Origin: Escherichia phage K1E
Length of the DNA stretch: 45,251 nt
Sequence record: NC_007637.1
Reading direction: 5' to 3' (one strand)
This document shows, one piece after another, positions 1 to 45,251 of the stretch. How positions within the stretch are numbered: the stretch's first letter is position 1; every line of letters begins with the position of its first letter. Under the pieces are notes generated by a model. That model did no database searches. It was not told where the DNA came from and was given only the letters and a program-made list of their open reading frames with translations. A program made the position numbers and the translations under genes.

Positions 1-288
1 TCTCGCCCTCGCCCTCGCCGGATTTTCCCCATATGGGGCCGCGCTGCGGTTGGCTTGGGGATTGGGCTAGGCTGGGCCGTCTTCAACCTGCTGCCGCAGG
101 AAGCTCGATGGGTTGGCTGAGGGTTGCCGAGGGCTGCGCTTAGTGGTACACAAGTAGAACGCCTAGGAAGCGCTAGGGCACGCCTTAGTGTTGGACAAGG
201 TGATTGCCTTAGTGCAACCGTTTAGGGCTTACACAGGCCGTTTTAGGGCAATTCCTGAGTGTTTGACAGGGTGTGAGGGTGTGGGCTA
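1..288. repeat. Left direct terminal repeat (288 bp)
   Basis: The first 288 nt (tctcgccctcgccctcgccggattttcccc ... gggtgtgggcta) recur at 44964..45251 with a constant offset of 44963. Begins with three CTCGCC hexamers and is GC-rich. Confidence 0.85.
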
Positions 289-359
289 TCTGTTCGTTTC
301 GCTACGCTTCACTCACTGCTCCTCACTTCGCTGTCGCTCGCTACACTGCCTGTCGTGTA

Positions 360-490
360 CCTTAGGTTATTCCTTGAGGGATGGCTTAGGTTAGCCTTAG
401 TGGGCTACCTTAGTTAAAGCCTTAGTGCTTAGCTTAGTATCAACTTAGTAGTGTACCTTAGTTAGTCTTAGTGCCAGACCTTAGTGATTG
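360..490. repeat. Array of about 10 short CTTAG(T/G) repeats just inside the left terminal repeat
   Basis: CCTTAGT/CTTAGG units at roughly 361, 385, 395, 408, 420, 433, 444, 457, 467 and 478, spaced 10-13 bp. Two more copies lie inside the repeat (183, 206) and three near the right repeat (about 44797-44838). Confidence 0.6.
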
Positions 491-714
491 CATAGCTAAA
501 GCTATAAGATGCAATTAGGTCGCGGTCGGTAGACCGCTGAGAGTAGGTAATAGTGATAAGATGCAGTAGGAGGAACACCAGAAACCTAGCCATCCTAGCC
601 TATCCTAGCTCTGTATCTATTGCTTTCCTTAGTCTCACATGTTAGACAACCTAGGTTTATCTTAGTAGTTGTGACATGTATCACATAAATAATCTATCTT
701 AGTTAAATTTAGTG

Positions 715-743
715 TTGACACAGGCAATCAACAGATATACATT
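715..743 (+). promoter_or_regulatory. Candidate host sigma-70 early promoter
   Basis: Perfect -35 TTGACA at 715..720, then a 16-17 nt spacer and ATACAT/TACATT as -10; followed by an inverted repeat ctgagacgg...ctgtctcag (about 752..780). Upstream of the first early ORFs. Confidence 0.3.
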
Positions 744-884
744 AGCAATCACTGAGACGGACCTAGCAAGCTGTCTCAGGTTATAAGTAGGAGAATTGAT
801 GCGTAGGCCGTAGCTAGCGGATGTAGTCGCATGAAGGCTTGAGCAAGGGGCCGTTTAATACCTTCTTCCTCTGGAGACAAAGCT

Positions 885-915
885 TATAACATTGCTCTTT
901 AACAATTTGCTTAGT
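885..915 (+). promoter_or_regulatory. Early-region repeated element, copy 1 (core GCTCTTTAACAAT, 894..906)
   Basis: One of four copies of a conserved 13-14 nt core lying between early genes; candidate RNA processing or regulatory site. Confidence 0.35.
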
Positions 916-964
916 GTAACCTATGTATGCCGTGGTTAATTACTTATTGAATGAGGAATTAACT

Positions 965-1060
965 ATGAATTATGAAGAAATGTATGAAGTCTATTTCGAC
1001 TCATTAGATGAAGGCGAAGAAGCATTATCCTACGCTGAGTTTGTGGAGGCTTTATCATGA
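965..1060 (+). CDS. Hypothetical small acidic early protein (31 aa)
   Basis: ATG 965 with GAGGA 6 nt upstream; stop TGA 1058..1060 overlaps the next ATG (ATGA). Not in the track because it is under 60 aa. Confidence 0.3.
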   Translation: MNYEEMYEVYFDSLDEGEEALSYAEFVEALS

Positions 1061-1242
1061 TTCTGAATAACCGTGAACTGTCCGTTCTCTTCACTCTGTT
1101 ATGCTACATGATTCGTAATAACGAATTACTTACAGATGACGAGATGGCACTATATCACCGCTTTCTTAACGAAGGTTGGACAGATACAGTTAACCAGAAA
1201 CGTGACTTGATGAAGGAGTTAAGTAATGATTCAGTTGACTGA
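1057..1242 (+). CDS. Hypothetical early protein (61 aa)
   Basis: Track ORF starting at an ATG; coupled to the upstream ORF by an ATGA overlap. Confidence 0.4.
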   Translation: MILNNRELSVLFTLLCYMIRNNELLTDDEMALYHRFLNEGWTDTVNQKRDLMKELSNDSVD

Positions 1243-1381
1243 AGACCAACTAAAGCAACTCTTAGTCGACGCGTGGTTTGCTGGTCATGAAACCTCGCAA
1301 TACACGCCTAACTCTTACGGTGATGCTAACAGATATGCACGCTCTACATTAAAGGAGGTTAAAGAGGATGTATCAGCATGA
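1226..1381 (+). CDS. Hypothetical early protein (51 aa)
   Basis: ATG 1226 (aggagttaagtaATG), stop TGA 1379..1381; overlaps both neighbours; found by manual translation. Confidence 0.3.
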   Translation: MIQLTEDQLKQLLVDAWFAGHETSQYTPNSYGDANRYARSTLKEVKEDVSA

Positions 1382-1592
1382 GGTTTTCTTCGAATCAGCT
1401 AGTGAAGCTATCCGCTTCCATGATGATATGATGCAAGCTGGCGTAGGTGTTGATGTGTATCACTATTTGATAGATTACGACACTGAATATCACCGAGTTA
1501 CCTTAGTATCTGAGTATGACAACCAAGTCATTACTGAGTATCTAGGTAGTGAAGATTATGATTACGATGAAGTAATCACAACAAATCTCTAA
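1368..1592 (+). CDS. Hypothetical acidic early protein (74 aa)
   Basis: Track ORF with ATG start and AAGGAGG upstream (1352..1358). Confidence 0.45.
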   Translation: MYQHEVFFESASEAIRFHDDMMQAGVGVDVYHYLIDYDTEYHRVTLVSEYDNQVITEYLGSEDYDYDEVITTNL

Positions 1593-1654
1593 ATTAACTA
1601 TTGACAGCCACGGCATACAAGGCTACATTAAGCATCAAGACGGCGACGTCTTTA

Positions 1655-1698
1655 AACATCCCGCTCTTTAACAATCTGGCTAGTGCCTTGGTAGGCTA
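1655..1698 (+). promoter_or_regulatory. Early-region repeated element, copy 2 (core GCTCTTTAACAAT, 1663..1675)
   Basis: Core followed by ctggctagtgccttggtaggc, which resembles the dyad arm of copies 3 and 4. Confidence 0.35.
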
Positions 1699-1718
1699 AC
1701 TACTTACTAAGGTGAACT

Positions 1719-1931
1719 ATGAACTACTGCGACATCGCTCACGAATTACGCATGGAACGTGAGAAACAAGAGAAGCGGATTATCAAGAAGATGGCTGTAC
1801 TGCTTGCACACTATAAGGCAGACAAACAGCCAACACATGATGAGTTCGTGGACTTCTGTAACATGTATCTTAATGTGAGTAAGGCCACTGGTTACAGATG
1901 GCTTAAAGCACTGAATGATGGAGAATTGTAG
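1719..1931 (+). CDS. Hypothetical early protein (70 aa)
   Basis: ATG 1719 preceded by AAGGTGAACT; this same ribosome-binding context recurs at 2031 and 7406. Confidence 0.5.
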   Translation: MNYCDIAHELRMEREKQEKRIIKKMAVLLAHYKADKQPTHDEFVDFCNMYLNVSKATGYRWLKALNDGEL

Positions 1932-1936
1932 CAATA

Positions 1937-2007
1937 AGCCAGCTTAATAGCTGGCCTATCAAGGCACTAACCTAGCTCTTTAACAATCCGGTTTGTGTCT
2001 TGATAGG
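1937..2007 (+). promoter_or_regulatory. Early-region repeated element, copy 3: hairpin plus 13-bp dyad around core GCTCTTTAACAAT (1975..1987)
   Basis: Hairpin gccagc-ttaata-gctggc (1938..1955), then arms cctatcaaggcac (1955..1967) and gtgtcttgatagg (1995..2007) enclosing the core. Confidence 0.4.
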
Positions 2008-2030
2008 CTTACTAACAAAGGTGAACTATC

Positions 2031-2195
2031 ATGACTAACGCACAACGTAAACGCTATGATGCATTGCAAGAGAAACTTGCTGTTGCTTATGCCGCTTGGC
2101 AAGCTAACACAGACAAGAGCAAACACGATAAACTTTATAGTAAAGTGGTTGCAATTAATGCTAAAATAGATAAACTTGTGAATAGTATCTTATAA
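2031..2195 (+). CDS. Hypothetical early protein (54 aa)
   Basis: ATG 2031 with AAAGGTGAACT upstream; stop TAA 2193..2195; found by manual translation. Confidence 0.45.
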   Translation: MTNAQRKRYDALQEKLAVAYAAWQANTDKSKHDKLYSKVVAINAKIDKLVNSIL

Positions 2196-2206
2196 GATAG
2201 TTGCTG

Positions 2207-2272
2207 GCACTAGCCAGCCTATCAAGGCACAAGCCACGCTCTTTTAACAATATGGGTAGTCGCTTCTTAGTC
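2207..2272 (+). promoter_or_regulatory. Early-region repeated element, copy 4 (core GCTCTTTTAACAAT, 2237..2250)
   Basis: Hairpin gctggc-acta-gccagc, arm cctatcaaggcac, the core, then an imperfect partner arm gtctggatagg. Confidence 0.35.
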
Positions 2273-2345
2273 TGGATAGGTTAAACCTAGGGTATTCTTT
2301 TGAGTGCCCTATAATGTAACCTAACTAACTAATGAGGATTAAATC

Positions 2346-2672
2346 ATGGAACGCAATGCTAACGCTTACTACAATCTTCTGGCTGCAACTGTTGAAGCAT
2401 TCAACGAGCGCATTCAGTACGATGAGATCCGCGAAGGTGATGATTACTCTGATGCACTACATGAGGTTGTAGACAGCAATGTTCCAGTTTATTACAGCGA
2501 AATCTTTACTGTGATGGCTGCTGATGGCATTGATATTGAATTTGAGGATGCAGGTTTGATTCCTGATACGAAGGATGTAACCAAGATTCTACAAGCTCGC
2601 ATCTATGAGTCTCTTTATAATGATGTACCAAATGATAGTGATGTAGTTTGGTATGAAGACGAGGAAGAATAA
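2346..2672 (+). CDS. Ocr-like acidic protein (candidate DNA-mimic anti-restriction protein, 108 aa)
   Basis: Very acidic protein. The stretch IQYDEIREGDDYSDALHEVVDSNVPVYYSEIFTVMAADGIDIEFEDAGLIPDTKDVTKILQARIYESL closely parallels T7 gp0.3 (Ocr) as I remember it; needs alignment to confirm. Confidence 0.6.
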   Translation: MERNANAYYNLLAATVEAFNERIQYDEIREGDDYSDALHEVVDSNVPVYYSEIFTVMAADGIDIEFEDAGLIPDTKDVTKILQARIYESLYNDVPNDSDVVWYEDEEE

Positions 2673-2674
2673 AG

Positions 2675-2788
2675 ATGGAAAGGCAATATAACTTCATCTT
2701 CTCAGACGGTGTAACCCTGAAATGTTCCTTACGATTTGCGCAGATTCGTGAGGAAGTGCTAGGTACTACATACAAACTATTTAGCTGA
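2675..2788 (+). CDS. Hypothetical small protein (37 aa)
   Basis: ATG 2675 just after the upstream stop; weak evidence; its 3' end overlaps a promoter-like sequence. Confidence 0.2.
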   Translation: MERQYNFIFSDGVTLKCSLRFAQIREEVLGTTYKLFS

Positions 2789-2801
2789 CACTATAAGAGA
2801 A
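2779..2801 (+). promoter_or_regulatory. Weak SP6-type phage promoter-like sequence
   Basis: ATTTAGCTGACACTATAAGAG: two mismatches to the consensus, including A instead of G at +1. Confidence 0.35.
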
Positions 2802-2864
2802 GGCTTAACAAGGCGTTGCTACGGTAGCGCCTGATTAAACTTTCACTTACTAGGAGTTAAGACT

Positions 2865-3092
2865 ATGGATTTAGATAGCATCATTATGGCATTTGCTCTT
2901 ATTGGCTTAAGCTGGTGCTCCTATCACCTTTACCGTGAGTTCTTATTTGATAAAGCTAAACGCAAACTAAGAAAGGAAGGCGGTAACTACCTCTGTGTAA
3001 GAGGCGGTTTAGTCGAATATATTGCACCTAACGGCACGGAATGCGCCATTAACAAAGATGCATTTATAGAAACGTGGCATTACATCAAGTAA
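2865..3092 (+). CDS. Hypothetical small membrane protein (75 aa)
   Basis: ATG 2865 with TAGGAG upstream; hydrophobic N-terminal segment IIMAFALIGLSWCSY. Confidence 0.45.
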   Translation: MDLDSIIMAFALIGLSWCSYHLYREFLFDKAKRKLRKEGGNYLCVRGGLVEYIAPNGTECAINKDAFIETWHYIK

Positions 3093-3155
3093 CTAGCCTA
3101 TAGCCTGCCTGTGTGGGCTATGTGATATTTACTTACACTATATAAGGTGACTATT

Positions 3156-4040
3156 ATGACTACTGAAAACACCCTTCTGTCTGTTCGTGAAGCTGCAACC
3201 GCTGAAATCAAGCAGCACTTAGACAATATCGGCACTTCTTACATCAAAGTTGGCGCTTGTCTGAATGAATTACGCGGTGATTTCGAAGGTCAAAAAGACT
3301 TTTTAGCTTATGTAGAATCAGAGTTCGGCATCAAGAAGGCACAATGCTACAAGCTGATGAGTGTAGCCCGTGTCTTTGAAGGAGACGAACGCTTTAAAGG
3401 TGTGGCTATGCGTGTAATGCTGGCGCTTGTTCCTTTCGCTGATGAAAATATAATCATGGAGAAGGCCGCAGAACTCGCCGCAGATGGCAAGCTGGACACT
3501 AACGCCGTAAACGCCCTGATTGAGACTAAGAAAGAGATAAAGGCCGAAACGGTACAATCTAAGGCTGAGGCAGTAAAACCGCAGGAGAACGCGACTGAGG
3601 CCGCAGAATCACAGGAAATGCAAGCGCCGCAGGTAGTGCCACCCGCGAGCGAGCAGGAGGCCGACGAATCAGCACCATGGGAAGAGGAAAGCAAGCCGGA
3701 AGCGCCAAAGGCAGCGCCGCTGGATAACACGGCTAATACCGAAAACGCCGCTATGGCTAGCCTCTTAGCACAAATTAAGGCACTGACTGAGCAATTACAG
3801 GCAGCTAATGACCGCATCGCCTCCTTAAGTAGCGCACGCGAAAGCAAGAAGGCAGCCGCACCTATGCTGCCGCAATTCAAATCTTCCTGCTTCTATGCTC
3901 GCTTAGGGTTAAGCGCTGAGGAGGCAACGAAGAAAACAGCAGTTAACAAGGCGCGCCGCGAACTGGTTAAGCTAGGCTACGGTGAAGGACATGAAGCATG
4001 GCCCTTAATCTCTGAGGCAGTAGAAGAGTTGACTAAGTAA
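3156..4040 (+). CDS. Hypothetical early protein (294 aa) with acidic Pro/Glu/Ala-rich linker
   Basis: Track ORF starts at GTG 3147; first ATG is 3156 with AAGGTGA upstream. GC-rich low-complexity middle (about 3540..3720); sits immediately upstream of the RNA polymerase gene. Confidence 0.55.
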   Translation: MTTENTLLSVREAATAEIKQHLDNIGTSYIKVGACLNELRGDFEGQKDFLAYVESEFGIKKAQCYKLMSVARVFEGDERFKGVAMRVMLALVPFADENIIMEKAAELAADGKLDTNAVNALIETKKEIKAETVQSKAEAVKPQENATEAAESQEMQAPQVVPPASEQEADESAPWEEESKPEAPKAAPLDNTANTENAAMASLLAQIKALTEQLQAANDRIASLSSARESKKAAAPMLPQFKSSCFYARLGLSAEEATKKTAVNKARRELVKLGYGEGHEAWPLISEAVEELTK

Positions 4041-4103
4041 CCTTATCGGTGGCATCTCCTTAGGTGTCACCTATTAAGGTTTCTTTCACTAGGAGTAAAC
4101 AAG

Positions 4104-6731
4104 ATGCAAGACCTACACGCTATTCAACTTCAACTTGAAGAAGAAATGTTTAACGGCGGCATCCGTCGCTTTGAAGCGGACCAACAACGCCAGATTGCAT
4201 CCGGTAATGAATCAGACACGGCATGGAATCGCCGCTTATTGTCCGAACTAATCGCACCTATGGCGGAAGGTATTCAGGCTTACAAGGAAGAATACGAAGG
4301 CAAGAGAGGTCGTGCACCACGTGCATTAGCTTTCATTAACTGCGTAGGAAACGAAGTGGCAGCATATATCACCATGAAAATCGTTATGGATATGCTGAAT
4401 ACAGACGTTACCTTACAAGCTATCGCTATGAATGTAGCAGACCGCATCGAGGACCAAGTACGTTTTAGCAAGCTGGAAGGTCACGCAGCTAAGTACTTTG
4501 AGAAAGTGAAGAAGTCGCTTAAGGCTAGCAAGACTAAATCTTATCGTCATGCGCACAACGTAGCGGTAGTAGCTGAGAAATCTGTTGCTGACCGTGACGC
4601 GGATTTCTCCCGTTGGGAGGCATGGCCTAAAGACACCTTGCTGCAAATCGGTATGACCTTGCTCGAAATATTGGAGAATAGTGTATTCTTCAATGGTCAA
4701 CCTGTCTTCCTTCGTACCTTGCGCACTAACGGCGGAAAGCATGGTGTTTACTATTTACAGACCAGTGAACATGTTGGCGAGTGGATAACTGCATTTAAGG
4801 AACATGTAGCGCAGCTCAGCCCTGCCTATGCACCTTGCGTTATACCTCCCCGCCCTTGGGTATCACCTTTTAACGGTGGGTTTCATACTGAGAAAGTAGC
4901 AAGCCGTATTCGTCTGGTAAAAGGCAATCGTGAGCACGTCCGCAAGCTGACCAAAAAGCAAATGCCAGCCGTTTATAAGGCTGTTAACGCTTTGCAGGCA
5001 ACTAAGTGGCAGGTTAATAAAGAGGTTTTACAGGTTGTGGAGGACGTTATACGTCTAGACCTCGGCTATGGTGTACCTTCCTTTAAACCACTCATCGACC
5101 GTGAGAACAAGCCAGCTAATCCGGTGCCGTTAGAGTTCCAGCACCTGCGAGGCCGTGAACTGAAAGAAATGTTAACACCGGAACAATGGCAAGCCTTCAT
5201 CAACTGGAAAGGTGAATGCACCAAGCTGTATACCGCTGAGACTAAGCGCGGCAGCAAATCGGCGGCGACCGTCCGCATGGTAGGGCAGGCCCGTAAATAC
5301 AGCCAATTTGACGCAATATACTTCGTGTATGCTCTGGACAGCCGCAGCCGCGTCTACGCGCAATCTAGCACGCTCTCTCCGCAATCAAACGACTTAGGCA
5401 AGGCATTGCTCCGTTTTACCGAAGGGCAGCGTCTTGATAGCGCTGAGGCGCTTAAGTGGTTTTTGGTGAACGGGGCTAATAACTGGGGTTGGGATAAGAA
5501 AACTTTTGACGTGCGCACCGCTAACGTGCTGGATAGTGAATTTCAAGACATGTGCCGCGACATTGCAGCGGATCCGCTGACCTTCACTCAATGGGTAAAT
5601 GCCGACTCCCCTTACGGCTTCCTTGCATGGTGCTTTGAATATGCGCGTTATCTGGATGCACTGGATGAAGGCACGCAAGACCAATTCATGACGCACCTCC
5701 CAGTCCATCAAGATGGTAGTTGTTCTGGTATCCAGCACTACAGTGCTATGCTACGCGATGCAGTAGGTGCGAAAGCAGTAAACCTTAAGCCCTCTGACTC
5801 TCCTCAAGATATTTATGGTGCCGTTGCGCAGGTAGTAATTCAGAAGAATTATGCATACATGAATGCAGAGGATGCGGAAACCTTCACTTCTGGCAGCGTG
5901 ACTTTAACAGGTGCGGAACTGCGTAGTATGGCTAGTGCGTGGGATATGATAGGAATCACTCGCGGCCTGACCAAAAAGCCCGTAATGACACTACCTTATG
6001 GCAGCACACGTCTAACCTGCCGTGAGTCAGTGATTGATTATATCGTTGATTTAGAAGAAAAAGAGGCCCAACGGGCTATTGCGGAAGGGCGTACCGCCAA
6101 TCCTGTACACCCTTTTGATAATGACCGTAAAGACAGCCTGACACCTAGCGCAGCTTATAACTATATGACAGCTTTAATCTGGCCTTCTATCTCGGAAGTG
6201 GTTAAAGCCCCTATAGTGGCAATGAAAATGATTCGTCAGCTTGCACGTTTCGCAGCTAAAAGAAACGAAGGCTTAGAATATCCCTTACCAACTGGCTTCA
6301 TCTTGCAACAAAAGATAATGGCTACCGATATGCTCCGCGTATCCACTTGCTTGATGGGTGAAATCAAGATGAGTCTCCAGATTGAAACAGATGTAGTTGA
6401 TGAAACGGCAATGATGGGTGCGGCTGCTCCTAACTTCGTCCATGGTCACGATGCTAGCCACCTGATTCTGACTGTATGTGACCTAGTGGATAAAGGTATT
6501 ACATCCGTTGCAGTCATCCATGATTCTTTCGGTACTCATGCAGGACGTACCGCAGACCTGCGGGATAGCTTAAGGGAAGAAATGGTTAAGATGTATCAAA
6601 ACCATAATGCCCTGCAAAACCTGCTAGATGTGCACGAAGAGCGTTGGTTAGTAGACACCGGAATCCAAGTACCAGAGCAAGGGGAGTTTGACCTTAACGA
6701 AATCTTAGTTTCAGACTATTGTTTCGCATAA
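4104..6731 (+). CDS. Single-subunit DNA-dependent RNA polymerase (T7/SP6 type, 875 aa)
   Basis: AGGAG RBS; motifs [19 protein letters not shown] and C-terminal ...DYCFA parallel T7 RNAP ([19 protein letters not shown], ...FAFA). Confidence 0.95.
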
Positions 6732-6804
6732 TATTAATAGGCCATTCCTTCGGGAGTGGCTTTCTTTTACCTACTACCTGTAACATTTCATTAACATAAA
6801 ACGT

Positions 6805-6820
6805 GTCTCACATGTGAGAC
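6805..6820. repeat. Palindromic hairpin GTCTCACATGTGAGAC, copy A
   Basis: Perfect 16-bp palindrome followed by TTTATTT, immediately upstream of the promoter at 6824. Confidence 0.7.
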
Positions 6821-6823
6821 TTT

Positions 6824-6846
6824 ATTTACCGGACACTATAGGATAG
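6824..6846 (+). promoter_or_regulatory. SP6-type phage promoter (+1 G at 6841)
   Basis: ATTTACCGGACACTATAGGATAG; the transcript would begin with hairpin ccgtc-gga-gacgg. Confidence 0.75.
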
Positions 6847-6986
6847 CCGTCGGAGACGGGAAAGAAAGGGAAGATAAAGGATATAAAGGAAGTAATAGGT
6901 ATTAAAGGTTATATAGGTTATCTAGGAATACCTATTACCTTCTTCCTTCCTCTTATTACCACTTAGAGGAAGGGCAGACCTAGGTT
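6847..6986. promoter_or_regulatory. Candidate primary replication origin: AT/purine-rich dyad region between two phage promoters
   Basis: Purine-rich run, then 11-bp inverted repeat taataggtatt (6893..6903) / aatacctatta (6927..6937), then a pyrimidine-rich run. Position matches the T7 primary origin, just downstream of gene 1. Confidence 0.4.
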
Positions 6987-7002
6987 GTCTCACATGTGAG
7001 AC
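6987..7002. repeat. Palindromic hairpin GTCTCACATGTGAGAC, copy B
   Basis: Perfect 16-bp palindrome, immediately upstream of the promoter at 7008. Confidence 0.7.
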
Positions 7003-7007
7003 TTCGT

Positions 7008-7030
7008 ATTTACCGGACAGTATAGATAAG
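7008..7030 (+). promoter_or_regulatory. SP6-type phage promoter (+1 G at 7025)
   Basis: ATTTACCGGACAGTATAGATAAG; one mismatch in the core. Confidence 0.65.
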
Positions 7031-7055
7031 ATTAACTCACTTTGGAGATTTAACC

Positions 7056-7184
7056 ATGCGTAACTTTGAGAAGATGACCCGTAAAGCTAACCGTTTTGAC
7101 ATGGAAGAAGGGCAGAAGAAAGGCAAGAAGCTGAATAAACCTGTCCGTGACCGTGCATCTAAACGCGCAGCGTGGGAGTTCTAA
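7056..7184 (+). CDS. Hypothetical small basic protein (42 aa)
   Basis: ATG 7056 with GGAGA upstream; stop TAA 7182..7184; found by manual translation. Confidence 0.4.
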   Translation: MRNFEKMTRKANRFDMEEGQKKGKKLNKPVRDRASKRAAWEF

Positions 7185-7187
7185 GTT

Positions 7188-7406
7188 ATGGCTAAATACA
7201 GAATCAAGACCTGTTTAAATAGTCACGGGCAAGAGTGTTACATAGTGCAACGTAAAGTATTAGGCTTAATATGGGTCACATGTATGATGCCTATTGGATA
7301 TACTGATACAGAGGCTATCTTCTGCACCGAAAGGGATGCAAAGCAGTTTATCTCTAAGCGTAGAAAAGCTGACTCTTATCAACCCAGAACTATTAAGGTG
7401 AACTAA
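7188..7406 (+). CDS. Hypothetical protein (72 aa)
   Basis: Track ORF; its stop overlaps the primase ATG (TAATG). Confidence 0.45.
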   Translation: MAKYRIKTCLNSHGQECYIVQRKVLGLIWVTCMMPIGYTDTEAIFCTERDAKQFISKRRKADSYQPRTIKVN

Positions 7407-9394
7407 TGGCTATTATTAATAACATCCCGTGTCCTGCTTGTCAGAAGAATGGACACGATAAATCCGGCAACCACCTCATGATATTTGATGATGGTGCTGG
7501 CTATTGCAACCGTGGTCACTTCCATGATAATGGCAAGCCCTACTATCACAAGCCAGAGGGTGGCATCGAGATAACCGAATTGCCTATTACTGGCAATATC
7601 AAATATACACCTTCTCAATTCAAAGAGATGGAGAAGGAAGGGAAGATAAGCGACCCTAAGTTGCGCGCCATCGCACTTGGTGGTATGCGTATGAAAGACC
7701 GTTGGGAGGTCATGAATGAGCAAGAAAGGGCAGACCAAGAAGCAGAGTGGAAACTTGATGTTGAATGGTTCCTCACGCTTAAGCGTAAGAACCTTGTGTC
7801 CCGTCACATTCGAGGTGACATCGCAGCAATGTACGATGTGCGCGTTGGACACGATGAAGAGGGAAGAGTCAACCGTCACTATTATCCACGATATGAAAAG
7901 GGTGTGCTTGTTGGAGCAAAATGCCGGACGTTGCCGAAGGATTTTAAGTTCGGACACCTAGGTAAACTCTTTGGTATGCAAGACCTTTTCGGTATGAATA
8001 CTTTGTCTCACGTGTTAGACAAGGGAAGACGAAAGGATTGCTTGCTTATTGTGGGCGGCGAACTGGATGCACTAGCAGCACAGCAAATGCTCCTTGATTC
8101 TGCCAAGGGTACTAAGTGGGAAGGCCAGCCTTACCATGTATGGTCTGCCAATAAAGGTGAGTCTTGCCTTGAAGAGATAGTGCAAAACCGTGAGCACATA
8201 GCCCAATTCAAGAAGATTATATGGGGCTTTGATGGCGACGAGGTGGGGCAGAAGCAGAACCAACAAGCTGCTCGCCTGTTTCCTGGCAAATCCTACATCC
8301 TCGAATATCCCTCTGGTTGCAAAGATGCTAACAAGGCATTGATGGCTGGCAAGGCTAAAGAGTTTGTTGATGCTTGGTTTAATGCCAAGTCATCTGATGA
8401 AGTCTTTGGTAGCCAGATTAAATCTATCGCATCTCAAAGGGATAAGCTCAAGGCTGCACGTCCAGAGCAAGGACTATCATGGCCTTGGCCTAAGCTGAAC
8501 AAGGTAACGCTAGGTATTCGTAAGAACCAGCTTATCATTGTAGGTGCAGGCTCTGGTGTAGGTAAGACTGAGTTCCTTCGTGAAGTAGTTAAGCACCTCA
8601 TTGAAGAACACGGTGAATCTGTAGGCATCATTTCTACAGAAGACCCGATGGTCAAGGTGTCCCGTGCTTTTATCGGCAAGTGGATTGATAAGCGTATTGA
8701 GTTACCGCCAACCAACGACCCGAAAGAAGACGGATACCGTGAGGTGTTCGACTACACCGAGGAAGAAGCTAACGCTGCCATTGATTATGTGGCTGATACA
8801 GGAAAGTTATTTGTGGCTGACCTAGAAGGCGACTATTCTATGGAGAAGGTAGAGCAAACTTGCCTAGAGTTTGAGGCTATGGGCATTTCTAATATCATCA
8901 TTGATAACTTAACGGGGATTAAATTAGATGAGCGTGCTTTTGGTGGGAAGGTTGGTGCACTTGATGAATGCGTCAAACGAATTGGTACTATCAAAGACCG
9001 ACATGCGGTTACGATTTTCCTTGTCTCTCACCTTACACGTCCTCCGGCAAACCGTACCCAACACGAAGAAGGTGGCGAAGTTATCCTTTCTGACTTCCGA
9101 GGCTCAGGCGCTATCGGATTCTGGGCATCTTACGCCTTGGGGATTGAGCGTAATACAAGAGCTGAAACGCTTGACGAAAGGACTACCACGTACATCTCAT
9201 GTGTCAAAGACCGCGACCAAGGTATCTGGACTGGAACCAAGGTCATGCTTAAGGGTGACATTCAAACCGGACGTTTAATGGAACCACAAGCCCGTACTAA
9301 GTCATTTGATACAGGTGAAGCAAGGCAACAAGAAGTGCCGGATTTACCGGACACTATAGAAGAGACAACCTTTGACGATGAACAGGAGTTTTAA
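7406..9394 (+). CDS. DNA primase/helicase (T7 gp4-like, 662 aa)
   Basis: N-terminal Cys4 zinc ribbon (CPACQKNGHD...CNRGH), Walker A GAGSGVGKTEF, acidic C-terminus ...FDDEQEF ending in Phe as in T7 gp4. Confidence 0.9.
   Translation: MAIINNIPCPACQKNGHDKSGNHLMIFDDGAGYCNRGHFHDNGKPYYHKPEGGIEITELPITGNIKYTPSQFKEMEKEGKISDPKLRAIALGGMRMKDRWEVMNEQERADQEAEWKLDVEWFLTLKRKNLVSRHIRGDIAAMYDVRVGHDEEGRVNRHYYPRYEKGVLVGAKCRTLPKDFKFGHLGKLFGMQDLFGMNTLSHVLDKGRRKDCLLIVGGELDALAAQQMLLDSAKGTKWEGQPYHVWSANKGESCLEEIVQNREHIAQFKKIIWGFDGDEVGQKQNQQAARLFPGKSYILEYPSGCKDANKALMAGKAKEFVDAWFNAKSSDEVFGSQIKSIASQRDKLKAARPEQGLSWPWPKLNKVTLGIRKNQLIIVGAGSGVGKTEFLREVVKHLIEEHGESVGIISTEDPMVKVSRAFIGKWIDKRIELPPTNDPKEDGYREVFDYTEEEANAAIDYVADTGKLFVADLEGDYSMEKVEQTCLEFEAMGISNIIIDNLTGIKLDERAFGGKVGALDECVKRIGTIKDRHAVTIFLVSHLTRPPANRTQHEEGGEVILSDFRGSGAIGFWASYALGIERNTRAETLDERTTTYISCVKDRDQGIWTGTKVMLKGDIQTGRLMEPQARTKSFDTGEARQQEVPDLPDTIEETTFDDEQEF
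9342..9364 (+). promoter_or_regulatory. SP6-type phage promoter inside the 3' end of the primase/helicase gene (+1 G at 9359)
   Basis: ATTTACCGGACACTATAGAAGAG; perfect core. Confidence 0.7.
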
Positions 9395-9555
9395 TGGAAA
9401 TTATTAAACCAGTATTGAATATCGGTATTGAGATCCTATTCATGCTTGTGATCGCAGATTATGCTGCACGATATGGATTCAAGAAAGCTGTGAAACTTAT
9501 CGTTGCATCTGGTTTTCTTATGTCAATGTTCTTTATTGTAACACGCCTTATCTAG
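9394..9555 (+). CDS. Hypothetical small membrane protein (53 aa)
   Basis: ATG overlaps the primase stop (TAATG); AGGAG 5 nt upstream; two hydrophobic segments; found by manual translation. Confidence 0.45.
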   Translation: MEIIKPVLNIGIEILFMLVIADYAARYGFKKAVKLIVASGFLMSMFFIVTRLI

Positions 9556-9566
9556 TGTATTTATCA

Positions 9567-9594
9567 GGGCTTGTCTCACATGTGAGACAGGCTC
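9567..9594 (+). terminator. Palindromic hairpin (core GTCTCACATGTGAGAC, 9573..9588) with U-rich tail; terminator-like
   Basis: gggcttgtctcacatgtgagacaggctc followed by ttatta. Confidence 0.5.
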
Positions 9595-9627
9595 TTATTA
9601 AGTACATTAAATAACTGGAGATTGATT

Positions 9628-10311
9628 ATGTATAGATTAGTATTGAATGTAGGTGATTATGTTCGTAACATCAATGAAGCCTCACGTCGTTATCGTTGCC
9701 GTGGTGTAGTGGCTCGTGTAAGTGAGAACATGTATCATGTAGAATATGAGGATGGTATTAAGGCTTCTTACCACAAGAAAACAGCACATAAATATCTTGA
9801 AAAGATTGTAGAGATAAACAATCAATGTAAGTGCATACATGATGAGGTTTGCGATAAATGTGCTCGCCAGATGCTTAAGAATTTCCTAGCTCCTCTTTAT
9901 TATGGTGCTGGTCCTCAAACACTAGCAGAGTACATGGCAGAAAAGAAAACCACACTCAAGAAAGAGCGTCGCAATGTAATCACTGGTAAGACTCAAAGTG
10001 AAATGATTAAGCAATGTGGCACTGCATTAGGTGTTACACAGTTCAATACTCGTGCATTGGGTAAATCCACAGGGCAAGCTATGGTGAAAATTGGTGAAGC
10101 TATGATGCACCCAAATGTGCCTGTGCGAATCTTGGATGTTGACCATGCAATCACAGAGCATGGCACACCACGGCGTGTAGCTAATAATCATTTCGCCGAC
10201 ACTATAGAAGGTATTATTCGTAAGCAAGGGTTGAAGGGTCTTCACATCTTAAATGGTGAAGAATTACTGTACCTACCTATCGTTACTGAAGAAACCTACG
10301 TGAATATCTAA
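9628..10311 (+). CDS. Hypothetical protein (227 aa)
   Basis: Track ORF starts at TTG 9622; first ATG is 9628 with GGAG upstream. Confidence 0.55.
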   Translation: MYRLVLNVGDYVRNINEASRRYRCRGVVARVSENMYHVEYEDGIKASYHKKTAHKYLEKIVEINNQCKCIHDEVCDKCARQMLKNFLAPLYYGAGPQTLAEYMAEKKTTLKKERRNVITGKTQSEMIKQCGTALGVTQFNTRALGKSTGQAMVKIGEAMMHPNVPVRILDVDHAITEHGTPRRVANNHFADTIEGIIRKQGLKGLHILNGEELLYLPIVTEETYVNI

Positions 10312-10321
10312 GGAGTTAATC

Positions 10322-10540
10322 ATGACTAAGGTATTAATTTATATGCGTGGACCTCATAAATGCTATGCAGTTGTAGCACCAGATGGTGTCAAGACATATG
10401 GTACTTCAAAGGGGTTTGCATTAATAGGTGCCAGTCTTAGTGCAAGTTTTCAGATGGAACTTTTCGGTCATTGGACTGAAAAAGAGTTCCGTGAGGAGTT
10501 TAATGTAATCGGCAGCTTTATGGTGAAACATGCAAAATAA
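10322..10540 (+). CDS. Hypothetical protein (72 aa)
   Basis: ATG with AGGAG upstream. Confidence 0.5.
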   Translation: MTKVLIYMRGPHKCYAVVAPDGVKTYGTSKGFALIGASLSASFQMELFGHWTEKEFREEFNVIGSFMVKHAK

Positions 10541-10739
10541 ACACAGTCTTAAGATGTTTGATGGTCACGAAGACCTGCAAGCACAAATTACTAACCAAGC
10601 CTTCCTGTTTGCACAGTTAACTATGGCTGAAGCAAAGAAGAATAGCCTGACGCGCGAGCAAGTTATCAAAGAGGCAACTTGGGAGCCACACCAAGGCAAA
10701 TACATGGGCCAGAAATTAACTGTAACACGCAGTCGATAA
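10530..10739 (+). CDS. Hypothetical protein (69 aa)
   Basis: Track ORF overlapping the upstream stop; start uncertain (alternative ATG at 10554). Confidence 0.4.
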   Translation: MQNKHSLKMFDGHEDLQAQITNQAFLFAQLTMAEAKKNSLTREQVIKEATWEPHQGKYMGQKLTVTRSR

Positions 10740-10746
10740 GTAAAGG

Positions 10747-10768
10747 GTTGTCTCACACGTGAGACAGC
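10747..10768 (+). terminator. Palindromic hairpin variant GTCTCACACGTGAGAC (10750..10765); terminator-like
   Basis: ggttgtctcacacgtgagacagcc followed by tttcatc; same arms as the other copies with a different central dinucleotide. Confidence 0.45.
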
Positions 10769-10796
10769 CTTTCATCATATTGATTGGAGGTGCATT

Positions 10797-10904
10797 ATGC
10801 CACGTGATTATGATTCTGATTGGGATTTCCAAGATTCAATGAACTCAAAACCTGAACGTTCAGATGACTACTACGAAACAGAGGCAATGTATGAAAGCTA
10901 TTAA
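10797..10904 (+). CDS. Hypothetical small acidic protein (35 aa)
   Basis: ATG 10797 with GGAGG 7 nt upstream; found by manual translation. Confidence 0.35.
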   Translation: MPRDYDSDWDFQDSMNSKPERSDDYYETEAMYESY

Positions 10905-11109
10905 AGTCAGTAAGGTTTGCTCTTGCGGTAAAGGTTATCGCAGTCGTATTGATGGTAAGTGTGGGCATTGCAGGTCTAAGAAAGAGGCTGCTTTGTTTGA
11001 TAAGTACCACAATGAATTAGCATATAACTATCCTCATCTAACACCTAATTCTTTATTAGGACTTGGTTATAGGGTTAAATACTTTGGAGCAATCTATGAA
11101 ATCAATTGA
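10891..11109 (+). CDS. Hypothetical Cys-rich (zinc-ribbon-like) protein (72 aa)
   Basis: Track ORF trimmed to ATG 10891 (GAGG 6 nt upstream); CSCGKGYRSRIDGKCGHC. Confidence 0.45.
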   Translation: MKAIKVSKVCSCGKGYRSRIDGKCGHCRSKKEAALFDKYHNELAYNYPHLTPNSLLGLGYRVKYFGAIYEIN

Positions 11110-13642
11110 TTGGAAGAAGGAAGCAGAAGGCCGCATCTTAGTGATGGATTCTGAGGCTAAAGGCCTGCTGGATGCTATCCGATATGGCCACCGCGAAGAT
11201 GTGCACATCATTTGCTGCATGGATTTGCTTACTACAGAGGAGTTCCTCTTCTTTGACCCATACGAGATGCGTGACCCTGAAGCAAGAGAACGCCTAAAAG
11301 AATGGGAAGGCCATCAAGATGGAACATTGGTTGACGGTGTTAACTTCCTTAAACACTGCGAAGCCATCGTCTCACAGAACTTCCTAGGGTACGACGGCCT
11401 TCTATTTGAGAAAGCATTCCCTGATATCTGGAAAGGCTTTAACTATACCGAGAGACGCGGCAAGGGCAGACTCCGCGCTGACCTGTGTCCGGTACGCGTC
11501 ATGGATACGCTGGTCATGAGTCGCCTGTTAAACCCCGATAGACGCCTCCCTCCGCAAGCATACGCCAAAGGCATGGGTAACGTAGCCCCTCACTCAATTG
11601 AGGCGCACGGCATTCGTATAGGCCGTTATAAGCCGGAGAACGAGGATTGGTCTAAACTAACTGACCACATGGTACATCGTGTACGCGAGGACGTGGCGAT
11701 AGGCCGTGACCTATTCCTCTGGCTATTTAACGGAGAATGGACGGAGCACAAACGCCGTGGCGTGAATAAACGCACTGGCCTAGGTATTGAGACAGCCTTC
11801 CACATGGAGTCCATTGTGGCGCTGGAGATGAGCCGTCAGGCCGAGCGTGGATTCCGTCTGGATATAGATAAAGCATTAGCACGATGCGAGGAATTGGACG
11901 CTAAGATTGATGAGACAGTCGCAGCGTTCCGTCCGCACATGCCTATGCGTATCAAGTCTAAACCTTTTAAACCGGAAGAAAAGAATGAAGTATGCCAACG
12001 CGCAAATGAGTATGGAGCTAGCAACAATATACCTACTGTCCTTGACCCCTCTCACTTTCTTCACGCAGAGAGACGAGGAGATCGCAAGACAGTATGGAGT
12101 GTCACTACTAAGTCTGGTGATTGGTCGGCTAGCGTCAAGAAAGACTTTCCTCACCTTAGAGGAAACCGTAATGACACGCCAAGCATCAAGTGGATTGGCG
12201 CTTACTCGCCTGTTACTTTCGAAGAGATTCCCTTGGGTAACAGGGATACAGTTAAGCAAGTGCTCTATGATTATGGATGGAAAGGTGTTGAATTTAACGA
12301 TACCGAGCAAGCGCATCTCGATGAGCATGGCGTATTACCCAAGCCTTGGAGTGGGAAGATAAATGAAAAGTCCCTTACTTTATGGCAAGAGAGAGCCGCA
12401 CGTGAAGGTAAAACAGTCCCTGATTGGTGCTTGGGTATCGCTGCATGGTACATACTCGTATCCCGTCGTGGTCAGATCCTCAACCGTGGTGACGTTGAAG
12501 CCTTCGACCAGAAGGGGGTGTGGCCTTCGCAAGCTGGTATACGAAAGTGTCGCGGCCTTGTACCTGTAGCATTTAACAAGGAGTTAGGAATCAATGCGCA
12601 GCAATACTACGAAAGGTACGGATGCTGGCCTACGTCAGACAAGGATGACGGAGAATGGCGTGTGCCAGCTATTGCTATTAGTATTGGAACTTCTACGTTC
12701 CGTATGCGTCATCGTAACGTGGTTAATATTCCTGCCCGTGGTTTGTATCCTTTACGTGATTTATTCATAGCCGGTAAAGGTAAGCTAATCCTTGGTTGTG
12801 ATGGTGCTGGTCTTGAACTACGTGTACTGTCTCACTTCATGAATGACCCTGAATATCAAGATATTGTACTGCATGGTGACATTCACACCCATAATCAAAT
12901 GAAGGCTGGTCTTCCTAAGCGTGACATGGCGAAGACATTTATATATGCCTTCCTATATGGGTCTGGTATAGCTAACCTTGCAGCAGTATGTGGTGTTACT
13001 GAGGAAGAAATGGAGGAAGTTGTGGCAAGATTTGAGGTTGAACTACCATCTCTTGCACGTCTTCGTGAGAATGTTATCGCACAAGGTAACAAGTTTGGCT
13101 ACCTACAAGCACCTGATGGTCATTGGGGTCGCATCCGTATGTCTGGTGGTGAACTTAAAGAGCACACTATGCTTAACGTACTACTCCAGATGACTGGTTC
13201 TCTGTGTATGAAATACGCATTGGTCAGAGCGTTTGCAGTGATGCGCAAGGAAGGTGTGGCCTTAGATAGCATGGGAAACCCTTGCGGTATAGCTAACGTG
13301 CACGATGAAATCCAGATGGAAGTCCCTGAAGATGAGGTCTTGTATCTCAACTACGACTTGCCTTTCACCTTAGAAGGGTTCGAAACAGAGAAGGCTGCTG
13401 TGAAAGCAGTGTTCGATGCAGAGGAGAAACGTGTTCATGTGGATTCTGAAGGACGTATGTGGTCTGCTGCAAATCTCGTTAGCGTTGATGCTGATGCTGG
13501 TGTACTTCATTGCCAGCGTCGCTATCACCGTGCAGGGCATATCATTGCCGACGCAATGACTTGGGCGGGTCAGTATCTGAAGATGCGTTGTCCGATGGCA
13601 GGTGAGTATAAGATTGGTGCAAGTTGGAAGGAAACACACTGA
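11096..13642 (+). CDS. DNA polymerase, family A (848 aa)
   Basis: Track ORF trimmed to ATG 11096 (GGAG upstream). Exonuclease motif VMDSEAKG, motif A CDGAGLELRVL, motif B RDMAKTFIYAFLYG, motif C VHDEIQ. Confidence 0.9.
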   Translation: MKSIDWKKEAEGRILVMDSEAKGLLDAIRYGHREDVHIICCMDLLTTEEFLFFDPYEMRDPEARERLKEWEGHQDGTLVDGVNFLKHCEAIVSQNFLGYDGLLFEKAFPDIWKGFNYTERRGKGRLRADLCPVRVMDTLVMSRLLNPDRRLPPQAYAKGMGNVAPHSIEAHGIRIGRYKPENEDWSKLTDHMVHRVREDVAIGRDLFLWLFNGEWTEHKRRGVNKRTGLGIETAFHMESIVALEMSRQAERGFRLDIDKALARCEELDAKIDETVAAFRPHMPMRIKSKPFKPEEKNEVCQRANEYGASNNIPTVLDPSHFLHAERRGDRKTVWSVTTKSGDWSASVKKDFPHLRGNRNDTPSIKWIGAYSPVTFEEIPLGNRDTVKQVLYDYGWKGVEFNDTEQAHLDEHGVLPKPWSGKINEKSLTLWQERAAREGKTVPDWCLGIAAWYILVSRRGQILNRGDVEAFDQKGVWPSQAGIRKCRGLVPVAFNKELGINAQQYYERYGCWPTSDKDDGEWRVPAIAISIGTSTFRMRHRNVVNIPARGLYPLRDLFIAGKGKLILGCDGAGLELRVLSHFMNDPEYQDIVLHGDIHTHNQMKAGLPKRDMAKTFIYAFLYGSGIANLAAVCGVTEEEMEEVVARFEVELPSLARLRENVIAQGNKFGYLQAPDGHWGRIRMSGGELKEHTMLNVLLQMTGSLCMKYALVRAFAVMRKEGVALDSMGNPCGIANVHDEIQMEVPEDEVLYLNYDLPFTLEGFETEKAAVKAVFDAEEKRVHVDSEGRMWSAANLVSVDADAGVLHCQRRYHRAGHIIADAMTWAGQYLKMRCPMAGEYKIGASWKETH

Positions 13643-13758
13643 TGGACAGGTTTGATATTGTTTGCCTATTCTCCACCTTCTTTCTTATATTCCTTATGCT
13701 TGCTTGCTATGGAAGTATGCGATTAGATATACCTGATGAAGAGGAGGGTTACGATTGA
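13642..13758 (+). CDS. Hypothetical small hydrophobic protein (38 aa)
   Basis: ATG overlaps the polymerase stop (TGATG); found by manual translation. Confidence 0.3.
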   Translation: MDRFDIVCLFSTFFLIFLMLACYGSMRLDIPDEEEGYD

Positions 13759-13856
13759 TGCAGGCATCTTTTATTATTCTTGGAGTCATATTATTTATGG
13801 TAGTATTCTGGGCTTTCTCTGGCATTGACCCAGATTGTGATGGTAACTACGACTGA
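13758..13856 (+). CDS. Hypothetical small hydrophobic protein (32 aa)
   Basis: ATG overlaps the upstream stop (TGATG); GAGGAGG upstream; found by manual translation. Confidence 0.3.
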   Translation: MQASFIILGVILFMVVFWAFSGIDPDCDGNYD

Positions 13857-13866
13857 GTTATACTCA

Positions 13867-13891
13867 AGGTCACTTACGAGTGGCCTTTATG
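13867..13891 (+). terminator. Candidate hairpin terminator
   Basis: aggtcact-tacg-agtggcct (8-bp stem with one G-U pair) followed by tttatgaataa. Confidence 0.3.
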
Positions 13892-13924
13892 AATAACTTA
13901 TTCCTACTTATTTTGTCTAACATG

Positions 13925-13947
13925 ATTTACTGGACACTATAGAAGGA
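13925..13947 (+). promoter_or_regulatory. SP6-type phage promoter (+1 G at 13942)
   Basis: ATTTACTGGACACTATAGAAGGA; followed by an AT-rich leader with CTAGGT repeats. Confidence 0.8.
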
Positions 13948-14011
13948 AAGCCTAGGTAATCTAGGTTTATAAGGTAGTATAGGTAATTAAATAAATATAG
14001 GAGATATAAAT

Positions 14012-14389
14012 ATGTCTATGGTAACTACTCTGGTATTCGTGGCTCAATACTTTCGTGGTCTTGCTAATAAGTTCAAGTCCAAGGCTATCAAAGCTATTGA
14101 GGCTCGCATCGAAGCAGTACAGGCAGAGCAAGTTAAAGTTGAAGAACATCGTAGTTCTCAAATGATTGACTGTCATAACCGCTACTATGCATCTCGTGAT
14201 GAACTAAATGCACGTCAAGTCAAAGAGGTAGAAGATATGCTGGCACGTCACCAGCAAGAGCGTGACAGCCTGAAAGCTGAATTTGAAGAGAACAAGGCAT
14301 CAATTGCTCTTGTAAATCAAGCTGCATCTGACAGCCTGAAGAAAGAGATTGTTATGCTGGAAATAGAACTGGACAACTTGACTAAATAA
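14012..14389 (+). CDS. Hypothetical protein, probable coiled coil (125 aa)
   Basis: ATG with TAGGAGA upstream; heptad-like charged sequence. Confidence 0.55.
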   Translation: MSMVTTLVFVAQYFRGLANKFKSKAIKAIEARIEAVQAEQVKVEEHRSSQMIDCHNRYYASRDELNARQVKEVEDMLARHQQERDSLKAEFEENKASIALVNQAASDSLKKEIVMLEIELDNLTK

Positions 14390-14395
14390 GGAGTT

Positions 14396-14695
14396 ATGAT
14401 GGAAGAAGTGATTCAAGCTAAACATGTAGGTATCATCTTTCGTGACCTAGAGCAGCGTAAAGTTGCAGGTCACACTCGTCTGGCTAAAGAAGACGATACA
14501 GCAATCACTACTGTGGAACAAGCAGATGCCTATCGTGGTCCAGAGTTTACTCAAGGTGAAACTTGTCATCAATTGAGCCTTTCACTTTGTGACACTATGG
14601 CTAGTGTAAATGTACAAGAGGTTGAAGATGGTGAATGTGTTAGTTATGTCTACCCTCTCGATACTATTGCACGTATTAAGGTAGTTCATAAGTAA
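14396..14695 (+). CDS. Hypothetical protein (99 aa)
   Basis: ATG with AAGGAG upstream. Confidence 0.55.
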   Translation: MMEEVIQAKHVGIIFRDLEQRKVAGHTRLAKEDDTAITTVEQADAYRGPEFTQGETCHQLSLSLCDTMASVNVQEVEDGECVSYVYPLDTIARIKVVHK

Positions 14696-14716
14696 TTACT
14701 GGACACTATAGAACAA
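14694..14716 (+). promoter_or_regulatory. SP6-type phage promoter (+1 G at 14711)
   Basis: AATTACTGGACACTATAGAACAA; overlaps the upstream stop codon. Confidence 0.7.
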
Positions 14717-14864
14717 TAGGTCGGCTTAGTTCGGCCTATGATTGTAAAGTGTCGTTGATGTTGAACCATTGTGCACCTTGCACAACCCGATACCGTATCG
14801 GGCTTTCTAGTGAGCACATGCTTGTGCTCAGTACAAAGCTAACTGACAATAGGAGACTAAATAA

Positions 14865-15671
14865 ATGGCACGTGGTGATTTCGATTTTGGTGCTTCCGTA
14901 TCTAAAGCTGAAGGTAAAGTCTTTAAGAATCCAGAAGTAGGTGATCATGAAGCAGTAATCTCTGGCATCATTCATGTTGGTTCCTTCCAAGACATCTTTA
15001 AGAAAGGTAATACCACTGAAGTTAAGAAGCCAGCAAACTTTGTTCTGGTTAAGATTGTCCTGATGGGTGACGATGACAAGAACGAAGATGGTTCTCGCAT
15101 GGAACAATGGATGGCTGTGCCTCTGAAGTCTGGTGATAAGGCAACACTGACTAAGTTCCTGAATGCAGTTGACCCTAAAGAGTTGCTGGGTGGCTTCGAT
15201 GATTTTATCGGTGAATGTCTGACTGCAACTATGGTTGGCTCTGGCGACAAGAATGATGATGGTACTTTCAAGTATGTTAACTGGAAAGGCTTTGGCGGTA
15301 TGCCTGATAAGTTGAAGAAGCTTGTACTGGCTCAGGTAGAAGAGGAAGGTCTGTCTATGACAGGTCATATCACCTTCGACAAGCTGACCAAAGAAATCAT
15401 TGATGACATCCCAGCTAACTTGGTACGTCAATACTTCCTGAACGAGACACCTCGTGGTAAGAACCTGTCTGTTGCTGGCTCTCACGTAGAAGCTATTATC
15501 AAAGCTGCTCGTGAAGAAGACCCTGAATGGAAGAAGGCTAAGAAGAAAGACGAGGAAGATGCTACCCCAGCTAATCGTAAATCTCTGGATACTGGTGAGT
15601 CTGTTCCGCAGGAAGTACCTGAAGCAGAAGATACGCCTGCACCGGAGATGGATGAGGACGCGGAATATTAA
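14865..15671 (+). CDS. Hypothetical replication-associated protein with acidic C-terminal tail (268 aa); candidate ssDNA-binding protein
   Basis: AGGAGA RBS; C-terminus ...PEMDEDAEY (acidic, aromatic last residue) resembles the DNA-polymerase-binding tails of T7 gp2.5 and gp4. N-terminal DFDFGASVS motif is shared with the exonuclease. Confidence 0.4.
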   Translation: MARGDFDFGASVSKAEGKVFKNPEVGDHEAVISGIIHVGSFQDIFKKGNTTEVKKPANFVLVKIVLMGDDDKNEDGSRMEQWMAVPLKSGDKATLTKFLNAVDPKELLGGFDDFIGECLTATMVGSGDKNDDGTFKYVNWKGFGGMPDKLKKLVLAQVEEEGLSMTGHITFDKLTKEIIDDIPANLVRQYFLNETPRGKNLSVAGSHVEAIIKAAREEDPEWKKAKKKDEEDATPANRKSLDTGESVPQEVPEAEDTPAPEMDEDAEY

Positions 15672-15680
15672 GGAGAACGG

Positions 15681-15899
15681 ATGAAAGTACAAATCGTAAC
15701 TCTGCATTGCAAGAAAGGAATCACCACACTTGGCGGCAATACTTTTCACTCCTTCTCTGAAGGGGAGACATACGCCGACCTTCACTATATCTGGCGTGAC
15801 GGGCAGCACGTGGTGAACTACAGCGACCCTGCGACTGGTAAACGCCACGGCGTGTCGCTTCCGGCGCACGACATTGCTCAGGTGAACACAGTTTTATAA
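15681..15899 (+). CDS. Hypothetical protein (72 aa)
   Basis: ATG with AGGAGA upstream. Confidence 0.5.
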   Translation: MKVQIVTLHCKKGITTLGGNTFHSFSEGETYADLHYIWRDGQHVVNYSDPATGKRHGVSLPAHDIAQVNTVL

Positions 15900-15900
15900 A

Positions 15901-15916
15901 GTCTCACGTGTGAGAC
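15901..15916. repeat. Palindromic hairpin variant GTCTCACGTGTGAGAC
   Basis: Reverse complement of the 10750 variant; lies immediately upstream of the promoter at 15932. Confidence 0.6.
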
Positions 15917-15931
15917 AAATCGGTGTCCGGT

Positions 15932-15954
15932 ATTTACTGGACACTATAGAAGAG
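15932..15954 (+). promoter_or_regulatory. SP6-type phage promoter (+1 G at 15949)
   Basis: ATTTACTGGACACTATAGAAGAG; perfect core. Confidence 0.8.
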
Positions 15955-16004
15955 AAGAATTTTAATCGGCGATAATGCCATAACCAACAAAAGGAGAATT
16001 TAAT

Positions 16005-16376
16005 ATGTTCAAGATTGAAACTATCGTAAACCGTGTTGTTAAAGGTGCTGCTCTGGTATCCGTTGAGTCTTTCATTATCGTCGATGAAGCTGATCAACTG
16101 GTAGCTGGTACTAAGGCTTACGATACCCGTGAAGAAGCTCAGGCTAAGATTGACAGCATGGGTAACTTCGCTGCTGGTCTGGAGTTTGCTCGTGCTTGCT
16201 TCCCTGAGCAGGCTGACAAAGCCCAGATCGGTAAGGCTAACATCGTAGCTGAATATCTGGATTGGATTGCTGCTGGTAAACCAGTGAAAGAAGTTAAAGC
16301 TGCTGAAGAAGCTGAAGCTCCGGCAGTAGAAGTGTCTGCACCGGAAGCTCCGGTTAGCGAAGAGGAAGAGTTTTGA
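16005..16376 (+). CDS. Abundant small protein with acidic C-terminal tail ending in Phe (123 aa); candidate ssDNA-binding or polymerase accessory protein
   Basis: Strong RBS AAAGGAGA; codon usage typical of a highly expressed gene; C-terminus ...APVSEEEEF. Confidence 0.4.
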   Translation: MFKIETIVNRVVKGAALVSVESFIIVDEADQLVAGTKAYDTREEAQAKIDSMGNFAAGLEFARACFPEQADKAQIGKANIVAEYLDWIAAGKPVKEVKAAEEAEAPAVEVSAPEAPVSEEEEF

Positions 16377-16434
16377 TAATAGCAGGTGTAGCCTCTGTTA
16401 GTCCTAGTTGACTATCACGCTCACCTCATCTAAT

Positions 16435-16470
16435 GCCCTGTCTGCCTTAGTGTAGGCAGGGTCTTTTGCG
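16435..16470 (+). terminator. Candidate hairpin terminator
   Basis: ctgcct-tagtgt-aggcag stem-loop in a GC-rich context, followed by ggtcttttg. Confidence 0.35.
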
Positions 16471-16493
16471 TAATAGTTATTGGAGAATGAATT

Positions 16494-16766
16494 ATGCCGA
16501 CTATTGAATCTCGAATTGAACTGGACATTAGCTACAATGCAATCACCAGACAGTATATTGGGGTTGCCTATGATTACAAAACTGGTGAGAAGCTAGTGGA
16601 GGTGAGACAATGGGATGACTATTGGTTAAGACAGAACCTCCATGATGCGGTGTCCTCCTTCTTGAAGGAGTGGCCTACATGCGACCAAACTTCGACTTCG
16701 GAGCTACAGTATCGGAAGACAATAATCTCATCCTGTGGCCAACTGAAGGTAATCGAATCGCTTTAA
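16494..16766 (+). CDS. Hypothetical protein (90 aa as read); 3' end overlaps the exonuclease gene by 88 nt
   Basis: ATG with GGAGA upstream; the true C-terminus is uncertain. Confidence 0.3.
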   Translation: MPTIESRIELDISYNAITRQYIGVAYDYKTGEKLVEVRQWDDYWLRQNLHDAVSSFLKEWPTCDQTSTSELQYRKTIISSCGQLKVIESL

Positions 16767-17704
16767 TAGATGCTGATATGTTACCCTACATCGTAGGTTA
16801 TACAATCAGTGACATGACTTATTTACGAGCCACAACTCGTGTTAAGTCAGGACAAGTCCCATCAATCAAAGATACACCTGAGTGTAAGCAAGCATGTGAC
16901 CGTGTGAACTCCTTGCTTAACTCTTGGGTGTATGCAGCAGAGTGTGATGCAGCTAAGCTATTCATGACGAAATCAGAAGCTAACTTCCGTGTCCGCCTAG
17001 CATTCACAAAGCCTTATAAGGGTCAACGTAAGACCGAGAAGCCTCCGTTCTTCTATGAATTGCGAGAGCATCTCTTAGAGGTTCACGGTGCAATCTTGGC
17101 AGATGGTGAGGAAGCTGATGACCTCATGAGCATCGCACAATGGGATAGCCACCGCCGCTTCCAGCAAGATACAGGTAACGAGTTCGCTATCGGTAGTCCA
17201 GAGCATAAAGCATTCTCTGATACTTGCATCGTTTCCTTAGATAAGGATTTGATGATTGTTCCCGGTTGGCATCTACAGCCGGGTCAAGAGAAGAAGTGGG
17301 TAGAGCCTATGGGCTGGCTTGAGCTACGCCGTAAGGTTAATGGGCAAGTCAAAGATCTAAAAGGTGCTGGCCTCATGTTCCACTATGCACAGATGATTAT
17401 CGGTGATGATATTGATAACTATGCTGGCATACCAGGTCGTGGTGCTAAATATGCCTATGATCTTCTCAAAGATTGTAAGACAGAGAAAGAGTTGTACATG
17501 GCAGTGCTGGGTGCTTACAAGGCTAAGTTCGGGCATGGACAAGTTAAAATTAAGAATTACCGAGGTGGTTATCGTATCGGCAAAGCCTTTGACCTAATGC
17601 TTGAGTGTGGTCGCTTAGCTCACATGGCAAGATTCAAGGGTGATATATGGCGAGCCGATAAGAACCCAATCTTGTGGGGAGATGAAGGATGGCTACAAAG
17701 TTAA
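16679..17704 (+). CDS. 5'-3' exonuclease (FEN/T7 gp6-like, 341 aa)
   Basis: Track ORF starts at GTG 16670; first ATG is 16679 with AGGAG upstream; acidic active-site stretch ALIDADMLPYIVGY; lies in the replication module. Confidence 0.7.
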   Translation: MRPNFDFGATVSEDNNLILWPTEGNRIALIDADMLPYIVGYTISDMTYLRATTRVKSGQVPSIKDTPECKQACDRVNSLLNSWVYAAECDAAKLFMTKSEANFRVRLAFTKPYKGQRKTEKPPFFYELREHLLEVHGAILADGEEADDLMSIAQWDSHRRFQQDTGNEFAIGSPEHKAFSDTCIVSLDKDLMIVPGWHLQPGQEKKWVEPMGWLELRRKVNGQVKDLKGAGLMFHYAQMIIGDDIDNYAGIPGRGAKYAYDLLKDCKTEKELYMAVLGAYKAKFGHGQVKIKNYRGGYRIGKAFDLMLECGRLAHMARFKGDIWRADKNPILWGDEGWLQS

Positions 17705-18102
17705 AAGCATCTGAAGTTGCTGCTTATAAGAAAGAGTTGCTAGAGAAGCAGGGCTGGAAATGTCCTATTTGTGGAGCACCTCTTAAAGCAGTGGCCGAGA
17801 TTAACCGAGTACTAGACCATTGCCATCGCAGAGGTTACTGTAGAGCGGTACTCTGTCGTGGGTGCAATGGCGGTATCGGGAAGATAGAAAACCTAGTAAA
17901 GACTTATTGTAAGGCTGGGGATAATGAGTATTTCATTATCAAGACATTGCGAAACATTGCAGATTATCTAGACTTACATAGTAAGCCTCAGACTGATAAG
18001 ATTTATCATAAACATCAAACGGAGGCAGAGAAGCGCGAGGCTAAGAACCGTAAGGCACGCCTTGCTTATGCAAGAAAGAAGAAGGAGGTTAAAGTTGGGT
18101 AA
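17689..18102 (+). CDS. Endonuclease VII-like junction-resolving nuclease (137 aa)
   Basis: CPICGAPL...LDHCHRRGYCRAVLCRGCNGGIG matches the T4 endonuclease VII zinc/His-Me finger pattern. Confidence 0.7.
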   Translation: MATKLKASEVAAYKKELLEKQGWKCPICGAPLKAVAEINRVLDHCHRRGYCRAVLCRGCNGGIGKIENLVKTYCKAGDNEYFIIKTLRNIADYLDLHSKPQTDKIYHKHQTEAEKREAKNRKARLAYARKKKEVKVG

Positions 18103-19102
18103 GCTTCGCAGCTTGTACAAAGACTCCGAGGTACTTGATGCAATCGAGCAAGCTACCGACGAGAAAGGTAATGTTAATTACAATGAGATGGCACGGATAT
18201 TATCGTGCCACCCTGTGGGTAAGAAGATTACCCGCCAGTTGGCTAGATACTGGCATGGTCAATTCAAGAAGACCAAGAAGAATGGTGATTACTACCAGAC
18301 CCTTCTGCAAGAGGATAAGCGTATCAAGGAAGAGCGTAAGCTCAGGACTCCTGACCGCTACGAGGATTTGGCTATTGTACCATTGCCTGACTCGCCTCAT
18401 CGAAGTGTACTGGTAATCCCTGATACCCATGCACCGTATGAGCACCCAGATACCTTAGAGTTCCTTGCAGCAGTGGCAGCACGTTACCGTCCTGATACGG
18501 TGGTTCATCTTGGAGATGAGGCAGACAAACATGCCTTATCGTTCCACGATTCGGACCCAAATCTGGACAGTGCTGGCATGGAGTTAGAGAAGGCCCGTGT
18601 CTTTATGCATAAATTACACAAGATGTTTCCTGTGATGCGCCTGTGTCATTCTAATCACGGCTCTATGCACTTCCGTAAGGCAAGCGCCAAAGGTATTCCT
18701 GTACAATATCTGCGTACCTATCGTGAAGTCTTCTTTCCGCATGGGGGTGGCGACCAGTGGGATTGGCAGCATACACACGTTCTTGAGTTGCCGAATGGTG
18801 AACAGGTTGCATTTAAGCATCAACCCGCAGGCTCAGTCTTAGCAGATGCAGCGCATGAGCGCATGAACTTAGTGTGCGGTCACTTGCATGGTAAGATGTC
18901 GGTGGAGTATGCACGTAATACACATGAACAGTATTGGGCTGTGCAGGGCGGCTGTTTGATTGATGAGTCATCTCGTGCATTTGCCTATGGTCGTGAGTCC
19001 AAATACAAGCCAGCATTAGGTTGTGTGGTTATTCTGGAGGGTGTGCCGCACATTGTCCCGATGCAGACCAATAGTGACAATCGCTGGATTGGTAAGATTT
19101 AG
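18095..19102 (+). CDS. Calcineurin-like metallophosphoesterase (about 335 aa); start uncertain
   Basis: Motifs VIPDTHAPYEH, HLGDEADKH and CHSNHGS. Track ORF starts at TTG 18062; proposed start is TTG 18095 (AAGGAGG 8 nt upstream); the first in-frame ATG is at 18188. Confidence 0.55.
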   Translation: MGKLRSLYKDSEVLDAIEQATDEKGNVNYNEMARILSCHPVGKKITRQLARYWHGQFKKTKKNGDYYQTLLQEDKRIKEERKLRTPDRYEDLAIVPLPDSPHRSVLVIPDTHAPYEHPDTLEFLAAVAARYRPDTVVHLGDEADKHALSFHDSDPNLDSAGMELEKARVFMHKLHKMFPVMRLCHSNHGSMHFRKASAKGIPVQYLRTYREVFFPHGGGDQWDWQHTHVLELPNGEQVAFKHQPAGSVLADAAHERMNLVCGHLHGKMSVEYARNTHEQYWAVQGGCLIDESSRAFAYGRESKYKPALGCVVILEGVPHIVPMQTNSDNRWIGKI

Positions 19103-19119
19103 TTGACACTATAGAACAA
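19097..19119 (+). promoter_or_regulatory. SP6-type phage promoter (+1 G at 19114)
   Basis: ATTTAGTTGACACTATAGAACAA; overlaps the upstream stop codon. Confidence 0.75.
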
Positions 19120-19169
19120 AGGGTAGGTATTAGCTTACCCTTGATTGTATAGTGAATGGAGGAATTAAT

Positions 19170-19709
19170 ATGTCACAATATGTATGTGAGAAATGCGGCA
19201 ATCGATATGATAACTGCACCTGTGATTATAATAAAGGTAAAAGGATTAAATCAGGTGATTATGTTATACGACGTGCAGGCTGCCGCGACCCAGAGTGGGG
19301 CAGGGTGTGTAAACTATTAGGCAAGAAATCAGATGCAACATTCAAAGTTATAAAGGATGAGTCTGTCGGCAGCGCCATTATACTTGAAGGTATCGAAAAG
19401 CGAGAATGGTATGCACCTTATTTCGAGAGAGTGGCAACCCCACCAGTTGTACCTGAGTCTAATAACTCAAACGATAATATGGTTACGCAACCTAAGCACT
19501 ACGAGTTCTTCGATGGGGTAGAGGCAATCACTATCATTGCTCGTAGTATGACCGAGAAGCAATTTGCTGGATATTGCATGGGTAATGCTTTGAAGTATCG
19601 TCTGCGTGCAGGGAAGAAATTCAACACGGAAGAAGACCTGAAGAAAGCAGACTACTACAAAGAGCTATTCCAGAAGCATCGTCACGAATGTATTGATGAG
19701 GATATTTAA
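19170..19709 (+). CDS. Hypothetical protein with N-terminal Cys cluster (179 aa)
   Basis: Track ORF starts at GTG 19152; first ATG is 19170 with GGAGG upstream; CEKCGNRYDNCTCDY; conserved-looking C-terminal region PKHYEF...KYRLRAGKK. Confidence 0.5.
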   Translation: MSQYVCEKCGNRYDNCTCDYNKGKRIKSGDYVIRRAGCRDPEWGRVCKLLGKKSDATFKVIKDESVGSAIILEGIEKREWYAPYFERVATPPVVPESNNSNDNMVTQPKHYEFFDGVEAITIIARSMTEKQFAGYCMGNALKYRLRAGKKFNTEEDLKKADYYKELFQKHRHECIDEDI

Positions 19710-19710
19710 T

Positions 19711-19884
19711 ATGGAAGGTAAACTGTATAGAGGGTACTTCGGTAACTTATATAAAGTAAGCCCTCGCGGTTTTGTATTGACCTCTGATGATGAAGGTGCA
19801 ATGTGGTTCCTAAGTGCCTATGGTTCTGACTTAGCATACTTTAAAGAGGCAATAGTTAAAGGTGTGATGAAGGAGGTGAAATGA
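19711..19884 (+). CDS. Hypothetical small protein (57 aa)
   Basis: Track ORF starts at TTG 19693; ATG 19711 with GAGGA upstream. Confidence 0.4.
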   Translation: MEGKLYRGYFGNLYKVSPRGFVLTSDDEGAMWFLSAYGSDLAYFKEAIVKGVMKEVK

Positions 19885-20828
19885 ATATCTTCCAATTCCT
19901 AGGTCTTCCAGAAGACCACCGCAATCACCCATTCATGCTGGTGAAACATCGCGGTGAAGTACCTGAGAAGAAATTAACTTTTCCATGTTATGCACAGGTA
20001 AAACGAGATGGTATATTTAGTGCTGTGGTTGTTCGCAACGATGGTGTCGTTGGTGTCTTTGGACGCACTGGAAAGAAACTGGCTAACACGGAAACCTTGG
20101 AAGAATCTTATTCAGCTTTCCCTACTGGCATTTATCTCGGTGAGTTGCAATCTATGGCTATTGATGTCTACCTTGAAGCACTTTCTGGAGTAGTTAACCC
20201 TAACCGCACTGAGCCACTGGATTTCATAGGCCAGCAGATTAAAGACAACCTGTATATTGACTTCTTCGATATGTTAACTATTAAGGCATTCCATGATGGA
20301 TTCACTGATGTTTCTTATCTCAAACGTTACGATGCTTTACATCGTCGCATCGGCGCTCATCTTAGCGGGCACAACGCTATCCTTCCTATTACTCCTTGCC
20401 ATAATGAGCGAGAAGTTGAAGCGTTTGCGCAAGAGCAAATAGATGCAGGCCGAGAGGGTGCTGTGTTCAAACTGGACTGCGATTATGAAGCAGGCCACAA
20501 AGGTTATCGTCAAACTAAGATTGTACGCATGGTGTCTTATGACCTAACCTGTATTGGTTGGGAAGAGGGTAAAGGAAAATACAAGGGTAAGGTTGCTAAC
20601 CTGATCTTTAAATGGAAAGGAGGCAAGTCTGTTAAGGCTATGCTGGGTCGTGGCTGGTCGCATGAGGATGCAGCCCAAATGTATCACGATATTAAACACG
20701 GTGGCGAACTGAACGTCATTGGGAAAATCTTCGCTGTCAAGGCGTTGCAGGAATCTAGCAAGGGAGTCCTGAGACTTCCCAAGGTTTCTGAGTTGCGCCA
20801 CGATAAGGAGGTTCCTGATGTCTATTGA
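19881..20828 (+). CDS. ATP-dependent DNA ligase (315 aa)
   Basis: AAGGAGG RBS; adenylation motif I in AQVKRDGIF (KxDG); GREGAVFK and KGKYKGK stretches consistent with later ligase motifs. Confidence 0.7.
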   Translation: MNIFQFLGLPEDHRNHPFMLVKHRGEVPEKKLTFPCYAQVKRDGIFSAVVVRNDGVVGVFGRTGKKLANTETLEESYSAFPTGIYLGELQSMAIDVYLEALSGVVNPNRTEPLDFIGQQIKDNLYIDFFDMLTIKAFHDGFTDVSYLKRYDALHRRIGAHLSGHNAILPITPCHNEREVEAFAQEQIDAGREGAVFKLDCDYEAGHKGYRQTKIVRMVSYDLTCIGWEEGKGKYKGKVANLIFKWKGGKSVKAMLGRGWSHEDAAQMYHDIKHGGELNVIGKIFAVKALQESSKGVLRLPKVSELRHDKEVPDVY

Positions 20829-20943
20829 TTTGAACGAAGAGCAGCTTGAATTGTTAATAGAAGCCATTGAGCAATACTATTACATGTGTGGCTATCAATC
20901 AGAAGAACTAGACTCCTTATATTCACAATTAAAAGGAGGTTAA
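20818..20943 (+). CDS. Hypothetical small protein (41 aa)
   Basis: ATG 20818 with AAGGAGG upstream; found by manual translation. Confidence 0.35.
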   Translation: MSIDLNEEQLELLIEAIEQYYYMCGYQSEELDSLYSQLKGG

Positions 20944-20945
20944 TT

Positions 20946-21143
20946 ATGTCTTTTGATTCTATGAAGGCAACTCGTGCGGTTGAGGTAGCAGAGGCTATCT
21001 TCGAAACTTTATCCTGTGGTATGGAAGTACCATATACTTTACTGGCTGATGCAGAAGAGCTTGGTCTTTCTATAGAGGCCATCCAAGAGAAGGTTGAGGA
21101 ACTCTATGGTACAGACGAAGAAGAAACCGACGATTTCATTTGA
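20946..21143 (+). CDS. Hypothetical acidic protein (65 aa)
   Basis: Track ORF trimmed to ATG 20946 with AAAGGAGG upstream. Confidence 0.45.
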   Translation: MSFDSMKATRAVEVAEAIFETLSCGMEVPYTLLADAEELGLSIEAIQEKVEELYGTDEEETDDFI

Positions 21144-21276
21144 GGGTATGGAGATGCTTGAGATGATTCTCAAGCCTTCTTCTCCGAAGGTGACTAAGAC
21201 TCACGAAGAATTAATCGTAGATGAAGTGAAGCGTTACATAATGGATTGTGTCAGAGCACAACTGGTGGTCCAATGA
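21106..21276 (+). CDS. Hypothetical small protein (56 aa); start uncertain
   Basis: Track ORF starts at TTG 21094; ATG 21106 with GAGGA upstream; overlaps its neighbour. Confidence 0.25.
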   Translation: MVQTKKKPTISFEGMEMLEMILKPSSPKVTKTHEELIVDEVKRYIMDCVRAQLVVQ

Positions 21277-21734
21277 TACGTCCAGCTTCATTCTTAGATA
21301 TTCCTGAGATTATAAACCTTGGGAATAAGTACGTGGAAGAGGAAGTCAAGGTTGTAGCCCATCACTCAGCCTCATGGAATGCAGAACAAAGCGCACATAA
21401 CCTTTGTGCATCTCTTAGTAGAGAAGATTTATTCCTATGGGTGGCTGTAGATGAAGGGCAGATTGTAGGTTTTCTGTGGGCCGGCTATCATGAGTTAGCC
21501 CCTTGGACACCTGTAAGAGTTGCATCTGACATTCTCTTTTATATTGTACCAGAGAAGCGAGGGACACTGCTCGGTATGCGCCTCATCAAAGCCTTGAAGC
21601 AATGGGCTAATGATAGTGGGTGTTCCGAGGTCCGCCTGTCTATCGCTTCTGGTATTAATGAAGAACGTGTCGGACGTATGTATAAGCGACTTGGCTTTGA
21701 ACAGTTTGGCACTGTGTATAACCTGAAGTTCTAA
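21273..21734 (+). CDS. GNAT-family N-acetyltransferase (153 aa)
   Basis: Track ORF trimmed to ATG 21273 (ATGA overlap); acetyl-CoA-binding-like stretch QIVGFLW...EKRGTLLGMRLIKAL. Confidence 0.55.
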   Translation: MIRPASFLDIPEIINLGNKYVEEEVKVVAHHSASWNAEQSAHNLCASLSREDLFLWVAVDEGQIVGFLWAGYHELAPWTPVRVASDILFYIVPEKRGTLLGMRLIKALKQWANDSGCSEVRLSIASGINEERVGRMYKRLGFEQFGTVYNLKF

Positions 21735-21743
21735 GGAGATCAC

Positions 21744-21953
21744 ATGGGTATTGTAAAGAAAGCATTTAAGGCTGTCGGTCTTGCTCAAGATGCACCGCGT
21801 ATTGAAGCCAAGGTTCCTGCTCAGCAGCTTGAGCGTAAGCCTGAGACTGAAGCTGAAGATATACAGATTGGTGCAGGTGGTGATGATGCGACTGCATCTG
21901 CAAAAGGTAAGCGCGGGCTTGTCCGTCCGGTAGCTTCTAGCTTGAAGGTGTAA
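21744..21953 (+). CDS. Hypothetical small virion-associated protein (69 aa)
   Basis: AAGGAGA RBS; immediately upstream of the portal gene; basic Gly-rich C-terminus. Confidence 0.4.
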   Translation: MGIVKKAFKAVGLAQDAPRIEAKVPAQQLERKPETEAEDIQIGAGGDDATASAKGKRGLVRPVASSLKV

Positions 21954-21954
21954 T

Positions 21955-23505
21955 ATGAAACAGAGCACAGATTTGGAGTATGGAGGTAAGCGGTCTAAGA
22001 TACCTAAGCTATGGGAGAAGTTCTCCACTAAACGTAGCTCTTTCCTTGATAGGGCGAAGCATTACTCCAAATTAACCTTGCCCTATCTGATGAATGACAA
22101 AGGTGATAACGAGACTTCGCAGAACGGATGGCAAGGTGTAGGTGCTCAGGCAACTAACCACCTAGCCAACAAGCTAGCGCAAGTGCTATTCCCTGCACAG
22201 CGCTCCTTCTTCCGTGTAGACCTAACTGCACAAGGTGAGAAGGTTCTTAATCAGCGTGGCCTGAAGAAGACAGAGCTAGCTACTATCTTTGCTCAAGTGG
22301 AAACACGGGCAATGAAAGAGTTAGAGCAACGTCAATTCCGGCCTGCTGTAGTAGAAGCATTCAAGCATCTTATTGTTGCTGGTAGCTGTATGCTATACAA
22401 GCCAAGCAAAGGTGCAATCAGTGCAATCCCAATGCATCACTATGTAGTTAATCGTGACACTAATGGCGACCTGTTAGACATTATCTTACTGCAAGAAAAA
22501 TCCTTGCGTACATTTGACCCTGCTACACGTGCTGTAGTAGAGGTTGGCTTGAAAGGTAAGAAATGCAAGGAAGATGACAGCATTAAGCTGTACACACATG
22601 CTAAGTATCTTGGTGAGGGTTTTTGGGAACTCAAGCAATCTGCTGATGATATCCCTGTTGGTAAGGTAAGTAAAATCAAATCAGAAAAGCTACCATTTAT
22701 CCCGCTAACTTGGAAGCGAAGCTATGGTGAGGATTGGGGTCGTCCTTTAGCAGAGGATTACTCCGGTGATTTATTCGTTATCCAATTCTTATCTGAAGCA
22801 GTTGCCCGTGGTGCTGCACTGATGGCAGACATTAAGTACCTGATTCGTCCGGGTGCTCAGACTGATGTTGACCACTTTGTTAACTCTGGCACTGGTGAGG
22901 TTGTCACTGGTGTAGAAGAAGATATCCATATTGTACAGTTAGGTAAGTACGCAGACCTCACACCTATTAGCGCGGTTCTAGAGGTATACACTCGCCGTAT
23001 CGGTGTAGTCTTCATGATGGAGACAATGACACGTCGTGACGCTGAACGTGTTACTGCTGTAGAAATCCAGCGAGATGCGTTAGAAATTGAGCAGAACATG
23101 GGTGGTGTATATTCCCTCTTTGCTACTACTATGCAATCGCCAGTAGCGATGTGGGGTCTGCTGGAGGCAGGAGACTCCTTCACTAGTGACCTAGTGGACC
23201 CTGTGATTATCACAGGTATTGAAGCTTTAGGACGCATGGCTGAGTTGGATAAACTGGCAAACTTTGCTCAGTACATGTCACTGCCATTACAATGGCCTGA
23301 GCCTGTACTAGCTGCTGTGAAATGGCCTGACTATATGGATTGGGTACGAGGTCAAATCTCTGCTGAACTGCCGTTCCTTAAATCGGCTGAAGAGATGGAA
23401 CAAGAACAGGAAGCACAGATGCAAGCACAGCAAGCACAGATGCTTGAAGAAGGTGTGGCTAAGGCCGTGCCGGGTGTAATTCAACAAGAACTTAAGGAGG
23501 CGTAA
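21955..23505 (+). CDS. Portal (head-tail connector) protein (516 aa)
   Basis: WQGVGAQATNHLANKL and RVTAVEIQRDALEIEQNMGGVYS parallel T7 gp8 (WQAVGARGLNNLASKL; RVTAEEIRYVASELE...GGVYS). Confidence 0.85.
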   Translation: MKQSTDLEYGGKRSKIPKLWEKFSTKRSSFLDRAKHYSKLTLPYLMNDKGDNETSQNGWQGVGAQATNHLANKLAQVLFPAQRSFFRVDLTAQGEKVLNQRGLKKTELATIFAQVETRAMKELEQRQFRPAVVEAFKHLIVAGSCMLYKPSKGAISAIPMHHYVVNRDTNGDLLDIILLQEKSLRTFDPATRAVVEVGLKGKKCKEDDSIKLYTHAKYLGEGFWELKQSADDIPVGKVSKIKSEKLPFIPLTWKRSYGEDWGRPLAEDYSGDLFVIQFLSEAVARGAALMADIKYLIRPGAQTDVDHFVNSGTGEVVTGVEEDIHIVQLGKYADLTPISAVLEVYTRRIGVVFMMETMTRRDAERVTAVEIQRDALEIEQNMGGVYSLFATTMQSPVAMWGLLEAGDSFTSDLVDPVIITGIEALGRMAELDKLANFAQYMSLPLQWPEPVLAAVKWPDYMDWVRGQISAELPFLKSAEEMEQEQEAQMQAQQAQMLEEGVAKAVPGVIQQELKEA

Positions 23506-24425
23506 TGTCTTTCTCATTTACTGAACCGTCAACCACTCATCCTACTGCTGAAGAAAATCCGGTAGAAACCAAGGAGGTAACAACTGATGCTGCTACTACT
23601 GATGTTCCTGCTGATGCTGGCACTGCTGTACAAGATGACAATGCTGGTGCACAATCTACTGAAGACGCCGGAGGAGAAGCTTCTGGACAGCCTTCAGAAG
23701 AAGGAGACAATGGCGGAGAGAATGGTGAATCTAAGCCAGATGATACCGCGACCGACACTGAGGAAGTGCAGTACTTCTTCGGAGAATATGAAGTAACAGT
23801 AGATATACCACAGGATGTTACGGATAGCCTTAAAGAGAAGGGTATTGATGCTAAGCAGGTTGCCAAGGAACTCTATGCCAAAGATGGCAAGTTTGAGCTG
23901 TCTGATGCAACCAAGCAGAAATTGTATGATGCTTTTGGCAAGTTTGCGGTAGATGCTTACCTGTCAGGTCTTAAGGCTCAAAATGAAGCCTTCTTCCTGA
24001 AAGAAGCCAACGCAGCTAAAGAGTTGGAAGCAGCTAATACCCAACGCTTCTCTGATGTTTCTAAGGAAATTGGTGGAGAAGAAGGTTGGTCCCGTCTTGA
24101 GGCGTGGGCGCTTGAAACGCTATCCAATGACGAACTCACGGCATTCAATGCGGTGATGGAGTCTGGCAACCAATACCTCCAGCAATATGCTGTGCGTGAA
24201 CTAGAAAGCCGCCGTAAAGCTGCACAGGGTGATGACAAGCCAAACTTGATTGAGCCATCTGCACCTGCTGCCGCATCTGAGGATAATGGACCTCTGTCTC
24301 GCGAGCAGTATCTCCGTGAGATGATGACGCTGGGTTCCCGCTTCGGTACAGACAAGAAAGCTGCTGCTGAGTATCAGGCTAAGCTGGATGCTCGCCGCCG
24401 TGCGGGTATGGCTCGCGGACTTTAA
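23505..24425 (+). CDS. Capsid assembly scaffolding protein (306 aa)
   Basis: Acidic, Ala/Glu-rich protein between the portal and major capsid genes; TAATG coupling to the portal gene. Confidence 0.6.
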   Translation: MSFSFTEPSTTHPTAEENPVETKEVTTDAATTDVPADAGTAVQDDNAGAQSTEDAGGEASGQPSEEGDNGGENGESKPDDTATDTEEVQYFFGEYEVTVDIPQDVTDSLKEKGIDAKQVAKELYAKDGKFELSDATKQKLYDAFGKFAVDAYLSGLKAQNEAFFLKEANAAKELEAANTQRFSDVSKEIGGEEGWSRLEAWALETLSNDELTAFNAVMESGNQYLQQYAVRELESRRKAAQGDDKPNLIEPSAPAAASEDNGPLSREQYLREMMTLGSRFGTDKKAAAEYQAKLDARRRAGMARGL

Positions 24426-24430
24426 TCAGT

Positions 24431-24453
24431 ATTTACTGGACACTATAGAAGGG
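24431..24453 (+). promoter_or_regulatory. SP6-type phage promoter for the major capsid gene (+1 G at 24448)
   Basis: ATTTACTGGACACTATAGAAGGG; the transcript would start with hairpin gggaga-aatg-tctccc (24451..24466). Confidence 0.8.
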
Positions 24454-24501
24454 AGAAATGTCTCCCTAAATTATCAATTTGATTTATAAGGAGGTTTATT
24501 A

Positions 24502-25704
24502 ATGTCTACGCCGAATAACCTGACCAACGTTGCAGTTTCCGCTTCCGGTGAGGTAGACAGCCTTCTCATTGAGAAATTCAATGGTAAGGTAAATGAGCAG
24601 TACCTGAAAGGTGAGAATATCATGTCTTACTTCGATGTTCAGACTGTAACTGGTACTAACACTGTAAGCAACAAGTACTTGGGTGAAACCGAGTTGCAGG
24701 TTCTAGCACCGGGCCAGTCTCCGGCTGCAACCTCCACTCAGGCCGATAAAAACCAGCTGGTAATTGATGCCACTGTTATCGCGCGTAACACCGTTGCACA
24801 CCTGCATGATGTACAGGGTGATATTGACAGCCTGAAACCGAAGCTGGCTACCAACCAAGCTAAGCAGCTTAAGAAGATGGAAGACGAGATGCTTATTCAG
24901 CAGATGCTGCTGGGCGGTATTGCCAACACTCAGGCCAAGCGCACAAATCCTCGTGTGAAAGGTCATGGCTTCTCTGTAAACGTAGAGGTCAATGAAGGAG
25001 AAGCACTGGTTAACCCACAGTATGTAATGGCAGCTGTAGAGTTTGCTCTGGAGCAGCAGCTTGAGCAGGAAGTTGATATCTCTGATGTAGCTATTCTGAT
25101 GCCATGGCGTTACTTCAACGTACTGCGTGACGCAGACCGTATTGTTGATAAGAGCTACACGATTAGCCAGTCCGGTGCTACTATCCAGGGCTTCGTACTG
25201 TCTTCCTACAATTGTCCGGTGATCCCGTCTAACCGCTTCCCTAAATATTCTCAGGGGCAGAAACATCACCTTTTGTCTAACGAAGATAACGGCTATCGTT
25301 ATGACCCGATTGCAGAAATGAACGGTGCTATCGCTGTTCTGTTCACTGCTGATGCATTGCTGGTTGGTCGCTCTATCGACGTAATTGGTGATATCTTCTA
25401 TGAGAAGAAAGAGAAGACCTACTACATCGACACCTTCATGTCAGAAGGTGCAATCCCTGACCGTTGGGAGGCTGTGTCGGTTGTTACTACCAAGCGTCAA
25501 AGCACTGGAGCAGTTGACTCTGGTAATGCTGCACAGCACACTCAGGTTCTGAACCGTGCACAGCGCAAAGCTGTCTACGTTAAGAATGCTGCCCCTGCAG
25601 GTGCTTTCGCTGCTGCTAGCTTGTCTGCTGAAGACTTGGTTGCTGCTGTACGTGCAGTGATGGCTAATGACATTAAGCCGACTGCAATGAAACCTACTGA
25701 GTAA
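24502..25704 (+). CDS. Major capsid protein (400 aa)
   Basis: Strong promoter and RBS (AAGGAGG), position after the scaffold gene, followed by a strong terminator. Confidence 0.8.
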   Translation: MSTPNNLTNVAVSASGEVDSLLIEKFNGKVNEQYLKGENIMSYFDVQTVTGTNTVSNKYLGETELQVLAPGQSPAATSTQADKNQLVIDATVIARNTVAHLHDVQGDIDSLKPKLATNQAKQLKKMEDEMLIQQMLLGGIANTQAKRTNPRVKGHGFSVNVEVNEGEALVNPQYVMAAVEFALEQQLEQEVDISDVAILMPWRYFNVLRDADRIVDKSYTISQSGATIQGFVLSSYNCPVIPSNRFPKYSQGQKHHLLSNEDNGYRYDPIAEMNGAIAVLFTADALLVGRSIDVIGDIFYEKKEKTYYIDTFMSEGAIPDRWEAVSVVTTKRQSTGAVDSGNAAQHTQVLNRAQRKAVYVKNAAPAGAFAAASLSAEDLVAAVRAVMANDIKPTAMKPTE

Positions 25705-25712
25705 TACCTATG

Positions 25713-25748
25713 CCCTATCTACCTTGCGTAGGTAGGGTTCTTTTTGTT
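25713..25748 (+). terminator. Hairpin terminator after the major capsid gene
   Basis: ccctatcta-ccttgcg-taggtaggg (9-bp stem with one G-U pair) followed by ttctttttgtt. Confidence 0.6.
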
Positions 25749-25758
25749 AGGAGGATTC

Positions 25759-26496
25759 ATGCCTGTAATTAGACAAACCAGTAAAGTAGGACATATGATG
25801 GAAGATGTGGCCTTCCAGATTATTGATAGTAAGCTGGAAGCGGTAAACTTGTGTATGCGAGCTATTGGTCGTGAGGGTGTGGATTCTCTCGACTCAGGTG
25901 ACTTGGACGCAGAAGATGCAAGCAAGATGATCGACATCGTATCCCAGCGATTCCAGTACAACAAAGGAGGTGGCTGGTGGTTCAATCGTGAACCAAACTG
26001 GCAGATTGCACCTGATACCAATGGTGAAGTCAATCTACCTAACAACTGCCTAGCAGTATTGCAGTGTTATGCTTTGGGTGAGAAGAAAGTACCCATGACT
26101 ATGCGAGCAGGTAAGCTCTACTCTACATGGAGTCATACCTTTGATATGCGTAAGCATGTGAATGCTAATGGTATGATTCGTCTTACCTTACTTACCTTAC
26201 TTCCATATGAGCATCTACCTACTAGTGTAATGCAGGCTATTGCCTATCAAGCTGCTGTAGAGTTTATTGTGTCTAAGGATGCAGATCAGACTAAGCTAGC
26301 CACTGCACAGCAGATTGCCACTCAGCTTCTAATGGATGTGCAATCAGAACAAATGTCACAAAAGCGATTGAATATGCTTGTACATAATCCTACGCAGCGT
26401 CAGTTCGGTATTATGGCAGGTGGTTCTCAGAATGTACCTGCTTACTCTCATTCACCATATGACAGTTGGGCACTTCGTCCGTGGGAGGATCGTTAA
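25759..26496 (+). CDS. Tail tubular protein A (T7 gp11-like, 245 aa)
   Basis: Track ORF trimmed to ATG 25759 (AGGAGG upstream); ...IGREGVDSLDSGDLDAEDASKMIDIVSQRFQYNKGGGWWFN resembles T7 gp11. Confidence 0.7.
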   Translation: MPVIRQTSKVGHMMEDVAFQIIDSKLEAVNLCMRAIGREGVDSLDSGDLDAEDASKMIDIVSQRFQYNKGGGWWFNREPNWQIAPDTNGEVNLPNNCLAVLQCYALGEKKVPMTMRAGKLYSTWSHTFDMRKHVNANGMIRLTLLTLLPYEHLPTSVMQAIAYQAAVEFIVSKDADQTKLATAQQIATQLLMDVQSEQMSQKRLNMLVHNPTQRQFGIMAGGSQNVPAYSHSPYDSWALRPWEDR

Positions 26497-28898
26497 TGGA
26501 AGTACAAGGTTCATTAGGGAGGCAAATCCAAGGGATTAGCCAGCAACCTCCAGCGGTACGTCTTGATGGTCAATGTACGACTATGGTGAACATGGTCCCT
26601 GATGTAGTGAATGGAACTCAATCCCGCATGGGTACAACTCACATTGCTAAGCTCTTGGATGAAGGTACAGATAATATGGCAACGCACCATTATCGCAGGG
26701 GTGAGGGGGATGAAGAGTATTTCTTCACCTTAAAGAAGGGGCAAGTGCCAGAGATATTTGATAAGCATGGACGCAAGTGCAATGTCATCTCTCAAGATGC
26801 ACCTATGACCTACCTTTCTGAAGTTGTTAACCCTAGGGAAGATGTGCAATTCATGACTATAGCTGATGTTACTTTTATGCTTAACCGTAGGAAAGTGGTT
26901 AAAGTTAGTAATAGGAAGTCACCTAAAGTTGGAGATAAAGCCATTGTGTTTTGTGCATATGGTCAATACGGTACATCTTATTCTATCATAATTAATGGAA
27001 CTACAGCTGCTAGTTTTAAAACACCAGATGGGGGAAGTGCAGAACATGTTGAACAAATACGAACGGAACGTATCACTTCTGAATTGTACTCCAAGTTGCA
27101 GCAATGGAGTGGTGTGAATGACTATGAAATACAAAGAGATGGTACGAGCATATTTATAGAGAGACGCGATGGTAAAAGTTTCACAGTAACAACTACCGAT
27201 GGTGCAAAAGGTAAGGACTTAGTGGCTATCAAGAATAAAGTTAGCTCTACTGACCTACTCCCTTCTCGTGCGCCTGCTGGTTATAAAGTACAAGTGTGGC
27301 CTACTGGCAGCAAACCTGAGTCTCGTTACTGGCTGCAAGCTGAGCCTAAAGAGGGAAACCTTGTGTCTTGGAAAGAAACAATAGCTGCTGATGTATTACT
27401 TGGGTTTGATAAAGGCACAATGCCTTACATTATTGAACGTACAGGTATCATCGACGGCATAGCTCAATTCAAGATAAGACAAGGTGATTGGGAAGATCGT
27501 AAAGTAGGGGATGACTTGACTAACCCTATGCCCTCTTTTATTGATGAGGAAGTACCCCAGACAATAGGTGGAATGTTCATGGTGCAGAACCGCCTATGCT
27601 TTACAGCAGGTGAAGCGGTTATTGCTTCTCGTACATCATACTTCTTCGATTTCTTTCGTTATACGGTTATCTCTGCATTGGCAACTGACCCATTTGATAT
27701 TTTCTCAGATGCGAGTGAAGTCTACCAGCTAAAACATGCAGTGACCTTAGATGGCGCTACCGTATTGTTCTCTGATAAGTCACAATTCATACTGCCAGGA
27801 GATAAGCCTTTAGAGAAGTCAAATGCATTGCTTAAGCCTGTTACAACATTTGAAGTGAACAATAAAGTGAAGCCAGTAGTAACTGGTGAATCGGTAATGT
27901 TTGCCACTAATGATGGTTCTTACTCTGGTGTACGAGAGTTCTATACGGACTCTTATAGTGACACTAAGAAGGCACAAGCAATCACAAGTCATGTGAATAA
28001 ACTCATCGAAGGTAACATTACCAACATGGCAGCAAGCACCAATGTCAATAGGCTACTTGTCACTACTGATAAGTATCGTAACATAATTTACTGCTATGAT
28101 TGGTTATGGCAAGGTACAGACCGTGTACAATCAGCATGGCATGTATGGGAGTGGCCTATGGGTACAAAGGTGCGAGGTATGTTTTATTCTGGTGAATTAC
28201 TTTATCTACTCCTTGAGCGAGGCGATGGCGTCTATCTGGAGAAGATGGACATGGGTGATGCACTAACCTATGGTTTGAATGACCGCATCAGAATGGATAG
28301 GCAAGCAGAGTTGATCTTCAAGCATTTTAAAGCAGAAGATGAATGGATATCTGAACCACTTCCTTGGACTCCTACTAACCCAGAACTTTTGGATTGCATC
28401 TTAATAGAAGGGTGGGATTCATATATTGGAGGTTCTTTCCTGTTCAAATATAAACCTAGTGATAACACCTTGTCTACAACCTTTGACATGCATGATGATA
28501 ACCACGTAAAAGCGAAGGTTATTGTTGGTCAGATTTACCCTCAAGAGTTTGAACCTACACCTGTAGTTATCAGAGATAGGCAAGACCGTGTATCCTATAT
28601 TGATGTACCTGTTGTGGGGTTGGTTCACCTTAATCTTGATATGTATCCTGATTTCTCCGTGGAAGTTAAGAATGTGAAGAGTGGTAAAGTACGCAGGGTG
28701 CTAGCGTCAAACCGTATAGGTGGTGCTCTCAACAACACAGTAGGTTATGTTGAACCAAGGGAGGGTGTCTTCAGATTCCCACTGAGGGCTAAGAGTACGG
28801 ATGCTGTTTATCGTATTATTGTAGAATCACCTCATACATTCCAGCTTCGCGATATTGAGTGGGAAGGGAGCTACAATCCAACCAAAAGGAGGGTCTAA
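26496..28898 (+). CDS. Tail tubular protein B (T7 gp12-like, 800 aa)
   Basis: Track ORF trimmed to ATG 26496 (TAATG overlap, GGGAGG upstream); GISQQP motif near the N-terminus as in T7 gp12. Confidence 0.8.
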   Translation: MEVQGSLGRQIQGISQQPPAVRLDGQCTTMVNMVPDVVNGTQSRMGTTHIAKLLDEGTDNMATHHYRRGEGDEEYFFTLKKGQVPEIFDKHGRKCNVISQDAPMTYLSEVVNPREDVQFMTIADVTFMLNRRKVVKVSNRKSPKVGDKAIVFCAYGQYGTSYSIIINGTTAASFKTPDGGSAEHVEQIRTERITSELYSKLQQWSGVNDYEIQRDGTSIFIERRDGKSFTVTTTDGAKGKDLVAIKNKVSSTDLLPSRAPAGYKVQVWPTGSKPESRYWLQAEPKEGNLVSWKETIAADVLLGFDKGTMPYIIERTGIIDGIAQFKIRQGDWEDRKVGDDLTNPMPSFIDEEVPQTIGGMFMVQNRLCFTAGEAVIASRTSYFFDFFRYTVISALATDPFDIFSDASEVYQLKHAVTLDGATVLFSDKSQFILPGDKPLEKSNALLKPVTTFEVNNKVKPVVTGESVMFATNDGSYSGVREFYTDSYSDTKKAQAITSHVNKLIEGNITNMAASTNVNRLLVTTDKYRNIIYCYDWLWQGTDRVQSAWHVWEWPMGTKVRGMFYSGELLYLLLERGDGVYLEKMDMGDALTYGLNDRIRMDRQAELIFKHFKAEDEWISEPLPWTPTNPELLDCILIEGWDSYIGGSFLFKYKPSDNTLSTTFDMHDDNHVKAKVIVGQIYPQEFEPTPVVIRDRQDRVSYIDVPVVGLVHLNLDMYPDFSVEVKNVKSGKVRRVLASNRIGGALNNTVGYVEPREGVFRFPLRAKSTDAVYRIIVESPHTFQLRDIEWEGSYNPTKRRV

Positions 28899-29620
28899 TG
28901 GCTATAGGTTCAGCCGTTATGGCTGGTATGTCTTCTATTGGTAGCATGTTTGCAGGCAGTGGTGCAGCAGCCGCTGCTGGAGGTGCTGCCGCAGGTGGCG
29001 GAGGTTTGCTAGGTTCACTAGGTGGATTCCTAAGTGGCTCCACTGCTGGTTTCTCTAATGCTGGCCTTCTTGGTGCTGGCCTTCAAGGGTTAGGCTTGAT
29101 TGGTGATCTATTTGGTGGAAGTGATGAAGCCAAGGCGATGAAGAAAGCACAAGAAGAGCAATGGCGGCAGCAGCTTATTGCTACACAAGAGGCGTACAAG
29201 ACAGTGGCAGACGCAGAACGTTCTGCTGCTAAACAATATCATGCAGATGCAATCAGTAATCAGGCTTCACTGCTACAGCAGCGAGCACAGGTTGCATTAC
29301 TTGCTGGGGCTACTGGTACTGGTGGTAATTCTGTGTCCTCTATGCTTAATGACTTAGCAGCAGATGGCGGCAGGAACCAGAGTACCATCATTGATAACTA
29401 TGAGAATCAGAAGATTAATTTCACCAACCAACTTAAGTCTATCCAACGTGGTGGTCAGATGCAGATGCGTGAGTTTAAGAAGCCTTCTGCTATGAGTACC
29501 TTGGTTCAAGGTATTCCAAGTCTGGCATCTGCCTATGTAACTGGTAGTAAGTCTGGCAAGGCATTGGGTAAAGCCTTAACTGATTCTCGTACATATTCAT
29601 CTGGAACAAGAGGTATTTAA
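28898..29620 (+). CDS. Internal virion protein, Gly/Ala-rich (240 aa)
   Basis: Track ORF trimmed to ATG 28898 (TAATG overlap, AAAGGAGGG upstream); position matches the T7 gp13/gp14 region. Confidence 0.55.
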   Translation: MAIGSAVMAGMSSIGSMFAGSGAAAAAGGAAAGGGGLLGSLGGFLSGSTAGFSNAGLLGAGLQGLGLIGDLFGGSDEAKAMKKAQEEQWRQQLIATQEAYKTVADAERSAAKQYHADAISNQASLLQQRAQVALLAGATGTGGNSVSSMLNDLAADGGRNQSTIIDNYENQKINFTNQLKSIQRGGQMQMREFKKPSAMSTLVQGIPSLASAYVTGSKSGKALGKALTDSRTYSSGTRGI

Positions 29621-32568
29621 TGGCAATTGAGCGACAAGCAGTACAAGGTCTGCCACAAGTGCAGGCCACTTCTCCTAATGTCATGACCTTTGCACCTCAA
29701 CAAGTGGGAGGTGTGGAGGCTGGCGTGGCTTCTACCTCCGGTAGTAGGTTTATCGAAGACCTTATTCGTGCAGCCAGCAGTGTGGCTGATGTTACCACTG
29801 GTATCCTTAATCAGAAGATTGAGGAAGATAAGGTTGTTCAAATGGAACGGGCATATAACGGACTAATGCCTTCTGAGGATGCAACTCGTGGTGGCGCTCG
29901 TGCTAACATGCTTGTCAAAGCTCAACTGCTAGCTAATGATGAAGCAGCACGAATGAAAGACATGGCTACTCGTTTCCAAGGGACGGATGACGAGTGGACA
30001 CAACTTATGGTTGACTCTCGTAATGAGATGCAGAATAAGCTGTTCCAGCAATACCCTGAGTTGCAAGGTGACAAAGATACTATGCGTATGGTCACTAATG
30101 TCTTCCAAGAACAGCAGCCTCAGATTTGGGCTACACGAACCCAGCATAAACTTGACCGTGAACAAGCAGACCGGGAGGATACCTTTGACGGGCGAGTGGC
30201 TTCTACTTGGGATCCTAATATTGACCCTGAAGCATCTGGCTATGCTTTACAGGAACGAATCCGCGAAGGTCTTACTCAAGGATTACTACCTGAACAGATG
30301 CACAAGAAGTTAGTCCAGCGAGCAATTTCACTTGCACAAGGCGGTGATGTTAGCATGGCTGAAGCCCTGAAGTATGTGAAGGACGATAAGGGTGTTTCTG
30401 TTTATGCTAAGAATCCACAGCTTATCACAGCCATCACTAGTGGTAATGCAGTTTGGGCTAGGAATAATGTAGCTGATGTAACTCGTATGTCTTTCGAAGT
30501 TAAAGAATCATACCTTGCAGGTGATTTAACTGATGAAGAATTGTTGGAACGAGCACAGCACATTAATAATCTGACAGGTAACTCTGTCTTCTCTAATCCA
30601 GAACTAGAGGCACTGATGCGCCAACGGGCTAAGCAGAATGCAGAGCTAGGTGCAATGCAGGATATGCGACGTGAGCTTTACTCCGACCGCCTGACTGGCT
30701 TCCAAGGTAAGACTGATAAAGAGAAGAAGGCTTACATTGATGTTATCAAACAGGATAGCCAACTTTATGCAGACCAGCAAATCAAACAACGTGGCTTGGA
30801 CCCTTACAGTCAAGAGGCTGAAGCTATTCGTGGTGCAGTGGAAGTGCAGCGCCTGCAATTCATGAACTCCAAAGGTTTAGTGGATGATACCTTTGAATCT
30901 CGTATCAAGGCTATGGAATCCATGCTATCACCTGAGCACTTTGCTAAAGGTGAACCACAGGAGTTAATGACCATTCGTCAGTTGTGGGAGCAGTTACCTG
31001 AAGAAAGTCGAGGTGTCTTCGGTGACACTGTGAACGGTTATATGGATAACTACAATACTGCATTACAAATGGGAGAGACACCTTTGCAGGCTGCAAGGTT
31101 TGCCCGTGAAGCACAGCAGAAATTCTCTCGTACTGAGAAGGAAACCAAGAAGTTCAACTCCGCTATTGGAGATGCACTGGATGAGGTATCTGGTGCTGGC
31201 TGGTTTGATGGTAAAACCGAGGTGTCAGACTTAGGTAAAGCTATTGCGGAAGAAGAGTTACGAGCTAAGGCCAATATGTTGTGGTCTAGCGGTATGCGTA
31301 ACATGGATTCTATCAAGAAGGCTTTAATCACTTGGGGCAATAAACGCTACACTCAATCAGAGGATGCAAAGACTTCCGGTGGCTATTTCATTAAAGGTGA
31401 TTACACTTCTGCATCTGATATGCTTATGTCAGTTGGGAAAGGTGTAAACCCTACCGATGTCCCTCTGGCGCTTGGTAGGTATGTAGAAACACAGATGCCA
31501 GAATTGAAGAAGGAGCTTCAAGAGTGGGAAACTAAGGATGATGTGTACATTGATTACAATGAACAGAAAGGAACTTTTGTGATTCGTGCTGGTGCAGCAG
31601 GTCGCCCTCTTTCTGGAGTAATCCCTGTAACTTCTTTGGATACCACTTCACTACTGGATTCTGCCTATCAGAAGAAAGTAGAAGAACGAGATAAAGGCGA
31701 GTATGTTCATCCCTATCGTACAGATATCGGTGCACAAGAACCAATGCCAGCTAAGCCAACTGCCAAAGATATTGGTAAATTAGGATTAGCTAACTTCCTC
31801 ATGTCTTCTGCTTTTGCTTCTGGTGAGAATCTACCTTCTAACTTCGAGATTAACTATCGAGGCAATATGCAACAATTCTATGACAAGCTAGCTATGGATG
31901 AGAATAAAGATAAAGTTGGCTTTAATAAGGCAACTGGAACCTTTACTCCATATAAAGACGCTCACGGTGAGTCTATCGGTTACGGTCATTTCTTAACGGA
32001 AGAAGAGAAGCGAGACGGGTATATTAAGATTGGCGATGAACTAGTTCCCTATCGAGGGTCTATGTCTCAGCTTACAGAGAGTAAGGCTCGCGCTCTTATG
32101 GAGCAAGATGCTAGGAAGCATGTGCCTCCTACTCGTGACTGGAAGATTCCGTTTGACCAGATGCATCCTGCACAGCAACGTGGCTTGATGGATTTAACCT
32201 ACAATTTAGGTAAAGGTGGAATCCAGAACTCACCGCGTGCTCTTGCTGCATTCAAAGCTGGTAAGCTTACGGAAGGCTTTATCGAAATGCTGGGTACTGC
32301 ATCAAGTGAAGGTAAACGTATTCCGGGCCTACTGAAGCGACGCGCTGAGGCATACAATATGGCAGCTGCTGGTGGTGTACCTAAGATCACAGAAGTGGAG
32401 ACGAGGGAAGATGGCTCTATGTGGGTTAAGTTTGGTGGACCTATGCCAGCAGGCTCTGTTTCTGCGTGGACGCATAAACGTATTGGAGCCGATGGCTGGT
32501 ATCAGGTTTATGAGGCTGCACCTACCAAGTTAGCTAAAGACTCTAAGGTAGGTAAAGTTAAATTGTAG
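29620..32568 (+). CDS. Internal virion protein with C-terminal lysozyme-like (T4 lysozyme/GH24-type) domain (982 aa)
   Basis: GESIGYGHFLTEEEK, QRGLMDLTYNLGKGG and KRIPGLLKRRAEAYN parallel T4 lysozyme (YYTIGIGHLLTK, RCALINMVFQMGETG, NRAKRVITTFRTG). Confidence 0.65.
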   Translation: MAIERQAVQGLPQVQATSPNVMTFAPQQVGGVEAGVASTSGSRFIEDLIRAASSVADVTTGILNQKIEEDKVVQMERAYNGLMPSEDATRGGARANMLVKAQLLANDEAARMKDMATRFQGTDDEWTQLMVDSRNEMQNKLFQQYPELQGDKDTMRMVTNVFQEQQPQIWATRTQHKLDREQADREDTFDGRVASTWDPNIDPEASGYALQERIREGLTQGLLPEQMHKKLVQRAISLAQGGDVSMAEALKYVKDDKGVSVYAKNPQLITAITSGNAVWARNNVADVTRMSFEVKESYLAGDLTDEELLERAQHINNLTGNSVFSNPELEALMRQRAKQNAELGAMQDMRRELYSDRLTGFQGKTDKEKKAYIDVIKQDSQLYADQQIKQRGLDPYSQEAEAIRGAVEVQRLQFMNSKGLVDDTFESRIKAMESMLSPEHFAKGEPQELMTIRQLWEQLPEESRGVFGDTVNGYMDNYNTALQMGETPLQAARFAREAQQKFSRTEKETKKFNSAIGDALDEVSGAGWFDGKTEVSDLGKAIAEEELRAKANMLWSSGMRNMDSIKKALITWGNKRYTQSEDAKTSGGYFIKGDYTSASDMLMSVGKGVNPTDVPLALGRYVETQMPELKKELQEWETKDDVYIDYNEQKGTFVIRAGAAGRPLSGVIPVTSLDTTSLLDSAYQKKVEERDKGEYVHPYRTDIGAQEPMPAKPTAKDIGKLGLANFLMSSAFASGENLPSNFEINYRGNMQQFYDKLAMDENKDKVGFNKATGTFTPYKDAHGESIGYGHFLTEEEKRDGYIKIGDELVPYRGSMSQLTESKARALMEQDARKHVPPTRDWKIPFDQMHPAQQRGLMDLTYNLGKGGIQNSPRALAAFKAGKLTEGFIEMLGTASSEGKRIPGLLKRRAEAYNMAAAGGVPKITEVETREDGSMWVKFGGPMPAGSVSAWTHKRIGADGWYQVYEAAPTKLAKDSKVGKVKL

Positions 32569-32582
32569 TACCTAACTCAAGG

Positions 32583-32604
32583 CTTGTCTCACATGTGAGA
32601 CAGG
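32583..32604 (+). terminator. Palindromic hairpin (core GTCTCACATGTGAGAC, 32586..32601); terminator-like
   Basis: cttgtctcacatgtgagacagg followed by tcttta. Confidence 0.5.
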
Positions 32605-32632
32605 TCTTTATGATAGGCACTATGGAGGAACT

Positions 32633-35600
32633 ATGGAACAAGATATTAAGACTAATTGGGCTGGATATGTCCAGTCTACTCCTGAGCCGTTTTCTATTGA
32701 GGCGGCTCCGGTATCGGCTCCTACGATACGCCAGCGTAATGAGTTACAAGAGCAAGTTCTTGAAGCCAAAGCTGATGCGGACATCTTAGGTGCTGTAGGT
32801 GCTGCCTTCCAGAATGAATGGTTGGCATTCGGAGGTAAGCGATGGTATGACCGTGCCACTGCTGATTTCACACCCCAACCTGACTTTGAAATCCAACCAG
32901 AGCAACGTGAAGCACTACGTTTCAAATATGGTACGGATATGATGCAGACAATCACTGAGGGTGTTCGTTCTGAGGATGAATTGAACTTCCGTATTCAGAA
33001 TGCTGATGAAGACCTTGAGCGCAATAAGCGCATTGCTCAGGCTGGATGGGCCGGCTCTGTGGCAACGATTGGCGCTGCTGTGCTTGACCCAGTGGGTTGG
33101 GTTGCCTCTATTCCAACCGGTGGTGCAGCTAAAGTTGGACTCGTAGGCCGTGCTGTGCGTGGCGCTATCGCCGCTGGCGTGAGTAATGCCGCTATTGAAT
33201 CCGTATTGGTCCAAGGTGACATGACTCGTGATTTAGATGACATTATGGTAGCACTAGGTTCCGGTATGGCTATGGGTGGCGTTATTGGAGCTGTAGCGCG
33301 TGGTAGGGCCACTAAGCTCAGTGAGCAAGGGGATGACAGGGCTGCGAGCATTGTGCGCAGTGCAGACGCAGGGGACCGCTATGTGCGTGCTGTTGCTGAT
33401 GACAGTATCGGTGCGATGCGTGTTAAGGGCGAAGAGGTACTCACTGAGGGTGCATTTGATATCTCTAGCAAAGGTGAAGATTTGCTGAAAACCCTACAGC
33501 GGGAAGGTAATGCAATTGATATGACACCTCGCCGCTGGGCCGGAACTATGTCTGCCCTTGGGACTGTCGTGCACTCCTCTCAGGATGCTAGTGTTCGTGG
33601 CCTCGGTGCTCGCCTGTTTGAGTCTCCGCAAGGTTTAGGTATGCAAAAGGCATCTGCCAGTCTTATGCAGAATACCAACTTGAATCGACTGAAGTCTGCT
33701 GATATGAACCGTTTCAATGACGGGTTTGACTTATGGCTCAAAGAAAATAATATCAATCCAGTTGCAGGCCATACTAACTCTCACTATGTGCAGCAATATA
33801 ATGAGAAGGTATGGGAAGCTGTACGCATCGGTATGGATGAGGCTACGCCTAAGTCTATCCGTATGGCAGCAGAGGGGCAGCAAGCTATGTATCGTGAAGC
33901 ATTAGCATTACGTCAACGCTCTGGTGAAGCTGGGTTTGAAAAGGTTAAAGCAGATGATAAGTACATGCCTGATATTTTTGACAGTATGAAGGCTCGTCGT
34001 CAATTCGGTATGCACGATAAAGAAGATATCATTGAGTTATTCTCTCGTGCTTATCAGAACGGCGCTCGTAAAATTCCAAAAGAAGTAGCGGATGAAATTG
34101 CACGAGCACAAGTAAACCGTGTTGTGGATGCCACTCTGACAGGACGTATGAGTTTCGAAAAGGCTATGTCTGGTCAGACTAAAGCAGAGTATGAAGCAAT
34201 AATGCGCAAGGCAGGCTTCAGTGATGAAGAAATTGAAAAGATGGTAGAAGCTCTGGATAATAAAGAAACCAAAGATAATATCTCTAACCGAGCTAAGATG
34301 AGTTTAGGCTTAGATGTTACTCAAGAGTACAATGGCATTCGTATGCGTGACTTTATGAATACTAACGTGGAAGAGTTAACAGATAACTACATGAAGGAAG
34401 CGGCAGGTGGTGCTGCCTTGGCTCGTCAAGGTTTCTCTACCTATCAGGCTGCACTTAATGCAATTGACCTTGTAGAGCGAAATGCACGAAATGCAGCTAA
34501 AGATACAAAAGCACACGCACAATTTGAAGCGGAGTCTGCTAAGATTCGTCAATCAGAGCCTGATTACAAGAAGGCACAAGAGAAGATTGAAGAGCTAAAG
34601 AAGCGACTTAAATTGAAAGAGAAAGATGAAGCAGCAGGTCTGGCTATTGATGAAGAAATCCGTCAGATGCGAGAAGGGCTTCGCTTGATTATGGGTAAAT
34701 CTATCGATGCAGACCCACAGGCTTTGTCTACTAAAATGCTGCGTCGTGGTCGTGACATCACAGGCGTACTTCGCTTAGGTCAGATGGGTTTCGCACAGCT
34801 AGGTGAACTTGCTAACTTCATGGGTGAGTTTGGTATTGCTGCAACCACTATAGCTTTAGGTAAGCAATTCCGCTTTACATCTAAGGCTTTGCGGAGCGGT
34901 GATGGCTTCTTCCGAGATAAGAACTTGGCAGAAGTAGAGAGGATGGTAGGTTACATTGGTGAGGATAACTGGCTAACAACCAAGGGTGCACGTCCAGATG
35001 AGTTTGGTGATGTAACCACAGTAAAAGGAATGATGGCTCACTTTGACCAATCCATGAACTCAATACGTCGTGCTCAAACCAACCTATCACTCTTCCGCAT
35101 GGCACAGGGTTCTCTGGAGCGAATGACCAATAGGCAAATAGCTTTGTCTTTCATTGACCACCTTGAAGGCAAGAAGATTATTCCTCAGAAGAAACTGGAG
35201 GAACTTGGTCTTACTCAGGAGTTCATGACTAACCTACAGAAGCACTATGATGCTAACTCTAAAGGTTCTGGCTTGCTTGGCTTTGATACAATGCCTTATG
35301 CCATGGGTGAAACTTTAGCTAATGCTATTCGTCGTAAGTCAGGTCTAATTATCCAACGTAACTTCATTGGTGATGAAGGTATCTGGATGAACAAAGCACT
35401 AGGTAAGACATTTGCACAGCTTAAGTCATTCTCTCTTGTATCTGGTGAGAAGCAATTTGGTCGAGGGATTCGCCACGATAAAATTGGTCTTGCTAAGAAG
35501 ACAGCTTACGGGTTTGCTTTGGGTTCAATAGTGTATGCGGCAAAAGCCTATGTGAACTCTATTGGGCGAGAAGACCAAGATGAATATTTGGAAGAGAAGT

Positions 35601-35941
35601 TATCGCCTAAAGGGTTGGCCTTTGGTGCAATGGGTATGATGAGTACAACTGCTGTATTTAGTCTAGGTGGAGATTTCTTAGGTGGCCTAGGTGTTCTACC
35701 TTCTGAGTTAGTACAATCCCGTTATGAGGCTGGCTTTCAGACTAAAGGTTTGATAGACCAAATACCACTAGTAGGTGTTGGTCAAGATGCATATCGTTTA
35801 GCAGATTCTATAACTAAATATGCAGAGGGTGATACAGAAGGTGTAGATGTGGCACGTAGGGCTTTACGCTTAGTGCCTCTAACTAATGTAATAGGAATCC
35901 AGAACGCATTGCGTTATGGCTTAGATGAACTGGAGGATTGA
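32633..35941 (+). CDS. Large internal virion protein (T7 gp16-like ejection protein, 1102 aa)
   Basis: GGAGG RBS; size and position between the lysozyme-domain protein and the tail-fiber adaptor. Confidence 0.6.
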   Translation: MEQDIKTNWAGYVQSTPEPFSIEAAPVSAPTIRQRNELQEQVLEAKADADILGAVGAAFQNEWLAFGGKRWYDRATADFTPQPDFEIQPEQREALRFKYGTDMMQTITEGVRSEDELNFRIQNADEDLERNKRIAQAGWAGSVATIGAAVLDPVGWVASIPTGGAAKVGLVGRAVRGAIAAGVSNAAIESVLVQGDMTRDLDDIMVALGSGMAMGGVIGAVARGRATKLSEQGDDRAASIVRSADAGDRYVRAVADDSIGAMRVKGEEVLTEGAFDISSKGEDLLKTLQREGNAIDMTPRRWAGTMSALGTVVHSSQDASVRGLGARLFESPQGLGMQKASASLMQNTNLNRLKSADMNRFNDGFDLWLKENNINPVAGHTNSHYVQQYNEKVWEAVRIGMDEATPKSIRMAAEGQQAMYREALALRQRSGEAGFEKVKADDKYMPDIFDSMKARRQFGMHDKEDIIELFSRAYQNGARKIPKEVADEIARAQVNRVVDATLTGRMSFEKAMSGQTKAEYEAIMRKAGFSDEEIEKMVEALDNKETKDNISNRAKMSLGLDVTQEYNGIRMRDFMNTNVEELTDNYMKEAAGGAALARQGFSTYQAALNAIDLVERNARNAAKDTKAHAQFEAESAKIRQSEPDYKKAQEKIEELKKRLKLKEKDEAAGLAIDEEIRQMREGLRLIMGKSIDADPQALSTKMLRRGRDITGVLRLGQMGFAQLGELANFMGEFGIAATTIALGKQFRFTSKALRSGDGFFRDKNLAEVERMVGYIGEDNWLTTKGARPDEFGDVTTVKGMMAHFDQSMNSIRRAQTNLSLFRMAQGSLERMTNRQIALSFIDHLEGKKIIPQKKLEELGLTQEFMTNLQKHYDANSKGSGLLGFDTMPYAMGETLANAIRRKSGLIIQRNFIGDEGIWMNKALGKTFAQLKSFSLVSGEKQFGRGIRHDKIGLAKKTAYGFALGSIVYAAKAYVNSIGREDQDEYLEEKLSPKGLAFGAMGMMSTTAVFSLGGDFLGGLGVLPSELVQSRYEAGFQTKGLIDQIPLVGVGQDAYRLADSITKYAEGDTEGVDVARRALRLVPLTNVIGIQNALRYGLDELED

Positions 35942-36903
35942 TGAGTTATACTTTCACAGAACATATAGCCAACGGTACGCAAGTAACCTATCCCTTTAGC
36001 TTTGCTGGCAGGGATAAAGGCTATCTTCGTGCCTCAGATGTGATAGTGGAATCTCTTCAAGGTAACACTTGGATTGAGATTACATCTGGCTGGCAATTAA
36101 CTGGTACGCATCAAATCACTTTTGATGTAGCACCCGTTGCAGGTTTGAAGTTCCGTATTCGAAGGGAAGTACAAAAGGAATATCCATACGCTGAGTTTGA
36201 CCGTGGTGTTACCTTGGATATGAAGTCTTTAAATGGTTCTTTCATTCATATACTGGAGATTACACAGGAGTTACTTGATGGGTTTTATCCAGAAGGATAC
36301 TTCATTAAGCAGAATGTAAGCTGGGGCGGCAATAAGATTACTGACCTAGCTGATGGTGAGAATCCAAAAGATGCAGTAAATAAATCACAGCTAGATGCTA
36401 TCGACAAGAAGCATACTGATTGGAACTCTGCACAAGATATAGAGATTGCTGGTATTAAGAGAGGGATGGTGTCTGGTGTGTCGCATCGAACTATTCCTTG
36501 GTATATGGTTGCCTCCGGTGGAGAGCAAATCATTCGACCACCTTACTCATTTGATGATGCTATGGTGTTTATAAACGGTGTATTCCAGCATGAACTAGCA
36601 GGTGCAGTATCCGTGGGGTATGATGTTATAACCCTGTCCAAGCCATTACAGGCTGGGGATGAAGTTTATGTGCTTATCGGTAGTCGCTTAACCCCACCTA
36701 CAAGTGCGGATACTATCCTCTTTACACAAGCAGTGAGTGAAGGCACACAATCTATCGACATTGTAACGGCTTTCCAACGTCTTGATGTATACTTGGATGG
36801 CCTGTATCAACCTAATAATGCTTATGAAATCGTAGGGTCTACTATCACTTTCAGTGAGCCATTACCTGAGTGTGTCGTAAGTATGAAGCTACAACTAGTG
36901 TAA
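35941..36903 (+). CDS. Tail fiber N-terminal-like adaptor protein (320 aa)
   Basis: Track ORF starts at TTG 35938; ATG 35941 with GGAGG upstream; TYPFSFAGRDKGYL and LADGENPKDAVNKSQL parallel the tail-binding N-terminal domain of T7 gp17. Confidence 0.7.
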   Translation: MSYTFTEHIANGTQVTYPFSFAGRDKGYLRASDVIVESLQGNTWIEITSGWQLTGTHQITFDVAPVAGLKFRIRREVQKEYPYAEFDRGVTLDMKSLNGSFIHILEITQELLDGFYPEGYFIKQNVSWGGNKITDLADGENPKDAVNKSQLDAIDKKHTDWNSAQDIEIAGIKRGMVSGVSHRTIPWYMVASGGEQIIRPPYSFDDAMVFINGVFQHELAGAVSVGYDVITLSKPLQAGDEVYVLIGSRLTPPTSADTILFTQAVSEGTQSIDIVTAFQRLDVYLDGLYQPNNAYEIVGSTITFSEPLPECVVSMKLQLV

Positions 36904-36912
36904 GGAGGTGAG

Positions 36913-37107
36913 ATGATTAACTCCGAACTGGTAGATAGTGGTGTGAAGCTTGCGCCACCTGCATTAGTCTCAGGTGGGTACTTCCTCGGTATCAGTTGGG
37001 ATAATTGGGTGTTAATAGCAACATTCATTTATACCGTGTTGCAAATTGGAGACTGGTTTTATACCAAGATTAAACTATGGAGGAAGAACCGTGAGCGTCC
37101 ACAATAA
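36913..37107 (+). CDS. Holin (T7 gp17.5-like, 64 aa)
   Basis: AAGGAGG RBS; single transmembrane segment NWVLIATFIYTVLQIGDWFYTKIKLWRK parallels T7 gp17.5 as I remember it. Confidence 0.65.
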   Translation: MINSELVDSGVKLAPPALVSGGYFLGISWDNWVLIATFIYTVLQIGDWFYTKIKLWRKNRERPQ

Positions 37108-37390
37108 ACATGCAGCTACAGAAGATGAGGTTGGCATCCTGCATGGTGCTATTACCAAAATCTTTAATAAGAAAGCACAGGCAATACTGGACACTATAGA
37201 AGAAGACCCAGATGCAGCACTGCATTTAGTCTCTGGTAAAGACATTGGAGCTATGTGTAAGTGGGTTCTTGATAATGGTATTACCGCTACACCTGCTGCA
37301 CAGCAGGAGGAGTCCAAGCTATCTAAGCGCCTCAAGGCTATCCGAGAGGCATCAAGTGGCAAGATTATTCAATTCACTAAGGAGGATTGA
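37091..37390 (+). CDS. Putative terminase small subunit (99 aa from GTG start)
   Basis: Track ORF starts at TTG 37046 inside the holin gene; proposed start is GTG 37091 with GGAGG 7 nt upstream; position matches T7 gene 18. Confidence 0.45.
   Translation: MSVHNKHAATEDEVGILHGAITKIFNKKAQAILDTIEEDPDAALHLVSGKDIGAMCKWVLDNGITATPAAQQEESKLSKRLKAIREASSGKIIQFTKED
37182..37204 (+). promoter_or_regulatory. Weak SP6-type promoter-like sequence inside coding sequence (+1 G at 37199)
   Basis: CAATACTGGACACTATAGAAGAA; perfect core with mismatches at -17 to -15. Confidence 0.4.
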
Positions 37391-38556
37391 TGGCTAAGGC
37401 AAGAGAATCACAAGCGGAGGCTCTTGCCAGATGGGAGATGCTACAGGAGTTACAGCAGACCTTTCCTTACACAGCGGAAGGTTTGCTTCTCTTTGCAGAC
37501 ACAGTTATTCATAACTTAATTGCAGGCAACCCTCATCTGATTCGTATGCAGGCTGATATCTTGAAGTTCCTATTCTACGGACACAAGTATCGCCTCATCG
37601 AAGCGCCTCGTGGTATCGCTAAGACAACACTATCAGCAATCTATACAGTATTCCGTATCATTCATGAACCGCATAAGCGTATCATGGTTGTATCCCAAAA
37701 CGCCAAGCGAGCAGAGGAAATCGCAGGTTGGGTAGTTAAAATCTTCCGTGGCCTAGACTTTCTTGAGTTTATGCTACCGGACATCTACGCAGGGGACCGT
37801 GCCTCAGTTAAGGCATTTGAGATTCATTACACCCTACGTGGCAGTGACAAGTCGCCTTCTGTGTCTTGTTACTCAATCGAAGCAGGTATGCAGGGTGCGC
37901 GTGCAGATATCATCCTAGCAGATGACGTTGAGTCAATGCAGAATGCTCGTACAGCGGCAGGACGTGCCTTGCTTGAGGAACTGACCAAGGAGTTTGAATC
38001 TATTAACCAGTTTGGTGATATTATCTACCTTGGTACTCCTCAGAACGTAAACTCTATCTACAATAACCTACCTGCTCGTGGTTACTCTGTTCGTATCTGG
38101 ACTGCACGTTATCCCTCAGTGGAGCAGGAGCAATGCTATGGTGACTTCCTTGCACCTATGATTGTGCAGGATATGAAGGACAACCCAGCACTTCGCTCAG
38201 GGTATGGCTTGGATGGCAATAGTGGTGCCCCTTGTGCACCTGAAATGTATGATGATGATGTGCTGATTGAGAAGGAAATCTCGCAGGGTGCGGCTAAGTT
38301 CCAGCTTCAGTTCATGCTTAACACTCGCATGATGGATGCTGACCGCTATCCGCTACGCCTGAACAACCTCATCTTCACTTCATTCGGTACAGAGGAAGTC
38401 CCTGTGATGCCTACGTGGAGCAATGATTCCATCAATATTATTGGCGATGCACCGAAGTATGGCAATAAGCCTACAGACTTCATGTATCGACCTGTGGCTC
38501 GCCCGTATGAATGGGGCGCTGTCACTCGTAAGATTATGTATATTGACCCTGCTGGT
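37390..38556 (+). CDS. Terminase large subunit, exon 1 (389 codons)
   Basis: ATG 37390 with AAGGAGG upstream; Walker A-like PRGIAKTT and Walker B ADIILADDVE; similarity to T7 gp19 stops at ...IDPAG, where an insertion begins. Confidence 0.85.
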
Positions 38557-39311
38557 AAACACCTCTGCCAGCGTAAAACCCTCTTAATTCGGTGGAACTC
38601 TCACTGAGACAATACCGAGCGAAGCCTGTTGCAATAACAGGAACGTGTAGAGACTAACTGTAAGGCCAAGCGGTCTGAAACAGAGGGAGGCGCAAGCCTA
38701 AGATATAGTCCGACCTACTAGGTGACTAGTAGAAGTTAAAGTAGCGAATTAACGTAACAATTGAAGGGAGTTAAATATGACAGAGCATAAAGTTTATCAT
38801 ATTCGTGTTGTTGGTGAAACTGATGTAATGCAAGGTTATATTGGTGTAACCTCCGATATTAAGAAGCGTATGAGAGAGCACAAGTGTGCAGGCCGTCTTT
38901 GTGATGGCCGCGAGTACGTTATCTTATTCACTGGTAGCAAAGAAGAGTGTTATGCACTAGAAGAGAAGCTACGCCCACATGACAACATGGGTTGGAATAA
39001 GGGTAAAGGTGGTTATCGCAAAGCAGGTAACATCGAGAAAGGTGAACGCATAAGTATTGCCACTGAAATCAAGAAAGGACAGCACTTGTCTGTTGCCACT
39101 GAGTTCAAGAAAGGCATGACACCTTACAACAAAGGTACTGGCAAAGATTACATATTCACTTCTCCAGATGGTGAAGAGTTTCTTGTAACTTGCATTACTG
39201 ACTTCTGTAAAGAGCACAACCTAACACCTCAGAATATGCGTAAGGTGGCACGTGGTTTACGTAAACACCACAAGGGTTGGCTCGCACGTCACGTTCAAAC
39301 CGGGAGGTAAG
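38557..39311 (+). mobile_element. Group I intron (candidate, self-splicing) carrying a homing endonuclease gene
   Basis: Conserved elements in canonical order: P AATTCGGTGGAA (38586..38597), Q AATACCGAGC (38611..38620), R GTAGAGACTAACTG (38647..38660), S AAGATATAGTCC (38700..38711). P1 pairing of exon GCTGGT (38551..38556) with GCCAGC (38567..38572). The 3' boundary is uncertain: G39311 or G39302. Confidence 0.75.
38777..39310 (+). CDS. GIY-YIG homing endonuclease (I-TevI-like, 177 aa) encoded within the intron
   Basis: AAGGGAG RBS; N-terminal KVYHIRVV...GYIGVTSDIKKRMREH (GIY-YIG with conserved Arg/Glu); central repeated GERISIATEIKKG / HLSVATEFKKG units; basic C-terminal DNA-binding-like region. 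Confidence 0.8.
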   Translation: MTEHKVYHIRVVGETDVMQGYIGVTSDIKKRMREHKCAGRLCDGREYVILFTGSKEECYALEEKLRPHDNMGWNKGKGGYRKAGNIEKGERISIATEIKKGQHLSVATEFKKGMTPYNKGTGKDYIFTSPDGEEFLVTCITDFCKEHNLTPQNMRKVARGLRKHHKGWLARHVQTGR

Positions 39312-40034
39312 AATGGGGATGAAACGGGTGTGGCTATCGTCTTCCTGCACGGCACATTCATTTATGTGTATCAGTGCTTTGGTGTGCCGGGAGGATACCG
39401 CGAATCGTCCCTGAATCGCATTGTGCAGGCCGCAAAGCAGGCAGGTGTTAAAGAGGTATTCATTGAAAAGAACTTTGGTCATGGCGCGTTTGAGGCCGTT
39501 ATAAAGCCATACTTTGAACGAGAGTGGCCTGTGACTCTGGAGGAAGATTACGCCACCGGACAGAAAGAGTTGCGTATCATTGAAACACTAGAGCCACTAA
39601 TGGCGGCCCACAGGCTCATCTTCAACGCAGAGATGGTCAAGTCTGATTTTGAGTCGGTACAGCACTATCCGCTTGAGCTACGCATGTCATACAGCCTTTT
39701 CAATCAAATGTCGAACATCACGATTGAGAAGAACAGCCTACGACACGATGACCGCTTAGACGCTCTGTATGGCGCTATACGGCAATTAACTTCTCAGATA
39801 GACTATGACGAGGTTACACGGATTAATCGCCTCAGAGCGCAGGAGATGCGCGATTACATCCATGCTATGAACACACCTCACCTCCGTAGGGCAATGCTCT
39901 ATGGAGATTATGGCACTGAGCGAAGAGTAACCAACACTTCCGTGGCTATGCAGCAAAGAGTATACGGTCAGAATTACAGGAGTAAATCGGCAAGCAGAAA
40001 TACACTTTCTGCAAGGATTTCAAGGACTTATTAA
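39312..40034 (+). CDS. Terminase large subunit, exon 2 (240 codons; may instead begin at 39303)
   Basis: NGDETGVAIVFLHG...EKNFGHGAFEAV...QKELRIIETLEPLMAAHRLIFN...HDDRLDAL parallels the C-terminal nuclease domain of T7 gp19. Confidence 0.85.
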   Translation, partial: NGDETGVAIVFLHGTFIYVYQCFGVPGGYRESSLNRIVQAAKQAGVKEVFIEKNFGHGAFEAVIKPYFEREWPVTLEEDYATGQKELRIIETLEPLMAAHRLIFNAEMVKSDFESVQHYPLELRMSYSLFNQMSNITIEKNSLRHDDRLDALYGAIRQLTSQIDYDEVTRINRLRAQEMRDYIHAMNTPHLRRAMLYGDYGTERRVTNTSVAMQQRVYGQNYRSKSASRNTLSARISRTY

Positions 40035-40055
40035 TTACCGGACACTATAGAAGGA
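40033..40055 (+). promoter_or_regulatory. SP6-type phage promoter (+1 G at 40050)
   Basis: AATTACCGGACACTATAGAAGGA; followed by an AT/purine-rich leader that shares AGGTTATATAGGTATT with the 6847..6986 region. Confidence 0.75.
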
Positions 40056-40198
40056 AGGCCCAGATAATAAGAGAAATAACAAGGATAATATAGGTTAACC
40101 TAGGTTATATAGGTATTCCTTAGTATGGGTGTACTCCTGTACACCCTATTCCTTACTTCCTTACTATACTTACATAATAGGAGAGAGAGAGAGAGAGA

Positions 40199-40477
40199 AT
40201 GTCTAATAGTTATAGTACACAACCTCTTACAGGTAAGTCTGCTCGTAAGCAGATACAACCTGTTAGTGAAGCCCTTATGCTTCCTGTAGTTTACGAGGAC
40301 ACTGTTGAGAAGAAAGGTGATGTTATTAATGATGCCACCAAATCAGGTAAGCAGAAAGGGGCCATGGTGTGTCTTGATACACATGATAACCTGGTTATTG
40401 CTATCGCAGTTGATGGCAAAGAAGATTCCAATTGGTTGACAGCTAATAAAGCGGTCACTACTATTACCCCAGCTTAA
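40199..40477 (+). CDS. Hypothetical protein (92 aa), paralog of the next gene
   Basis: ATG 40199 preceded by AGGA plus a (GA)9 run; shares SGKQKGAMV and overall layout with the 40490 product. Confidence 0.55.
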   Translation: MSNSYSTQPLTGKSARKQIQPVSEALMLPVVYEDTVEKKGDVINDATKSGKQKGAMVCLDTHDNLVIAIAVDGKEDSNWLTANKAVTTITPA

Positions 40478-40489
40478 GAGGAGAGTTAC

Positions 40490-40777
40490 ATGTCTAAATA
40501 TGGAACCGCAGGTACTGTTACTGGTCAGGCTTTTCGAGTAAAAACTGTACAAACCACTGCAACGGCAATCCCTTTGCCTATTGTTGCTGAAGCAGACCTT
40601 AAGAAGAAAGATCATCCTATCAACATTAAACACCTCTCTGGTAAACAGAAAGGTGCCATGGTTGCTGTAGAGAAAACAGACCAATCCTTGTACATCGCTA
40701 TTGCACGTGGGAGTGAACCCACCGACAAGTGGGATGCAACTACTATGGAGTTGGACCCTGTAACACCTGCGGCTTAA
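40490..40777 (+). CDS. Hypothetical protein (95 aa), paralog of the previous gene
   Basis: AGGAGAG RBS; shared motifs LSGKQKGAMVAV and IAIA. Confidence 0.55.
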   Translation: MSKYGTAGTVTGQAFRVKTVQTTATAIPLPIVAEADLKKKDHPINIKHLSGKQKGAMVAVEKTDQSLYIAIARGSEPTDKWDATTMELDPVTPAA

Positions 40778-40797
40778 TTGTAAAGACGAGGTCAATA

Positions 40798-41142
40798 GTG
40801 CTTAACAAACACTTCAAGCGCCGTGAGTTCGCTTGCCGTTGTGGGTGCGGTACATCCACAGTAGATGCTGAGTTACTACAGGTAGTCACAGATGTACGTG
40901 AGCACTTTGGTGCTCCTGTAGTTATTACTTCTGGACACCGCTGTGCTAAGCACAATGCTAATGTGGGAGGTGCTAAGAACTCCATGCATCTTACTGGTAA
41001 GGCTGCTGACATTAAGGTACAAGGTATTACACCTTACCGTGTATGGTCCTATCTAACAGCACGCTACCCCAATAAATATGGCATTGGGTCTTATCCTAAT
41101 TTCACCCACATTGATGTAAGAGAGGGATGTGCACGATGGTAA
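40798..41142 (+). CDS. Endolysin, zinc peptidase M15-like (114 aa from GTG start)
   Basis: VVITSGHRCAKHNANVGGAKNSMHLTGKAADI...FTHIDV fits the M15 zinc-binding pattern. Track ORF starts at GTG 40729 inside the upstream gene; proposed start is GTG 40798 with GAGG upstream. Confidence 0.6.
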   Translation: MLNKHFKRREFACRCGCGTSTVDAELLQVVTDVREHFGAPVVITSGHRCAKHNANVGGAKNSMHLTGKAADIKVQGITPYRVWSYLTARYPNKYGIGSYPNFTHIDVREGCARW

Positions 41143-41250
41143 GATGTATTGAATGGTGCGAGCGCATGGTTGCTCAAGCTGCCGAGGATGGCAACTATGA
41201 TGACTGGAAGAACTACTCTGACTTGTTAGCTCAATGGAAAGGGAGATGCA

Positions 41251-41400
41251 ATGAAAAAGCTGTTTAAGTCTAAGAAAGTGGTAGGTGCACTGGTTGCACT
41301 AGTGATTGCTCTTGTTTCTGTAGGTCTTGGCGTAGACCTAGGTGAAGGTGCGGAAGGTTCCGTCACTGACGTGGTATGCCAAGTAATCACCTGTGAATAA
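41251..41400 (+). CDS. Hypothetical small membrane protein (49 aa); lysis-cassette component
   Basis: ATG 41251 with GGGAG upstream; basic N-terminus followed by a hydrophobic segment; found by manual translation. Confidence 0.35.
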   Translation: MKKLFKSKKVVGALVALVIALVSVGLGVDLGEGAEGSVTDVVCQVITCE

Positions 41401-41614
41401 GGTGCTAGAGGTGGTAGCAGGTCTTATTGGCCTGCTGCTTGCCGCTAAGAAGAAGAAGGAAGAGAAGGAGGCACAAAGTGAGGCGAATCATGCTAGCGAC
41501 AATCCTGCTGATTGGTTCACTGATCACTTCAGGGTGTCAGACGGCGTTACCAGAGAATCCAAAGGTGAAGCCTCTGAAGCCGACGCTTACGGCAGTCTAC
41601 GAGGTGGACGATAA
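41393..41614 (+). CDS. Putative i-spanin (Rz-like, 73 aa); start uncertain
   Basis: GTG start; N-terminal transmembrane segment VLEVVAGLIGLLLAA followed by a charged region; overlaps the o-spanin candidate in another frame. Confidence 0.35.
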   Translation: MNKVLEVVAGLIGLLLAAKKKKEEKEAQSEANHASDNPADWFTDHFRVSDGVTRESKGEASEADAYGSLRGGR

Positions 41615-41687
41615 AGTCTGCTTCAGTAAGCCTGACGCTACAAAATTAGGTCTGTACATTCTCTCGCTAGAACGCGGGTATAATTAA
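41490..41687 (+). CDS. Putative o-spanin (Rz1-like lipoprotein, 65 aa)
   Basis: Track ORF trimmed to ATG 41490; signal peptide ending ...LITSGC (lipobox-like) followed by Pro-rich PENPKVKPLKP; overlaps the i-spanin candidate. Confidence 0.5.
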   Translation: MLATILLIGSLITSGCQTALPENPKVKPLKPTLTAVYEVDDKVCFSKPDATKLGLYILSLERGYN

Positions 41688-41716
41688 TACATAGTTTTAT
41701 GTATCAGTGTCTTACG

Positions 41717-41739
41717 ATTTACTGGACACTATAGAAGAG
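41717..41739 (+). promoter_or_regulatory. SP6-type phage promoter upstream of the tailspike region (+1 G at 41734)
   Basis: ATTTACTGGACACTATAGAAGAG; perfect core. Confidence 0.8.
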
Positions 41740-41818
41740 ATAAGATAGTGCCGTTCTTTTGAGCGGCCTATTACTAGCCAATCTTCATAGGGAGGGTTGG
41801 GAAGTAATAGGAGAGTAT

Positions 41819-42154
41819 ATGGCTAAGTTAACTAAACCCAAGACAACGGGCTTACTACATAGAGATACTGTACTAGCTACCTTATTAGATAATTTACTAT
41901 CTAAAAGGCGTGTTACATTTGAAGGTGTAGTTCCAAGTGAAGATACTAAAATTGAGATAGAAGTACCTACAGCATGGGATTTAGATTCTTCGTGGGCATC
42001 ACTTGTATCATTAAGTACACCTACACTTTGTACAGCTTGGATTACTAAAGTGTCAGATACTAGATTAGAAGTACATGTGTTCCATACAGCACAAGTTGAA
42101 ATAGACATAGATGTAGATGTTTACATTCTAGGTAAACACATTGTCAGTGCGTAA
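41819..42154 (+). CDS. Hypothetical protein (111 aa) upstream of the tailspike gene
   Basis: Track ORF starts at an upstream ATG (41759); ATG 41819 has AGGAGA upstream; AT-rich composition. Confidence 0.45.
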   Translation: MAKLTKPKTTGLLHRDTVLATLLDNLLSKRRVTFEGVVPSEDTKIEIEVPTAWDLDSSWASLVSLSTPTLCTAWITKVSDTRLEVHVFHTAQVEIDIDVDVYILGKHIVSA

Positions 42155-42221
42155 GCACTGCTTTTCGCGCAACTTTTCTTAAAGGTTATCATGATGGTAG
42201 CCTTTCAGAAAAGGAGGTTAC

Positions 42222-44657
42222 ATGATTCAAAGACTAGGTTCTTCATTAGTTAAATTCAAGAGTAAAATAGCAGGTGCAATCTGGCGTAACTTGGATGACA
42301 AGCTCACCGAGGTTGTATCGCTTAAAGATTTTGGAGCCAAAGGTGATGGTAAGACAAACGACCAAGATGCAGTAAATGCAGCGATGGCTTCAGGTAAGAG
42401 AATTGACGGTGCTGGTGCTACTTACAAAGTATCATCTTTACCTGATATGGAGCGATTCTATAACACCCGCTTCGTATGGGAACGTTTAGCAGGTCAACCT
42501 CTTTACTATGTGAGTAAAGGTTTTATCAATGGTGAACTCTATAAAATCACGGATAACCCTTATTACAATGCTTGGCCTCAAGACAAAGCGTTTGTATATG
42601 AGAACGTGATATATGCACCTTACATGGGTAGCGACCGTCATGGTGTTAGTCGTCTGCATGTATCATGGGTTAAGTCTGGTGACGATGGTCAAACATGGTC
42701 TACTCCAGAGTGGTTAACTGATATGCATCCAGATTACCCTACAGTGAACTATCATTGTATGAGTATGGGTGTATGTCGCAACCGTCTGTTTGCCATGATT
42801 GAAACACGTACTTTAGCCAAGAACGAACTAACCAATTGTGCATTGTGGGATCGCCCTATGTCTCGTAGTCTGCATCTTACTGGTGGTATCACTAAGGCTG
42901 CAAATCAGAGATATGCAACAATCCATGTACCTGATCACGGACTCTTCGTTGGTGATTTTGTTAACTTCTCTAACTCTGCGGTAACAGGTGTATCTGGTGA
43001 TATGAAGGTTGCAACAGTAATAGATAAGGACAACTTCACGGTTCTTACACCTAACCAGCAGACTTCAGATTTGAATAACGCTGGAAAGAATTGGCACATG
43101 GGTACTTCTTTCCATAAGTCTCCGTGGCGTAAGACAGATCTTGGTCTAATCCCTCGTGTCACAGAGGTGCATAGCTTTGCTACTATTGATAACAATGGCT
43201 TTGTTATGGGCTATCATCAAGGTGATGTAGCTCCACGAGAAGTTGGGCTTTTCTACTTCCCTGATGCTTTCAATAGCCCATCTAATTATGTTCGTCGTCA
43301 GATACCATCTGAGTATGAACCAGATGCGGCAGAGCCATGCATCAAGTACTATGACGGTGTATTATACCTTATCACTCGTGGTACTCGTGGCGACCGACTA
43401 GGAAGCTCTCTGCATCGTAGTAGAGATATAGGTCAGACTTGGGAGTCACTAAGATTTCCACATAATGTGCATCATACTACTTTACCGTTTGCTAAGGTAG
43501 GAGATGACCTTATTATGTTTGGTTCAGAACGTGCAGAAAATGAATGGGAAGCAGGTGCACCAGATGATCGTTACAAGGCATCTTATCCTCGTACCTTCTA
43601 TGCACGATTGAATGTAAACAATTGGAATGCAGATGATATTGAATGGGTTAACATCACAGACCAAATCTATCAGGGTGACATTGTGAACTCTAGTGTAGGT
43701 GTAGGTTCTGTTGTAGTTAAAGACAGCTTCATTTACTATATCTTTGGTGGTGAAAACCATTTCAACCCAATGACTTATGGTGACAACAAAGACAAAGACC
43801 CATTTAAAGGTCATGGACACCCTACTGATATATACTGCTATAAGATGCAGATTGCAAATGACAATCGTGTATCTCGTAAGTTTACATATGGTGCAACTCC
43901 AGGTCAAGCTATACCTACTTTCATGGGTACTGATGGAATACGAAATATCCCTGCACCTTTGTATTTCTCAGATAACATTGTTACAGAGGATACTAAAGTT
44001 GGACACTTAACACTTAAAGCAAGCACAAGTGCCAATATACGATCTGAAATGCAGATGGAAGGTGAGTATGGCTTTATTGGCAAGTCTGTTCCAAAGGACA
44101 AACCAACAGGTCAACGTTTGATTATTTGTGGTGGAGAAAGGACTTCATCATCTTCAGGTGCACAGATAACTTTGCACGGTTCTAATTCAAGTAAGGCTAA
44201 GCGTATCACTTATAACGGAAACGAGCACCTATTCCAAGGTGCACCAATCATGCCTGCTGTAGATAACCAGTTTGCTGCTGGTGGACCTAGTAACCGATTC
44301 ACTACCATCTACCTAGGCAGTGACCCTGTTACAACTTCAGATGCTGACCACAAGTACGGTATCTCTAGTATTAATACCAAGGTGTTAAAGGCTTGGAGCA
44401 GGGTTGGTTTTAAACAGTATGGTTTGAATAGTGAAGCAGAGAGGAACCTTGATAGCATACACTTCGGTGTCTTGGCTCAGGATATTGTAGCTGCTTTTGA
44501 AGCTGAAGGGTTGGATGCCATTAAGTATGGAATTGTGTCCTTCGAAGAAGGTAGGTATGGTGTGAGATATAGTGAAGTTCTAATCCTAGAGGCTGCCTAT
44601 ACTCGCCATCGTCTTGATAAATTAGAGGAGATGTATGCCACTAATAAAATCAGTTAA
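42222..44657 (+). CDS. Tailspike endosialidase (endo-N-acetylneuraminidase) with C-terminal intramolecular chaperone domain (811 aa)
   Basis: AAGGAGG RBS; sialidase Asp-boxes SGDDGQTW and SRDIGQTW; C-terminal region (about 44300..44657) resembles tailspike chaperone (S74-type) domains; overall sequence recognised from memory as K1-phage endosialidase. Confidence 0.8.
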   Translation: MIQRLGSSLVKFKSKIAGAIWRNLDDKLTEVVSLKDFGAKGDGKTNDQDAVNAAMASGKRIDGAGATYKVSSLPDMERFYNTRFVWERLAGQPLYYVSKGFINGELYKITDNPYYNAWPQDKAFVYENVIYAPYMGSDRHGVSRLHVSWVKSGDDGQTWSTPEWLTDMHPDYPTVNYHCMSMGVCRNRLFAMIETRTLAKNELTNCALWDRPMSRSLHLTGGITKAANQRYATIHVPDHGLFVGDFVNFSNSAVTGVSGDMKVATVIDKDNFTVLTPNQQTSDLNNAGKNWHMGTSFHKSPWRKTDLGLIPRVTEVHSFATIDNNGFVMGYHQGDVAPREVGLFYFPDAFNSPSNYVRRQIPSEYEPDAAEPCIKYYDGVLYLITRGTRGDRLGSSLHRSRDIGQTWESLRFPHNVHHTTLPFAKVGDDLIMFGSERAENEWEAGAPDDRYKASYPRTFYARLNVNNWNADDIEWVNITDQIYQGDIVNSSVGVGSVVVKDSFIYYIFGGENHFNPMTYGDNKDKDPFKGHGHPTDIYCYKMQIANDNRVSRKFTYGATPGQAIPTFMGTDGIRNIPAPLYFSDNIVTEDTKVGHLTLKASTSANIRSEMQMEGEYGFIGKSVPKDKPTGQRLIICGGERTSSSSGAQITLHGSNSSKAKRITYNGNEHLFQGAPIMPAVDNQFAAGGPSNRFTTIYLGSDPVTTSDADHKYGISSINTKVLKAWSRVGFKQYGLNSEAERNLDSIHFGVLAQDIVAAFEAEGLDAIKYGIVSFEEGRYGVRYSEVLILEAAYTRHRLDKLEEMYATNKIS

Positions 44658-44963
44658 GCAATCTGCTGCACGCCAGAACACATAAGAACTTATACAATCA
44701 GGACGTGACCCTAAGCAGGCATACGCCATTGCCAAGGATGTACAACGTCGTGCCATGAAGAAACCTTCTGCATCTTCTGCGTAAGCAGGTTAATATCTTA
44801 GTGTACACAAGGGCAGACTTAGGTTTGCTCTTAGTGTAATCCAAGGAGGTAACATGCAAGAGGAGAATTGGGATGTGTAATGTTGGATATGGAGAAGGTT
44901 GAACCTCAGTGTTGTACAAGGATTAACCAAAGTAAAAATTTTGATATAGGCGTGTGTCAGCTC

Positions 44964-45251
44964 TCTCGCCCTCGCCCTCGCCGGATTTTCCCCATATGGG
45001 GCCGCGCTGCGGTTGGCTTGGGGATTGGGCTAGGCTGGGCCGTCTTCAACCTGCTGCCGCAGGAAGCTCGATGGGTTGGCTGAGGGTTGCCGAGGGCTGC
45101 GCTTAGTGGTACACAAGTAGAACGCCTAGGAAGCGCTAGGGCACGCCTTAGTGTTGGACAAGGTGATTGCCTTAGTGCAACCGTTTAGGGCTTACACAGG
45201 CCGTTTTAGGGCAATTCCTGAGTGTTTGACAGGGTGTGAGGGTGTGGGCTA
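44964..45251. repeat. Right direct terminal repeat (288 bp)
   Basis: Copy of 1..288 running to the last base of the window; matched by eye over the visible stretches. Confidence 0.85.

Follow-up and report, generated by a model that had tools for sequence, protein, structure and literature searches.

The 45,251-nt sequence of Escherichia phage K1E (NC_007637.1), which was analyzed in full and is referred to here as the window, begins and ends with the same 288 nt. This raises the question of whether these positions represent the physical ends of the virion chromosome, generated by a maturation mechanism as in phage T7, or an overlap that was introduced during assembly. In an exact self-comparison, prefix and suffix of the window agreed over at most 288 nt, with positions 1 to 288 matching positions 44964 to 45251 on the + strand at 288 of 288 positions with 0 mismatches and 0 indels. 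We refer to the two copies as the left (1 to 288) and right (44964 to 45251) direct terminal repeats (DTRs). The next direct-repeat families in the window are 31 to 40 nt long with 60 to 100% identity and are mostly phage promoters; a chance or low-complexity repeat is ruled out by the exact 288-nt match, as the other direct repeats do not exceed 40 nt. The repeat has a G+C content of 59.4% compared to 45.1% genome-wide, and its left end reads T followed by three CTCGCC hexamers (at 2, 8, and 14) and GG. These results match the initial annotation, which described a GC-rich repeat of the first 288 nt recurring as the last 288 nt and opening with three CTCGCC hexamers, except that the hexamers start at base 2 and not at base 1. 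We note that perfect agreement between the two copies (100%) is in part built into a database record, as the repeat is first determined by the depositors and then entered at both ends, and that it is a weak test by itself.

Vectrevirus comprises the K1E/K1-5 group of SP6-like Autographiviridae and belongs to the T7 supergroup. Using nucleotide searches, we found that the window is 92 to 97% identical to other Vectrevirus genomes over 20 kb. Based on an exact-sequence look-up, three proteins of the window show complete identity to K1E proteins, the RNA polymerase to gp7 (CAJ29407.1), the endosialidase tailspike to gp47 (CAJ29458.1), and a 177-aa homing endonuclease to gp40.5 (CAJ29450.1), which identifies the window as the published K1E genome. 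The large open reading frames (ORFs) are on the + strand with a gene order collinear with that of K1-5, and collinearity with mutPK1A2 and K1-5 extends over the entire window, in agreement with the previous description of the window as a complete genome. The record of another K1E isolate in INPHARED (KY435490.1; 44,246 bp) is 96.5% identical and has the repeat collapsed. Similarly, many records of relatives are permuted with an internal, single-copy repeat because short-read assembly collapses the DTR, a known problem in T7-like phages, where the repeat can also be misplaced (PMC10438801).

We compared the terminal repeats of nine genomes, i.e., K1E, six further Vectrevirus records, SP6, and T7. 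Exact terminal repeats were present in all nine, ranging in length from 160 to 304 bp (T7, 160 bp; SP6, 174 bp; K1-5, 234 bp; Mt1B1_P10 and KAW1A4500, 267 bp each; P3a, 283 bp; mutPK1A2, 286 bp; K1E, 288 bp; and VEc3, 304 bp). The repeats of the K1E-like phages and SP6 vary in length (174 to 304 bp) and are 76 to 96% identical, and yet both boundaries are at conserved positions. Specifically, the repeats of the K1E-like phages all start no more than 2 bases from one point, ...CAGCTC/TCTCGCCCTCGCCCTCGCCGG (a slash marks the repeat boundary), and they share the right end TTGACAGGGTG...GTGGGCTA/TCTGTTCGTTT. Including SP6, the repeats start with (TC)TCGCC or TCTCGGC and end with GGGCTA/TCTGTT, while the T7 repeat starts with TCTCACAG and ends with CCCT/ATCTGTT. 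T7, SP6, and K1-5 have unique, non-permuted virion DNA ends, as shown experimentally. In the SP6-like phage UAB_Phi78, Bal31 removes two restriction fragments together, and run-off sequencing identified a 179-bp repeat (PMC4837284). The K1E terminal repeats have been cited before as 92 to 96% identical to those of phages R, B, C, D, and K (PMC5582158); here, the identities were 95.8% (phages C, D, and R), 91.7% (phage B), and 91.6% (phage K), in agreement with that range. Thus, the observation that K1E ends in 288-bp repeats is correct and already known, and these ends are ordinary T7-type DTRs.

We then aligned the junction, composed of the right-unique sequence, the repeat, and the left-unique sequence, from ten genomes, two of which are permuted single-repeat records. 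The mean column identity was 0.61 further upstream in the right-unique sequence, 0.92 in the last 45 nt before the repeat, and 0.93 in repeat bases 1 to 38. It was 0.64 in bases 39 to 155, which are variable and hold the indels that set repeat length, 0.83 in the conserved right half (bases 156 to 288), 0.97 in the 12 nt after the repeat, and 0.41 in the following 55 nt. Both repeat boundaries, accordingly, are on conservation peaks (0.92 to 0.97) with a drop in between, in the repeat middle. Sites of recognition or cleavage would be expected to give such peaks, whereas an arbitrary overlap would not. Together with the conserved positions of the boundaries in the relatives and SP6, they support the earlier claim that K1E has true terminal repeats.

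Within the conserved island at the left cut, the three tandem CTCGCC hexamers and the following GG (2 to 19; + strand) are invariant among the Vectrevirus relatives, and the perfect palindrome CCCCATATGGGG (27 to 38) is conserved in the junction alignment. T7 has the palindrome CCCCCATAGGGGG (26 to 38) at the same distance from its end. The conserved right-unique block TAACCAAAGTAAAAATTTTGATATAGGCGTGTGTCAGCTC (44923 to 44963; + strand) abuts the right DTR and is a candidate for the recognition or cleavage context of the left-end cut. In a scan of 44300 to 45251 and 1 to 800 for inverted repeats, we found no convincing structure near the right end that would resemble the T7 "hairpin end" intermediate; there were only palindromes of 8 to 11 nt and one 9-nt pair (203 to 211 and 244 to 252) in the repeat. 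We also observed that several relatives, for example, Mt1B1_P10, UTI89UKE2, and EC120, have coding sequences for "hypothetical proteins" annotated within or across the repeat or the junction (at 64 to 276 in MT496971.1). As conservation in this region follows a noncoding pattern, these calls are probably spurious.

It is possible, if somewhat unlikely, that the repeats are real and that the deposited boundaries are off by 1 to 2 nt, in which case the repeat would be 286 to 287 bp long, ending with ...GGGCT and/or starting with CTCGCC. The records of the relatives start with TCTCGCC, CTCGCC, or TCGCC even though the junction CAGCTCTCTCGCC is identical, and the T7 repeat stops one base further to the left with respect to ATCTGTT. 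Also, run-off sequencing adds a non-templated A (PMC4925675); at the right end, this base would appear as the final A of GGGCTA, and at the left end, as the leading T. On the other hand, seven Vectrevirus records and SP6 all end with ...GGGCTA, with the qualification that the ends of several of these records were perhaps assigned from K1-5, SP6, or K1E by homology, a described practice (PMC10438801, PMC4925675), and are not fully independent. Altogether, each K1E boundary may be uncertain by 1 to 2 nt, and the true repeat may be 286 to 288 bp long.

The right boundary coincides with the heptamer ATCTGTT (288 to 294; + strand), which straddles the end of the left DTR copy and is preceded by T (TATCTGTT, 287 to 294). 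This heptamer forms the core of the class II signal at which T7 RNA polymerase pauses or terminates, and it is strictly conserved; one natural copy of the signal is located at the T7 concatemer junction, and the signal requires A, C, or T before the heptamer. In nine of nine genomes, including SP6 and T7, ATCTGTT starts at the last repeat base or one base after it, and the flanks of the right boundary in T7 and K1E have no likeness to each other apart from this heptamer. ATCTGTT is not over-represented genome-wide (7 observed compared to 8.2 expected), and its significance therefore derives from its position and conservation. Leaving conservation out of the count, the chance that this exact heptamer on the + strand straddles one given boundary is ~4e-4.

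The enzyme that would be expected, by analogy with T7, to read this signal is K1E gp7, a single-subunit RNA polymerase (4104 to 6731, + strand; PF00940 and PF14700; CAJ29407.1). Searching for the SP6-type phage promoter consensus ATTTACYGGACACTATAGAAGR with up to 3 mismatches, we identified 12 promoters compared to 0 expected by chance. All 12 are directed rightward on the + strand (6824, 7008, 9342, 10190, 13925, 14694, 15932, 19097, 24431, 37182, 40033, and 41717), and the last extends from 41717 to 41738. A weaker variant is present at 2779. Between the last promoter (41717) and the right end, we detected no terminator-like hairpin on the + strand. With rightward promoters and no + strand terminator after 41717, late transcription on a concatemer would cross the junction and run into ATCTGTT. 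An analogue of T7 phiOR was not found, i.e., the 3.2 kb before the right repeat are devoid of phage promoters, while phiOR is located 549 bp before the right repeat of T7.

Several other putative transcription elements were observed in the window. The palindrome TGTCTCACATGTGAGACA occurs at 6804 to 6821, 6986 to 7003, 9572 to 9589, 10749 to 10766, 15901 to 15918, and 32585 to 32602, with a variant at 631 to 648. It frequently precedes a phage promoter at a short distance and is predicted to form a stable hairpin (−17.6 kcal/mol and z = −4.5 at 32575 to 32612). It is probably a terminator for the phage polymerase or an RNA processing site. In the early region, an element around GCTCTTTAACAAT is present at 887 to 917, 1656 to 1702, 1948 to 2014, and 2211 to 2278. 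For 1954 to 2008, the predicted structure is a long stem interrupted by a large internal loop (−33.8 kcal/mol; z = −7.0), which resembles the T7-type RNase III sites between early genes. Finally, the two best sigma-70 matches in the left 3.2 kb (715 to 743 and 1601 to 1629; TTGACA-17-TACATT, 10/12) are probably early promoters for the host RNA polymerase, analogous to T7 A1 to A3.

As an alternative to pausing by the phage polymerase at the junction, the repeats could be real and ATCTGTT could be conserved because it is part of the terminase cleavage site or of a promoter for the host polymerase. A sigma-70 −35-like TTGACA (263 to 268; + strand) is invariant, also in SP6, and located 17 to 18 nt upstream of CTATCTG/TATCTG, and the T7 concatemer junction was reported to be a context-dependent Escherichia coli promoter that functions via an extended TGn −10 element (2026 preprint). 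Moreover, the VSW-3 RNA polymerase does not respond to ATCTGTT, and K1E has no phiOR-like promoter in the vicinity of the right repeat. However, K1E lacks the extended TGn −10 element that T7 has, the −10-like hexamers (CTATCT and TATCTG) are poor candidates, and a sigma-70 promoter composed of TTGACA (263 to 268) and the boundary site was absent from the output of the promoter scan. Importantly, the heptamer is identical in T7, SP6, and the K1E-type phages despite the fully diverged flanks of T7 and K1E, which fits with a signal that is read by a conserved polymerase. We therefore consider the absence of coupling to pausing distinctly unlikely and favor the reading in which ATCTGTT is a pause signal for the phage polymerase.

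The window encodes a T7-type terminase. The gene for the small subunit (37091 to 37390; + strand) belongs to the T7 gp18 family (PF11123 DNA_Packaging_2, E = 5e-16; phrog_891, E = 1e-25). The large subunit is encoded by two exons on the + strand: exon 1 (37390 to 38556) aligns to nt 1 to 1167 of K1-5 gene 40, and exon 2 (39303 to 40034) aligns to nt 1168 to 1899 and encodes the nuclease domain (PF22530 Terminase-T7_RNaseH-like, E = 3e-33). The spliced product is 632 aa long with no internal stop and matches PDB 8dgc_E ("Terminase, large subunit"; E = 2e-82) and PDB 4bij_A ("DNA maturase B"; E = 7e-75), the latter of which is T7 gp19. The presence of T7-type small and large subunits and of ATCTGTT exactly at the right repeat edge, as in T7, is consistent with the T7-like packaging from concatemers that was suggested in the initial annotation.

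A group I intron of 746 nt separates the two exons of the large terminase gene (38557 to 39302; Rfam RF00028, 63.6 bits at 38525 to 38732). Its borders are canonical, in that the 5' exon ends in T and the intron ends in G, and it carries the ORF for the 177-aa GIY-YIG/NUMOD-like homing endonuclease (38777 to 39310; K1E gp40.5). The insertion is absent from K1-5 and mutPK1A2 at exactly this point of the terminase gene; vB_EcoP_C has the insertion, and its gene is annotated as two "terminase" coding sequences.

That K1E is a headful-packaged phage with a circularly permuted genome, and that the 288-bp duplication is the overlap left by linearization, is exceedingly improbable even though many relatives have been deposited as permuted records with an internal, single-copy repeat and the identity of the two copies within a record is uninformative, and we ruled it out because such an overlap would not share homologous start and end points across SP6- and K1E-type genomes with repeats of differing length and sequence, would not coincide with two conservation peaks, and would not end at ATCTGTT exactly like T7, the ends of which are biochemically defined, and because the terminase is of the T7 type and not of the headful (P22/T4) type, a line of argument also drawn from terminase trees (PMC5582158, PMC4837284), and the ends of the relative UAB_Phi78 were shown to be fixed by Bal31 digestion and run-off mapping (PMC4837284).

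Altogether, the window is very probably the complete K1E virion chromosome with exact 288-bp DTRs that is matured as in T7 and T3. By homology with these two phages, from which we infer concatemer formation, pausing, the base-exact cleavage positions, and repeat duplication in K1E, replication and recombination through the repeats would generate head-to-tail concatemers in which each junction has one copy of the repeat. The phage RNA polymerase, transcribing rightward, would then cross the junction and pause at ATCTGTT at the right repeat edge, and the T7-type terminase would cut at the two conserved boundary sites, i.e., ...CAGCTC/TCTCGCC to generate the left end and ...GGGCT(A)/TCTGTT to generate the right end. 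The single repeat of the junction would be copied by DNA synthesis, such that each packaged genome has both copies; these would be identical because they are copied from one template.

The initial annotation also noted short units in the repeat that continue into the unique sequence, and this is the case: CCTTAGTG occurs twice in the repeat (183 and 207) and three times in the unique sequence (395, 420, and 479), and GCTTAGTG is present at 138 in the repeat. The underlying unit is the core CTTAGT, which in 1 to 720 occurs in 14 copies on the + strand and 0 copies on the − strand compared to 0.23 expected from its density elsewhere in the genome (Poisson P ~1e-20). Three CTTAGT(G) units are located in the DTR (139 to 213, + strand; units at 139, 184, and 208) and are kept in 6 to 9 of the 10 genomes. 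Eight units with a spacing of 10 to 13 nt follow at 396 to 485 (+ strand), each of which is kept in 9 to 10 of the 10 genomes; here, the CTTAGT cores are 99% conserved compared to 83% for the spacers. Three more units are located at 628 to 703 (+ strand; units at 628, 661, and 698) before the first strong sigma-70 promoter. Lastly, two CTTAGTG units (44797 to 44836, + strand; units at 44797 and 44830) are located just left of the right DTR.

A noncoding block at 491 to 660, upstream of the first strong sigma-70 promoter, has a column identity of 92% among Vectrevirus and SP6. It contains a hairpin at 491 to 505 (CATAGCT-AAA-GCTATA), which in five relatives is replaced by CACATGC-AA-GCATGT, such that three base pairs have compensatory double changes. 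The block also contains an invariant hairpin at 523 to 538 (GCGGTC-GGTA-GACCGC) and two copies of TAAGATGCA(A/G)T (at 505 and 557). No Rfam family was detected in 1 to 1000 at E ≤ 1. The units of the array are spaced by approximately one helical turn and have invariant cores. On the basis of these sequence features, it is a tentative and rather doubtful idea that the CTTAGT units and the 170-bp noncoding block with the hairpins at 491 to 505 and 523 to 538 form a cis-acting platform for protein binding. If so, this platform could function in terminase loading or in the control of genome entry.

K1E closely resembles the SP6/K1-5 group in its ends. The repeats have the same start with three hexamers and GG, a palindrome near 27 to 38, and the same right end, and the genomes have the same conserved block before the right copy as well as the same CTTAGT arrays. 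The differences are in repeat length, which varies via indels in the variable middle (39 to 155), and in the hexamers of SP6, which read CTCGGC CTCGGC CTCGCC, i.e., CTCGGC in two of three, compared to three CTCGCC hexamers in K1E. Because the K1E genome is published and the repeats and T7-like packaging logic are textbook knowledge for this phage group, our observations have little discovery value. In practice, the junction signals, the ends, and the CTTAGT arrays are landmarks with which permuted assemblies of K1E-, K1-5-, and SP6-like phages can be oriented and the missing ~290 bp restored.

Compared to T7, the K1E repeat is longer (288 versus 160 bp), and there is no detectable homology beyond the shared motifs. 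The repeat unit is CCTAAAG in T7 and CTTAGT(G) in K1E, and ATCTGTT starts one base after the T7 repeat, while in K1E, its first base is the last of the deposited repeat. Nevertheless, both phages have an exact short DTR with TCTC at bases 1 to 4 and ATCTGTT at the right edge, a palindrome composed of a C-run, ATA, and a G-run (26 to 38 in T7 and 27 to 38 in K1E), a T7-type terminase, and a single-subunit RNA polymerase. The T7 CCTAAAG arrays comprise three units in the repeat, eight after it (175 to 332), and two before the right DTR (39671 and 39700), and the CTTAGT layout in K1E parallels this strand-specific arrangement with three units in the DTR, eight with a spacing of ~13 nt after it, and two before the right copy. 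By this analogy in layout, we take it that the CTTAGT arrays are the K1E counterpart of the CCTAAAG arrays. To our knowledge, the role of the T7 arrays has never been settled, and a full-text search of the literature for CTTAGT and CCTAAAG arrays gave only unrelated papers. Thus, the design of the T7 junction, i.e., a TCTC end, a palindrome at ~26 to 38, ATCTGTT, and 3 + 8 + 2 short repeats, has been retained in the estranged SP6 branch despite an otherwise complete divergence, which supports a common maturation mechanism.

Follow-up and report, generated by a model that had tools for sequence, protein, structure and literature searches.

A conserved one-strand array of CTTAG(T/G) repeats at the left end of Escherichia phage K1E and its SP6-like relatives, and its possible role in concatemer maturation

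What is a row of short direct repeats, all of them pointing in the same direction, doing just inside the end of a phage genome? In T7 such rows, which Dunn and Studier reportedly named SRL and SRR in 1983, accompany the terminal repeats of the linear genome, and to our knowledge their role has not been established since they were first described. The left end of phage K1E raises the same question with a repeat of a different sequence, CTTAG(T/G). An earlier note on this DNA, made from the letters alone, had pointed to T7 and called its arrays implicated in concatemer processing. This last attribution, in fact, goes beyond the record: it comes from the position of the arrays, and the full-text literature that could be searched, which was short of the key papers of 1983–1996, contained no experimental evidence for it and nothing on SP6-group repeats or on T7-array function. 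Here, we describe the array and its surroundings, compare them with those of related and distant phages, and weigh the functions that they may point to.

The window analysed, i.e., the whole stretch of 45,251 bp, is a complete linear podophage DNA of the SP6/K1E-like type with a G+C content of 45%; the closest matches of its first 3 kb are K1E/K1-5-like members of Vectrevirus (Autographiviridae, Molineuxvirinae), the best of them with 95.5% identity over 88% of the query. The genome ends on both sides in an exact direct terminal repeat (DTR) of 288 bp, positions 1–288 being identical to 44964–45251 (both given on the plus strand). The left tip of the DTR (2–19) is made of three CTCGCC units, and in its right part (268–283) Tandem Repeats Finder (TRF) detects two copies of AGGGTGTG. 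A AAAATTTTGATATAGGCGTGTGTCAGCTC block (44933–44963), kept in all of the SP6-like relatives examined, adjoins the right DTR on its left and is a candidate part of the signal for cutting at the left boundary.

The main array occupies positions 361–485 of the plus strand, beginning 73 bp past the end of the left DTR, and consists of ten CTTAG(T/G) copies, with starts at 361, 385, 396, 409, 421, 433, 444, 457, 467 and 480, and of an eleventh, overlapping CTTAG, the CTTAGC at 428, all of them head-to-tail. The CTTAG(T/G) array that the earlier note had placed just inside the left repeat is thus borne out. The gaps between successive copies are 24, 11, 13, 12, 7+5, 11, 13, 10 and 13 bp, with a modal spacing of 12 bp, so that the spacing of 10–13 bp originally described holds for most of the gaps but not for one of 24 bp. 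The extended unit can be written as t-R-c-CTTAG-T-g, and TRF, as an independent check, gives the array a period of 23–24 bp, i.e., units of approximately 12 bp taken in pairs. An unbroken lattice of approximately 12 bp runs through nine sites (385–485). A lattice of 11 sites, in which one mismatch per site was allowed, was considered and rejected because its chain is interrupted at relics with two mismatches, and for this reason only the unbroken nine-site lattice is claimed, for the K1E/K1-5 type.

Such a concentration of copies is not a matter of composition. In 100 first-order Markov simulations of the whole genome the maximum number of CTTAGK copies per 130 bp was 3, and in 2000 simulations of the local composition it was 4, in comparison with the 10 observed; chance does not explain the array, and the possibility left open at its first description, that the motif is no more frequent than base composition predicts, falls away. 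The polarity is equally marked, with 17 copies on the plus strand of the first kilobase and none on the minus strand. Over the entire genome, 75 CTTAGK were observed and 52.9 ± 7.8 expected, and the excess corresponds to the 23 terminal copies. In the gene body the motif is neither enriched nor depleted, its counts being near expectation, which rules out a genome-wide avoidance or enrichment of the motif.

Further copies are found outside the main array. Three CTTAGTG lie inside the left DTR (139–145, 184–190 and 208–214) and recur in the right one (45102, 45147 and 45171), as had been noticed at the outset; K1-5 also has three copies within its DTR, and SP6 has one. Three more (44797, 44818 and 44830, all on the plus strand, spanning 44797–44835) are located in non-coding DNA, 134–167 bp before the right DTR begins. 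To describe the motif as flanking the repeats overstates this right side, where the copies are few and variable: SP6 and K1-5 have three, the other relatives one to three at variable positions, often within a CTTAGTGTAAYCAAAGGAGG cassette that precedes tiny ORFs. Read along a concatemer, the order is right-flank copies, DTR with its three copies, ATCTGTT, a pyrimidine-rich spacer, and the array. Downstream of the array, dispersed CTTAGT copies (628, 661 and 698, spanning 628–703, plus strand) precede the first sigma-70-type early promoter detected by a promoter scan (TTGACA 715–720, TACATT 738–743, plus strand), the nearest of them (698) starting 17 bp upstream of TTGACA (715). In SP6, K1-5, Koku and SE29, CTTAGTG abuts the TTGACA –35 box of the early promoter, and in these left ends a second CTTAGTG is sometimes found within the promoter spacer. 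One more CTTAGT (910–915, plus strand) is located just 3′ of a CTCTTTAACAAT motif (895–906), an arrangement kept in SP6, K1-5 and the Klebsiella relatives; the T7 left end has the same 12-mer at about 814–825, a position that we take to be that of the RNase III site R0.3. More generally, CTTAGT follows by 3–14 nt each of the CTCTTTAACAAT and CTTTTAACAAT motifs (895–915 and 2241–2271), and the motif may therefore have a second context, at the level of RNA. Two isolated copies are also placed in hairpin loops, one (14725) shortly after the phage promoter at 14704, the other (16446) in the terminator-like hairpin ccctgtctgcCTTAGTGtaggcagggtctttt.

Conservation was assessed on 26 distinct SP6-like left ends, which include the K1E window itself, SP6, K1-5, nine GenBank phages of Escherichia, Citrobacter, Salmonella and Klebsiella hosts, and IMG/VR contigs; an exact-pattern scan of IMG/VR with GTGGGCTATCTGTTC gave mostly chance matches, and fifteen true SP6-like loci were kept after filtering. 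The genera Vectrevirus, Zindervirus and Ulipvirus are represented, together with Klebsiella relatives that have no genus assignment. The array is found in all 26 sequences, with 5–11 CTTAG copies between ATCTGTT and a downstream palindrome and 0–1 copies on the opposite strand, and the conservation in related phages on which the first description had been made to depend is thereby confirmed. Also in the relatives the modal spacing of the copies is 12 bp. In the MAFFT alignment the mean pairwise identity is 0.895 in the core columns and 0.564 in the spacer columns (Mann-Whitney p = 5e-14), the spacing series 11, 13, 12, 12, 11, 13, 10, 13 is identical in 14 distinct sequences of the K1E/K1-5 type, and where copies are missing the alignment has lost 12 or 25 columns, i.e., whole units. 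Taken together, conservation and spacing show selection on the core, on the polarity and on the phasing. The first CTTAG copy, instead, lies at a distance from ATCTGTT and the DTR boundary that varies from 27 to 115 bp among the relatives, and selection acts neither on the sequence of the spacers nor on the distance to the repeat.

The array is, then, a conserved non-coding cis-acting element, and on these comparative grounds it appears clearly functional. The contrary view, that it serves no function and arose like a minisatellite in non-coding DNA, through slippage during replication or through unequal recombination, could call on the shifts of copy number by whole units, from 5 to 11 among the relatives, and on the neighbouring spacer, which does expand by slippage in one IMG/VR relative (L090). 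We regard it as highly improbable: the cores are much better conserved than the spacers across diverged genera, the spacing pattern is shared without change by 14 distinct genomes, the polarity is absolute, and comparable arrays with different units occupy the same place in distantly related phages.

The surroundings of the array are themselves organized. The heptamer ATCTGTT (288–294, plus strand) straddles the right boundary of the DTR and is identical to the class II pause/termination signal of the T7 concatemer junction, at which T7 RNA polymerase pauses (10.1101/2021.01.11.426313; PMC11617373). It is found at the right DTR boundary also in SP6 (174), K1-5 (234), T7 (161) and T3 (232), and its pairwise identity in the 26 SP6-like sequences is 0.98. 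The GC skew, which is +0.19 in the DTR (the plus strand being G-rich), flips to –0.35 right after this heptamer. The spacer that separates the DTR end from the array (295–360, plus strand) is pyrimidine-rich and variable in length; the C+T content over 289–360 is 73%, and the pairwise identity over columns 295–352 is as low as 0.33, i.e., conservation is weak. This spacer is built from TCACTCACTGCTCC-like units, which in L090 are expanded several-fold. On the other side of the array, an imperfect palindrome, ATTGCATAGCTAAAGCTATAAGATGCAAT (487–515, assigned to neither strand), starts 7–8 bp past the last copy in 25 of the 26 sequences, and from this fixed distance it follows that the link between array and palindrome module is likewise maintained by selection. 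In relatives ACATGCAAGCATGT replaces ATAGCTAAAGCTAT in the palindrome, an exchange in which both arms change and the dyad symmetry is maintained. Next to it is an inverted repeat, GCGGTC-ggta-GACCGC (520–540, again without strand), kept in all of the SP6-like relatives fetched, and the region comprising palindrome and hairpin (484–545) folds far better than shuffled sequences (z = –4.5). Further downstream, the sequence TAAGATGCA-TAGG recurs at 505–519 and at about 559–571, and CCTAGC is found three times (585–609), 9–10 bp apart and with a TRF period of 10, in K1E as in SP6 and K1-5; it is absent from the Klebsiella relatives.

Several simple readings of the array can be set aside. No ORF of at least 20 aa spans it, short ORFs merely clipping its 5′ and 3′ edges, and the motif supplies TAG on the plus strand and TAA on the minus strand in all frames; a coding array is ruled out by these stops on both strands together with the lack of a spanning ORF. 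Single-strand folding of the array is no better than that of shuffled sequence (z = –0.32), which rules out a secondary structure of the array itself, and an Rfam search of positions 1–1100 gave no match at E ≤ 1. The classic SP6 promoter contains TTTAGGT, and fragments of phage promoters were considered and discarded: the promoters of this phage have their own consensus, ATTTACYGGACACTATAG, which is unlike the repeat, and none of the promoter sites contains a CTTAG core. These promoters are twelve CACTATAG sites, all on the plus strand between 6834 and 41727, of which 11 match ATTTACYGGACACTATAGAAG; the terminal 6.8 kb on the left and 3.5 kb on the right are free of them, and counterparts of T7 phiOL and phiOR are therefore lacking. 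A leftward host promoter inside the array, such as A0 of T7, was likewise discarded, as a scan of the minus strand found none.

The same observations bear on a role in transcription, in which phage RNA polymerase that passes the ATCTGTT pause in a concatemer would be slowed or stopped at the array, naked or covered by protein, and the early region thus be insulated, or in which CUUAG would act in the RNA. The array does lie 73 bp downstream of the class II pause signal, the last phage promoter, at about 41727, faces the junction, and CTTAGT is found in the two hairpin loops mentioned above (14725 and 16446) and after two CTYTTAACAAT motifs, which are presumably of the RNase III type. The array, on the other hand, has no predicted structure and the region 1–1100 no Rfam family, the motif differs from the phage promoter consensus, and a strict phasing of approximately 12 bp is not what would be expected of an RNA motif; on balance, we consider this explanation improbable, even if less so than the lack of any function.

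A different perspective is offered by the comparison with T7 and with other Autographiviridae. In T7, 11 copies of CCTAAAG are present on one strand from position 176, with a period of 13 bp and none on the opposite strand, directly after ATCTGTT (161); the 160-bp repeat contains three more, and a few others precede the right repeat. The likeness to K1E is therefore one of architecture. In both phages the array is non-coding and lies just inside the left repeat, before the early host promoters; a short core recurs in it at least ten times, always in the same orientation, with a spacing of 12–13 bp; ATCTGTT precedes it at the repeat boundary, three copies accompany it in the repeat and a few more ahead of the right repeat; and the two small terminases are members of one protein family. 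The arrays of T7 are in this sense comparable, as the earlier note had held, and it was equally right that the unit is another one, CTTAGT here, or CCTTAGT(G) in a longer form, and CCTAAAG in T7. The two systems also differ in the period (approximately 12 bp here, 13 bp in T7), in the spacer (27–115 bp in the SP6-like phages, whereas in T7 ATCTGTT and the first copy start 15 bp apart, at 161 and 176), in the downstream palindrome and hairpin to which the array is locked here, and in the promoter that follows the array in T7, phiOL, which has no counterpart here.

Beyond T7, over-represented k-mers confined to one strand were found in T3, K1F, gh-1, Era103, LIMElight and phiKMV. The unit is C[CT]TAAAG in T3, where it follows the ATCTGTT at 232, CCTACAG/CATAAG in K1F, GGCTATC with a spacing of 10–11 bp in LIMElight, CCATAGG in gh-1, CTTATGG/GCTAGGC in Era103 and of the CCTGG type in phiKMV. 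Clear arrays are those of T7, T3, K1F and LIMElight; in gh-1, Era103 and phiKMV, for which the motifs were picked by eye from k-mer tables, the copies are fewer or irregularly spaced and form looser clusters. The boundary heptamer varies as well, being ATCTGTA in K1F and gh-1 and ATCTATC in Era103. Since the unit differs even within the T7 subfamily, we treat it as lineage-specific rather than as defining, and, judged from sequence, the array of K1E is the SP6-group equivalent of the T7 short-repeat arrays, both of which would be instances of a general, lineage-tuned design.

Which protein could read such a design? That equivalent arrays occur in both Studiervirinae and Molineuxvirinae with drifting units suggests that the binder is a conserved core protein with a drifting specificity. 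Co-oriented sites on a fixed lattice, extending over approximately 100–125 bp, fit a homo-oligomer, either a ring or a filament, with one site per subunit; direct repeats in one orientation would suit a cyclic or filamentous homo-oligomer of this kind, while dimeric regulators would be expected to read inverted repeats. The position of the copies on both sides of the repeat and inside it, and beside a pause site, points to concatemer maturation as the process concerned. A candidate is encoded in the window: the small terminase subunit gene (37046–37390, plus strand) belongs to the T7 gp18 family (PHROG 891, E = 3e-25; Pfam PF11123, DNA_Packaging_2), and T7 gp18 also matches PF11123. In T7, gp18 recognises pacB in concatemers (PMC9860248), and the pause of the polymerase at the junction has been linked to the recruitment of gp18/gp19 (PMC3276506). 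The kinship through PF11123, the recognition of pac by gp18 and the pause-linked recruitment lead us to favour a terminase track, in which the array is a terminase-loading or end-sensing element in concatemer maturation, with both the binding and the process putative; we assign to it a probability of about 0.45, i.e., slightly below even odds. The genes of this locus show a further peculiarity, in that the large terminase gene (region 37387–40034) is split into two ORFs, 37387–38607 and 39252–40034, by an insert bearing an HNH endonuclease ORF (38777–39310), which suggests an intron or a homing-endonuclease insertion.

According to the favoured mechanism, the array would offer about 9–11 identical head-to-tail protein-recognition sites on a lattice of approximately 12 bp, on which an oligomeric phage protein would load with one subunit per site; the palindrome at the 3′ end of the array may serve as the nucleation point, and the resulting complex of protein and array would then work on the junction of the concatemer while the DNA is matured and packaged. 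Among possible binders the gp18-family small terminase, here the product of 37046–37390, would be the most plausible trans-acting candidate.

Some features of the locus speak against a terminase track. A pac- or cos-type array should keep a fixed geometry to the cleavage site, and the distance from the DTR boundary, 27–115 bp among the relatives, argues against a precisely phased part of a cutting complex; the fixed neighbour of the array is instead the palindrome and hairpin module. The copies beside the –35 boxes and after CTCTTTAACAAT suggest other or additional uses of the motif, and the array of IME184, with only five copies, indicates that the full array is not strictly required. The pac sites of T7 and T3 were reportedly mapped by Chung and Hinkle (1990) and Tsuchida et al. 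(1996), in work that may show the left array to be dispensable for the packaging of plasmids. Furthermore, the left end of T7 enters the cell first (PMC7697293), so that the left end of the SP6-like phages, if these behave like T7, would be packaged last, and the large array would be found at the terminating and not at the initiating end, unlike cosB of lambda.

Precisely this probable leading position could assign the array to the beginning of infection rather than to packaging, as an element that binds a host or virion-borne protein holding, protecting or braking the leading end or, in a variant, that modulates the adjacent early promoters of the host polymerase. After the entry of the T7 left end, internalization is coupled to transcription (PMC7697293), the first sigma-70 promoter (715–743) is preceded by the array and by the further copies, CTTAGTG abuts the –35 box or sits in the promoter spacer in SP6, K1-5, SE29 and Koku, and the array on the left is much bigger than the set on the right. 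Such a role would leave the copies in the DTR and to the left of the right DTR unexplained, and the difference among the units of phages that share E. coli as host (T7, K1F and K1E) points to a reader encoded by the phage rather than by the host. We know of no host regulator site that the motif matches. Even with its two variants taken together, this explanation seems to us unlikely, if somewhat less so than a role in transcription.

Clustered short repeats on both sides of a cut region have well-known parallels. The R sites of lambda cosB, the hexamers that flank the cut in P1 pac and the pacL/pacR boxes of SPP1 are recognition sites of terminases made of repeated motifs. The array of K1E resembles them in this clustering around the cut region, while it has more copies, all co-oriented and on a lattice of approximately 12 bp, its distance from the cut site is not fixed, it is located at the end that is probably packaged last, and its binding by a terminase is putative.

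A second parallel, with the iterons of replication origins, supports another reading, in which array, palindrome and hairpin would together form a secondary origin, a priming zone or an aid to the duplication of the terminal repeat. Direct repeats in one orientation beside inverted repeats do resemble iteron origins, the array is followed at 7–8 bp by a palindrome that keeps its symmetry and then by a stable hairpin (z = –4.5), and in genomes of the T7 type every junction requires a duplication of the terminal repeat (PMC10438801). The units of K1E, with approximately 12 bp and a core of 6–7 bp, are however much shorter than typical iterons of 17–22 bp; no initiator gene was identified, and neither DnaA boxes nor a clear AT-rich unwinding element accompany the array, the A+T content of 491–712 being 61% in comparison with 55% in the genome; no phage promoter is found within 6.8 kb; and copies are present also inside and beyond the terminal repeat. 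The origins of T7 depend on phage promoters, and the recognition site of the SP6 primase is, we assume, GCA, which the motif does not contain. We judge this reading doubtful, to the same degree as a role in early infection.

Returning to the terminase track, a more specific form of it can be put forward as a speculation, in which the lattice would be a wrapping track for a ring-shaped small terminase, nucleated at the palindrome, and would work as an end-sensing or termination signal at the end packaged last, and not start packaging in the manner of lambda cosB. This form is rather unlikely as it stands, and clearly less probable than the general reading from which it is drawn; if it were true, the lineage-specific units of the Autographiviridae would constitute a natural code of terminase specificity, and the role of the T7 array would become directly testable.

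Independently of which protein reads it, the array has an immediate practical use, since CTTAGT repeats together with ATCTGTT mark the true left end in SP6-like assemblies that are circularly permuted or devoid of the terminal repeat. On a more general level, the comparative constraints described here make the old question of the role of the T7 arrays experimentally tractable and provide three handles on it: the architecture recurs in the SP6 group with another unit; the unit, its polarity and its phasing of approximately 12 bp are under selection, whereas neither the spacers nor the distance to the repeat is; and every lineage examined has its own over-represented short motif confined to one strand.

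Follow-up and report, generated by a model that had tools for sequence, protein, structure and literature searches.

Rrn-type boxA elements and covarying long-range helices around the early genes of Escherichia phage K1E and related phages

The early region of Escherichia phage K1E carries, between its small genes, three exact copies of GCTCTTTAACAAT and a fourth, variant copy. The exact copies are identical over 13 nt to the boxA of the Escherichia coli rrnH leader; the rrn boxA is the loading site of NusB and NusE in the rRNA antitermination complex. Successive copies are adjoined by the two strands of long-range helices of 22 to 30 bp, in which the 5' strand begins 1 to 4 nt past one boxA and the 3' strand stops 2 to 8 nt short of the next. 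Because the strands adjoin successive boxAs, each helix encloses between one and four early genes in its loop, and by this layout the early operon is arranged like a bacterial rRNA operon. Judged by sequence, the boxA cores are host-polymerase regulatory sites of the NusB/NusE type, a role that the first-pass annotation of this DNA had offered as its fallback and that the identity with the E. coli rrn boxA bears out.

The window, which is the whole stretch of DNA analyzed (NC_007637.1; 45,251 nt), is a complete SP6/K1E-like podophage genome. All boxA copies lie on the sense (+) strand, 3' of predicted sigma-70-like promoters and 5' of the gene for the phage RNA polymerase (Table 1). The first predicted promoter, P1, stands about 150 nt upstream of boxA1, and each open reading frame (ORF) between 965 and 1592 has a match to a PHROG family whose function is unknown. 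The RNA polymerase gene, which in tblastn matches RNA polymerase genes in 2352 phage records, lies downstream as the target of early transcription by the host polymerase. The second predicted promoter, P2, overlaps a helix strand, and a comparable overlap with a different sequence is also found in Pseudomonas phage Njord and in three other phages (L021, L023, and L025). An Rfam scan of positions 1 to 7000 with E values up to 10 returned nothing over the elements, only weak chance matches (microRNA, snoRNA, and sok).

Table 1. Features of the K1E early region (positions in the window)
Feature	Position	Strand	Basis and remarks
P1, predicted sigma-70-like early promoter (TTGACA-N17-TACATT)	715..743	+	Consensus scan, 10/12 matches
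boxA1, GCTCTTTAACAAT	894..906	+	Exact match
Helix A, 5' strand	908..935	+	Pairs with 1608-1634; duplex dG -43.8
Four small early ORFs	965-1060, 1057-1242, 1226-1381, 1368-1592	+	ORF list; inside helix A loop
P2, predicted promoter (TTGACA-N17-TACATT)	1601..1629	+	Consensus scan; overlaps helix A 3' strand, 1608-1634
Small hairpin AAGACG-GCGA-CGUCUU, GNRA loop	1637..1652	+	dG -7.0, z -2.6; boxB-like position
boxA2, GCTCTTTAACAAT	1663..1675	+	Exact match; about 27 nt 3' of inferred P2 start site
Helix B1, 5' strand	1678..1702	+	Inverted repeat I2, 25 nt, 84% complementary to 1948-1972
70-aa early ORF	1719..1931	+	Bracketed by helix B1; phrog_26099
GC hairpin GCCAGC-UUAAUA-GCUGGC	1938..1955	+	dG -12.7, z -4.3; directly past stop codon, abuts helix B1 3' strand
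Helix B1, 3' strand	1948..1972	+	Contains dyad arm cctatcaaggcac
boxA3, GCTCTTTAACAAT	1975..1987	+	Exact match; single-stranded linker, helix strand 2 nt away on each side
Helix B2, 5' strand	1990..2014	+	Inverted repeat I3, 25 nt, 84% complementary to 2211-2235
54-aa early ORF	2031..2195	+	Bracketed by helix B2; phrog_16783
GC hairpin GCUGGC-ACUA-GCCAGC	2203..2218	+	dG -11.0, z -3.0; arms swapped relative to 1938-1955
Helix B2, 3' strand	2211..2235	+	Duplex dG -47.8
boxA4, variant GCTCTTTTAACAAT, one extra T	2238..2251	+	Fails the boxA consensus
Long interrupted local hairpin	2251..2348	+	dG -37, z -5.1; encloses ocr ribosome-binding site and start codon
ocr-like anti-restriction gene	2346..2672	+	phrog_2568, E 7e-51
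Phage single-subunit RNA polymerase gene	4104..6731	+	ORF; tblastn

Copies boxA1 to boxA3 conform to the published gammaproteobacterial consensus GYTCTTTAANA, which matches three times in total over the two strands of the 45-kb window, compared with 0.28 matches expected. All three matches fall within 1.1 kb, and as many were reached in 1 of 100 shuffles; for the exact 13-mer, simple arithmetic gives an expectation of about 0.001 in 90 kb. Four repeated cores had been described at the outset, and of these the three exact ones stand as they were placed; the fourth lies one base to the right, at 2238 to 2251 rather than 2237 to 2250, and fails the consensus because of its inserted T. In two close relatives (L005 and L008), the counterpart of boxA4 is canonical and its flanks are unchanged; the L005 RNA polymerase has an N-terminus identical to that of K1E.

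The same elements recur in relatives. Twenty related phages each have two or three boxAs in the same location as the four of K1E, and if up to one mismatch or the variant with an added T is counted as a match, the 21 phages contain 57 matches, all on the sense strand (57/57) and 1580 to 3450 nt 5' of the RNA polymerase gene. Away from the early region there is only one match, with one mismatch. No boxA-type feature is annotated in the GenBank entries for SP6 and K1-5, and a full-text literature search found no paper tying boxA to SP6-like phages, although the 2004 SP6 and K1-5 genome papers may mention it.

Evidence for the helices comes from duplex energies, positional regularity, and covariation. 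In K1E, the best partner of the helix A 5' strand is far ahead of the next best (-43.8 versus only -27.9), and helix A appears in both the minimum free energy (MFE) and centroid folds of a 1466-nt transcript. An extension of this helix over the -35 bulge (TTAATT/AATTAA) was 78.7% paired with zero compensatory change and was dropped. The 5' strand of helix B2 has an alternative, a local dyad with 1954-1972 (I7, 19 nt, 89%). Long-range duplexes reach -36.6 to -53.5 kcal/mol, compared with a background of -25 to -33, and in 34 of the 36 inter-boxA intervals of the 21 phages, the arm 5' of a boxA finds its partner in the flank of the boxA before it; in the other two, the partner lies further upstream. 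Covariation was strong and was scored as 93.7% of cells paired and four compensatory pairs in set A1 (a score reached by 0 of 500 shuffles), 95.3% paired in set A2, the main part of helix A (18 sequences, with a UA/AU swap that divides 10 from 7 of them), and 92.6% paired in set A4 (16 anchored instances, with 16 of 22 pairs compensatory and a score of 0.556 versus 0.197). The percentages are inflated because some of the instances were located by a search for complementarity; the positional regularity and the slid-partner controls are free of this bias. Two divergent helices (L021_1 and L023_2) found no register by MAFFT and were judged singly by duplex prediction. Moreover, non-Watson-Crick cells were G.U in 43 cases and A.C in 10, an excess that points to sense RNA. 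Thus, the early region contains long-range, enclosing, covarying helices that resemble the leader-trailer helix of rRNA.

The first-pass annotation had read the elements differently, as a core in the loop of a 13-bp dyad in copies 3 and 4, reminiscent of T7 processing sites. Copy 3 does contain this dyad (cctatcaaggcac, 1955-1967, and gtgtcttgatagg, 1995-2007), and its local fold is a 14+4-bp stem whose 17-nt loop holds boxA (dG -36.4, z -5.3). Copy 4 has the 5' arm (2218-2230), but the sequence opposite it on the 3' side (gtctggatagg, 2270-2280) is complementary in part only, and no local dyad surrounds the core of copy 1 or 2. If each copy were a self-contained local hairpin, an RNase III site of the T7 type with a conserved core in its loop, then the fold of copy 3, the placement of the elements between early genes (as for the R sites of T7), and a boxA-like 12-mer of T5 that sits within a local 12-bp dyad would all be accounted for. 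We regard this idea as very improbable, since local pairing is at background (-14 to -25 kcal/mol) in 34 of 36 intervals, copies 1 and 2 lack the 5' arm and copy 4 has only part of the 3' arm, in SP6, L010, and others the 5' arm matches nothing but the upstream flank, and the core is a Nus-factor site rather than an RNase III determinant. A strong local dyad occurs at only two places among the 36 intervals of the 21 phages, K1E copy 3 and L021_1, and K1E copy 3 has one because two similar cassettes stand in tandem. T7 early processing sites (R0.3 and others) are local hairpins; a site of this kind, conserved as local structure, is not found at the junctions between successive boxAs, and 2251-2348, in the last module, is a conserved local hairpin. 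Of the analyses proposed with the dyad, folding recovers the local stem of copy 3, but global MFE and centroid folds show the long-range helices, and compensatory changes among copies and relatives exist in those helices, while the local dyad is not a conserved feature. RNase III processing is plausible at the long-range, gene-bracketing helices rather than at local hairpins.

Smaller hairpins accompany the boxAs. The second hairpins reported beside the cores are confirmed: GCCAGC/GCTGGC lies at 1938-1955, and its arms are exchanged at 2203-2218 (GCTGGC/GCCAGC); in relatives, the arms are variable or swapped, and GNRA loops are frequent. Together with the hairpin at 1637-1652, which follows the P2 start site and precedes boxA2, they provide a boxB-like stem-loop directly 5' of boxA. 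Some promoter-proximal leaders of relatives lack one, and in K1E the leader 5' of boxA1 (750-893) folds no better than shuffles (z -1.1). The last boxA has a long-range partner above background in none of the phages compared. The local hairpin at 2251-2348 has a conserved AGGUU/AACCU stem and an upper hairpin with five compensatory pairs (15 phages).

Comparison with known systems places the K1E elements nearest to rRNA operons. E. coli rrn operons have a boxB-boxA-boxC layout, a leader-trailer helix with a strand that begins about 5 nt past boxA, and a second set of elements 5' of the 23S gene (PMC10250234). The phage shares the identical boxA, a small hairpin 5' of it, a 5' helix strand a few nucleotides past it, a helix that encloses the product RNA, another boxA past the 3' strand, and helices of RNase III-substrate size. 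Unlike rrn operons, K1E has loops of 0.2 to 0.7 kb that hold translated protein-coding genes rather than rRNA, up to four units stand in series, and one 3' strand doubles as a predicted sigma-70 promoter; Nus binding and RNase III cleavage, known for rrn, would apply to the phage by analogy. The rrn boxC (UCUGUGUGGG, 18 to 19 nt 3' of boxA) is absent at the phage boxAs, where the flanks are of the UAGUGYCUUGRUAGG type or other. What boxC and the phage flank share is only their role, since each provides the 5' side of a long helix.

T7, from a related phage family, has the same 12-mer as boxA on its early transcript, at nt 813, downstream of A3 (the last of the promoters A1 to A3), and its order of boxA, local hairpin, and ocr (gene 0.3) is that of the last module of K1E. 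The T7 boxA is described as an antitermination element in PMC3709561, which cites Savalia 2010 for boxA mutations that make T7 Gp2 dispensable. T7 has a single boxA, for which no long-range partner was found, in contrast to the two to four boxAs and gene-bracketing helices of the K1E group. Phage lambda also uses a host Nus-factor boxA in the nut sites of its early transcripts, but the lambda boxA is a weaker variant followed by an N-binding boxB, whereas here a full rrn boxA follows the hairpin. The lambda arrangement, boxA and then a boxB with a GNRA-like pentaloop plus an N protein, is not seen in K1E, and the PHROG matches of the early ORFs include no lambda N-like protein or family.

A consensus boxA also precedes non-rRNA transcripts in the suhB 5' untranslated region (PMC5725501) and in CRISPR array leaders (PMC7665894), and these are single sites without a chain of bracketing helices, of which the suhB site is repressive. 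The suhB case raises the idea that the phage boxAs act negatively, with a Nus complex that represses translation or triggers Rho termination 5' of start codons, or with multiple copies that titrate Nus factors away from host rrn operons. BoxA-dependent repression of suhB has been shown, and the distance from boxA end to start codon in K1E, 43 nt for boxA2 and boxA3 and 58 nt for boxA1, is close to the 50-nt window of Baniulyte et al. (PMC5725501). We give this idea hardly any credence, given that the T7 boxA is described as an antiterminator and that repression of the first anti-defense and takeover genes seems counterproductive.

We consider it probable that the boxAs serve to load the host Nus complex and so make early transcription fast and resistant to termination, that the leader-trailer-like helices are probably RNase III substrates, and that the boxA past each helix permits reloading. 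In this model, each boxA would recruit NusB and NusE and next NusG, NusA, and SuhB, making the host polymerase fast and resistant to Rho and pausing, as boxA is known to do at rrn operons, and the modified complex would carry transcription across the early genes as far as the phage RNA polymerase gene. A polymerase-tethered boxA would keep the adjoining 5' strand close to the RNA exit channel, so that, as has been proposed for leader-trailer pairing in rRNA, the long-range helix could form cotranscriptionally once the 3' strand comes out. RNase III would then cut the polycistronic early RNA at the helices into stable, gene-sized mRNAs. Such a cut would separate the upstream boxA from the nascent chain, and the boxA right after each 3' strand would reload the complex, like the spacer boxA of rrn operons. 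Reloading after cleavage would thus explain why there are multiple boxA copies and why they are positioned so exactly. The last boxA is followed by a local hairpin and then ocr, as in T7.

The role of RNase III is the step on which another explanation differs. The helices might pair the ends of gene units against RNase E and exonucleases, hide Rho-loading RNA, or tune translation, with boxA acting as an antiterminator only. Helix conservation and covariation are silent on the nuclease, a GC hairpin follows each stop codon, and a ribosome-binding site is sequestered in the last module. Still, we think this account unlikely, because regular helices of 22 to 30 bp fit the size of RNase III substrates and the nearest analogues, rrn leader-trailer helices and T7 early sites, are RNase III substrates.

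Several observations stand against the rrn-like model itself. Copy 4 of K1E breaks the consensus, and ribosomes already shield RNA from Rho. Also, in contrast to rRNA, the RNA within the loops is mRNA under translation, and ribosomes may hinder looping. The argument from reloading is weakened by T7, whose RNA is cut by RNase III at several places and which gets by with one boxA. Finally, helix junctions without a boxA occur once each in L023 and L025 and twice in Pectobacterium phage PP99, and therefore neither helix formation nor reloading strictly requires a boxA.

The boxA-helix layout extends beyond the SP6-like phages. With unrelated helix sequences, it is present in the podophages Klebsiella VLCpiA2b, Pectobacterium PP99, and Pseudomonas Njord, and also in the pre-early region of the T5-like phage My1. 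Matches to boxA..GATAGGCT in three viral contigs (L040, L041, and L057; two large, one 35 kb) were without hairpins or partners and look like chance.

This distribution bears on the proposal that the junctions, with their boxA, promoter, hairpin, and inverted arms, serve mainly as DNA-level recombination linkers for cassette shuffling, and that any RNA function is secondary. Precedent comes from the PeSLs of T4-type phages, conserved regulatory junctions of promoter and stem-loop that lie on either side of small early ORFs, which vary, and that go together with the shuffling of modules (PMC2839356, PMC4122927); the PeSLs, proposed to act at the DNA level, lack boxA and covarying long-range arms. 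The early region is mosaic, with related phages aligning in two to six pieces that cover 44 to 82%, and at least six different cassettes of 212 to 385 nt occupy one slot, each with its own matched arms. The same cassette type stands in the unrelated T5-like phage, which shares its host genus with PP99. Nevertheless, we judge linkers as the main function quite improbable: the exact identity with host rrn boxA, the absolute strand bias, the excess of G.U over A.C, and the compensatory arm changes argue for selection on sense RNA, and recombination between inverted arms would invert genes, not move them.

More tentatively, and at less than even confidence, we propose that SP6-like phages and several other virulent phages have early operons that functionally mimic those of rRNA, in which the rrn complex would be loaded repeatedly at boxA sites as a cotranscriptional RNA-looping chaperone, joining helix strands that lie hundreds of nucleotides apart on either side of translated genes and coupling early transcription to excision of individual mRNAs by RNase III, and that the unit is also a mobile cassette between phage families.

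The prevailing view is that the modification of RNA polymerase through boxA chiefly serves rRNA, apart from a few single-site cases (suhB, CRISPR leaders, lambda, and T7). The K1E case differs in that a compact natural system, conserved in several phage lineages, has two to four full-strength boxAs in series, each with an adjoining long-range helix that covaries and encloses a protein-coding gene. If the proposal is true, it would represent the first use of the folding and processing function of the rrn transcription antitermination complex (rrnTAC) on messenger RNA. If the rrn-like model holds, phages with loops of 200 to 800 nt and a plaque phenotype would offer a small, genetically tractable test bed, which could address whether RNA tethering promotes long-range helix formation, whether RNase III cleavage releases the rrn antitermination complex, and for what reason a second boxA is needed in rrn operons. 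The model would also explain the rapid, uninterrupted expression of the first anti-defense genes and the phage RNA polymerase, and it would define a recognizable junction for annotating and engineering early-gene cassettes.

The repeated core, GCTCTTTAACAAT, occurs at 894, 1663, and 1975 on the plus strand, as the first-pass annotation had listed, and has no other exact match on either strand of the window. The fourth plus-strand copy also exists, although it had been placed one base off: it occupies 2238-2251 and carries an extra T. This insertion, in a run of four T, is private to the window, and two close relatives (L005 and L008) hold the canonical core inside the same flanks; copy 4 could be a genuine degenerate site or reflect a sequencing error in the homopolymer. 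The core is identical over all 13 letters to the boxA of the Escherichia coli rrnH leader (TGCTCTTTAACAATTTATC) and fits GYTCTTTAANA, the gammaproteobacterial boxA consensus (PMC5725501); the published boxA consensus gives three matches versus 0.28 expected. NusB/NusE bind boxA RNA, and boxA is necessary and sufficient for nucleating the rRNA antitermination complex (PMC10250234).

In T7, the same 12-mer lies at nucleotide 813, in the interval from promoter A3 to gene 0.3. boxA is also known from lambda early transcripts. A passage of PMC3709561, citing Savalia et al. 2010, terms the T7 12-mer a boxA antitermination element and states that mutations in it make Gp2 dispensable; because T7 boxA has been described, a related phage already provides a known example of this element class. 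SP6 has two exact copies plus a third that differs at one position, and K1-5 has three, while the GenBank records of both lack a boxA annotation. Within the literature searched, no paper links boxA to SP6-like phages, although an earlier mention in SP6 or K1-5 papers is possible, and none reports a series of boxAs coupled to helices that bracket genes.

The window begins and ends with a 288-bp exact direct repeat (1-288 and 44964-45251) and is thus a complete linear phage genome, that of an SP6/K1E-like member of the Autographiviridae (Molineuxvirinae, Vectrevirus-like). By megablast, 600-2400 matched 106 phage records, mostly Vectrevirus, in alignments split into 2 to 6 pieces covering 44 to 82% of the query, which indicates a mosaic early region. 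Transcription of all sequence left of the first SP6-type promoter must depend on the host polymerase.

Coordinates of early-region features in the window and of boxA-less helix junctions in compared loci
Feature	Coordinates	Strand	Basis
Helix A	908-935 / 1608-1634	+	top inverted repeat of region
Helix B1	1678-1702 / 1948-1972	+	top inverted repeat of region
Helix B2	1990-2014 / 2211-2235	+	top inverted repeat of region
Sigma-70-like promoters P1, P2 (TTGACA-N17-TACATT)	715-743, 1601-1629	+	consensus prediction
First SP6-type phage promoter (ATTTAGCTGACACTATAAGAGAAG)	near 2781-2803		
Single-subunit RNA polymerase gene	4104-6731	+	ORF, tblastn
BoxA-less junction, L023 (divergent locus)	1000-1075		
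BoxA-less junctions, L026 (PP99)	1080-1160, 1400-1470		
BoxA-less junction, L025 (compared locus)	3387-3402		

Several other elements were observed in this region. A strong hairpin lies at ~2808-2835, just after the first SP6-type promoter, and weak microRNA-family matches (Rfam) fall in 2781-2835 on both strands. The motif CCTTAGT has 13 plus-strand copies genome-wide, of which 8 cluster in 183-627, near the left end and upstream of the early promoters, and 2 lie in the right terminal repeat; the helix 5' strands begin with a related motif, CTTAGTG/CTAGTG. A ribosome-binding-site context is duplicated (2834-2867 and 4073-4106), and a hairpin, GGTGGCA...TGTCACC, with promoter-like TTAGGTGTCACCTATTAAGG sits just 5' of the RNA polymerase gene (4036-4086). 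Directly 3' of that gene, a strong terminator-like hairpin (6739-6762; AGGCCATTCCTTCGGGAGTGGCTT, then a T-run) is probably the early terminator; a weak one follows a 75-amino-acid ORF (3099-3122).

We compared the window with 20 IMG/VR loci that include upstream regions and whose polymerase N terminus is 75 to 100% identical to its own. With one mismatch or the extra T tolerated, each relative has two or three boxAs and the window four. All 57 are on the sense strand, 1,580 to 3,450 nt 5' of the polymerase gene, and only a single one-mismatch match lies outside the early cluster in the 21 phages. Moreover, the ~25 to 30 nt 3' of each boxA are complementary to a segment 45 to 75 nt 5' of the next. 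When each 3' flank was scanned for duplexes against all downstream sequence, the best partner scored -37 to -55 kcal/mol, versus -25 to -33 for the next best, and lay directly 5' of the next boxA in 34 of 36 intervals and further upstream in the other two. Between the two strands of each helix lie one to four small ORFs, every one with a PHROG family. Helix A appears in both the minimum free energy and centroid folds of a 1,466-nt transcript; in these folds, the 5' strand of helix B1 pairs instead with the 3' strand of helix B2, the copy-3 dyad nested within.

That dyad was the basis for the earlier proposal of local, T7-like RNase III hairpins with the core in the loop. Copy 3 does fold in this way (14+4 bp stem, 17-nt loop, z of -5.3), and folding confirmed both of the accompanying GC hairpins; at copy 4 the 3' arm is only partial, and copies 1 and 2 lack a dyad. 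As a general layout, the proposal is contradicted by comparison across phages and carries lower weight: pairing of the 5' arm with the flank downstream of the same boxA is at background (-14 to -25 kcal/mol), exceeded only at window copy 3 (-37.8 kcal/mol) and in one other case. The copy-3 dyad is thus a by-product of two similar tandem cassettes.

Compensatory changes were found in the long-range helices. In class B (13 sequences), 93.7% of cells are paired and four pairs are compensatory, with a covariation score reached by no shuffle. In class A (18 sequences), 95.3% are paired, and a UA/AU swap divides Vectrevirus-like from SP6-like phages; the divergent loci L021 and L023 have class A helices of wholly different sequence. 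A third alignment of 16 instances, anchored on a shared GATAGG/CCTATC motif and including more distant phages, is 92.6% paired, versus 74.9% when shuffled and 30 to 44% with slid partners, and shows compensatory changes in 16 of 22 pairs (covariation score, 0.556 versus 0.197). Partners were found partly by complementarity, which does not account for the positional regularity, the slid-partner controls, or the many distinct arm sequences. Among non-canonical cells, 43 are G.U and 10 A.C, a bias that fits the sense transcript rather than its complement or DNA. Together, these sequence comparisons point to selection on the helices as RNA structures. A role as linkers for DNA recombination, comparable to the PeSLs of T4-type phages (PMC2839356, PMC4122927), has lower weight as an explanation since it leaves the strand, G.U, and covariation signals unexplained; such a role is likely secondary.

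Between helices, boxA is a short single-stranded linker, 2 to 8 nt past one helix and 1 to 4 nt ahead of the next. After each enclosed stop codon comes a small GC-rich hairpin that borders the 3' strand; its loop is frequently GNRA, and its arms are swapped from cassette to cassette. The class A 3' strand overlaps P2, spanning the spacer and -10 and stopping at the inferred start site, and is present only in P1 read-through RNA; L021, L023, Klebsiella phage VLCpiA2b, and Pseudomonas phage Njord share this layout with different sequence. In contig L038 (IMGVR_UViG_2706795200, 42.5 kb), two promoter-proximal boxAs lie at 11753-11990, and the flank of the first (TGTATCCTT...) is complementary to the next promoter's spacer and -10, like helix A. 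Downstream of the window's last boxA, the ocr ribosome-binding site lies within a conserved local hairpin (2251-2348; z of -5.1; five compensatory pairs), an order paralleled by boxA, hairpin, and gene 0.3 in T7, where no long-range partner was found.

The early region has the layout of an rrn operon. In such operons, boxB-boxA follows the promoter; ~5 nt past boxA, the leader strand that pairs with the trailer begins; and the resulting leader-trailer helix encloses rRNA before a second boxB-boxA set (PMC10250234). Once assembled, the rrn antitermination complex makes elongation twice as fast and suppresses both pausing and Rho termination; by bridging 5' and 3' ends, it also strongly raises cotranscriptional RNase III processing (bioRxiv 10.64898/2026.03.17.712431). 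On the basis of this layout and the published rrn complex and T7 boxA findings, we propose, by analogy, that the boxAs would load a Nus complex onto host polymerase, making early transcription fast and resistant to termination; we give lower weight to boxAs that repress or titrate, as at suhB. The tethered boxA would hold the neighboring 5' strand at the exit channel until the complementary strand comes out, and RNase III would probably cleave the 22- to 30-bp helices to release gene-sized mRNAs, a reading we weigh above helices that stabilize or regulate mRNAs without RNase III. Once cleavage severs the previous boxA, the next would reload the complex. The comparisons establish the core's sequence identity, placement, and conservation together with covariation at the RNA level, whereas Nus binding, antitermination, looping, cleavage, and reloading are inferred. 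One junction in L023, one in L025, and two in PP99 lack boxA, and there the bracketing helix runs into the next helix or gene; helices can thus exist without the putative reloading site.

The boxA-helix architecture also occurs in VLCpiA2b (Molineuxvirinae), in Pectobacterium phage PP99 (Gajwadongvirus; one boxA, three successive bracketing helices), and in Njord (Colwellvirinae), where each of three boxAs precedes a bracketing helix unrelated in sequence. A pattern search of viral contigs (boxA, then GATAGGCT) identified a complete unit in T5-like Pectobacterium phage My1 (NC_018837): boxA, a 25-bp helix around gene My1_014, a hairpin, and the next boxA, within 6268-9461 (coding strand, minus), in the left terminal repeat, which is the pre-early, first-step-transfer region. 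My1 has two exact boxAs and two with one mismatch, all on the coding strand. T5 (NC_005859) has one one-mismatch boxA (GCTCTTTAAAAA; ~4977-4988, minus strand) in its pre-early region; a 12-bp local dyad (AAGTTTACCGCC / GGCGGTAAACTT) encloses it, inside the annotated 35-amino-acid ORF T5.009. Occurrence in several lineages, including My1, suggests that the unit behaves as a mobile early-gene cassette of regions transcribed first by host polymerase.

Follow-up and report, generated by a model that had tools for sequence, protein, structure and literature searches.

An Ocr-family DNA-mimic gene of the K1F type in the early region of an SP6-like phage genome

The ocr gene and its place in the early region

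The stretch of DNA that we analyzed (referred to here as the window) is a whole linear phage genome of 45,251 bp, bounded by 288-bp direct terminal repeats that are 100% identical to each other (1-288 and 44964-45251). Because the genome is complete and linear, with terminal repeats, position 1 is its true left end. At the nucleotide level, the window is 94-96% identical to the Vectrevirus phages K1E, vB_EcoP_B, C, D and R, mutPK1A2 and ULINTec7, and these K1E/SP6-like relatives belong to the Autographiviridae, subfamily Molineuxvirinae. The gene under study, ocr, is found at 5% of the genome length, 2.3 kb from the left terminal repeat. The features of the locus are listed in Table 1.

Table 1. 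Features in and around the ocr locus of the window, from left to right
Feature	Coordinates	Strand	Basis and remarks
Sigma-70-like promoter, TTGACA-17-TACATT	715..743	+	Consensus scan, 10/12 positions, pattern match only
Six small ORFs 5' of ocr	923-1060, 1057-1242, 1226-1381, 1368-1592, 1719-1931, 2031-2195	+	ORF list
Second sigma-70-like promoter, TTGACA-17-TACATT	1601..1629	+	Consensus scan, 10/12; 717 nt 5' of ocr
Degenerate boxA-like motif, GCTCTTTTAACAA	2238..2250	+	One extra T compared with canonical; 108 nt 5' of ocr
Leader hairpin	2258..2340	+	Directly 5' of ocr; apical helix 2288-2297 / 2302-2311
Shine-Dalgarno sequence, GAGGA	2334..2338	+	7 nt 5' of the ocr ATG; in the 3' arm of the leader hairpin
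ocr gene, K1F-type allele; Ocr-family DNA-mimic protein, 108 aa	2346..2672, including stop	+	ORF list, translation; start ATG at 2346, stop TAA at 2670-2672
37-aa ORF	2675..2788	+	ORF list; start 2 nt past the ocr stop codon
First SP6-type phage RNA polymerase promoter, ATTTAGCTGACACTATAAGAG	2779..2799	+	Leftmost of eight consensus matches
SP6-type single-subunit RNA polymerase gene	4104-6731		ORF list

The ocr product is very acidic, as the sequence-only reading of this DNA had described it: 14 Asp and 14 Glu (28 residues) stand against 2 Lys and 4 Arg (6 residues), with a net charge of -22 and a computed pI of about 4.05. When the 74 + strand ORFs in the window that start with ATG and have 50 aa or more are ranked by acidity, it comes second. 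By charge density, the most acidic ORF of the genome is located at 20946-21143 (+ strand) and encodes 65 aa with a net charge of -15 and without a Pfam match.

One of the small ORFs that precede ocr, 1368-1592 (+ strand), encodes another early protein that is very acidic (74 aa, net charge -15) and belongs to PHROG 6403, a family of unknown function. Its homologues form 46 clusters, nearly all of 74 aa, with SP6 gp4 as a distant relative, and the complete contigs that carry them are of Vectrevirus size (about 42-46 kb). The AlphaFold2 model of this protein (pLDDT 90) has a ferredoxin-like beta-alpha-beta-beta-alpha-beta fold that resembles PII/GlnK, with a TM-score of about 0.65. We considered the protein as a candidate second DNA mimic and rejected it, given a predicted fold that is ferredoxin-like rather than Ocr-like and no specific match. 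Its profile matches to designer PPR proteins in the PDB contain no individually significant stretch and were set aside as artefacts of repeat summation.

The SP6 promoter consensus has eight matches in the window, compared with 0 expected, and the leftmost of these lies 3' of ocr. Thus, ocr falls within the segment that only host RNA polymerase should be able to transcribe. The two sigma-70-like promoters in Table 1 have identical hexamers, and the one at 715..743 is likely, judging by its sequence, to be a major early promoter; the number of sigma-70-like sites that a consensus scan finds in the early region is not above the count in shuffled sequence. A perfect TATAAT at 2310-2315 was considered as a dedicated sigma-70 promoter for ocr and rejected, given that no acceptable -35 hexamer lies 16-18 nt away, TGn is absent and the scan made no call there. 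This TATAAT lies within the 3' arm of the conserved leader hairpin described below, and aligns with the matching part of the hairpin that precedes gene 0.3 in T7.

Six + strand ORFs are found between the first sigma-70-like promoters and ocr, each of which matches a PHROG family of unknown function. The observation made from the letters alone, that ocr is not the first gene as it is in T7, is therefore correct: gene 0.3 of T7 is the first gene, at 0.9 kb, whereas ocr in the window comes seventh among the ORFs, at 2.3 kb from the left end. This position is the normal layout of the SP6 group, known since 2004. The gene order in SP6 is genes 1-4, gene 5 (annotated as ocr-like), the 38-aa gene 53, genes 6 and 7, and the RNA polymerase gene; the Ocr homologue is gene 5 in SP6 and gene 6 in LL11, and the locus and order are the same in K1E. 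In all three phages, as in the window, Ocr occupies a slot after small early ORFs and is followed by a 37-38-aa ORF, homologues of gp6 and gp7, and the RNA polymerase, and the gene is preceded by a boxA and hairpin leader. The 37-aa ORF of the window matches PHROG 11746 (E 6e-30); its product matches that of K1E at 100% identity and resembles SP6 gp53, and the ORF is kept in SP6 (gene 53), K1E and LL11.

Elsewhere in the genome, a 746-bp insertion (38557-39302) splits the terminase large-subunit gene. By comparison with the uninterrupted 633-aa TerL of ULINTec7, exon 1 ends in ...IDPAG at 38556 and exon 2 starts with GGKNGDETG at 39303. The insertion holds a group I intron (RF00028, 38525-38732; 63.6 bits versus a gathering score of 50, E 6e-14, full model) and a 177-aa ORF (38777-39310) that has weak GIY-YIG and NUMOD-like matches and is called a homing endonuclease in relatives. 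Of 120 related records, only 9 reach a query coverage of at least 80%, including six Escherichia phage records at 94-99% identity, while K1E and most other Vectrevirus records are without it. The GenBank relatives are annotated with two terminase fragments, not with an intron.

Family membership, predicted fold and charge pattern

The sequence-only reading had noted that a long stretch of the product matches T7 gp0.3, and the alignments bear this out. In a phmmer search of PDB sequences, T7 Ocr (1s7z, 2y7c) is matched with E values of 2-4e-28, residues 7-102 aligning to residues 7-102; at E 4e-28, the pairwise alignment runs over these 96 residues without a gap. The identity to T7 gp0.3 (NC_001604) is about 50-52%. 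The product also matches the Pfam family PF08684, ‘DNA mimic ocr’ (E 4e-32, 111.1 bits versus a cut-off of 25, profile positions 5-97 of 101), and PHROG 2568, ‘ocr-like anti-restriction’ (E 7e-51); among NCBIfam models, none matches it.

Homologues number 432 at E <= 1e-3 in clusters at 90% identity, and an exhaustive HMMER scan of 1.84 billion representatives yielded 43 clusters at E <= 1e-3 and 13 at E <= 1e-10. Ocr-like stretches found in giant proteins (1,047-7,924 aa) in the representative search were rejected as artefacts of repeats or composition; the three such matches that were scanned (1,047-3,480 aa) are surface proteins with MBG or Ig-like repeats. Near-identical genes in GenBank relatives already bear the name Ocr, for example ‘protein Ocr (Gp0.3)’ in ULINTec7, whose product is 97% identical at the amino acid level, and ‘DNA mimic ocr’ in vB_EcoP_B, C, D and R. 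‘DNA mimic Ocr’ is also listed among the genes of the nearest relatives of the window by Baig et al. 2017 (PMC5582158), and Vectrevirus isolates are described as encoding Ocr homologues in a 2026 paper (PMC13005862). The product is clearly a member of the Ocr family.

An AlphaFold2 model of the single chain, built from a 39-sequence alignment (pLDDT 89.9), has four helices at residues 7-25, 35-45, 50-57 and 78-96. When this model was compared to the PDB using Foldseek, the only matches at E below 1e-3 were eight chains of T7 Ocr, with TM-scores of 0.72-0.77, an rmsd of about 2 Å and about 56% identity. These chains come from the free protein and from its complexes with BrxX/PglX, RNA polymerase, AriA and a type I methyltransferase. 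The predicted structure thus has the four-helix fold of Ocr, in keeping with the proposal that had been made from the sequence, and with T7 gp0.3 (PF08684, PDB 1S7Z) it shares both the family and the fold, at a TM-score of about 0.75.

The acidic positions are retained far better than the rest of the protein. Within residues 1-99 of T7 Ocr, 21 of the 23 acidic positions are also acidic in the window product, compared with an identity of only 46% at the non-acidic positions (Fisher p 8.5e-5), and the acidic residues of loop 1 (5/5) and loop 2 (7/7) are all kept. Dryden's group reported a minimum of about 16 acidic residues in each monomer for an effective antirestriction protein, and found those in the loops to be the most important (PMC4872106). 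With 28 acidic residues, the product exceeds this minimum and so has the acidic surface expected of an Ocr protein. F54 and L82 (T7 numbering) are also conserved; in T7 Ocr, these two residues form the hydrophobic dimer interface and are part of the surface recognised by AriA of the PARIS system (PMC10802264). The profile score, the predicted fold, the acidic pattern, the interface residues and the position in the early region all agree with the assignment to the Ocr family that the sequence-only reading had put forward.

The T7 protein has 117 aa compared to 108 in the window protein, whose acidic tail is shorter; the 9-residue difference stems from an alignment gap of about 9 residues close to where the last helix ends. 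The region past residue 99 differs between the two proteins. T7 Ocr cut to 99 residues was reported to behave as wild type (PMC3439906). Among the positions that contact E. coli BrxX, the window product carries the substitutions H48V, S59A and S69A. The tail residues E107, E111 and E116 of T7 Ocr contact E. coli BrxX as well (PMC11317158), and have no counterpart in the window product because it ends at residue 108. Given these substitutions and the missing tail contacts, the BREX spectrum of the window protein could differ from that of T7 Ocr.

The ocr leader and the exchange of ocr alleles

The early intergenic regions of the window contain a repeated element (repeat family D2) whose core is an rrn-type boxA. 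The sequence TGCTCTTTAACAA is present as an exact copy at 893-905 and as copies with a single mismatch at 1662 and 1974, always on the + strand and nowhere else in the window, with 0.12 occurrences expected. Correspondingly, the gamma-proteobacterial boxA consensus GYTCTTTAANA (PMC5725501) is matched at 894, 1663 and 1975. The copy before ocr is degenerate. It carries a 1-nt T insertion that breaks the consensus. In the comparison of 14 SP6-type ocr leaders, this insertion occurs in the window genome only, and the other 13 share the canonical CTCTTTAACAA, 101-109 nt 5' of the ATG. Either a genuine mutation or a sequencing error in a homopolymer could account for the extra T. The four boxA-like motifs (893-905, 1662-1674, 1974-1986 and 2238-2250) are all on the + strand and lie in the gaps before the ORFs at 923, 1719 and 2031 and before ocr, and several of them adjoin strong hairpins; for example, the segment 1932-2030 folds at -36 kcal/mol (z -5.9). 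The boxA copies may recruit Nus factors.

The RNA from 2196 to 2345 folds at -55 kcal/mol (z = -6.25), and its minimum free energy structure pairs the Shine-Dalgarno segment, where AATGAGGATTAA is nearly invariant across 14 SP6-type leaders. When the leader hairpin is laid over these 14 leaders, 84% of the cells are paired, compared with 32-53% in slid-partner controls. Five apical pairs are changed on both sides, for example with GGGUA/UGCCC in the window and GGAGA/UCUCC in K1E. The covariation score is 0.125 versus 0.075 for shuffled data and is reached by 0 of 500 shuffles, in a test that uses a structure derived from one of the aligned leaders and a small sample of 14 related SP6-type sequences. 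Almost no consensus structure was obtained from a MAFFT/RNAalifold alignment that included the T7 and K1F leaders; since the alignment is unreliable at this distance, the covariation test is limited to the SP6-type leaders.

The arrangement resembles that of T7, in which gene 0.3 is an early gene transcribed by the host polymerase, with a boxA-like motif and a hairpin before its start codon, namely GCTCTTTAACAATCTGG and, after it, a hairpin whose apical sequence (AAGGGUAUC...GGUGCCCUU) is similar to that in the window. The RNase III site R0.3 of T7 is located between promoter A3 and gene 0.3 (PMC3276506). By analogy, the leader hairpin of the window is a candidate RNase III processing site like R0.3. 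In T7, cleavage at R0.3 presumably takes place at nt 890.

An identity matrix of Ocr proteins separates two classes, T7-type and K1F-type, with 46-51% identity between classes. T7 Ocr is 77% identical to that of SP6 and 65% to that of K1E, and the K1E and LL11 proteins are 93% identical to each other. The window protein is of the K1F type: it is 83% identical to K1F gp0.3 and 97% to the ULINTec7 protein, compared with 46-50% to T7, SP6 and K1E. Both classes are present in both subfamilies. In IMG/VR, the K1F-type allele is found in 10 SP6-type and 28 T7-type polymerase contexts, plus two further loci without a polymerase match, and its products have either 108-119 aa or, with a C-terminal extension, 166-173 aa.

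Outside the genus, the closest relatives of the window protein are K1F gp0.3 and the Ocr-like proteins of Kayfunavirus and Przondovirus, at 83% over residues 1-108; the N-terminus MERNANAYY is the same in K1F gp0.3 and in the window. K1F gp0.3 has 169 aa and differs by a C-terminal extension of roughly 60 aa that the window protein does not have, and T7-type genomes also carry short K1F-type forms (110-119 aa). K1F, a member of the Studiervirinae, further differs in that its ocr is the first gene, with flanks unrelated to those of the window. In many K1F-type proteins, including K1F gp0.3 (positions 1114-1623 in the K1F sequence) and those of Kayfunavirus-like loci, the extra C-terminal module measures about 55-65 aa (...EYWVVDxxTG...); it has no Pfam match and is missing from the window protein.

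Within the SP6 group, SP6 gp5 and the K1E and LL11 proteins are T7-type alleles, 46-49% identical to the window protein, whereas the flanks of the window gene are 90-100% identical to K1E. Along the alignment with K1E, the leader (about 2200-2345) is 85-98% identical and the region from about 2660 to 2860 is 92-100% identical, but across the ocr ORF identity falls to 40-70%; the 5' break falls at about the start codon and the 3' break shortly before the stop. On these alignments, the ocr ORF is a replaced cassette relative to K1E. The nucleotide similarity to K1F, in turn, begins at the ATG and stops at 2668, with 74% identity. Among the T7-like phages in the collection, none is above about 79% identity to the window ocr, which indicates that transfer of the allele was not recent.

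The ORFs at 2031-2195 and 2865-3092 are likewise replaced relative to K1E, by sequence that is unrelated or strongly diverged, and between these two the intergenic leaders and the 37-aa ORF stay 90-100% identical. From such comparisons, the early region is read as a patchwork in which cassettes the size of a gene meet at conserved intergenic elements, which is typical phage mosaicism. A broader proposal is that the ocr slot of SP6-like and T7-like phages is a hot-swap anti-defence cassette, whose classes would be kept by defence-driven selection and would not be functionally equivalent. Two classes that are about 50% identical would then circulate across two subfamilies and be swapped essentially at the ORF boundaries, with the boxA/hairpin leader on the 5' side and the 37-aa ORF and phage promoter on the 3' side as conserved linkers. 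We regard this proposal as speculative and rather doubtful; if it is true, the classes should differ, for example in their BREX or type I spectra or in their visibility to Ocr-sensing PARIS.

Proposed function and alternatives

Taken together, the gene very probably encodes a functional Ocr-family DNA mimic that is expressed early by the host polymerase and blocks restriction, from a boxA/hairpin leader that is probably cut by RNase III. Host RNA polymerase would transcribe ocr among the first genes to enter the cell, and the hairpin that covers the ribosome-binding site would probably be cut by RNase III to yield a translatable ocr message, by analogy with boxA and R0.3 of T7. The product, an acidic four-helix polypeptide, is expected to dimerize via its hydrophobic face, and the carboxylates of the dimer would mimic the phosphate backbone of bent B-form DNA. 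The unmodified phage genome would thereby be spared cleavage or exclusion. The strong homology and the conserved charge pattern point to DNA mimicry as the mechanism, which would block type I restriction-modification (R-M) and probably BREX as well. Binding to type I R-M or BREX enzymes, as well as protection in vivo, are predictions from the sequence; our literature search found no published test of any K1F-type Ocr protein. For SP6 gp5, an anti-restriction role was put forward by Scholl et al. 2004, according to the citation given in PMC4837284.

Sites for type I enzymes are present at near-expected numbers in the genome (EcoKI, 4 versus 4.7 expected; EcoBI, 6 versus 5.8), and GATC (29 versus about 171) and CCWGG (6 versus about 62) are strongly under-represented, where all expectations are based on mononucleotide composition only. 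These frequencies fit with a genome that is actively protected from type I systems instead of avoiding their sites. The region to the left of ocr has no EcoKI, EcoBI, EcoAI or EcoR124I site; we do not take this site-free leading DNA as evidence because, with about 5 sites in 45 kb, chance alone would be expected to leave a 2.3-kb segment empty. Two other sites were counted in the window: CAGCAG, the EcoP15I site, is about 4-fold over-represented (69 versus 17), and GGTAAG, the BREX site of E. coli HS, is found 40 times compared with 22 expected.

Type I R-M is also defeated early by ArdA, an acidic DNA mimic of conjugative plasmids and transposons (PMC2731889), and by the SAM lyase gp0.3 of T3, whose gene has the same genome position as T7 0.3 (PMC3276506). 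Unlike T7 gp0.3, neither of the two is homologous to the window Ocr, and neither was matched in any search of this analysis.

A first alternative is that the protein has the Ocr fold but serves mainly in a role other than type I anti-restriction. It might chiefly inhibit host RNA polymerase (host shut-off) or block BREX or a different DNA-binding defence, and its inhibition of type I enzymes would then be weak or lost. T7 Ocr also binds E. coli RNA polymerase (PMC7064336; PDB 6r9b is among the fold matches) and BrxX/PglX, complexes of which are likewise among the fold matches; in addition, the window protein shares only about 50% identity with T7 Ocr, from which it departs at H48, S59, S69 and in the tail. 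We nevertheless consider this alternative improbable. The acidic pattern is fully kept in the loops reported to be most important for EcoKI binding (PMC4872106), and Ocr mimicry is described as non-sequence-specific and tolerant of many substitutions (PMC4872106, PMC3439906). Moreover, in T7 Ocr such roles add up and are not mutually exclusive.

Still less credible is the possibility that ocr is a decaying or neutral remnant, i.e. an Ocr-derived acidic peptide without selection for function. The length of 108 aa versus 117 in T7 Ocr, with about 9 residues of the last helix missing, and the insertion in the upstream boxA copy could be read in this way, but the ORF is uninterrupted and preceded by a good Shine-Dalgarno sequence, the AlphaFold2 model is confident, and the charge positions are conserved far above the background identity. 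The short K1F-type form also recurs in many SP6-type and T7-type genomes (108-119 aa), which argues against decay in the window. Finally, a chance reading frame that resembles Ocr in composition, suggested by the fact that acidic low-complexity tails can inflate scores and that some weak matches to giant repeat proteins were artefacts, is refuted by the 96 residues aligned without a gap at E about 1e-28, by the PF08684 match and by the predicted fold that matches T7 Ocr; the synteny conserved in SP6, K1E and LL11 also speaks against it.

The preferred reading, a functional DNA mimic that is made early and blocks restriction, thus rests on an Ocr assignment that is correct but ordinary, as it is already known and sister genomes carry the gene under that name. 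In a therapeutic setting, K1-capsule phages that have an Ocr gene would be predicted to resist type I R-M and BREX, but possibly to be sensitive to Ocr-sensing systems of the PARIS type. In addition, Vectrevirus genomes that have near-identical early regions and two very different ocr alleles constitute a natural isogenic-like pair, which would be useful for comparing which defences the Ocr variants block or trigger.

Follow-up and report, generated by a model that had tools for sequence, protein, structure and literature searches.

What does the gene next to the RNA polymerase gene encode in phages of the SP6/K1-5/K1E type, which have no T7 0.7 kinase homolog at this position? The window (i.e., the whole stretch of DNA analyzed here, 45,251 nucleotides from Escherichia phage K1E; NC_007637.1) represents the genome of an SP6-type podophage from the genus Vectrevirus (K1E/K1-5 group), with the typical layout of early genes, single-subunit RNA polymerase, and primase/helicase (7406..9394). 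The coding sequence at 3156..4040 on the + strand runs from an ATG at 3156 to a stop codon at 4038-4040, follows a Shine-Dalgarno-like AAGGTG (3144..3149, + strand; 6 nt 5' of the ATG), and encodes a 294-amino-acid (aa) protein orthologous to SP6 gp7 and K1-5 gene 6. Directly downstream lies the gene for the 875-aa phage RNA polymerase (4104..6731), so the protein holds the position of T7 gene 0.7, as the first-pass annotation had stated: like T7 gp0.7, a protein kinase that shuts off host transcription, it is the last early protein encoded before the polymerase. Unlike gp0.7, it has no kinase domain, and the two share no sequence similarity. The same annotation had seen no kinase motifs, and since neither Pfam nor NCBIfam returned a kinase family, a kinase or T7 0.7-like function was rejected. 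Many Escherichia phages of the genus Vectrevirus share 90-98% identity with the region from 3000 to 4100, and the reading frame, homology, synteny, and confidently predicted folded domains identify 3156..4040 as a real gene, a conserved early gene of SP6-type Autographiviridae. Judging by its position, we infer that it is expressed in the earliest class, from host-polymerase transcripts.

The gene is flanked by two + strand stem-loops. The first (3099..3122; -12 kcal/mol, z -1.5) is weak and represents a possible transcript-processing or terminator-like element. The second lies between the stop codon of the 294-aa gene and the ribosome-binding site of the RNA polymerase gene (4039..4081) and is followed by UUUCUUUC; its stability (-21.6 kcal/mol, z -3.9) was equaled by 0 of 200 shuffled sequences. 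A putative terminator is annotated at the equivalent spot in Proteus phage PM93, and the K1E stem-loop could serve to attenuate or process early RNA before the polymerase gene is reached. Farther upstream, two sigma-70-like sequences (715-743 and 1601-1629) with identical hexamers (TTGACA and TACATT, separated by 17 nt) are candidate early promoters for the host polymerase; the total promoter count in the early region shows no excess over chance. Repeated elements of 31-40 nt (GCTCTTTAACAAT...) and paired inverted repeats occur between the small early genes (887-917, 1656-1702, 1948-2014, and 2211-2278). These repeats probably form long hairpins, perhaps processing sites as in T7 early RNA. 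A degenerate phage-promoter-like sequence (TATTTAGCTGACACTATAAGAG; 2778-2799), with four mismatches to the consensus, is located upstream of an open reading frame (ORF) at 2865 and of the 294-aa gene, ahead of the polymerase gene; a similar variant (...CTATAAGAG) is present in the early region of Erwinia phage S2 (1628-1648).

The protein matches phrog_4571, a family of unknown function, over its full length (E 1.3e-130; residues 1-294 on profile positions 1-287 of 289), with 94.6% identity to K1-5 gene 6 and 65.8% identity to SP6 gp7. Orthologs were detected by tblastn in 212 phage records, down to ~30% identity, and the hosts of the matched phages include Escherichia, Salmonella, Klebsiella, Proteus, Erwinia, Pectobacterium, Vibrio, Pseudomonas, Aeromonas, Marinomonas, Ralstonia, and Edwardsiella. 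A family profile made from 13 orthologs and run against 1.84 billion representative proteins retrieved 1234 representatives at E<=1e-3, including 101 at E<=1e-30. Scans of the K1E protein itself against Pfam, NCBIfam, and PDB sequences gave no significant match, and the 13-ortholog profile found only coiled-coil and low-complexity noise among PDB sequences. Clear homology to a characterized but unrelated family, which would have spoken against the first-pass suggestion of a host-takeover protein, emerged neither from the profile search nor from structure prediction. Our literature search, which covered SP6 gp7, DUF3102, phage J-domain proteins, and SP6 host factors and had the original SP6 and K1-5/K1E genome papers outside its scope, returned nothing on this protein and no earlier description of the architecture reported below (i.e., a DUF3102/KorB-like domain joined to a degenerate J-domain with an invariant loop).

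The orthologs are usually deposited as "hypothetical protein." Other names found in the records (KY295893.1, KY295891.1/NC_047806.1, NC_047807.1, OQ291025.1, OQ729742.1, and PP179315.1) have no support here, namely, "late transcription factor VLTF-4," "andolysin," "endolysin," "putative prolipoprotein diacylglyceryl transferase," and "periplasmatic protein." Many relatives are longer (~340-500 aa; e.g., L008 695-1729, L010 1321-2346, L011 1300-2334, and L012 1300-2316), one of them being annotated as "UPF0137 family protein." The extra N-terminal helical segment, found in 64 of 100 aligned family sequences, carries a conserved ...TLKDAK...(A)RTKAAF... pattern that is missing from the K1E protein.

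Synteny holds in all relatives whose sequences were long enough for comparison. Among 12 diverse annotated phages, all 12 have the gene 5' of the RNA polymerase gene, either directly adjacent or separated from it by one small ORF. Two metagenomic members with divergent C-terminal loops, the only ones whose contigs sufficed in length, adjoin the RNA polymerase gene or lie two small ORFs off. This adjacency, together with the chaperone-related origin hinted at by the J-derived domain described below, would suit an accessory factor of the phage RNA polymerase, such as a folding or assembly helper or a regulator. However, gene order is fixed across this phage group, so adjacency is of little functional weight, and the recombinant SP6 enzyme needs no partner for activity; we consider such a role highly improbable.

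The AlphaFold2 model of the full protein (mean pLDDT 82.8; 100-sequence alignment) agrees with the two alpha-helical domains joined by a linker that had been read from the sequence at the outset. Confidence is high for residues 10-129 (pLDDT >95) and 239-293 (>93) and low for residues 130-192 (<50). From the N terminus, the predicted parts (all on the + strand) are a six-helix domain (residues 10-129; 3183..3542), a disordered acidic linker (residues 130-192; 3543..3731), a long helix (residues 193-232; 3732..3851), a P-x-L-P-Q-F motif (residues 236-241; 3861..3878), and a J-like domain (residues 242-294; 3879..4037). The most conserved part of the protein is the J-like domain and the least conserved is the linker. 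The assignment of the N-terminal domain to the DUF3102 type, with a possible KorB/ParB-like fold, and the 40-residue heptad helix (residues 193-232) go beyond what the first-pass annotation had recognized.

That annotation had placed a GC-rich, Pro/Glu/Ala-rich linker at about 3540..3720, which is essentially right. The linker is rich in Pro, Glu, Ala, and Gln (15 D+E, 8 P, 13 A, and 6 Q among 63 residues; pI 4.05), and its GC content is 0.603, versus 0.451 for the whole window. GC is higher at all three codon positions (e.g., GC1 0.75 and GC3 0.59); the amino acid composition accounts for the elevation of GC1 and GC2, and GC3 is somewhat raised too. In the ortholog alignment, the linker has no conserved columns and many indels, and its length varies even in close relatives (921-nt versus 882-nt tblastn matches). 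An antisense ORF on the - strand (3347-3880; 177 aa, rich in Ala, Ser, and Cys) runs across the linker region. Rather than being a gene, it most likely reflects the high GC content of the sense sequence and the many Ala and Glu residues encoded there.

The helix that follows the linker displays an a/d heptad pattern with 3-4 spacing (M200, L203, I207, L210, L214, A217, I221, and L224) and has weak matches to coiled-coil families, such as SlyX in Pfam. Its heptad spacing suggests that this helix is a probable dimerizing coiled coil. Between it and the J-like domain, and immediately 5' of the latter, stands the PxLPQF motif. Its P236, L238, and F241 hardly vary among 100 family sequences, and the 13 phage orthologs all share L238, Q240, and F241.

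The predicted structure of the C-terminal domain has the J fold, with packed helices I-III and a helix II-III hairpin, and the domain retains a high pLDDT (93.1) when modeled alone. The best Foldseek matches of the domain were J-domains (TM 0.55-0.65), with E-values of ~1. In common with canonical J-domain proteins (DnaJ/Hsp40; PF00226), it has helices I-III, a YxxLG(L/V) start of helix I, a KA(F/Y)R motif in helix II, and an aromatic residue at the start of helix III. Genevaux et al. reportedly described in 2002 the importance of the DnaJ residues Y25, K26, and F47. The positions matching K26 (Arg) and F47 (Trp/Phe/Tyr) are retained, and the Y25 position is Phe/Tyr in most of the family and Arg in the K1E protein and its closest relatives. 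In contrast to canonical J-domains, the helix II-III loop is shorter, helix IV is missing because the protein ends after helix III, and the domain occupies the C terminus, where it follows a predicted helix-turn-helix domain and a probable coiled coil. The HPD tripeptide is absent from the K1E protein: the loop G274-Y-G-E-G-H279 (3975..3992, + strand) stands in place of (K)YHPD in MAFFT and BLASTP alignments. The C-terminal segment quoted in the first-pass annotation is present as given, and it was correctly said to lack an HPD motif. With this defining motif missing, the K1E protein is a J-like protein rather than a J-domain protein.

Comparisons within the family trace how this loop relates to the canonical one. 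Residues 273-279 (L-G-Y-G-E-G-H) occupy the site of (K)-Y-H-P-D-x-N and align with L-Y-H-P-D-I of the representative P0242 and H-Y-N-P-D-T-N of P0165. Among the 150 best family representatives, 3 have HPD (P0242, P0244, and P0253), 5 have NPD/TPE, 48 have GY[GNSD]xxH, and 60 have other loops. Two of the HPD-bearing members exceed the Pfam DnaJ cut-off of 27.8 bits (P0244, 43.7 bits; P0242, 31.7 bits), and the intermediates P0165, P0200, P0180, and P0193 match Pfam DnaJ at E 1e-5 to 7e-4. The K1E protein in turn aligns with P0165 from end to end, including the C-terminal domain (E 2e-41; 37% identity). The PxLPQF motif persists as MLPHF in P0244, and the retention of LPHF before its canonical HPD J-domain points to one shared architecture and not to independent fusion. 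P0244, P0242, and P0165 are known from contigs of ~2 kb, too short to reveal neighboring genes. A scan of viral contigs with P0244 gave one weak locus only, tblastn with P0242 gave matches in isolated phages to the N-terminal domain only, and neither search turned up a sequenced isolate carrying an HPD version.

Profile comparisons lead to the same assignment. A profile of 76 C-terminal domains from the whole family, only two of them with HPD, retrieved from the PDB almost only J-domain chains (~50; best E 5e-6). A profile restricted to 40 GYGxGH-type sequences aligned by hhalign with five canonical J-domains (i.e., E. coli K-12 DnaJ and DjlA and three from PDB alignments) at 87% probability (E 3.9e-6; 57 columns over helices I-III). 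The GYG-only profile was not significant against PDB sequences, with DnaJ second at E 0.58, and a Pfam scan of the K1E protein returned no DnaJ match at E<=1; the outcome of the GYG-only search indicates that the J-domain link requires profile-profile sensitivity. Taken together, the profile matches, the links through intermediate sequences, and the structural model identify the C-terminal domain as a diverged J-domain. The likeness noted in the first-pass annotation therefore stands, but its qualification as "loosely" J-domain-like gives way to true homology. Within the GYGxGH subfamily, all 40 sequences share the G, Y, and H, which argues that the loop is constrained and has not simply decayed.

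The N-terminal domain leads toward a different kind of protein. A Pfam scan of the K1E protein gave no DUF3102 (PF11300) match at E<=1; 3 of the 13 orthologs gave weak matches (best E 0.015), and 8 of 10 family members gave E-values of 1.5e-4 to 0.04, all under the cut-off. The family profile retrieves seven relatives (P0254, P0255, P0256, P0260, P0261, P0263, and P0267) at E ~1e-12 to 1e-13, and the corresponding segments of these score 28-55 bits on DUF3102, for a cut-off of 24.4. This places the K1E domain in the sequence neighborhood of DUF3102, itself an uncharacterized family. Sequence searches found no solved relative of the domain, and its best Foldseek hits (Noc, KorB, and P1 ParB) were nonsignificant. 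The model can be superposed on the DNA-binding domains of KorB/ParB at 2.9-3.3 A across ~92 residues, a modest similarity. In contrast to ParB/KorB/Noc, the domain is acidic (pI 5.1) and is not accompanied by the ParB N-terminal (CTP-binding) domain, as only ~10 residues precede the helix-turn-helix domain and no ParB-type Pfam match was found. The profiles, transitive links, and predicted structure suggest a DUF3102-type helix-turn-helix domain with a KorB/ParB-like fold, for which DNA binding is a reasonable hypothesis.

If DNA binding were the main activity, the protein could be a KorB-like regulator, in which the helix-turn-helix would bind phage or host DNA, the heptad helix would dimerize, and the J-like module would work independently of Hsp70, in the control of early-to-middle transcription or in nucleoid organization. 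The DNA-binding domains of Noc, KorB, and P1 ParB as the top, if weak, structural matches, the transitive DUF3102 link, and the general loss of HPD in the family all agree with this reading. It fits less well with the acidity of the N-terminal domain and with the conservation of the J-like domain, which as the most conserved part is ill suited to be a passive module. A candidate operator is also missing, the one recurrent palindrome in the genome behaving as an RNA hairpin (see below). Such a regulator is, in our view, rather unlikely.

That palindrome is a 16-bp sequence (GTCTCACATGTGAGAC; GTCTCAC(A/G)(T/C)GTGAGAC) with 8 copies in the genome versus 0.28 expected (632-647, 6805-6820, 6987-7002, 8005-8020, 9573-9588, 10750-10765, 15901-15916, and 32586-32601). 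Related elements occur in SP6 (at 493, 6264, 7071, 8547, 9383, 17752, and 30569), Proteus phage PM93 (at 6409, 10538, 11616, 15990, and 32128), and Erwinia phage S2 (at 6770, 9992, and 14275). Three K1E copies are 2-14 nt 5' of phage promoters, and three have extended stems with G.U pairs and a U-rich tail. The G.U pairs of the extended stems form on the + strand only, where the fold is stable (-19.7 kcal/mol, z -5.3). The arms show compensatory changes between SP6, PM93, and S2 at equivalent positions, and the SP6 counterpart (GTCTAAC-NN-GTTGGAC) is no DNA palindrome, yet its + strand RNA pairs perfectly through U.G wobble. On these three grounds, the palindrome was rejected as an operator of the N-terminal domain. 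The observations point to a conserved + strand RNA hairpin rather than a symmetric operator, one that has no Rfam family and that we do not tie to the 294-aa protein.

Another structured RNA in the window is a group I intron at 38525-38732 (Rfam, 63.6 bits, E 5.8e-14), which is flanked by ORFs at 37387-38607, 38777-39310, and 39252-40034 and seems to interrupt the gene for the terminase large subunit. The ORF downstream of the intron carries the T7 terminase RNase H-like nuclease domain (E 3e-33), and weak GIY-YIG and NUMOD-like matches in the ORF just past the detected intron core suggest a homing endonuclease.

Two known systems help to delimit what a J-like protein of this kind could do. 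Rki of phage RB43 is an early phage J-domain protein that acts on DnaK, and mutation of the His of its HPD renders the J-domain inactive (PMC3486835). As Rki needs this His, the K1E protein cannot work as Rki does. Mitochondrial Pam16/Tim16 likewise has a J fold without HPD; however, there is no detectable specific sequence relationship between it and the K1E protein, whose context is bacterial and whose domain architecture is different.

The J-domain descent, the helix II/III scaffold, the constrained loop, and the Rki precedent together lead us to a tentative proposal, a real possibility that stops short of being probable, that the protein works early in infection as a dimeric adaptor, contacting the host DnaK/DnaJ network but skipping canonical activation. 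Such a protein would be synthesized from early transcripts of the host polymerase, at roughly the time when the phage RNA polymerase is made, and would dimerize through its heptad helix. The N-terminal domain would anchor it to a DNA or protein target, and the J-like domain would dock on the host Hsp70 system, either binding DnaK via the retained helix II/III scaffold or binding the J-domain of a host co-chaperone, as Pam16 binds Pam18. Binding of DnaK by the J-like domain is hypothetical, and the invariance of GYGxGH could equally reflect a new loop partner unrelated to Hsp70. Because HPD is missing, canonical stimulation of the DnaK ATPase (i.e., the HPD-dependent triggering of ATP hydrolysis) is excluded, which leaves the role of a decoy, tether, or modulator of DnaK/DnaJ in host takeover, as opposed to that of a normal co-chaperone.

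A host-takeover role, as first suggested for this gene, is plausible and would fit both its early position and its anti-restriction/anti-defense neighbors, since the early regions of relatives contain Ocr-like (SP6), SAM hydrolase/lyase, and Acb2/Tad1-like genes. The same neighbors, and an expression in the earliest class as judged by position, could also suggest that the protein itself neutralizes a host immune system, for example, via its acidic disordered segment or by sequestering a component. Yet a gene conserved among SP6-type phages from many host genera is more readily seen as having a core function than an accessory anti-defense one, and the acidic linker varies more than any other part of the protein; we regard an anti-defense function as improbable.

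The DnaK/DnaJ adaptor can be put in a stronger and more doubtful form, in which a pseudo-J-domain adaptor would be a core early gene product of SP6-type phages, a dimer whose HPD-less J-like domain, with its remodeled and invariant GYGxGH loop, captures or blocks the host DnaK/DnaJ system or else, via the KorB-like domain, retargets it to a site on DNA or on a protein. If this were true, it would represent a host-takeover strategy undescribed for any phage, and the family would record a stepwise change from a working J-domain, as in its HPD members, to a nonactivating one. The HPD, NPD/TPE, and GYGxGH members form a natural series for the study of HPD-less J-domains. Phages of the SP6/K1-5/K1E type are widely isolated therapeutic candidates, and their polymerase is a standard laboratory tool. 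The helix-turn-helix and J-like identity proposed here makes the protein encoded next to that polymerase a testable candidate for the way in which these phages may handle the host chaperone network.

Follow-up and report, generated by a model that had tools for sequence, protein, structure and literature searches.

In phage T7, the region running from the RNA polymerase gene through the promoters phi1.1A and phi1.1B to gene 1.1 is the primary or native replication origin (PMC8373140; PMC12796468), and phiOR is a documented secondary origin; T7 without the primary origin still replicates, from its secondary origins (PMC8373140). For SP6, bidirectional replication has been suggested to start at gene 14, the DNA polymerase gene, according to the passage of PMC4837284 that cites Dobbins et al. 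2004. A literature search, with the original genome papers (Dobbins 2004, Scholl 2004) outside its reach, returned no mapped replication origin for any SP6/K1E-type phage. Phages of this kind serve in therapy against K1 E. coli and as chassis for engineering, and laboratories use their RNA polymerases and promoters as standard tools. Knowing the origin would aid genome rebooting and engineering and the construction of orthogonal T7-ori-like replication systems, such as those of PMC8373140 and PMC12796468; it would also help explain the evolution of transcription-primed replication across the T7 supergroup.

The window, meaning the whole stretch of 45,251 nucleotides that we analysed (NC_007637.1), is the complete genome of phage K1E, a Vectrevirus podophage of the K1E/K1-5 type. 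The segment 6805-7030 is the SP6/K1E-lineage positional counterpart of the T7 primary origin, and its most likely role, which we hold with about even confidence, is that of a transcription-activated origin combined with a middle-promoter pair. Because it combines the layout of the T7 primary origin with a conserved AGGT array, the segment is a credible candidate; the label of candidate origin in the initial annotation is justified, but the ranks "primary" and "secondary" used there are not established. From 6739 to 7056, the order is terminator, palindrome, promoter P1, 5' hairpin, AGG array, CCT-rich arm with hairpins, palindrome, promoter P2, and gene 1.1, as follows:

4104..6731, + strand: single-subunit phage RNA polymerase gene (phrog_414 RNA polymerase, E 4.8e-290), the left border
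6739..6768, + strand: intrinsic host-type terminator from a terminator scan, with a stem of 10 pairs (6739-6762) and then a T-rich tail
6805..6820, no strand: 16-bp palindrome GTCTCACATGTGAGAC, P1 copy, exact match
6824..6846, + strand: phage promoter P1, conserved in 23 related loci
6847..6859, + strand: small hairpin CCGTC-GGA-GACGG, at +7 to +19 of the P1 transcript
6860..6926, + strand: array of seven AGG(T/A) repeats, rich in purines and easily melted (period 9 in Tandem Repeats Finder; spacing table)
6886..6944, + strand: inverted repeat or hairpin I, formed by the CCT-rich arm and the final units of the array; present in the minimum-energy fold
6945..6973, + strand: hairpin II, CCTTCCTCT / AGAGGAAGG, 9 pairs
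6987..7002, no strand: 16-bp palindrome GTCTCACATGTGAGAC, P2 copy, exact match
7008..7030, + strand: phage promoter P2, the variant with ACAGTATAG, predicted +1 at 7025
7056..7184, + strand: 42-aa ORF, T7 gene 1.1 homolog (phrog_2490), the right border of the module

The gene order equals that of the T7 primary origin because the ORF after P2 is a gp1.1 homolog (56% identity to T7 gp1.1, E 1e-12 by BLASTP); such a homolog occurs at the ~6-kb map position in SP6-like and T7-like phages alike (tblastn). The succession of RNA polymerase, two phage promoters, and gene 1.1 in the T7 annotation thus bears out the earlier statement that the T7 origin lies in the same place. The RNA polymerase label is also given to the counterparts in K1-5 and relatives. 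The placement between the RNA polymerase and primase genes holds with the qualification that two ORFs, 7056..7184 and 7188..7406, precede the primase/helicase gene (7406..9394). Wholly inside 6732-7055 there is no ORF of at least 30 aa, and the shorter ones are not conserved. No sigma-70-like host promoter site was found in 6500-7300; the terminator at 6739..6768 is annotated as such in one relative, and its GGCCnnCCTTCGGGnnGGCC plus T-run is kept in all relatives.

Each locus has a tandem pair of rightward phage promoters (spacing of 184 bp in K1E and 75 bp in T7) with a hairpin between them, and in both a promoter is directly followed by one of the least stable tracts of the genome, which carries a periodic short repeat nearly unique in that genome (AGGT here, TTAAG in T7). 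The sole TTAAG cluster of T7, at 5931-5953, lies inside the AT-rich tract of the origin, a motif picked after viewing the sequence. However, the melted tract follows both promoters in T7 and only P1 here, between P1 and P2; it is purine-rich with 70% AT here and simply AT-rich in T7, and the repeat motifs are unrelated in sequence. K1E also carries an extra host-type terminator and two copies of the 16-bp palindrome, and the primase/helicase gene follows almost at once, which is not the case in T7. The origin function is proven in T7, whereas that of the K1E segment is a candidate one.

The phage-promoter family of the genome has 13 members with the degenerate consensus ATTTACYGGACANTATAG, of which 0.21 matches are expected by chance. 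P1 and P2, the two phage promoters that the initial annotation placed directly after the RNA polymerase gene, each match it with 0 mismatches. By analogy with the SP6 promoter, the +1 of P1 is presumably G6841. P2 is separated from the start of gene 1.1 by only 25 nt and shows 99.5% identity among 10 Vectrevirus relatives. Likewise, each promoter is indeed preceded by the palindrome, with an exact GTCTCACATGTGAGAC 3 bp upstream of P1 and 5 bp upstream of P2. The window holds 8 copies at no more than 2 mismatches, against 0.28 expected, and a copy is found at the syntenic position in SP6, Pm5460, PP1, and Kp_H01; the palindrome that flanks the module co-varies genome-wide. That the palindrome is simply a terminator was rejected, because a T-rich tail is missing after some copies and after all the SP6 equivalents.

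The segment between the promoters had been described as a 140-bp AT/purine-rich stretch, which is half right, since the overall composition of 6847-6986 is 61% AT and 59% purine compared with 55% and 53.5% in the genome. The description fits the left part (6860-6926), with 70% AT and 75% purine, but not the right part (6927-6986), which is pyrimidine-rich with 40% purine; the most purine-rich 60-mer of the genome is 6840-6899 (82%). The AGG units start at 6867, 6878, 6887, 6897, 6906, 6915, and 6924, with spacings of 11, 9, 10, 9, 9, and 9, and this phasing is kept in all relatives. Among 10 arrays from five genera, with 4-8 units per array, 43 of the 53 spacings are 8-11 bp, 33 of them being 9 or 10. 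A 9-10-bp spacing, about one helical turn, would suit an element acting in DNA better than a single-stranded-RNA binding site.

In a duplex-stability scan, the 6860-6926 tract is the third least stable of the genome at 60 and 80 bp and the second at 100 bp. Two points count against the origin reading: the AT content is modest (70% over 67 bp), and similar scores occur at other AT-rich intergenic stretches (9595, 2121, and 933). T7 served as the control: there the origin-associated leaders of phiOL, phi6.5, phi1.1B, and phiOR come out as the four least stable windows of 80 bp. By the same scan, the post-polymerase module ranks first to fourth in SP6, Pm5460, PP1, and Kp_H01. All five genera examined retain the module layout, at polymerase C-terminal identities as low as 73%, and the Vectrevirus non-coding segments are 96-99.5% identical compared with 89-90.5% for the flanking coding DNA. 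Such conservation need not mean origin function, because T7 dispenses with its primary origin (PMC8373140).

The AGGT array recurs in two further leaders, which had been proposed as possible secondary origins:

13925..14011, + strand: promoter (13925-13947) and leader with four TAGGT/AAGGT units, running into the RBS of ORF 14012..14389
40033..40198, + strand: promoter (40033-40055) and 143-nt leader, directly 3' of the terminase-large gene

When a cluster is defined as at least three copies of [TA]AGGT[AT] with gaps of no more than 20, the + strand has clusters at exactly three sites (6896, 13953, and 40091), each just downstream of a phage promoter, in agreement with the repeat-bearing leaders noted earlier; 0.025 clusters are expected (200 dinucleotide shuffles, maximum 1). 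From our own calculation that the ~100-nt leaders of the 13 promoters make up ~3% of the genome, the probability of all three falling in leaders is ~2e-5. In the T7-calibrated scan of this genome, the three AGGT leaders rank first, third, and sixth among the least stable 80-bp windows.

As a possible second origin, the leader at 40033-40198 comes first because it combines the same build with the position of T7 phiOR. Its order is AGGT array (AGG at 40082, 40092, 40102, and 40111), GC hairpin at 40127-40146, CT-rich tract, and (GA)9; this layout recurs in SP6, Pm5460, PP1, and Kp_H01, where the hairpin stem differs in each phage and is always fully complementary, and all five genera retain the post-terminase module. 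The promoter directly follows terminase-large, much as phiOR, with its 160-nt leader, is found 99 bp past gene 19, and the leaders of phiOR and phi6.5 are, like this one, among the least stable windows of their genomes. However, phiOR is ~700 bp from the right end of T7, whereas ~5 kb of lysis and tailspike genes follow here, and the AGGT array, covarying GC hairpin, and CT tract bear no sequence resemblance to T7. The 13925 leader is the weaker candidate. Its AGG units (13954, 13963, 13972, and 13981) are spaced by exactly 9 bp and it is the least stable 60-100-bp window in the genome; it is conserved in K1E-like phages and SP6 only, being absent from Pm5460, PP1, and Kp_H01.

Pairwise alignment supports relatedness of the three leaders in part: the similarity of 6847-6986 to 40056-40198 beats shuffles (0/500), while that of 13947-14011 to 40056-40198 is marginal (20/500 shuffles) and that of 6847-6986 to 13947-14011 is not significant (70/500 shuffles as good). 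The word shared by the first pair is the 13-mer AGGTTATATAGGT (at 6906 and 40102), not the 16-mer AGGTTATATAGGTATT reported before. In Kp_H01, the post-polymerase and post-terminase arrays share a 37-nt run with 34 identical positions, and in PP1 both arrays contain the same degenerate ATGTCT unit; these shared quirks suggest concerted evolution or a common reader. Similarity between arrays of the same genome averages 40 on the diagonal compared with 31 off it, and concerted evolution as a general rule was set aside, being clear in only two of the five genomes (PP1 and Kp_H01).

If the post-polymerase segment acts as an origin, the following course may be proposed. The phage RNA polymerase would initiate at P1 (G6841) and, ~20 nt on, enter the 67-bp easily melted tract, where the transcript is ~75% purine. 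The purine-rich RNA on its pyrimidine-rich template would form an unusually stable RNA:DNA hybrid, an R-loop, whose RNA 3' end could be extended rightward by the phage DNA polymerase as the leading strand. The primase/helicase, whose gene lies 350 bp downstream, might then load on the displaced + strand, and P2, 184 bp further, would act as a second entry point like T7 phi1.1B. Since base pairing between the array and the CCT-rich arm is possible in RNA, the transcript would be either a DNA-bound primer or a folded-back mRNA hairpin. To our knowledge, T7-type replication needs no initiator protein. The R-loop-primed origins of ColE1 (RNA II) and of mitochondria (light-strand promoter/CSB region), the latter using a T7-like RNA polymerase, would be alike in having a promoter followed by a purine-rich transcript able to form a persistent RNA:DNA hybrid, and in an alternative RNA fold that could choose between primer and free transcript; CSB-type G-runs are absent here, and the likeness would be one of mechanism only.

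A broader proposal, which we consider rather doubtful, is that the AGGT arrays with their one-helical-turn spacing are a previously undescribed lineage-wide functional element of the SP6-like phages (Molineuxvirinae), marking two or three transcription-activated origins and forming their working part: post-polymerase, post-terminase, and, in some phages, after the DNA polymerase gene. The arrays might, for example, hold the hybridised purine-rich transcript and load the primase/helicase. If this were true, the T7 TTAAG array would be the equivalent, and periodic short repeats, rather than AT-richness alone, would define T7-type origins.

The post-polymerase tract could double as an RNA-level leader, because the same sequence has conserved hairpin potential. 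A more exclusive alternative, a serious rival though somewhat unlikely, is that the region serves solely as a leader for expression and RNA processing and has no replication role, P1 and P2 being middle promoters in tandem that drive gene 1.1 and the primase/helicase; the 5' hairpin would be stabilising, and the long imperfect AGG/CCT helix would be cut by host RNase III in the manner of T7 R1.1 or would set mRNA stability or translation. The hairpin at 6847..6859 speaks for a role in RNA, being the sole family-wide consensus helix of 5 pairs in RNAalifold (23 sequences), whose third pair covaries, with G-C in 14, A-U in 4, and U-A in 3 sequences; in our own reading of the alignment, L021_phD2B has A-U, and L015 has C-G after correction of a one-base shift. 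The inverted repeat is real and slightly longer than the 11 bp first given, with a perfect core of 12 nt (GTAATAGGTATT / AATACCTATTAC) that extends to 18 nt at 89% complementarity (6886-6903 / 6927-6944). Hairpin I has ~21 pairs in the minimum-energy fold, in the range of RNase III-type irregular hairpins of ~20 or more pairs, and has an equivalent in every relative, formed by different alignment columns and different repeat units. Hairpin II has a counterpart at the same place in SP6 (CCTTCCTATTA / TAATAGGAAGG). All nine representative relatives fold more stably than shuffles (z-scores of -1.8 to -4.7), complementary CCT/CT-rich tracts follow the purine-rich arrays of the post-polymerase and post-terminase modules alike, and the post-terminase one has its strongly covarying GC hairpin. 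Rfam gave nothing above threshold in the region; weak matches to long-hairpin miRNA-precursor models over 6866-6964 on both strands reflect the long hairpin and are in keeping with a leader.

T7 also has a hairpin between phi1.1A and phi1.1B (fold z of -2.5), which we take to be the RNase III site R1.1 described by Dunn and Studier in 1983. Like R1.1, the K1E structure would lie between two promoters, as a stable, irregular hairpin of the RNA made from the first; the two structures lack sequence similarity, and cleavage in K1E is only a candidate event. Early transcripts of the host polymerase do reach the hairpin in T7, whereas here a host terminator precedes P1, and therefore such transcripts normally would not reach it. 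A search of the literature on SP6-like RNase III sites or transcriptomes returned nothing relevant.

Several observations argue against a leader that does nothing else. Beyond the 5' hairpin, RNAalifold finds no family-wide covarying helix for the large hairpins among the 23 sequences, a weak result because the repeat array makes the alignment unreliable there. Furthermore, the array at 13947-14011 has no complementary arm, and the spacing of AGG by one helical turn has no obvious RNA rationale. P2 alone would be enough for expression, yet P1 and its leader are kept in every relative. In T7, the origin and RNA-processing roles share the same 160 bp, and the leader reading is hence compatible with the origin function favoured here.

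It is improbable that the arrays are instead iteron-like sites for a trans-acting phage early/middle or host protein that, sitting on a single face of the duplex, would control the promoters next to it or seed a complex for replication or recombination, or that, as RNA, they titrate an RNA-binding factor or 30S subunits via Shine-Dalgarno-like AGGU cores. The seven AGG units at 9-11 bp are direct repeats phased by whole helical turns, as in iterons, and the 8-11-bp spacing holds across the arrays of the five genera; the genome-specific quirks common to both arrays in PP1 and Kp_H01 point the same way, and the genome-wide co-variation of the palindrome shows that these phages do have factors able to read short DNA or RNA motifs in a sequence-specific manner. 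However, there is no candidate binding protein among our findings, the same-genome similarity of arrays is not general, and the AGGU core would pair with only 4 nt of the anti-Shine-Dalgarno. The motif AGGT fits no host-factor consensus that we know of, which also counts against such sites. A CsrA or Hfq sponge was set aside on inspection, the conserved core being AGGU(A/U) and not GGA or an A-R-N triplet.

We give little credence to an origin elsewhere, such as in the DNA polymerase gene or close to it, the site suggested for SP6, with the post-polymerase region unrelated to replication: the detrended AT-skew maximum at 12415, inside the DNA polymerase gene (11063..13642), agrees with the SP6 suggestion, known second-hand from the cited passage of PMC4837284 and seemingly, at a guess, based on compositional skew, but in T7 the same statistics miss the true origin at 5.9 kb, the GC-skew minimum falling at 9537 and the AT-skew maximum at 14135, and the skew extremes scatter among relatives. 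Skew mainly mirrors transcription and coding, because all genes are on one strand. The GC-skew check recommended at the outset was uninformative, the skew being positive in every 1-kb window without a consistent change point. The detrended GC-skew minimum is at 7624 here and at 6690 in SP6; as an origin marker it was rejected, since it falls at 9808, at 28584, and at the genome end in three relatives, besides its failure in T7.

The candidate origin also contains a GCA trinucleotide at 6964-6966, within GGGCAGAC; 5'-GCA-3' is reportedly the recognition site of SP6 primase, a finding attributed to Tseng, Frick and Richardson in 2000. Too common a word to carry weight, this GCA is not conserved in Pm5460, PP1, phD2B, and the Klebsiella phages, and it is kept in Vectrevirus and SP6.

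The non-coding module between the RNA polymerase gene and a homolog of T7 gene 1.1 runs, from 5' to 3' after the polymerase stop codon, through a terminator, palindrome 1, promoter P1, a hairpin, an AGG(T/A) array, a CCT-rich arm, another hairpin, palindrome 2, and promoter P2.

Features of the post-polymerase module and its surroundings (window coordinates)
4104..6731, + strand, single-subunit RNA polymerase gene
6739-6768, intrinsic terminator after the polymerase stop codon
6824..6846, phage promoter P1
6847-6859, 13-nt hairpin directly after P1
6867-6926, array of seven AGG(T/A) units spaced 9-11 bp apart
between the array and the second hairpin, CCT-rich arm complementary to the last array units
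6945-6973, second hairpin, between the CCT-rich arm and palindrome 2
7008..7030, phage promoter P2
7406..9394, + strand, primase/helicase gene
11063..13642, + strand, DNA polymerase gene
632, 6805, 6987, 8005, 9573, 10750, 15901 and 32586, eight copies of the GTCTCACATGTGAGAC palindrome

The initial annotation had proposed a primary replication origin here, and its description of the region is confirmed with small corrections. The two 23-mers taken as promoters, at 6824 and 7008, are members of a 13-site family in the window that fits the consensus ATTTACYGGACANTATAG (0.21 expected by chance). Exact copies of GTCTCACATGTGAGAC lie 3 bp upstream of P1 and 5 bp upstream of P2; allowing at most 2 mismatches, the window has eight copies (0.28 expected). 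The inverted repeat, described as 11 bp, is present as 18 nt with a 12-nt perfect core, pairing the last array units with the CCT-rich arm. The AT/purine-rich character ascribed to the whole 140-bp inter-promoter segment holds for the left 67 bp (70% AT, 75% purine) but not for the pyrimidine-rich right part; overall the segment is 61% AT, and no 60-mer in the genome is richer in purine than 6840-6899.

The window is a complete linear genome from the K1E/K1-5 group of SP6-like podophages (genus Vectrevirus, subfamily Molineuxvirinae), with all large ORFs on the + strand. The neighborhood of the module matches K1-5, K1E, and many Vectrevirus records at 94-100% identity, and SP6 at ~72%. We compared 25 related loci from viral contigs and the whole genomes of SP6, Proteus phage Pm5460, Pectobacterium phage PP1, Klebsiella phage vB_Kp_H01, and T7. 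The order from terminator to gene 1.1 is kept in every relative, even at 73% identity of the polymerase C-terminus, barring two element losses; the second palindrome copy is absent in Pm5460, PP1, and Kp_H01, and Klebsiella phages carry a divergent small ORF where a recognizable gene 1.1 would be. AGG phasing supplies some of the few invariant columns in the alignment. Among Vectrevirus members, identity is 96-99.5% in the non-coding segments, against 89-90.5% in the polymerase and primase coding DNA on either side. A 72-aa ORF at 7188-7406 (phrog_24605, no assigned function), lying past gene 1.1 and ahead of the primase/helicase gene, is a variable insertion adjoining the candidate origin; it is missing from all ten Vectrevirus relatives compared, which accounts for the 73% coverage seen in many BLAST matches.

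The claim that the module occupies the same place as the T7 primary origin is borne out by the T7 annotation, in which gene 1 (end 5822) is followed by phi1.1A (5848), phi1.1B (5923), and gene 1.1 (6007). The 42-codon ORF at 7056..7184, starting 25 nt past P2, is the gene 1.1 homolog (56% identity, E 1e-12), so the two phages share the gene-promoter-promoter-gene order, and tblastn places this small protein at the ~6-kb map position in SP6-like and T7-like phages alike. The remaining replication genes of T7, in contrast, are arranged differently from those of this lineage. The T7 gene 1-gene 1.1 interval is called the primary or native origin (PMC8373140, PMC12796468). The promoter at 40033 lies immediately downstream of the terminase-large gene, with a 143-nt leader, and resembles T7 phiOR, located 99 bp past gene 19 with a 160-nt leader and documented as a secondary origin (PMC8373140).

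Nearest-neighbor duplex stability was ranked genome-wide in 80-bp windows, with T7 as the calibration. The four least stable T7 windows are all promoter leaders.

Least stable 80-bp windows of T7 (locus L035)
383-462, leader of phiOL
5928-6007, leader of phi1.1B
18557-18636, leader of phi6.5
39248-39327, leader of phiOR

Among these four are the primary origin and the two secondary origins that PMC8373140 names. The ranking provides a simple sequence criterion that recovers the origin-associated promoters of T7. In the window, the three leaders with AGGT arrays rank first (13957), third (6861), and sixth (40046), and the post-polymerase module ranks fourth in SP6, second in Pm5460, first in PP1, and second in Kp_H01. 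The second least stable 80-bp stretch of the window, 9595-9674, lies in the gap after the primase/helicase gene, just past the 9573 palindrome copy; an AGGT array is absent there, and a promoter (9342) stands ~250 nt upstream. In T7, phiOL is also associated with replication. The only TTAAG cluster of T7, at 5931-5953, falls within the AT-rich tract of its origin. Although this motif was picked after viewing the sequence, a unique short periodic repeat straight after an origin promoter is a design common to both.

On the + strand of the window, clusters of [TA]AGGT[AT] occur at exactly three sites, 6896, 13953, and 40091 (0.025 in dinucleotide shuffles), the same three leaders that had been described as related. 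Only the first (6847-6986) and third (40056-40198) leaders align better than shuffles (0 of 500 as good); the pairing of first and second (13947-14011) gives no such excess (70 of 500), and that of second and third is marginal (20 of 500). The word common to the first and third leaders, quoted as a 16-mer, is in fact the 13-mer AGGTTATATAGGT. Post-polymerase and post-terminase arrays are found in all five genera, in PP1 by inspection only, a strict AGGT cluster scan of PP1 giving zero clusters; the post-DNA-polymerase array is restricted to the K1E group and SP6. Such arrays, at one-turn spacing and kept in five genera, are among the less expected findings.

The origin reading of the initial annotation is partly supported. 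By its synteny, stability ranking, and conservation, the region is a soundly based candidate T7-type origin, a known type of element, while the labels "primary" and "secondary" are unproven. We give about even chances to its being the equivalent, in the SP6 lineage, of the primary origin of T7, with a transcription-primed mechanism. Transcription from P1 would run into the easily melted purine-rich tract, the purine-rich RNA would remain hybridized on the pyrimidine-rich template, and the phage DNA polymerase would elongate it rightward as the primase/helicase loads onto the displaced + strand; P2 would provide redundancy, and within the RNA the CCT arm would pair with the array in competition with the hybrid.

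A pure expression and processing leader is a possible but doubtful alternative. The 5' hairpin is the sole helix retained by RNAalifold (23 sequences), its third pair being G-C in 14, A-U in 4, and U-A in 3; after re-registering by eye, the related loci phD2B and L015 show A-U and C-G. The segment from this hairpin to P2 is more stable than shuffles in nine of nine diverged representatives (z -1.8 to -4.7), with pairing repeat units that vary from phage to phage. The post-terminase GC hairpin, followed by a CT-rich tract, has a different stem in each of five genera with complementarity kept, and in T7, too, a hairpin, the RNase III site R1.1, lies between the two origin promoters. Because of these features, the region may additionally have a part in RNA stability or processing, as in T7. 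No complementary arm accompanies the array at 13947-14011, and therefore the hairpin cannot be the whole purpose of the arrays. That the array is a series of binding sites for a putative factor is improbable. The origin, leader, and binding-array readings overlap, as in T7, and no Rfam family covers the region.

GC skew, suggested as a check on the origin, is uninformative. It is positive in all 1-kb windows, and the detrended minimum lies near the region in the window (7624) and SP6 (6690) but away from it in three relatives; the method fails its control, since the T7 minimum is at 9537. The only published proposal traced, as reported in PMC4837284 (citing Dobbins 2004), locates the origin of SP6 within its DNA polymerase gene, and is weakened by this failure on T7.

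The palindrome takes the form GTC(C/T)AAC..GTTGGAC outside the K1E group, and most GTCTCACATGTGAGAC positions are syntenic with such copies in SP6, Pm5460, PP1, and Kp_H01. Several copies cap terminator-like hairpins and others stand immediately upstream of promoters; one lies within the primase/helicase ORF, where the codons track the genome's variant (..SHV.. vs ..SNV..). This genome-wide co-variation, also among the less expected findings, suggests a putative sequence-specific reader. CTCGCC and AGGGTGTG repeats near both ends of the window are consistent with a direct terminal repeat. At the left end (1-720), they are followed by ~13 CTTAG(G/T) repeats (358-490), CCTAGCC repeats (585-609), and the palindrome at 632; the unit GCCTTAGTGGG there resembles the array-hairpin junction of the SP6 post-terminase leader. 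Pm5460, unlike the window, has a phage promoter directly after its own left-end palindrome.

By eye, the post-DNA-polymerase promoter and leader (13925-14389) look nearly identical to SP6 (L031) 12540-13006, compared with only ~72% identity for the post-RNA-polymerase region. In PP1 and Kp_H01, the gene that comes next (125 aa, phrog_7450) is preceded by a promoter without an AGGT array. This pattern suggests recent exchange of a promoter-plus-gene cassette. The post-terminase leader ends in a perfect (GA)9 (40181-40198) abutting the start codon at 40199, where relatives have an ordinary GGAG ribosome-binding site. The terminase-large gene (37387-40034) is split into N-terminal (37387..38607) and C-terminal (39252..40034) ORFs; they are separated by an Rfam group I intron (38525-38732, 63.6 bits vs gathering score 50) and by an ORF resembling HNH endonucleases (38777..39310). 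An essential packaging gene thus seems to be interrupted by a self-splicing intron that carries a homing endonuclease.

Follow-up and report, generated by a model that had tools for sequence, protein, structure and literature searches.

The window, by which we mean the whole stretch of 45,251 nucleotides of Escherichia phage K1E that was analysed (NC_007637.1), comes from a K1E/K1-5-like Vectrevirus of the SP6 supergroup, and its best GenBank relatives are ~96% identical to it. A short palindrome recurs along this DNA. Six exact copies of GTCTCACNNGTGAGAC were found in the whole window, starting at 6805, 6987, 9573, 10750, 15901 and 32586, and exact matches were absent from 100 of 100 dinucleotide-preserving shuffles. 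Tolerating up to two mismatches added only the copies at 632 (GTCTCACATGTTAGAC) and 8005 (GTCTCACGTGTTAGAC), with one mismatch each, giving eight sites versus 0.10 expected. The centre of the palindrome is AT in five copies, GT in two and AC in one. The original prediction had listed the same six positions, had noted that the central dinucleotide varies and had recognized the degenerate copies at 632 and 8005; all of this holds, and in a genome-wide search with a shuffled control the eight sites compare with ~0 to 0.1 by chance.

We distinguish three types of copies: extended (9573, 10750 and 32586), core-only (6805, 6987 and 15901) and imperfect (632 and 8005). The imperfect copy at 632..647, in which one arm carries the mismatch, lies upstream of sigma-70-like early promoters whose first hexamers are at 671 and 715. 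An early gene at 3156..4040 (plus strand), encoding a protein of 294 aa (phrog_4571) homologous to SP6 gp7 and K1-5 gp6, is located just upstream of the RNA polymerase (RNAP) gene. Just past the RNAP gene a terminator-like scan reported a GC-rich hairpin followed by a T-run (6739..6762, plus strand), and it is likely that this hairpin, not the palindrome, is the early terminator. The same order, terminator and then palindrome after the RNAP gene, is also seen in Era103, PM85 and Njord.

Matching to ATTTACYGGACACTATAGRA identified 13 phage promoters in the window, and each core-only copy precedes a phage promoter. The copy at 6805..6820 occupies positions -36 to -21 of the promoter ATTTACCGGACACTATAGGA at 6824..6843 (plus strand, identified by motif match), the copy at 6987..7002 lies upstream of the promoter at 7008..7027 (plus strand, two mismatches to the consensus), and the copy at 15901..15916, which starts 1 nt past a stop codon, lies upstream of the promoter at 15932..15951 (plus strand); the gaps between the end of the palindrome and promoter position -17 are 3, 5 and 15 nt, respectively. 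The upstream GGTGTCCGGT can pair with bases -12 to -3 of the 15932 promoter, and a promoter-complementary upstream repeat of this kind is visible also in SP6, PP1, phD2B and PM85. The second imperfect copy (8005..8020) is embedded in the primase/helicase ORF (7406..9394), where it is read as the codons S-H-V-L-D. The extended copies at 9573..9588, 10750..10765 and 32586..32601 start 17, 10 and 17 nt past a stop codon. The placement at gene ends and next to promoters was correctly predicted, as four copies are found 1-17 nt past stops and three are found 3-15 nt before promoters. The accompanying claim of U-rich tracts is true only loosely: such tracts follow the copies at 6805 (TTTATTTA), 6987 and 32586 but not the one at 15901.

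RNase III-like hairpins at three palindrome copies

The flanks of the extended copies are complementary to each other, with U.G wobbles, and their pairing is confined to the plus strand. With 45 nt of flanking sequence they fold at -29 to -32 kcal/mol on the plus strand versus -20 to -24 kcal/mol on the minus strand (-31.8 versus -20.1 kcal/mol for 9552..9612 and -31.1 versus -21.7 kcal/mol for 10729..10789). In the predicted structure a small asymmetric internal loop separates a lower stem of 7 to 11 bp from an upper stem of 13 bp, at the tip of which the palindrome is located. The core-only copies on their own form a 6-bp stem with a 4-nt loop at ~-7 kcal/mol (-6.9 kcal/mol for the stand-alone hairpin at 6805). 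As five of the eight copies are either such weak 6-bp hairpins or carry an arm mismatch, the hairpin, which the original prediction had taken as the property common to the family, does not unify it.

A covariance model trained on seven T7 RNase III sites only (R1) was run on the window with filters off. It matched at all three extended copies, each time on the plus strand and within its top seven matches over 90 kb searched: at 9552..9612 with the palindrome 9573..9588 at the apex (18.8 bits, E 0.074), at 10729..10789 with 10750..10765 at the apex (20.6 bits, E 0.026) and at 32565..32625 with 32586..32601 at the apex (30 bits, E 1.1e-4). The last of these hairpins lies between two large internal-virion-protein genes, and its flanks, ACUCAAGG...CUUUAUGAU, agree with the consensus of T7 R0.3, R0.5, R1.1 and R18.5. 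The best R1 match in the window, which served as context and as a positive control, is a canonical T7-type RNase III site that carries no palindrome (CUCAAGGUCACUUACGAGUGGCCUUUAUGAAU, 13852..13904, plus strand; 52.9 bits, E 1.8e-10). At 632, 6805, 6987, 8005 and 15901 R1 gave no match at E up to 10. An Rfam search of the window returned no family at the palindromes; its sole match is a group I intron.

The RNase III-like site at 32565..32625 is that of the gp35/36 junction, for which the T7-only model gives 30 to 45 bits across ten genomes; the lower stem of this site shows compensatory changes, both sides being altered in 10 of 24 pairs. At this junction Era103 carries an ordinary T7-like hairpin tip in place of the palindrome, indicating that the palindrome is an interchangeable apical module and is not required by the RNase III site. 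The copies at 9573, 10750 and 32586 combine the bipartite sense-strand architecture of T7-type sites with similarity to the known T7 sites. We conclude that these three copies sit in putative T7-type RNase III processing hairpins, which constitute a second, independent layer. Host RNase III would process them at the RNA level, as it does T7 R1.1-type sites, and the possibility of RNase processing raised in the original prediction has gained evidence in this respect.

It is conceivable that the entire family acts as RNA, all copies being plus-strand mRNA hairpins (RNase III sites, 3'-end stabilisers or punctuation) whose common stem reflects shared descent or the preference of a host RNase, with no phage DNA-binding protein involved. 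We consider this unlikely, although it fits the three RNase III-like hairpins and the location of most copies 1 to 73 nt past stop codons. It also fits the fact that T7 RNase III sites share stem sequences, which means that the premise of the original prediction, that terminator hairpins do not normally share a stem, does not extend to hairpins in general. Less compatible with such a family are the core-only copies, which are weak (6 bp, -7 kcal/mol) and are missed by the RNase III model.

The palindrome in related phages

The element is dispersed in multiple copies not only in the window (eight) but in each phage of the SP6 supergroup and of the Colwellvirinae for which the available sequence suffices, at 3 to 11 copies per genome or partial contig, far more than shuffled sequence leads one to expect; T7 has no copy of it. 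The conservation in relatives that the original prediction had proposed to check was found, with the element kept at syntenic places. K1-5 shares the palindromes of the window at syntenic sites, and SP6 has GTCYAAC-RY-GTTGGAC at the corresponding ones. Counting family copies per genome or locus, the arm GTCYAAC is present in 6 to 11 copies in UAB78, VLCpiA2b, phD2B, PP1, K1-ULIP33 and Vibrio BD5, and as GTCCAAC with a 3-nt centre in five copies in Proteus PM85. The arm GTCTCAC is found with a 2-nt centre in Era103 (nine copies, four of them exact) and with A-S-T centres in Pseudomonas Njord and Alpheus, Vibrio R24D and phiA318 and Aeromonas MJG (6 to 11 copies). Other lineages have GTCTAGT (PP99 and ECBP5, five copies), GTATAGT (WAG25P1, six), GTCTCCT (Ralstonia Reminis and one IMG/VR contig, three to six), GTCTACA (three IMG/VR contigs, five to nine) or GTTCGAG (Marinomonas CPG1g, four). 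A scan of IMG/VR with the exact motif returned mostly single matches at chance level; it also gave unrelated contigs with clusters of GTCTCAC-YR-GTGAGAC.

The element recurs upstream of the first early -35 and between the RNAP terminator and the first phage promoters. Further recurrent copies follow the primase gene, precede the DNA polymerase gene and the gp18-like gene or lie at the gp35/36 junction; within coding sequence the element recurs in the RNAP and primase ORFs. Syntenic left-end copies are present in K1-5, SP6, UAB78, phD2B, PP1, ULIP33, PM85, Era103, Njord and R24D, and in the six genomes in which a -35 is visible in the flank they end 6 to 50 nt before TTGAC(A). The copies directly upstream of the first phage promoters have a variable spacing of 0 to 16 nt. 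In ECBP5, Reminis, two IMG/VR contigs, MJG and Njord a site lies in or just past the homologue of the 3156..4040 gene itself.

The copies within genes allow sequence to be distinguished from pairing. In all seven fetched genomes with AAC arms and a 2-nt centre, the primase ORF encodes (L/M)-S-N-V-L-D, and in these seven G TCY AAC GTG TTR GAC is fixed, including its synonymous positions, while the codons on either side are free to vary. Conservation of the peptide is absent where the motif cannot fit, as in PM85 (TAFLD), Era103 (KDVMA) and PP99 (QAVLD), and also in Njord. The Vectrevirus primase encodes S-H-V-L-D from GTCTCAC..GTTAGAC, in which the left arm matches the CAC type of the genome, at the cost of an amino-acid change and of a C.U mismatch; the right arm stays GTTAGAC because GTG TGA GAC would place an in-frame TGA stop. 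The RNAP ORF of Era103, another CAC-type genome, shows the matching N-to-H shift, its copy too reading S-H-V-L-D (GTCTCAC..GTTAGAC) at the cost of an amino-acid change and of a base pair. These coding copies have shifted to the half-site preferred by their genome even at the expense of pairing, which speaks against a purely RNA-level family. The left-end copies too, which lie upstream of early promoters and are often mismatched, are nevertheless conserved in sequence. In addition, most lineages keep the sequence of the outer GTCY/RGAC bases, among phages with only 42% identity between their RNAPs, and few (WAG25P1, L165 and CPG1g) have changed it, whereas the need for a hairpin alone would allow any compensated sequence. 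Among the CAC, AAC and AGT arm types, every copy with a 2-nt centre has a purine at position 8 and a pyrimidine at position 9, and both orientations of the centre (AC and GT) are seen. Taken together, comparison of the copies indicates that arm change is driven by half-site behaviour and not by pairing.

Two observations speak for a contribution of RNA. Arm changes are mostly compensated, and in SP6 and UAB78 the element has the form GTCTAAC..GTTGGAC, with a U.G wobble on the plus strand, in one orientation in 11 of 11 intergenic copies of transcribed regions. As a symmetric model based on DNA only fails to predict this uniform orientation, an RNA-level constraint may also act. Seven copies are of the C.A type, located at genome ends or in ORFs, and the U.G form is consistent only in the intergenic transcribed copies.

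The palindromes could alternatively be signals for recombination or mobility, short conserved sequences at boundaries that spread or bring about the exchange of modules, comparable to T4 PeSL or to REP/MITE palindromes and homogenised by gene conversion. Copies do lie at the boundaries of gene modules and the copy type is uniform within each genome; moreover, the site at 10750 is a mosaic junction, at which K1-5, ~95% identical to the window overall, has an AAC-type core and other downstream genes. Apart from this one boundary the recombination signal suggested by the original prediction found no support, and we regard it as very improbable. No transposase, RAYT or HUH gene was detected among 60 plus-strand ORFs compared or among 10 unannotated conserved ORFs searched against Pfam and PHROGs. 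No target-site duplications were found, 16 bp is short for homologous recombination in phages, and the synteny of the copies across genera together with the codon-level conservation in the primase points to a maintained function.

Ordinary terminators were rejected on account of the weak stems, the absence of a U-run at 15901 and the separate terminator at 6739..6762, as the original prediction had suspected; none of the copies combines a stable GC-rich stem with an immediate U-run, and a permissive terminator scan reported, among the copies, only 6805 and 6987, with three GC pairs. That the palindromes are weak intrinsic terminators or pause sites guarding promoters against read-through and occlusion is hardly credible, for although promoters follow closely on several copies and the hairpins at 6805 and 6987 are followed by TTTATTTA and TTCGTATTTA, the stems are short, the Era103 copies likewise have no U-run, the post-RNAP copies of the window, Era103, PM85 and Njord already have a strong GC-rich terminator before them, and termination at the copies within the RNAP and primase ORFs would be harmful.

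Two further ideas were set aside. The sites of host factors (IHF, CRP, LacI-family proteins and EcoKI) were rejected because the consensus does not fit. The idea of a primase GTC site was dropped, as it left the palindromy unexplained.

Co-variation of an early protein with the half-site

Twelve ORFs of the window are common to all 12 palindrome-bearing genomes and undetected in T7, and the 294-aa protein encoded at 3156..4040 is one of the two among them that have no annotated function in any record. Pfam, PHROGs and PDB-HMM searches assigned it to no named family, phrog_4571 being of unknown function; GenBank contains 212 homologues. The full-length AF2 model predicts a helical N-terminal domain, disorder at residues 124..191, a coiled coil at 192..234 and a confident C-terminal domain. 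The predicted N-terminal domain has a helix-turn-helix fold of the ParB/KorB/SopB type, the coiled coil of ~40 residues is a likely dimeriser, and the C-terminal domain adopts a small, J-domain-like predicted fold without the HPD motif. As the protein has no ParB/Srx CTP-binding domain, either by Pfam or in the model, and the ORF set of the window contains no ParA-type partner, it should not be filed as a true ParB.

In the protein alignment of the 12 genomes a single column of 418 separates the phages with CAC arms from those with AAC arms, having K66 in the former and N or H in the latter. The CAC-arm set (the window, K1-5, Era103 and Njord) is polyphyletic, and PP99, whose arms are of the AGT type, has R at this position. 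Residue 66 resides within IKKAQCY[K/N/H/R]LM, in the second helix of the predicted helix-turn-helix. The pairing was examined by comparing an unsupervised call of the majority palindrome in each genome with the helix motif, over 52 genomes or loci, the comparison having been extended beyond the 12-genome alignment to 38 IMG/VR loci and eight further GenBank lineages; some phages entered twice, from two collections. Reading residues 63..66, Q..K was associated with GTCTCAC (19 of 19), Q..N/H with GTCCAAC (21 of 21), W..R with GT(C/A)TAGT (6 of 6), Y..R with GTCTACA (3 of 3) and W..K with GTCTCCT (2 of 2), while S..N with GTCTAAC was seen once. No exception was found over the 52 genomes or loci and ~7 states, the association being correlative. 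Since the protein and its presumed sites share their phylogeny and clades are not independent, the number of independent changes of state is perhaps ~5 to 7, not 52.

Lysine and arginine usually contact a G:C pair and asparagine an A:T pair, preferences that the residue-to-base pairings seem to follow. The option of protein binding contained in the original prediction has gained evidence from this co-variation between the palindrome arm and the recognition helix in an early protein of predicted ParB/KorB fold. A purely RNA-level family leaves this perfect co-variation with one helix of one protein unexplained, and recombination signals give no reason for it.

A proposed operator network and its known counterparts

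We propose that the palindromes are probably DNA operators, to which the early protein of predicted ParB/KorB fold (gene at 3156..4040) would bind as a dimer; what connects this protein to the palindromes is a correlation, drawn from sequence comparison. Each 16-bp site would consist of two inverted half-sites, 5'-GTCTCAC(R)-3', on double-stranded DNA, with GTCTCACATGTGAGAC as the duplex form of the proposed operator. Half-site positions 5 to 7 would be read by residues 63 (Q) and 66 (K) of the recognition helix, which lie three positions from each other. The length of the centre, 2 or 3 nt depending on the lineage, is awkward for a rigid dimer, and the flexible linker seen in the model could absorb the difference. 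As the genome is packed, sites are expected where a palindrome is tolerated, that is in gaps before promoters, at the tips of RNase III hairpins and in ORFs able to encode S-N/H-V-L-D; the hairpin tips are suitable because insertion of a palindrome preserves the RNA fold. In this manner operators would repeatedly have been threaded into the tips of RNase III hairpins as well as into the ORFs of the RNAP and the primase.

Being made early, the protein may serve as a KorB-like global regulator or insulator. Binding upstream of the early host-type promoters could result in autoregulation or early shut-off, and binding beside or between the first phage-RNAP promoters past the RNAP gene could modulate or road-block middle transcription. 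The main alternative role would be a ParB-like one at the presumed replication origin, i.e., the tandem promoters past the RNAP gene, a region equivalent to the primary origin of T7. Both possibilities, transcription control and origin organisation, we infer from the positions of the sites. In its broadest form, which we hold to have a slightly better than even chance of being right, our proposal is that phages of the SP6/K1E type and Colwellvirinae possess a new network, in which an early dimeric protein reads 8-12 operators by a two-residue code (Q, W or Y at 63; K, N or R at 66) and controls the early-to-middle switch, insulation or the origin.

To our knowledge, the textbook view of control in the T7 supergroup involves the single-subunit RNAP, promoter strength, RNase III and lysozyme, and includes no site-specific DNA-binding regulator. 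If the operator proposal is true, a new layer of control would exist in the SP6 branch, to which SP6, K1E and K1-5 belong along with many therapeutic phages of Klebsiella, Salmonella and Erwinia, and T7 would attain equivalent control without such a factor. A universally 'hypothetical' early gene would gain a function, and the odd conservation of the S-N-V-L-D codons in the genes of the primase and the RNAP would be explained. The inferred code predicts that K66N retargets the protein from CAC to AAC arms, in which case orthogonal pairs of protein and operator would be available for engineering; on the other hand, moving or deleting intergenic regions in SP6-type phages would strip operators. 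The proposal is also relevant to defence systems that sense palindromic or hairpin DNA, such as Lamassu DdmABC, which is triggered by the dispersed, mutually similar palindromes of T7-like vibriophages, RNase III-like sites among them (PMC11707656). Our literature search found no account of the motif or of the function of the protein; the original genome papers of SP6 and K1-5 (Dobbins 2004, Scholl 2004) may mention the repeat, and those of UAB_Phi78 and phiA318 do not mention the palindrome.

Several known systems share some of these features. T4 PeSL cassettes and bacterial REP elements are likewise repeated stem-loop-forming sequences at gene boundaries, sometimes with a promoter, but in the phages studied here the palindrome precedes the promoter, the copies are syntenic, ancient and not hyperplastic, no mobility enzyme accompanies them and they co-vary with a protein helix. 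Like the T7 RNase III sites R0.3, R0.5, R1.1, R4.7 and R18.5, the hairpins at 9573, 10750 and 32586 are bipartite, and that at 32586 has the flanking consensus (A)CUCAAGG...CCUUUAUGAU. Unlike them, their upper stem measures 13 bp instead of 10 bp, its distal 7 bp being the conserved palindrome, and five of the eight palindrome copies have no RNase III context.

The parS site of ParB, found in chromosomal and plasmid centromeres, is GTTTCAC|GTGAAAC, and the arm of the 16-bp phage palindrome, GTCTCAC-RY-GTGAGAC, resembles it. As with parS, the 8 to 12 phage sites concentrate in a single region of the genome, that of the presumed origin, and some lie in ORFs, including in or beside the gene of the protein itself. 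Moreover, as in the switch between ParB and its paralogue Noc (NBS sites), specificity would be set by few residues in or near the recognition helix. In contrast to ParB, a linear lytic phage has no need of partition, and the spacing of the half-sites differs, with a centre of 2 to 3 bp; as the phage protein has no CTPase domain, spreading or sliding-clamp behaviour is not expected of it.

In the IncP plasmid RK2 the OB operators of KorB, a global regulator of the ParB family, are about a dozen short palindromes dispersed over a replicon of ~45 to 60 kb, many of them just upstream of promoters and others distant, and one is located near the promoter of the korB regulator itself. The phage protein has no detectable sequence similarity to KorB, ends in a J-domain-like fold, and was found with neither a CTP-binding domain nor an IncC/ParA partner or KorA-like co-repressor; its replicon is that of a lytic T7-supergroup phage, in which the adjacent promoters serve a single-subunit phage RNAP. 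The arrangement of dispersed palindrome copies, many of them before promoters and, in relatives, some in or near the gene of the candidate regulator, resembles that of KorB and its OB operators.

Proposed operator sequences at a mosaic junction and within the RNA polymerase gene

The window and its relative K1-5 (L001) carry different cores of the GTCTCAC-NN-GTGAGAC palindrome at the same site, as position 10750 of the window reads GTCTCACACGTGAGAC, whereas position 9570 of K1-5 reads the SP6-type GTCCAACGTGTTGGAC, and the gene downstream differs between the two phages. From this comparison, a mosaic recombination junction is placed exactly on the predicted operator/RNase III site.

The S-N/H-V-L-D block, the peptide encoded where the operator sequence falls inside the primase ORF, is also found within the RNA polymerase of several relatives (L006 at 4964, L011 at 9977, L007 at 5754, L009 at 4901 and L010 at 5622). 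The window's own polymerase ORF has the codons T-A-N-V-L-D at about 5500; there and in SP6 a similar peptide is retained (TANVLD and VSNVLD, respectively), while the nucleotide motif is lost at synonymous sites.

Palindromes in other phages and viral contigs

Gajwadongvirus-type phages, namely PP99 (L004), ECBP5 (L176) and WAG25P1 (L180), have a second palindrome family, GTACTAGTYRGCTAGTAC, which in PP99 lies at 162, 7940, 8018 and 16306. These palindromes often directly adjoin the GTCTAGT-type operator and lie 5' of promoters, and they resemble the trp operator of E. coli.

Multiple copies of GTCTCAC-YR-GTGAGAC with CA or TG centres were detected in the IMG/VR loci L019, L018, L069 and L088 to L092 (contig UViG_3300002245_000010). 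One IMG/VR contig has three closely spaced copies in tandem, and at least seven copies were found in one contig. The contigs bearing these clusters appear to be unrelated viruses, and their palindromes may be operators for a related DNA-binding family.

A group I intron in the split terminase gene

The Rfam match in the window is a group I intron (RF00028, 38525..38732, + strand, 63.6 bits, E 5.8e-14), placed between ORFs 37390..38607 and 39600..40034, each of which encodes one half of the terminase large subunit. Located 3' of the intron, a 177-aa ORF (38777..39310) is 94% identical by tblastn to a sequence of K1-ULIP33, whose record annotates a homing endonuclease between that phage's own split terminase halves. 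The terminase is split in phD2B too.

Candidate counterparts of T7 processing sites and origin region

The covariance model built only from T7 RNase III sites yielded candidates lacking the palindrome, all on the + strand, at 13852..13904 (52.9 bits), 2276..2326 (25.3 bits), 4034..4088 (19.2 bits), 42171..42221 (19.1 bits) and 3086..3137 (15.3 bits). The candidate at 4034 is found immediately 5' of the RNA polymerase gene, as is T7 R1.

Between the two tandem promoters that follow the polymerase gene, region 6841..6986, bordered on either side by the palindromes at 6805 and 6987, is purine-rich/pyrimidine-rich with a long imperfect inverted repeat (folding energy -40.3 kcal/mol on the + strand versus -35.0 on the - strand). 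Equivalents are present in SP6 and PM85, and the region sits at the position corresponding to the phi1.1A/R1.1/phi1.1B primary origin of T7.

In region 15921..15945, a stretch upstream of the promoter of the gp18-like gene is complementary to the promoter's own -12 to -3 bases (GGTGTCCGGT / ACTGGACAC), and the corresponding region of SP6 (L002) is at about 14276..14300. The upstream arm and the promoter sequence change together in SP6, PP1, phD2B and PM85. The two are predicted to form a conserved promoter-embedding hairpin, which calls to mind R6.5 and R13 of T7.
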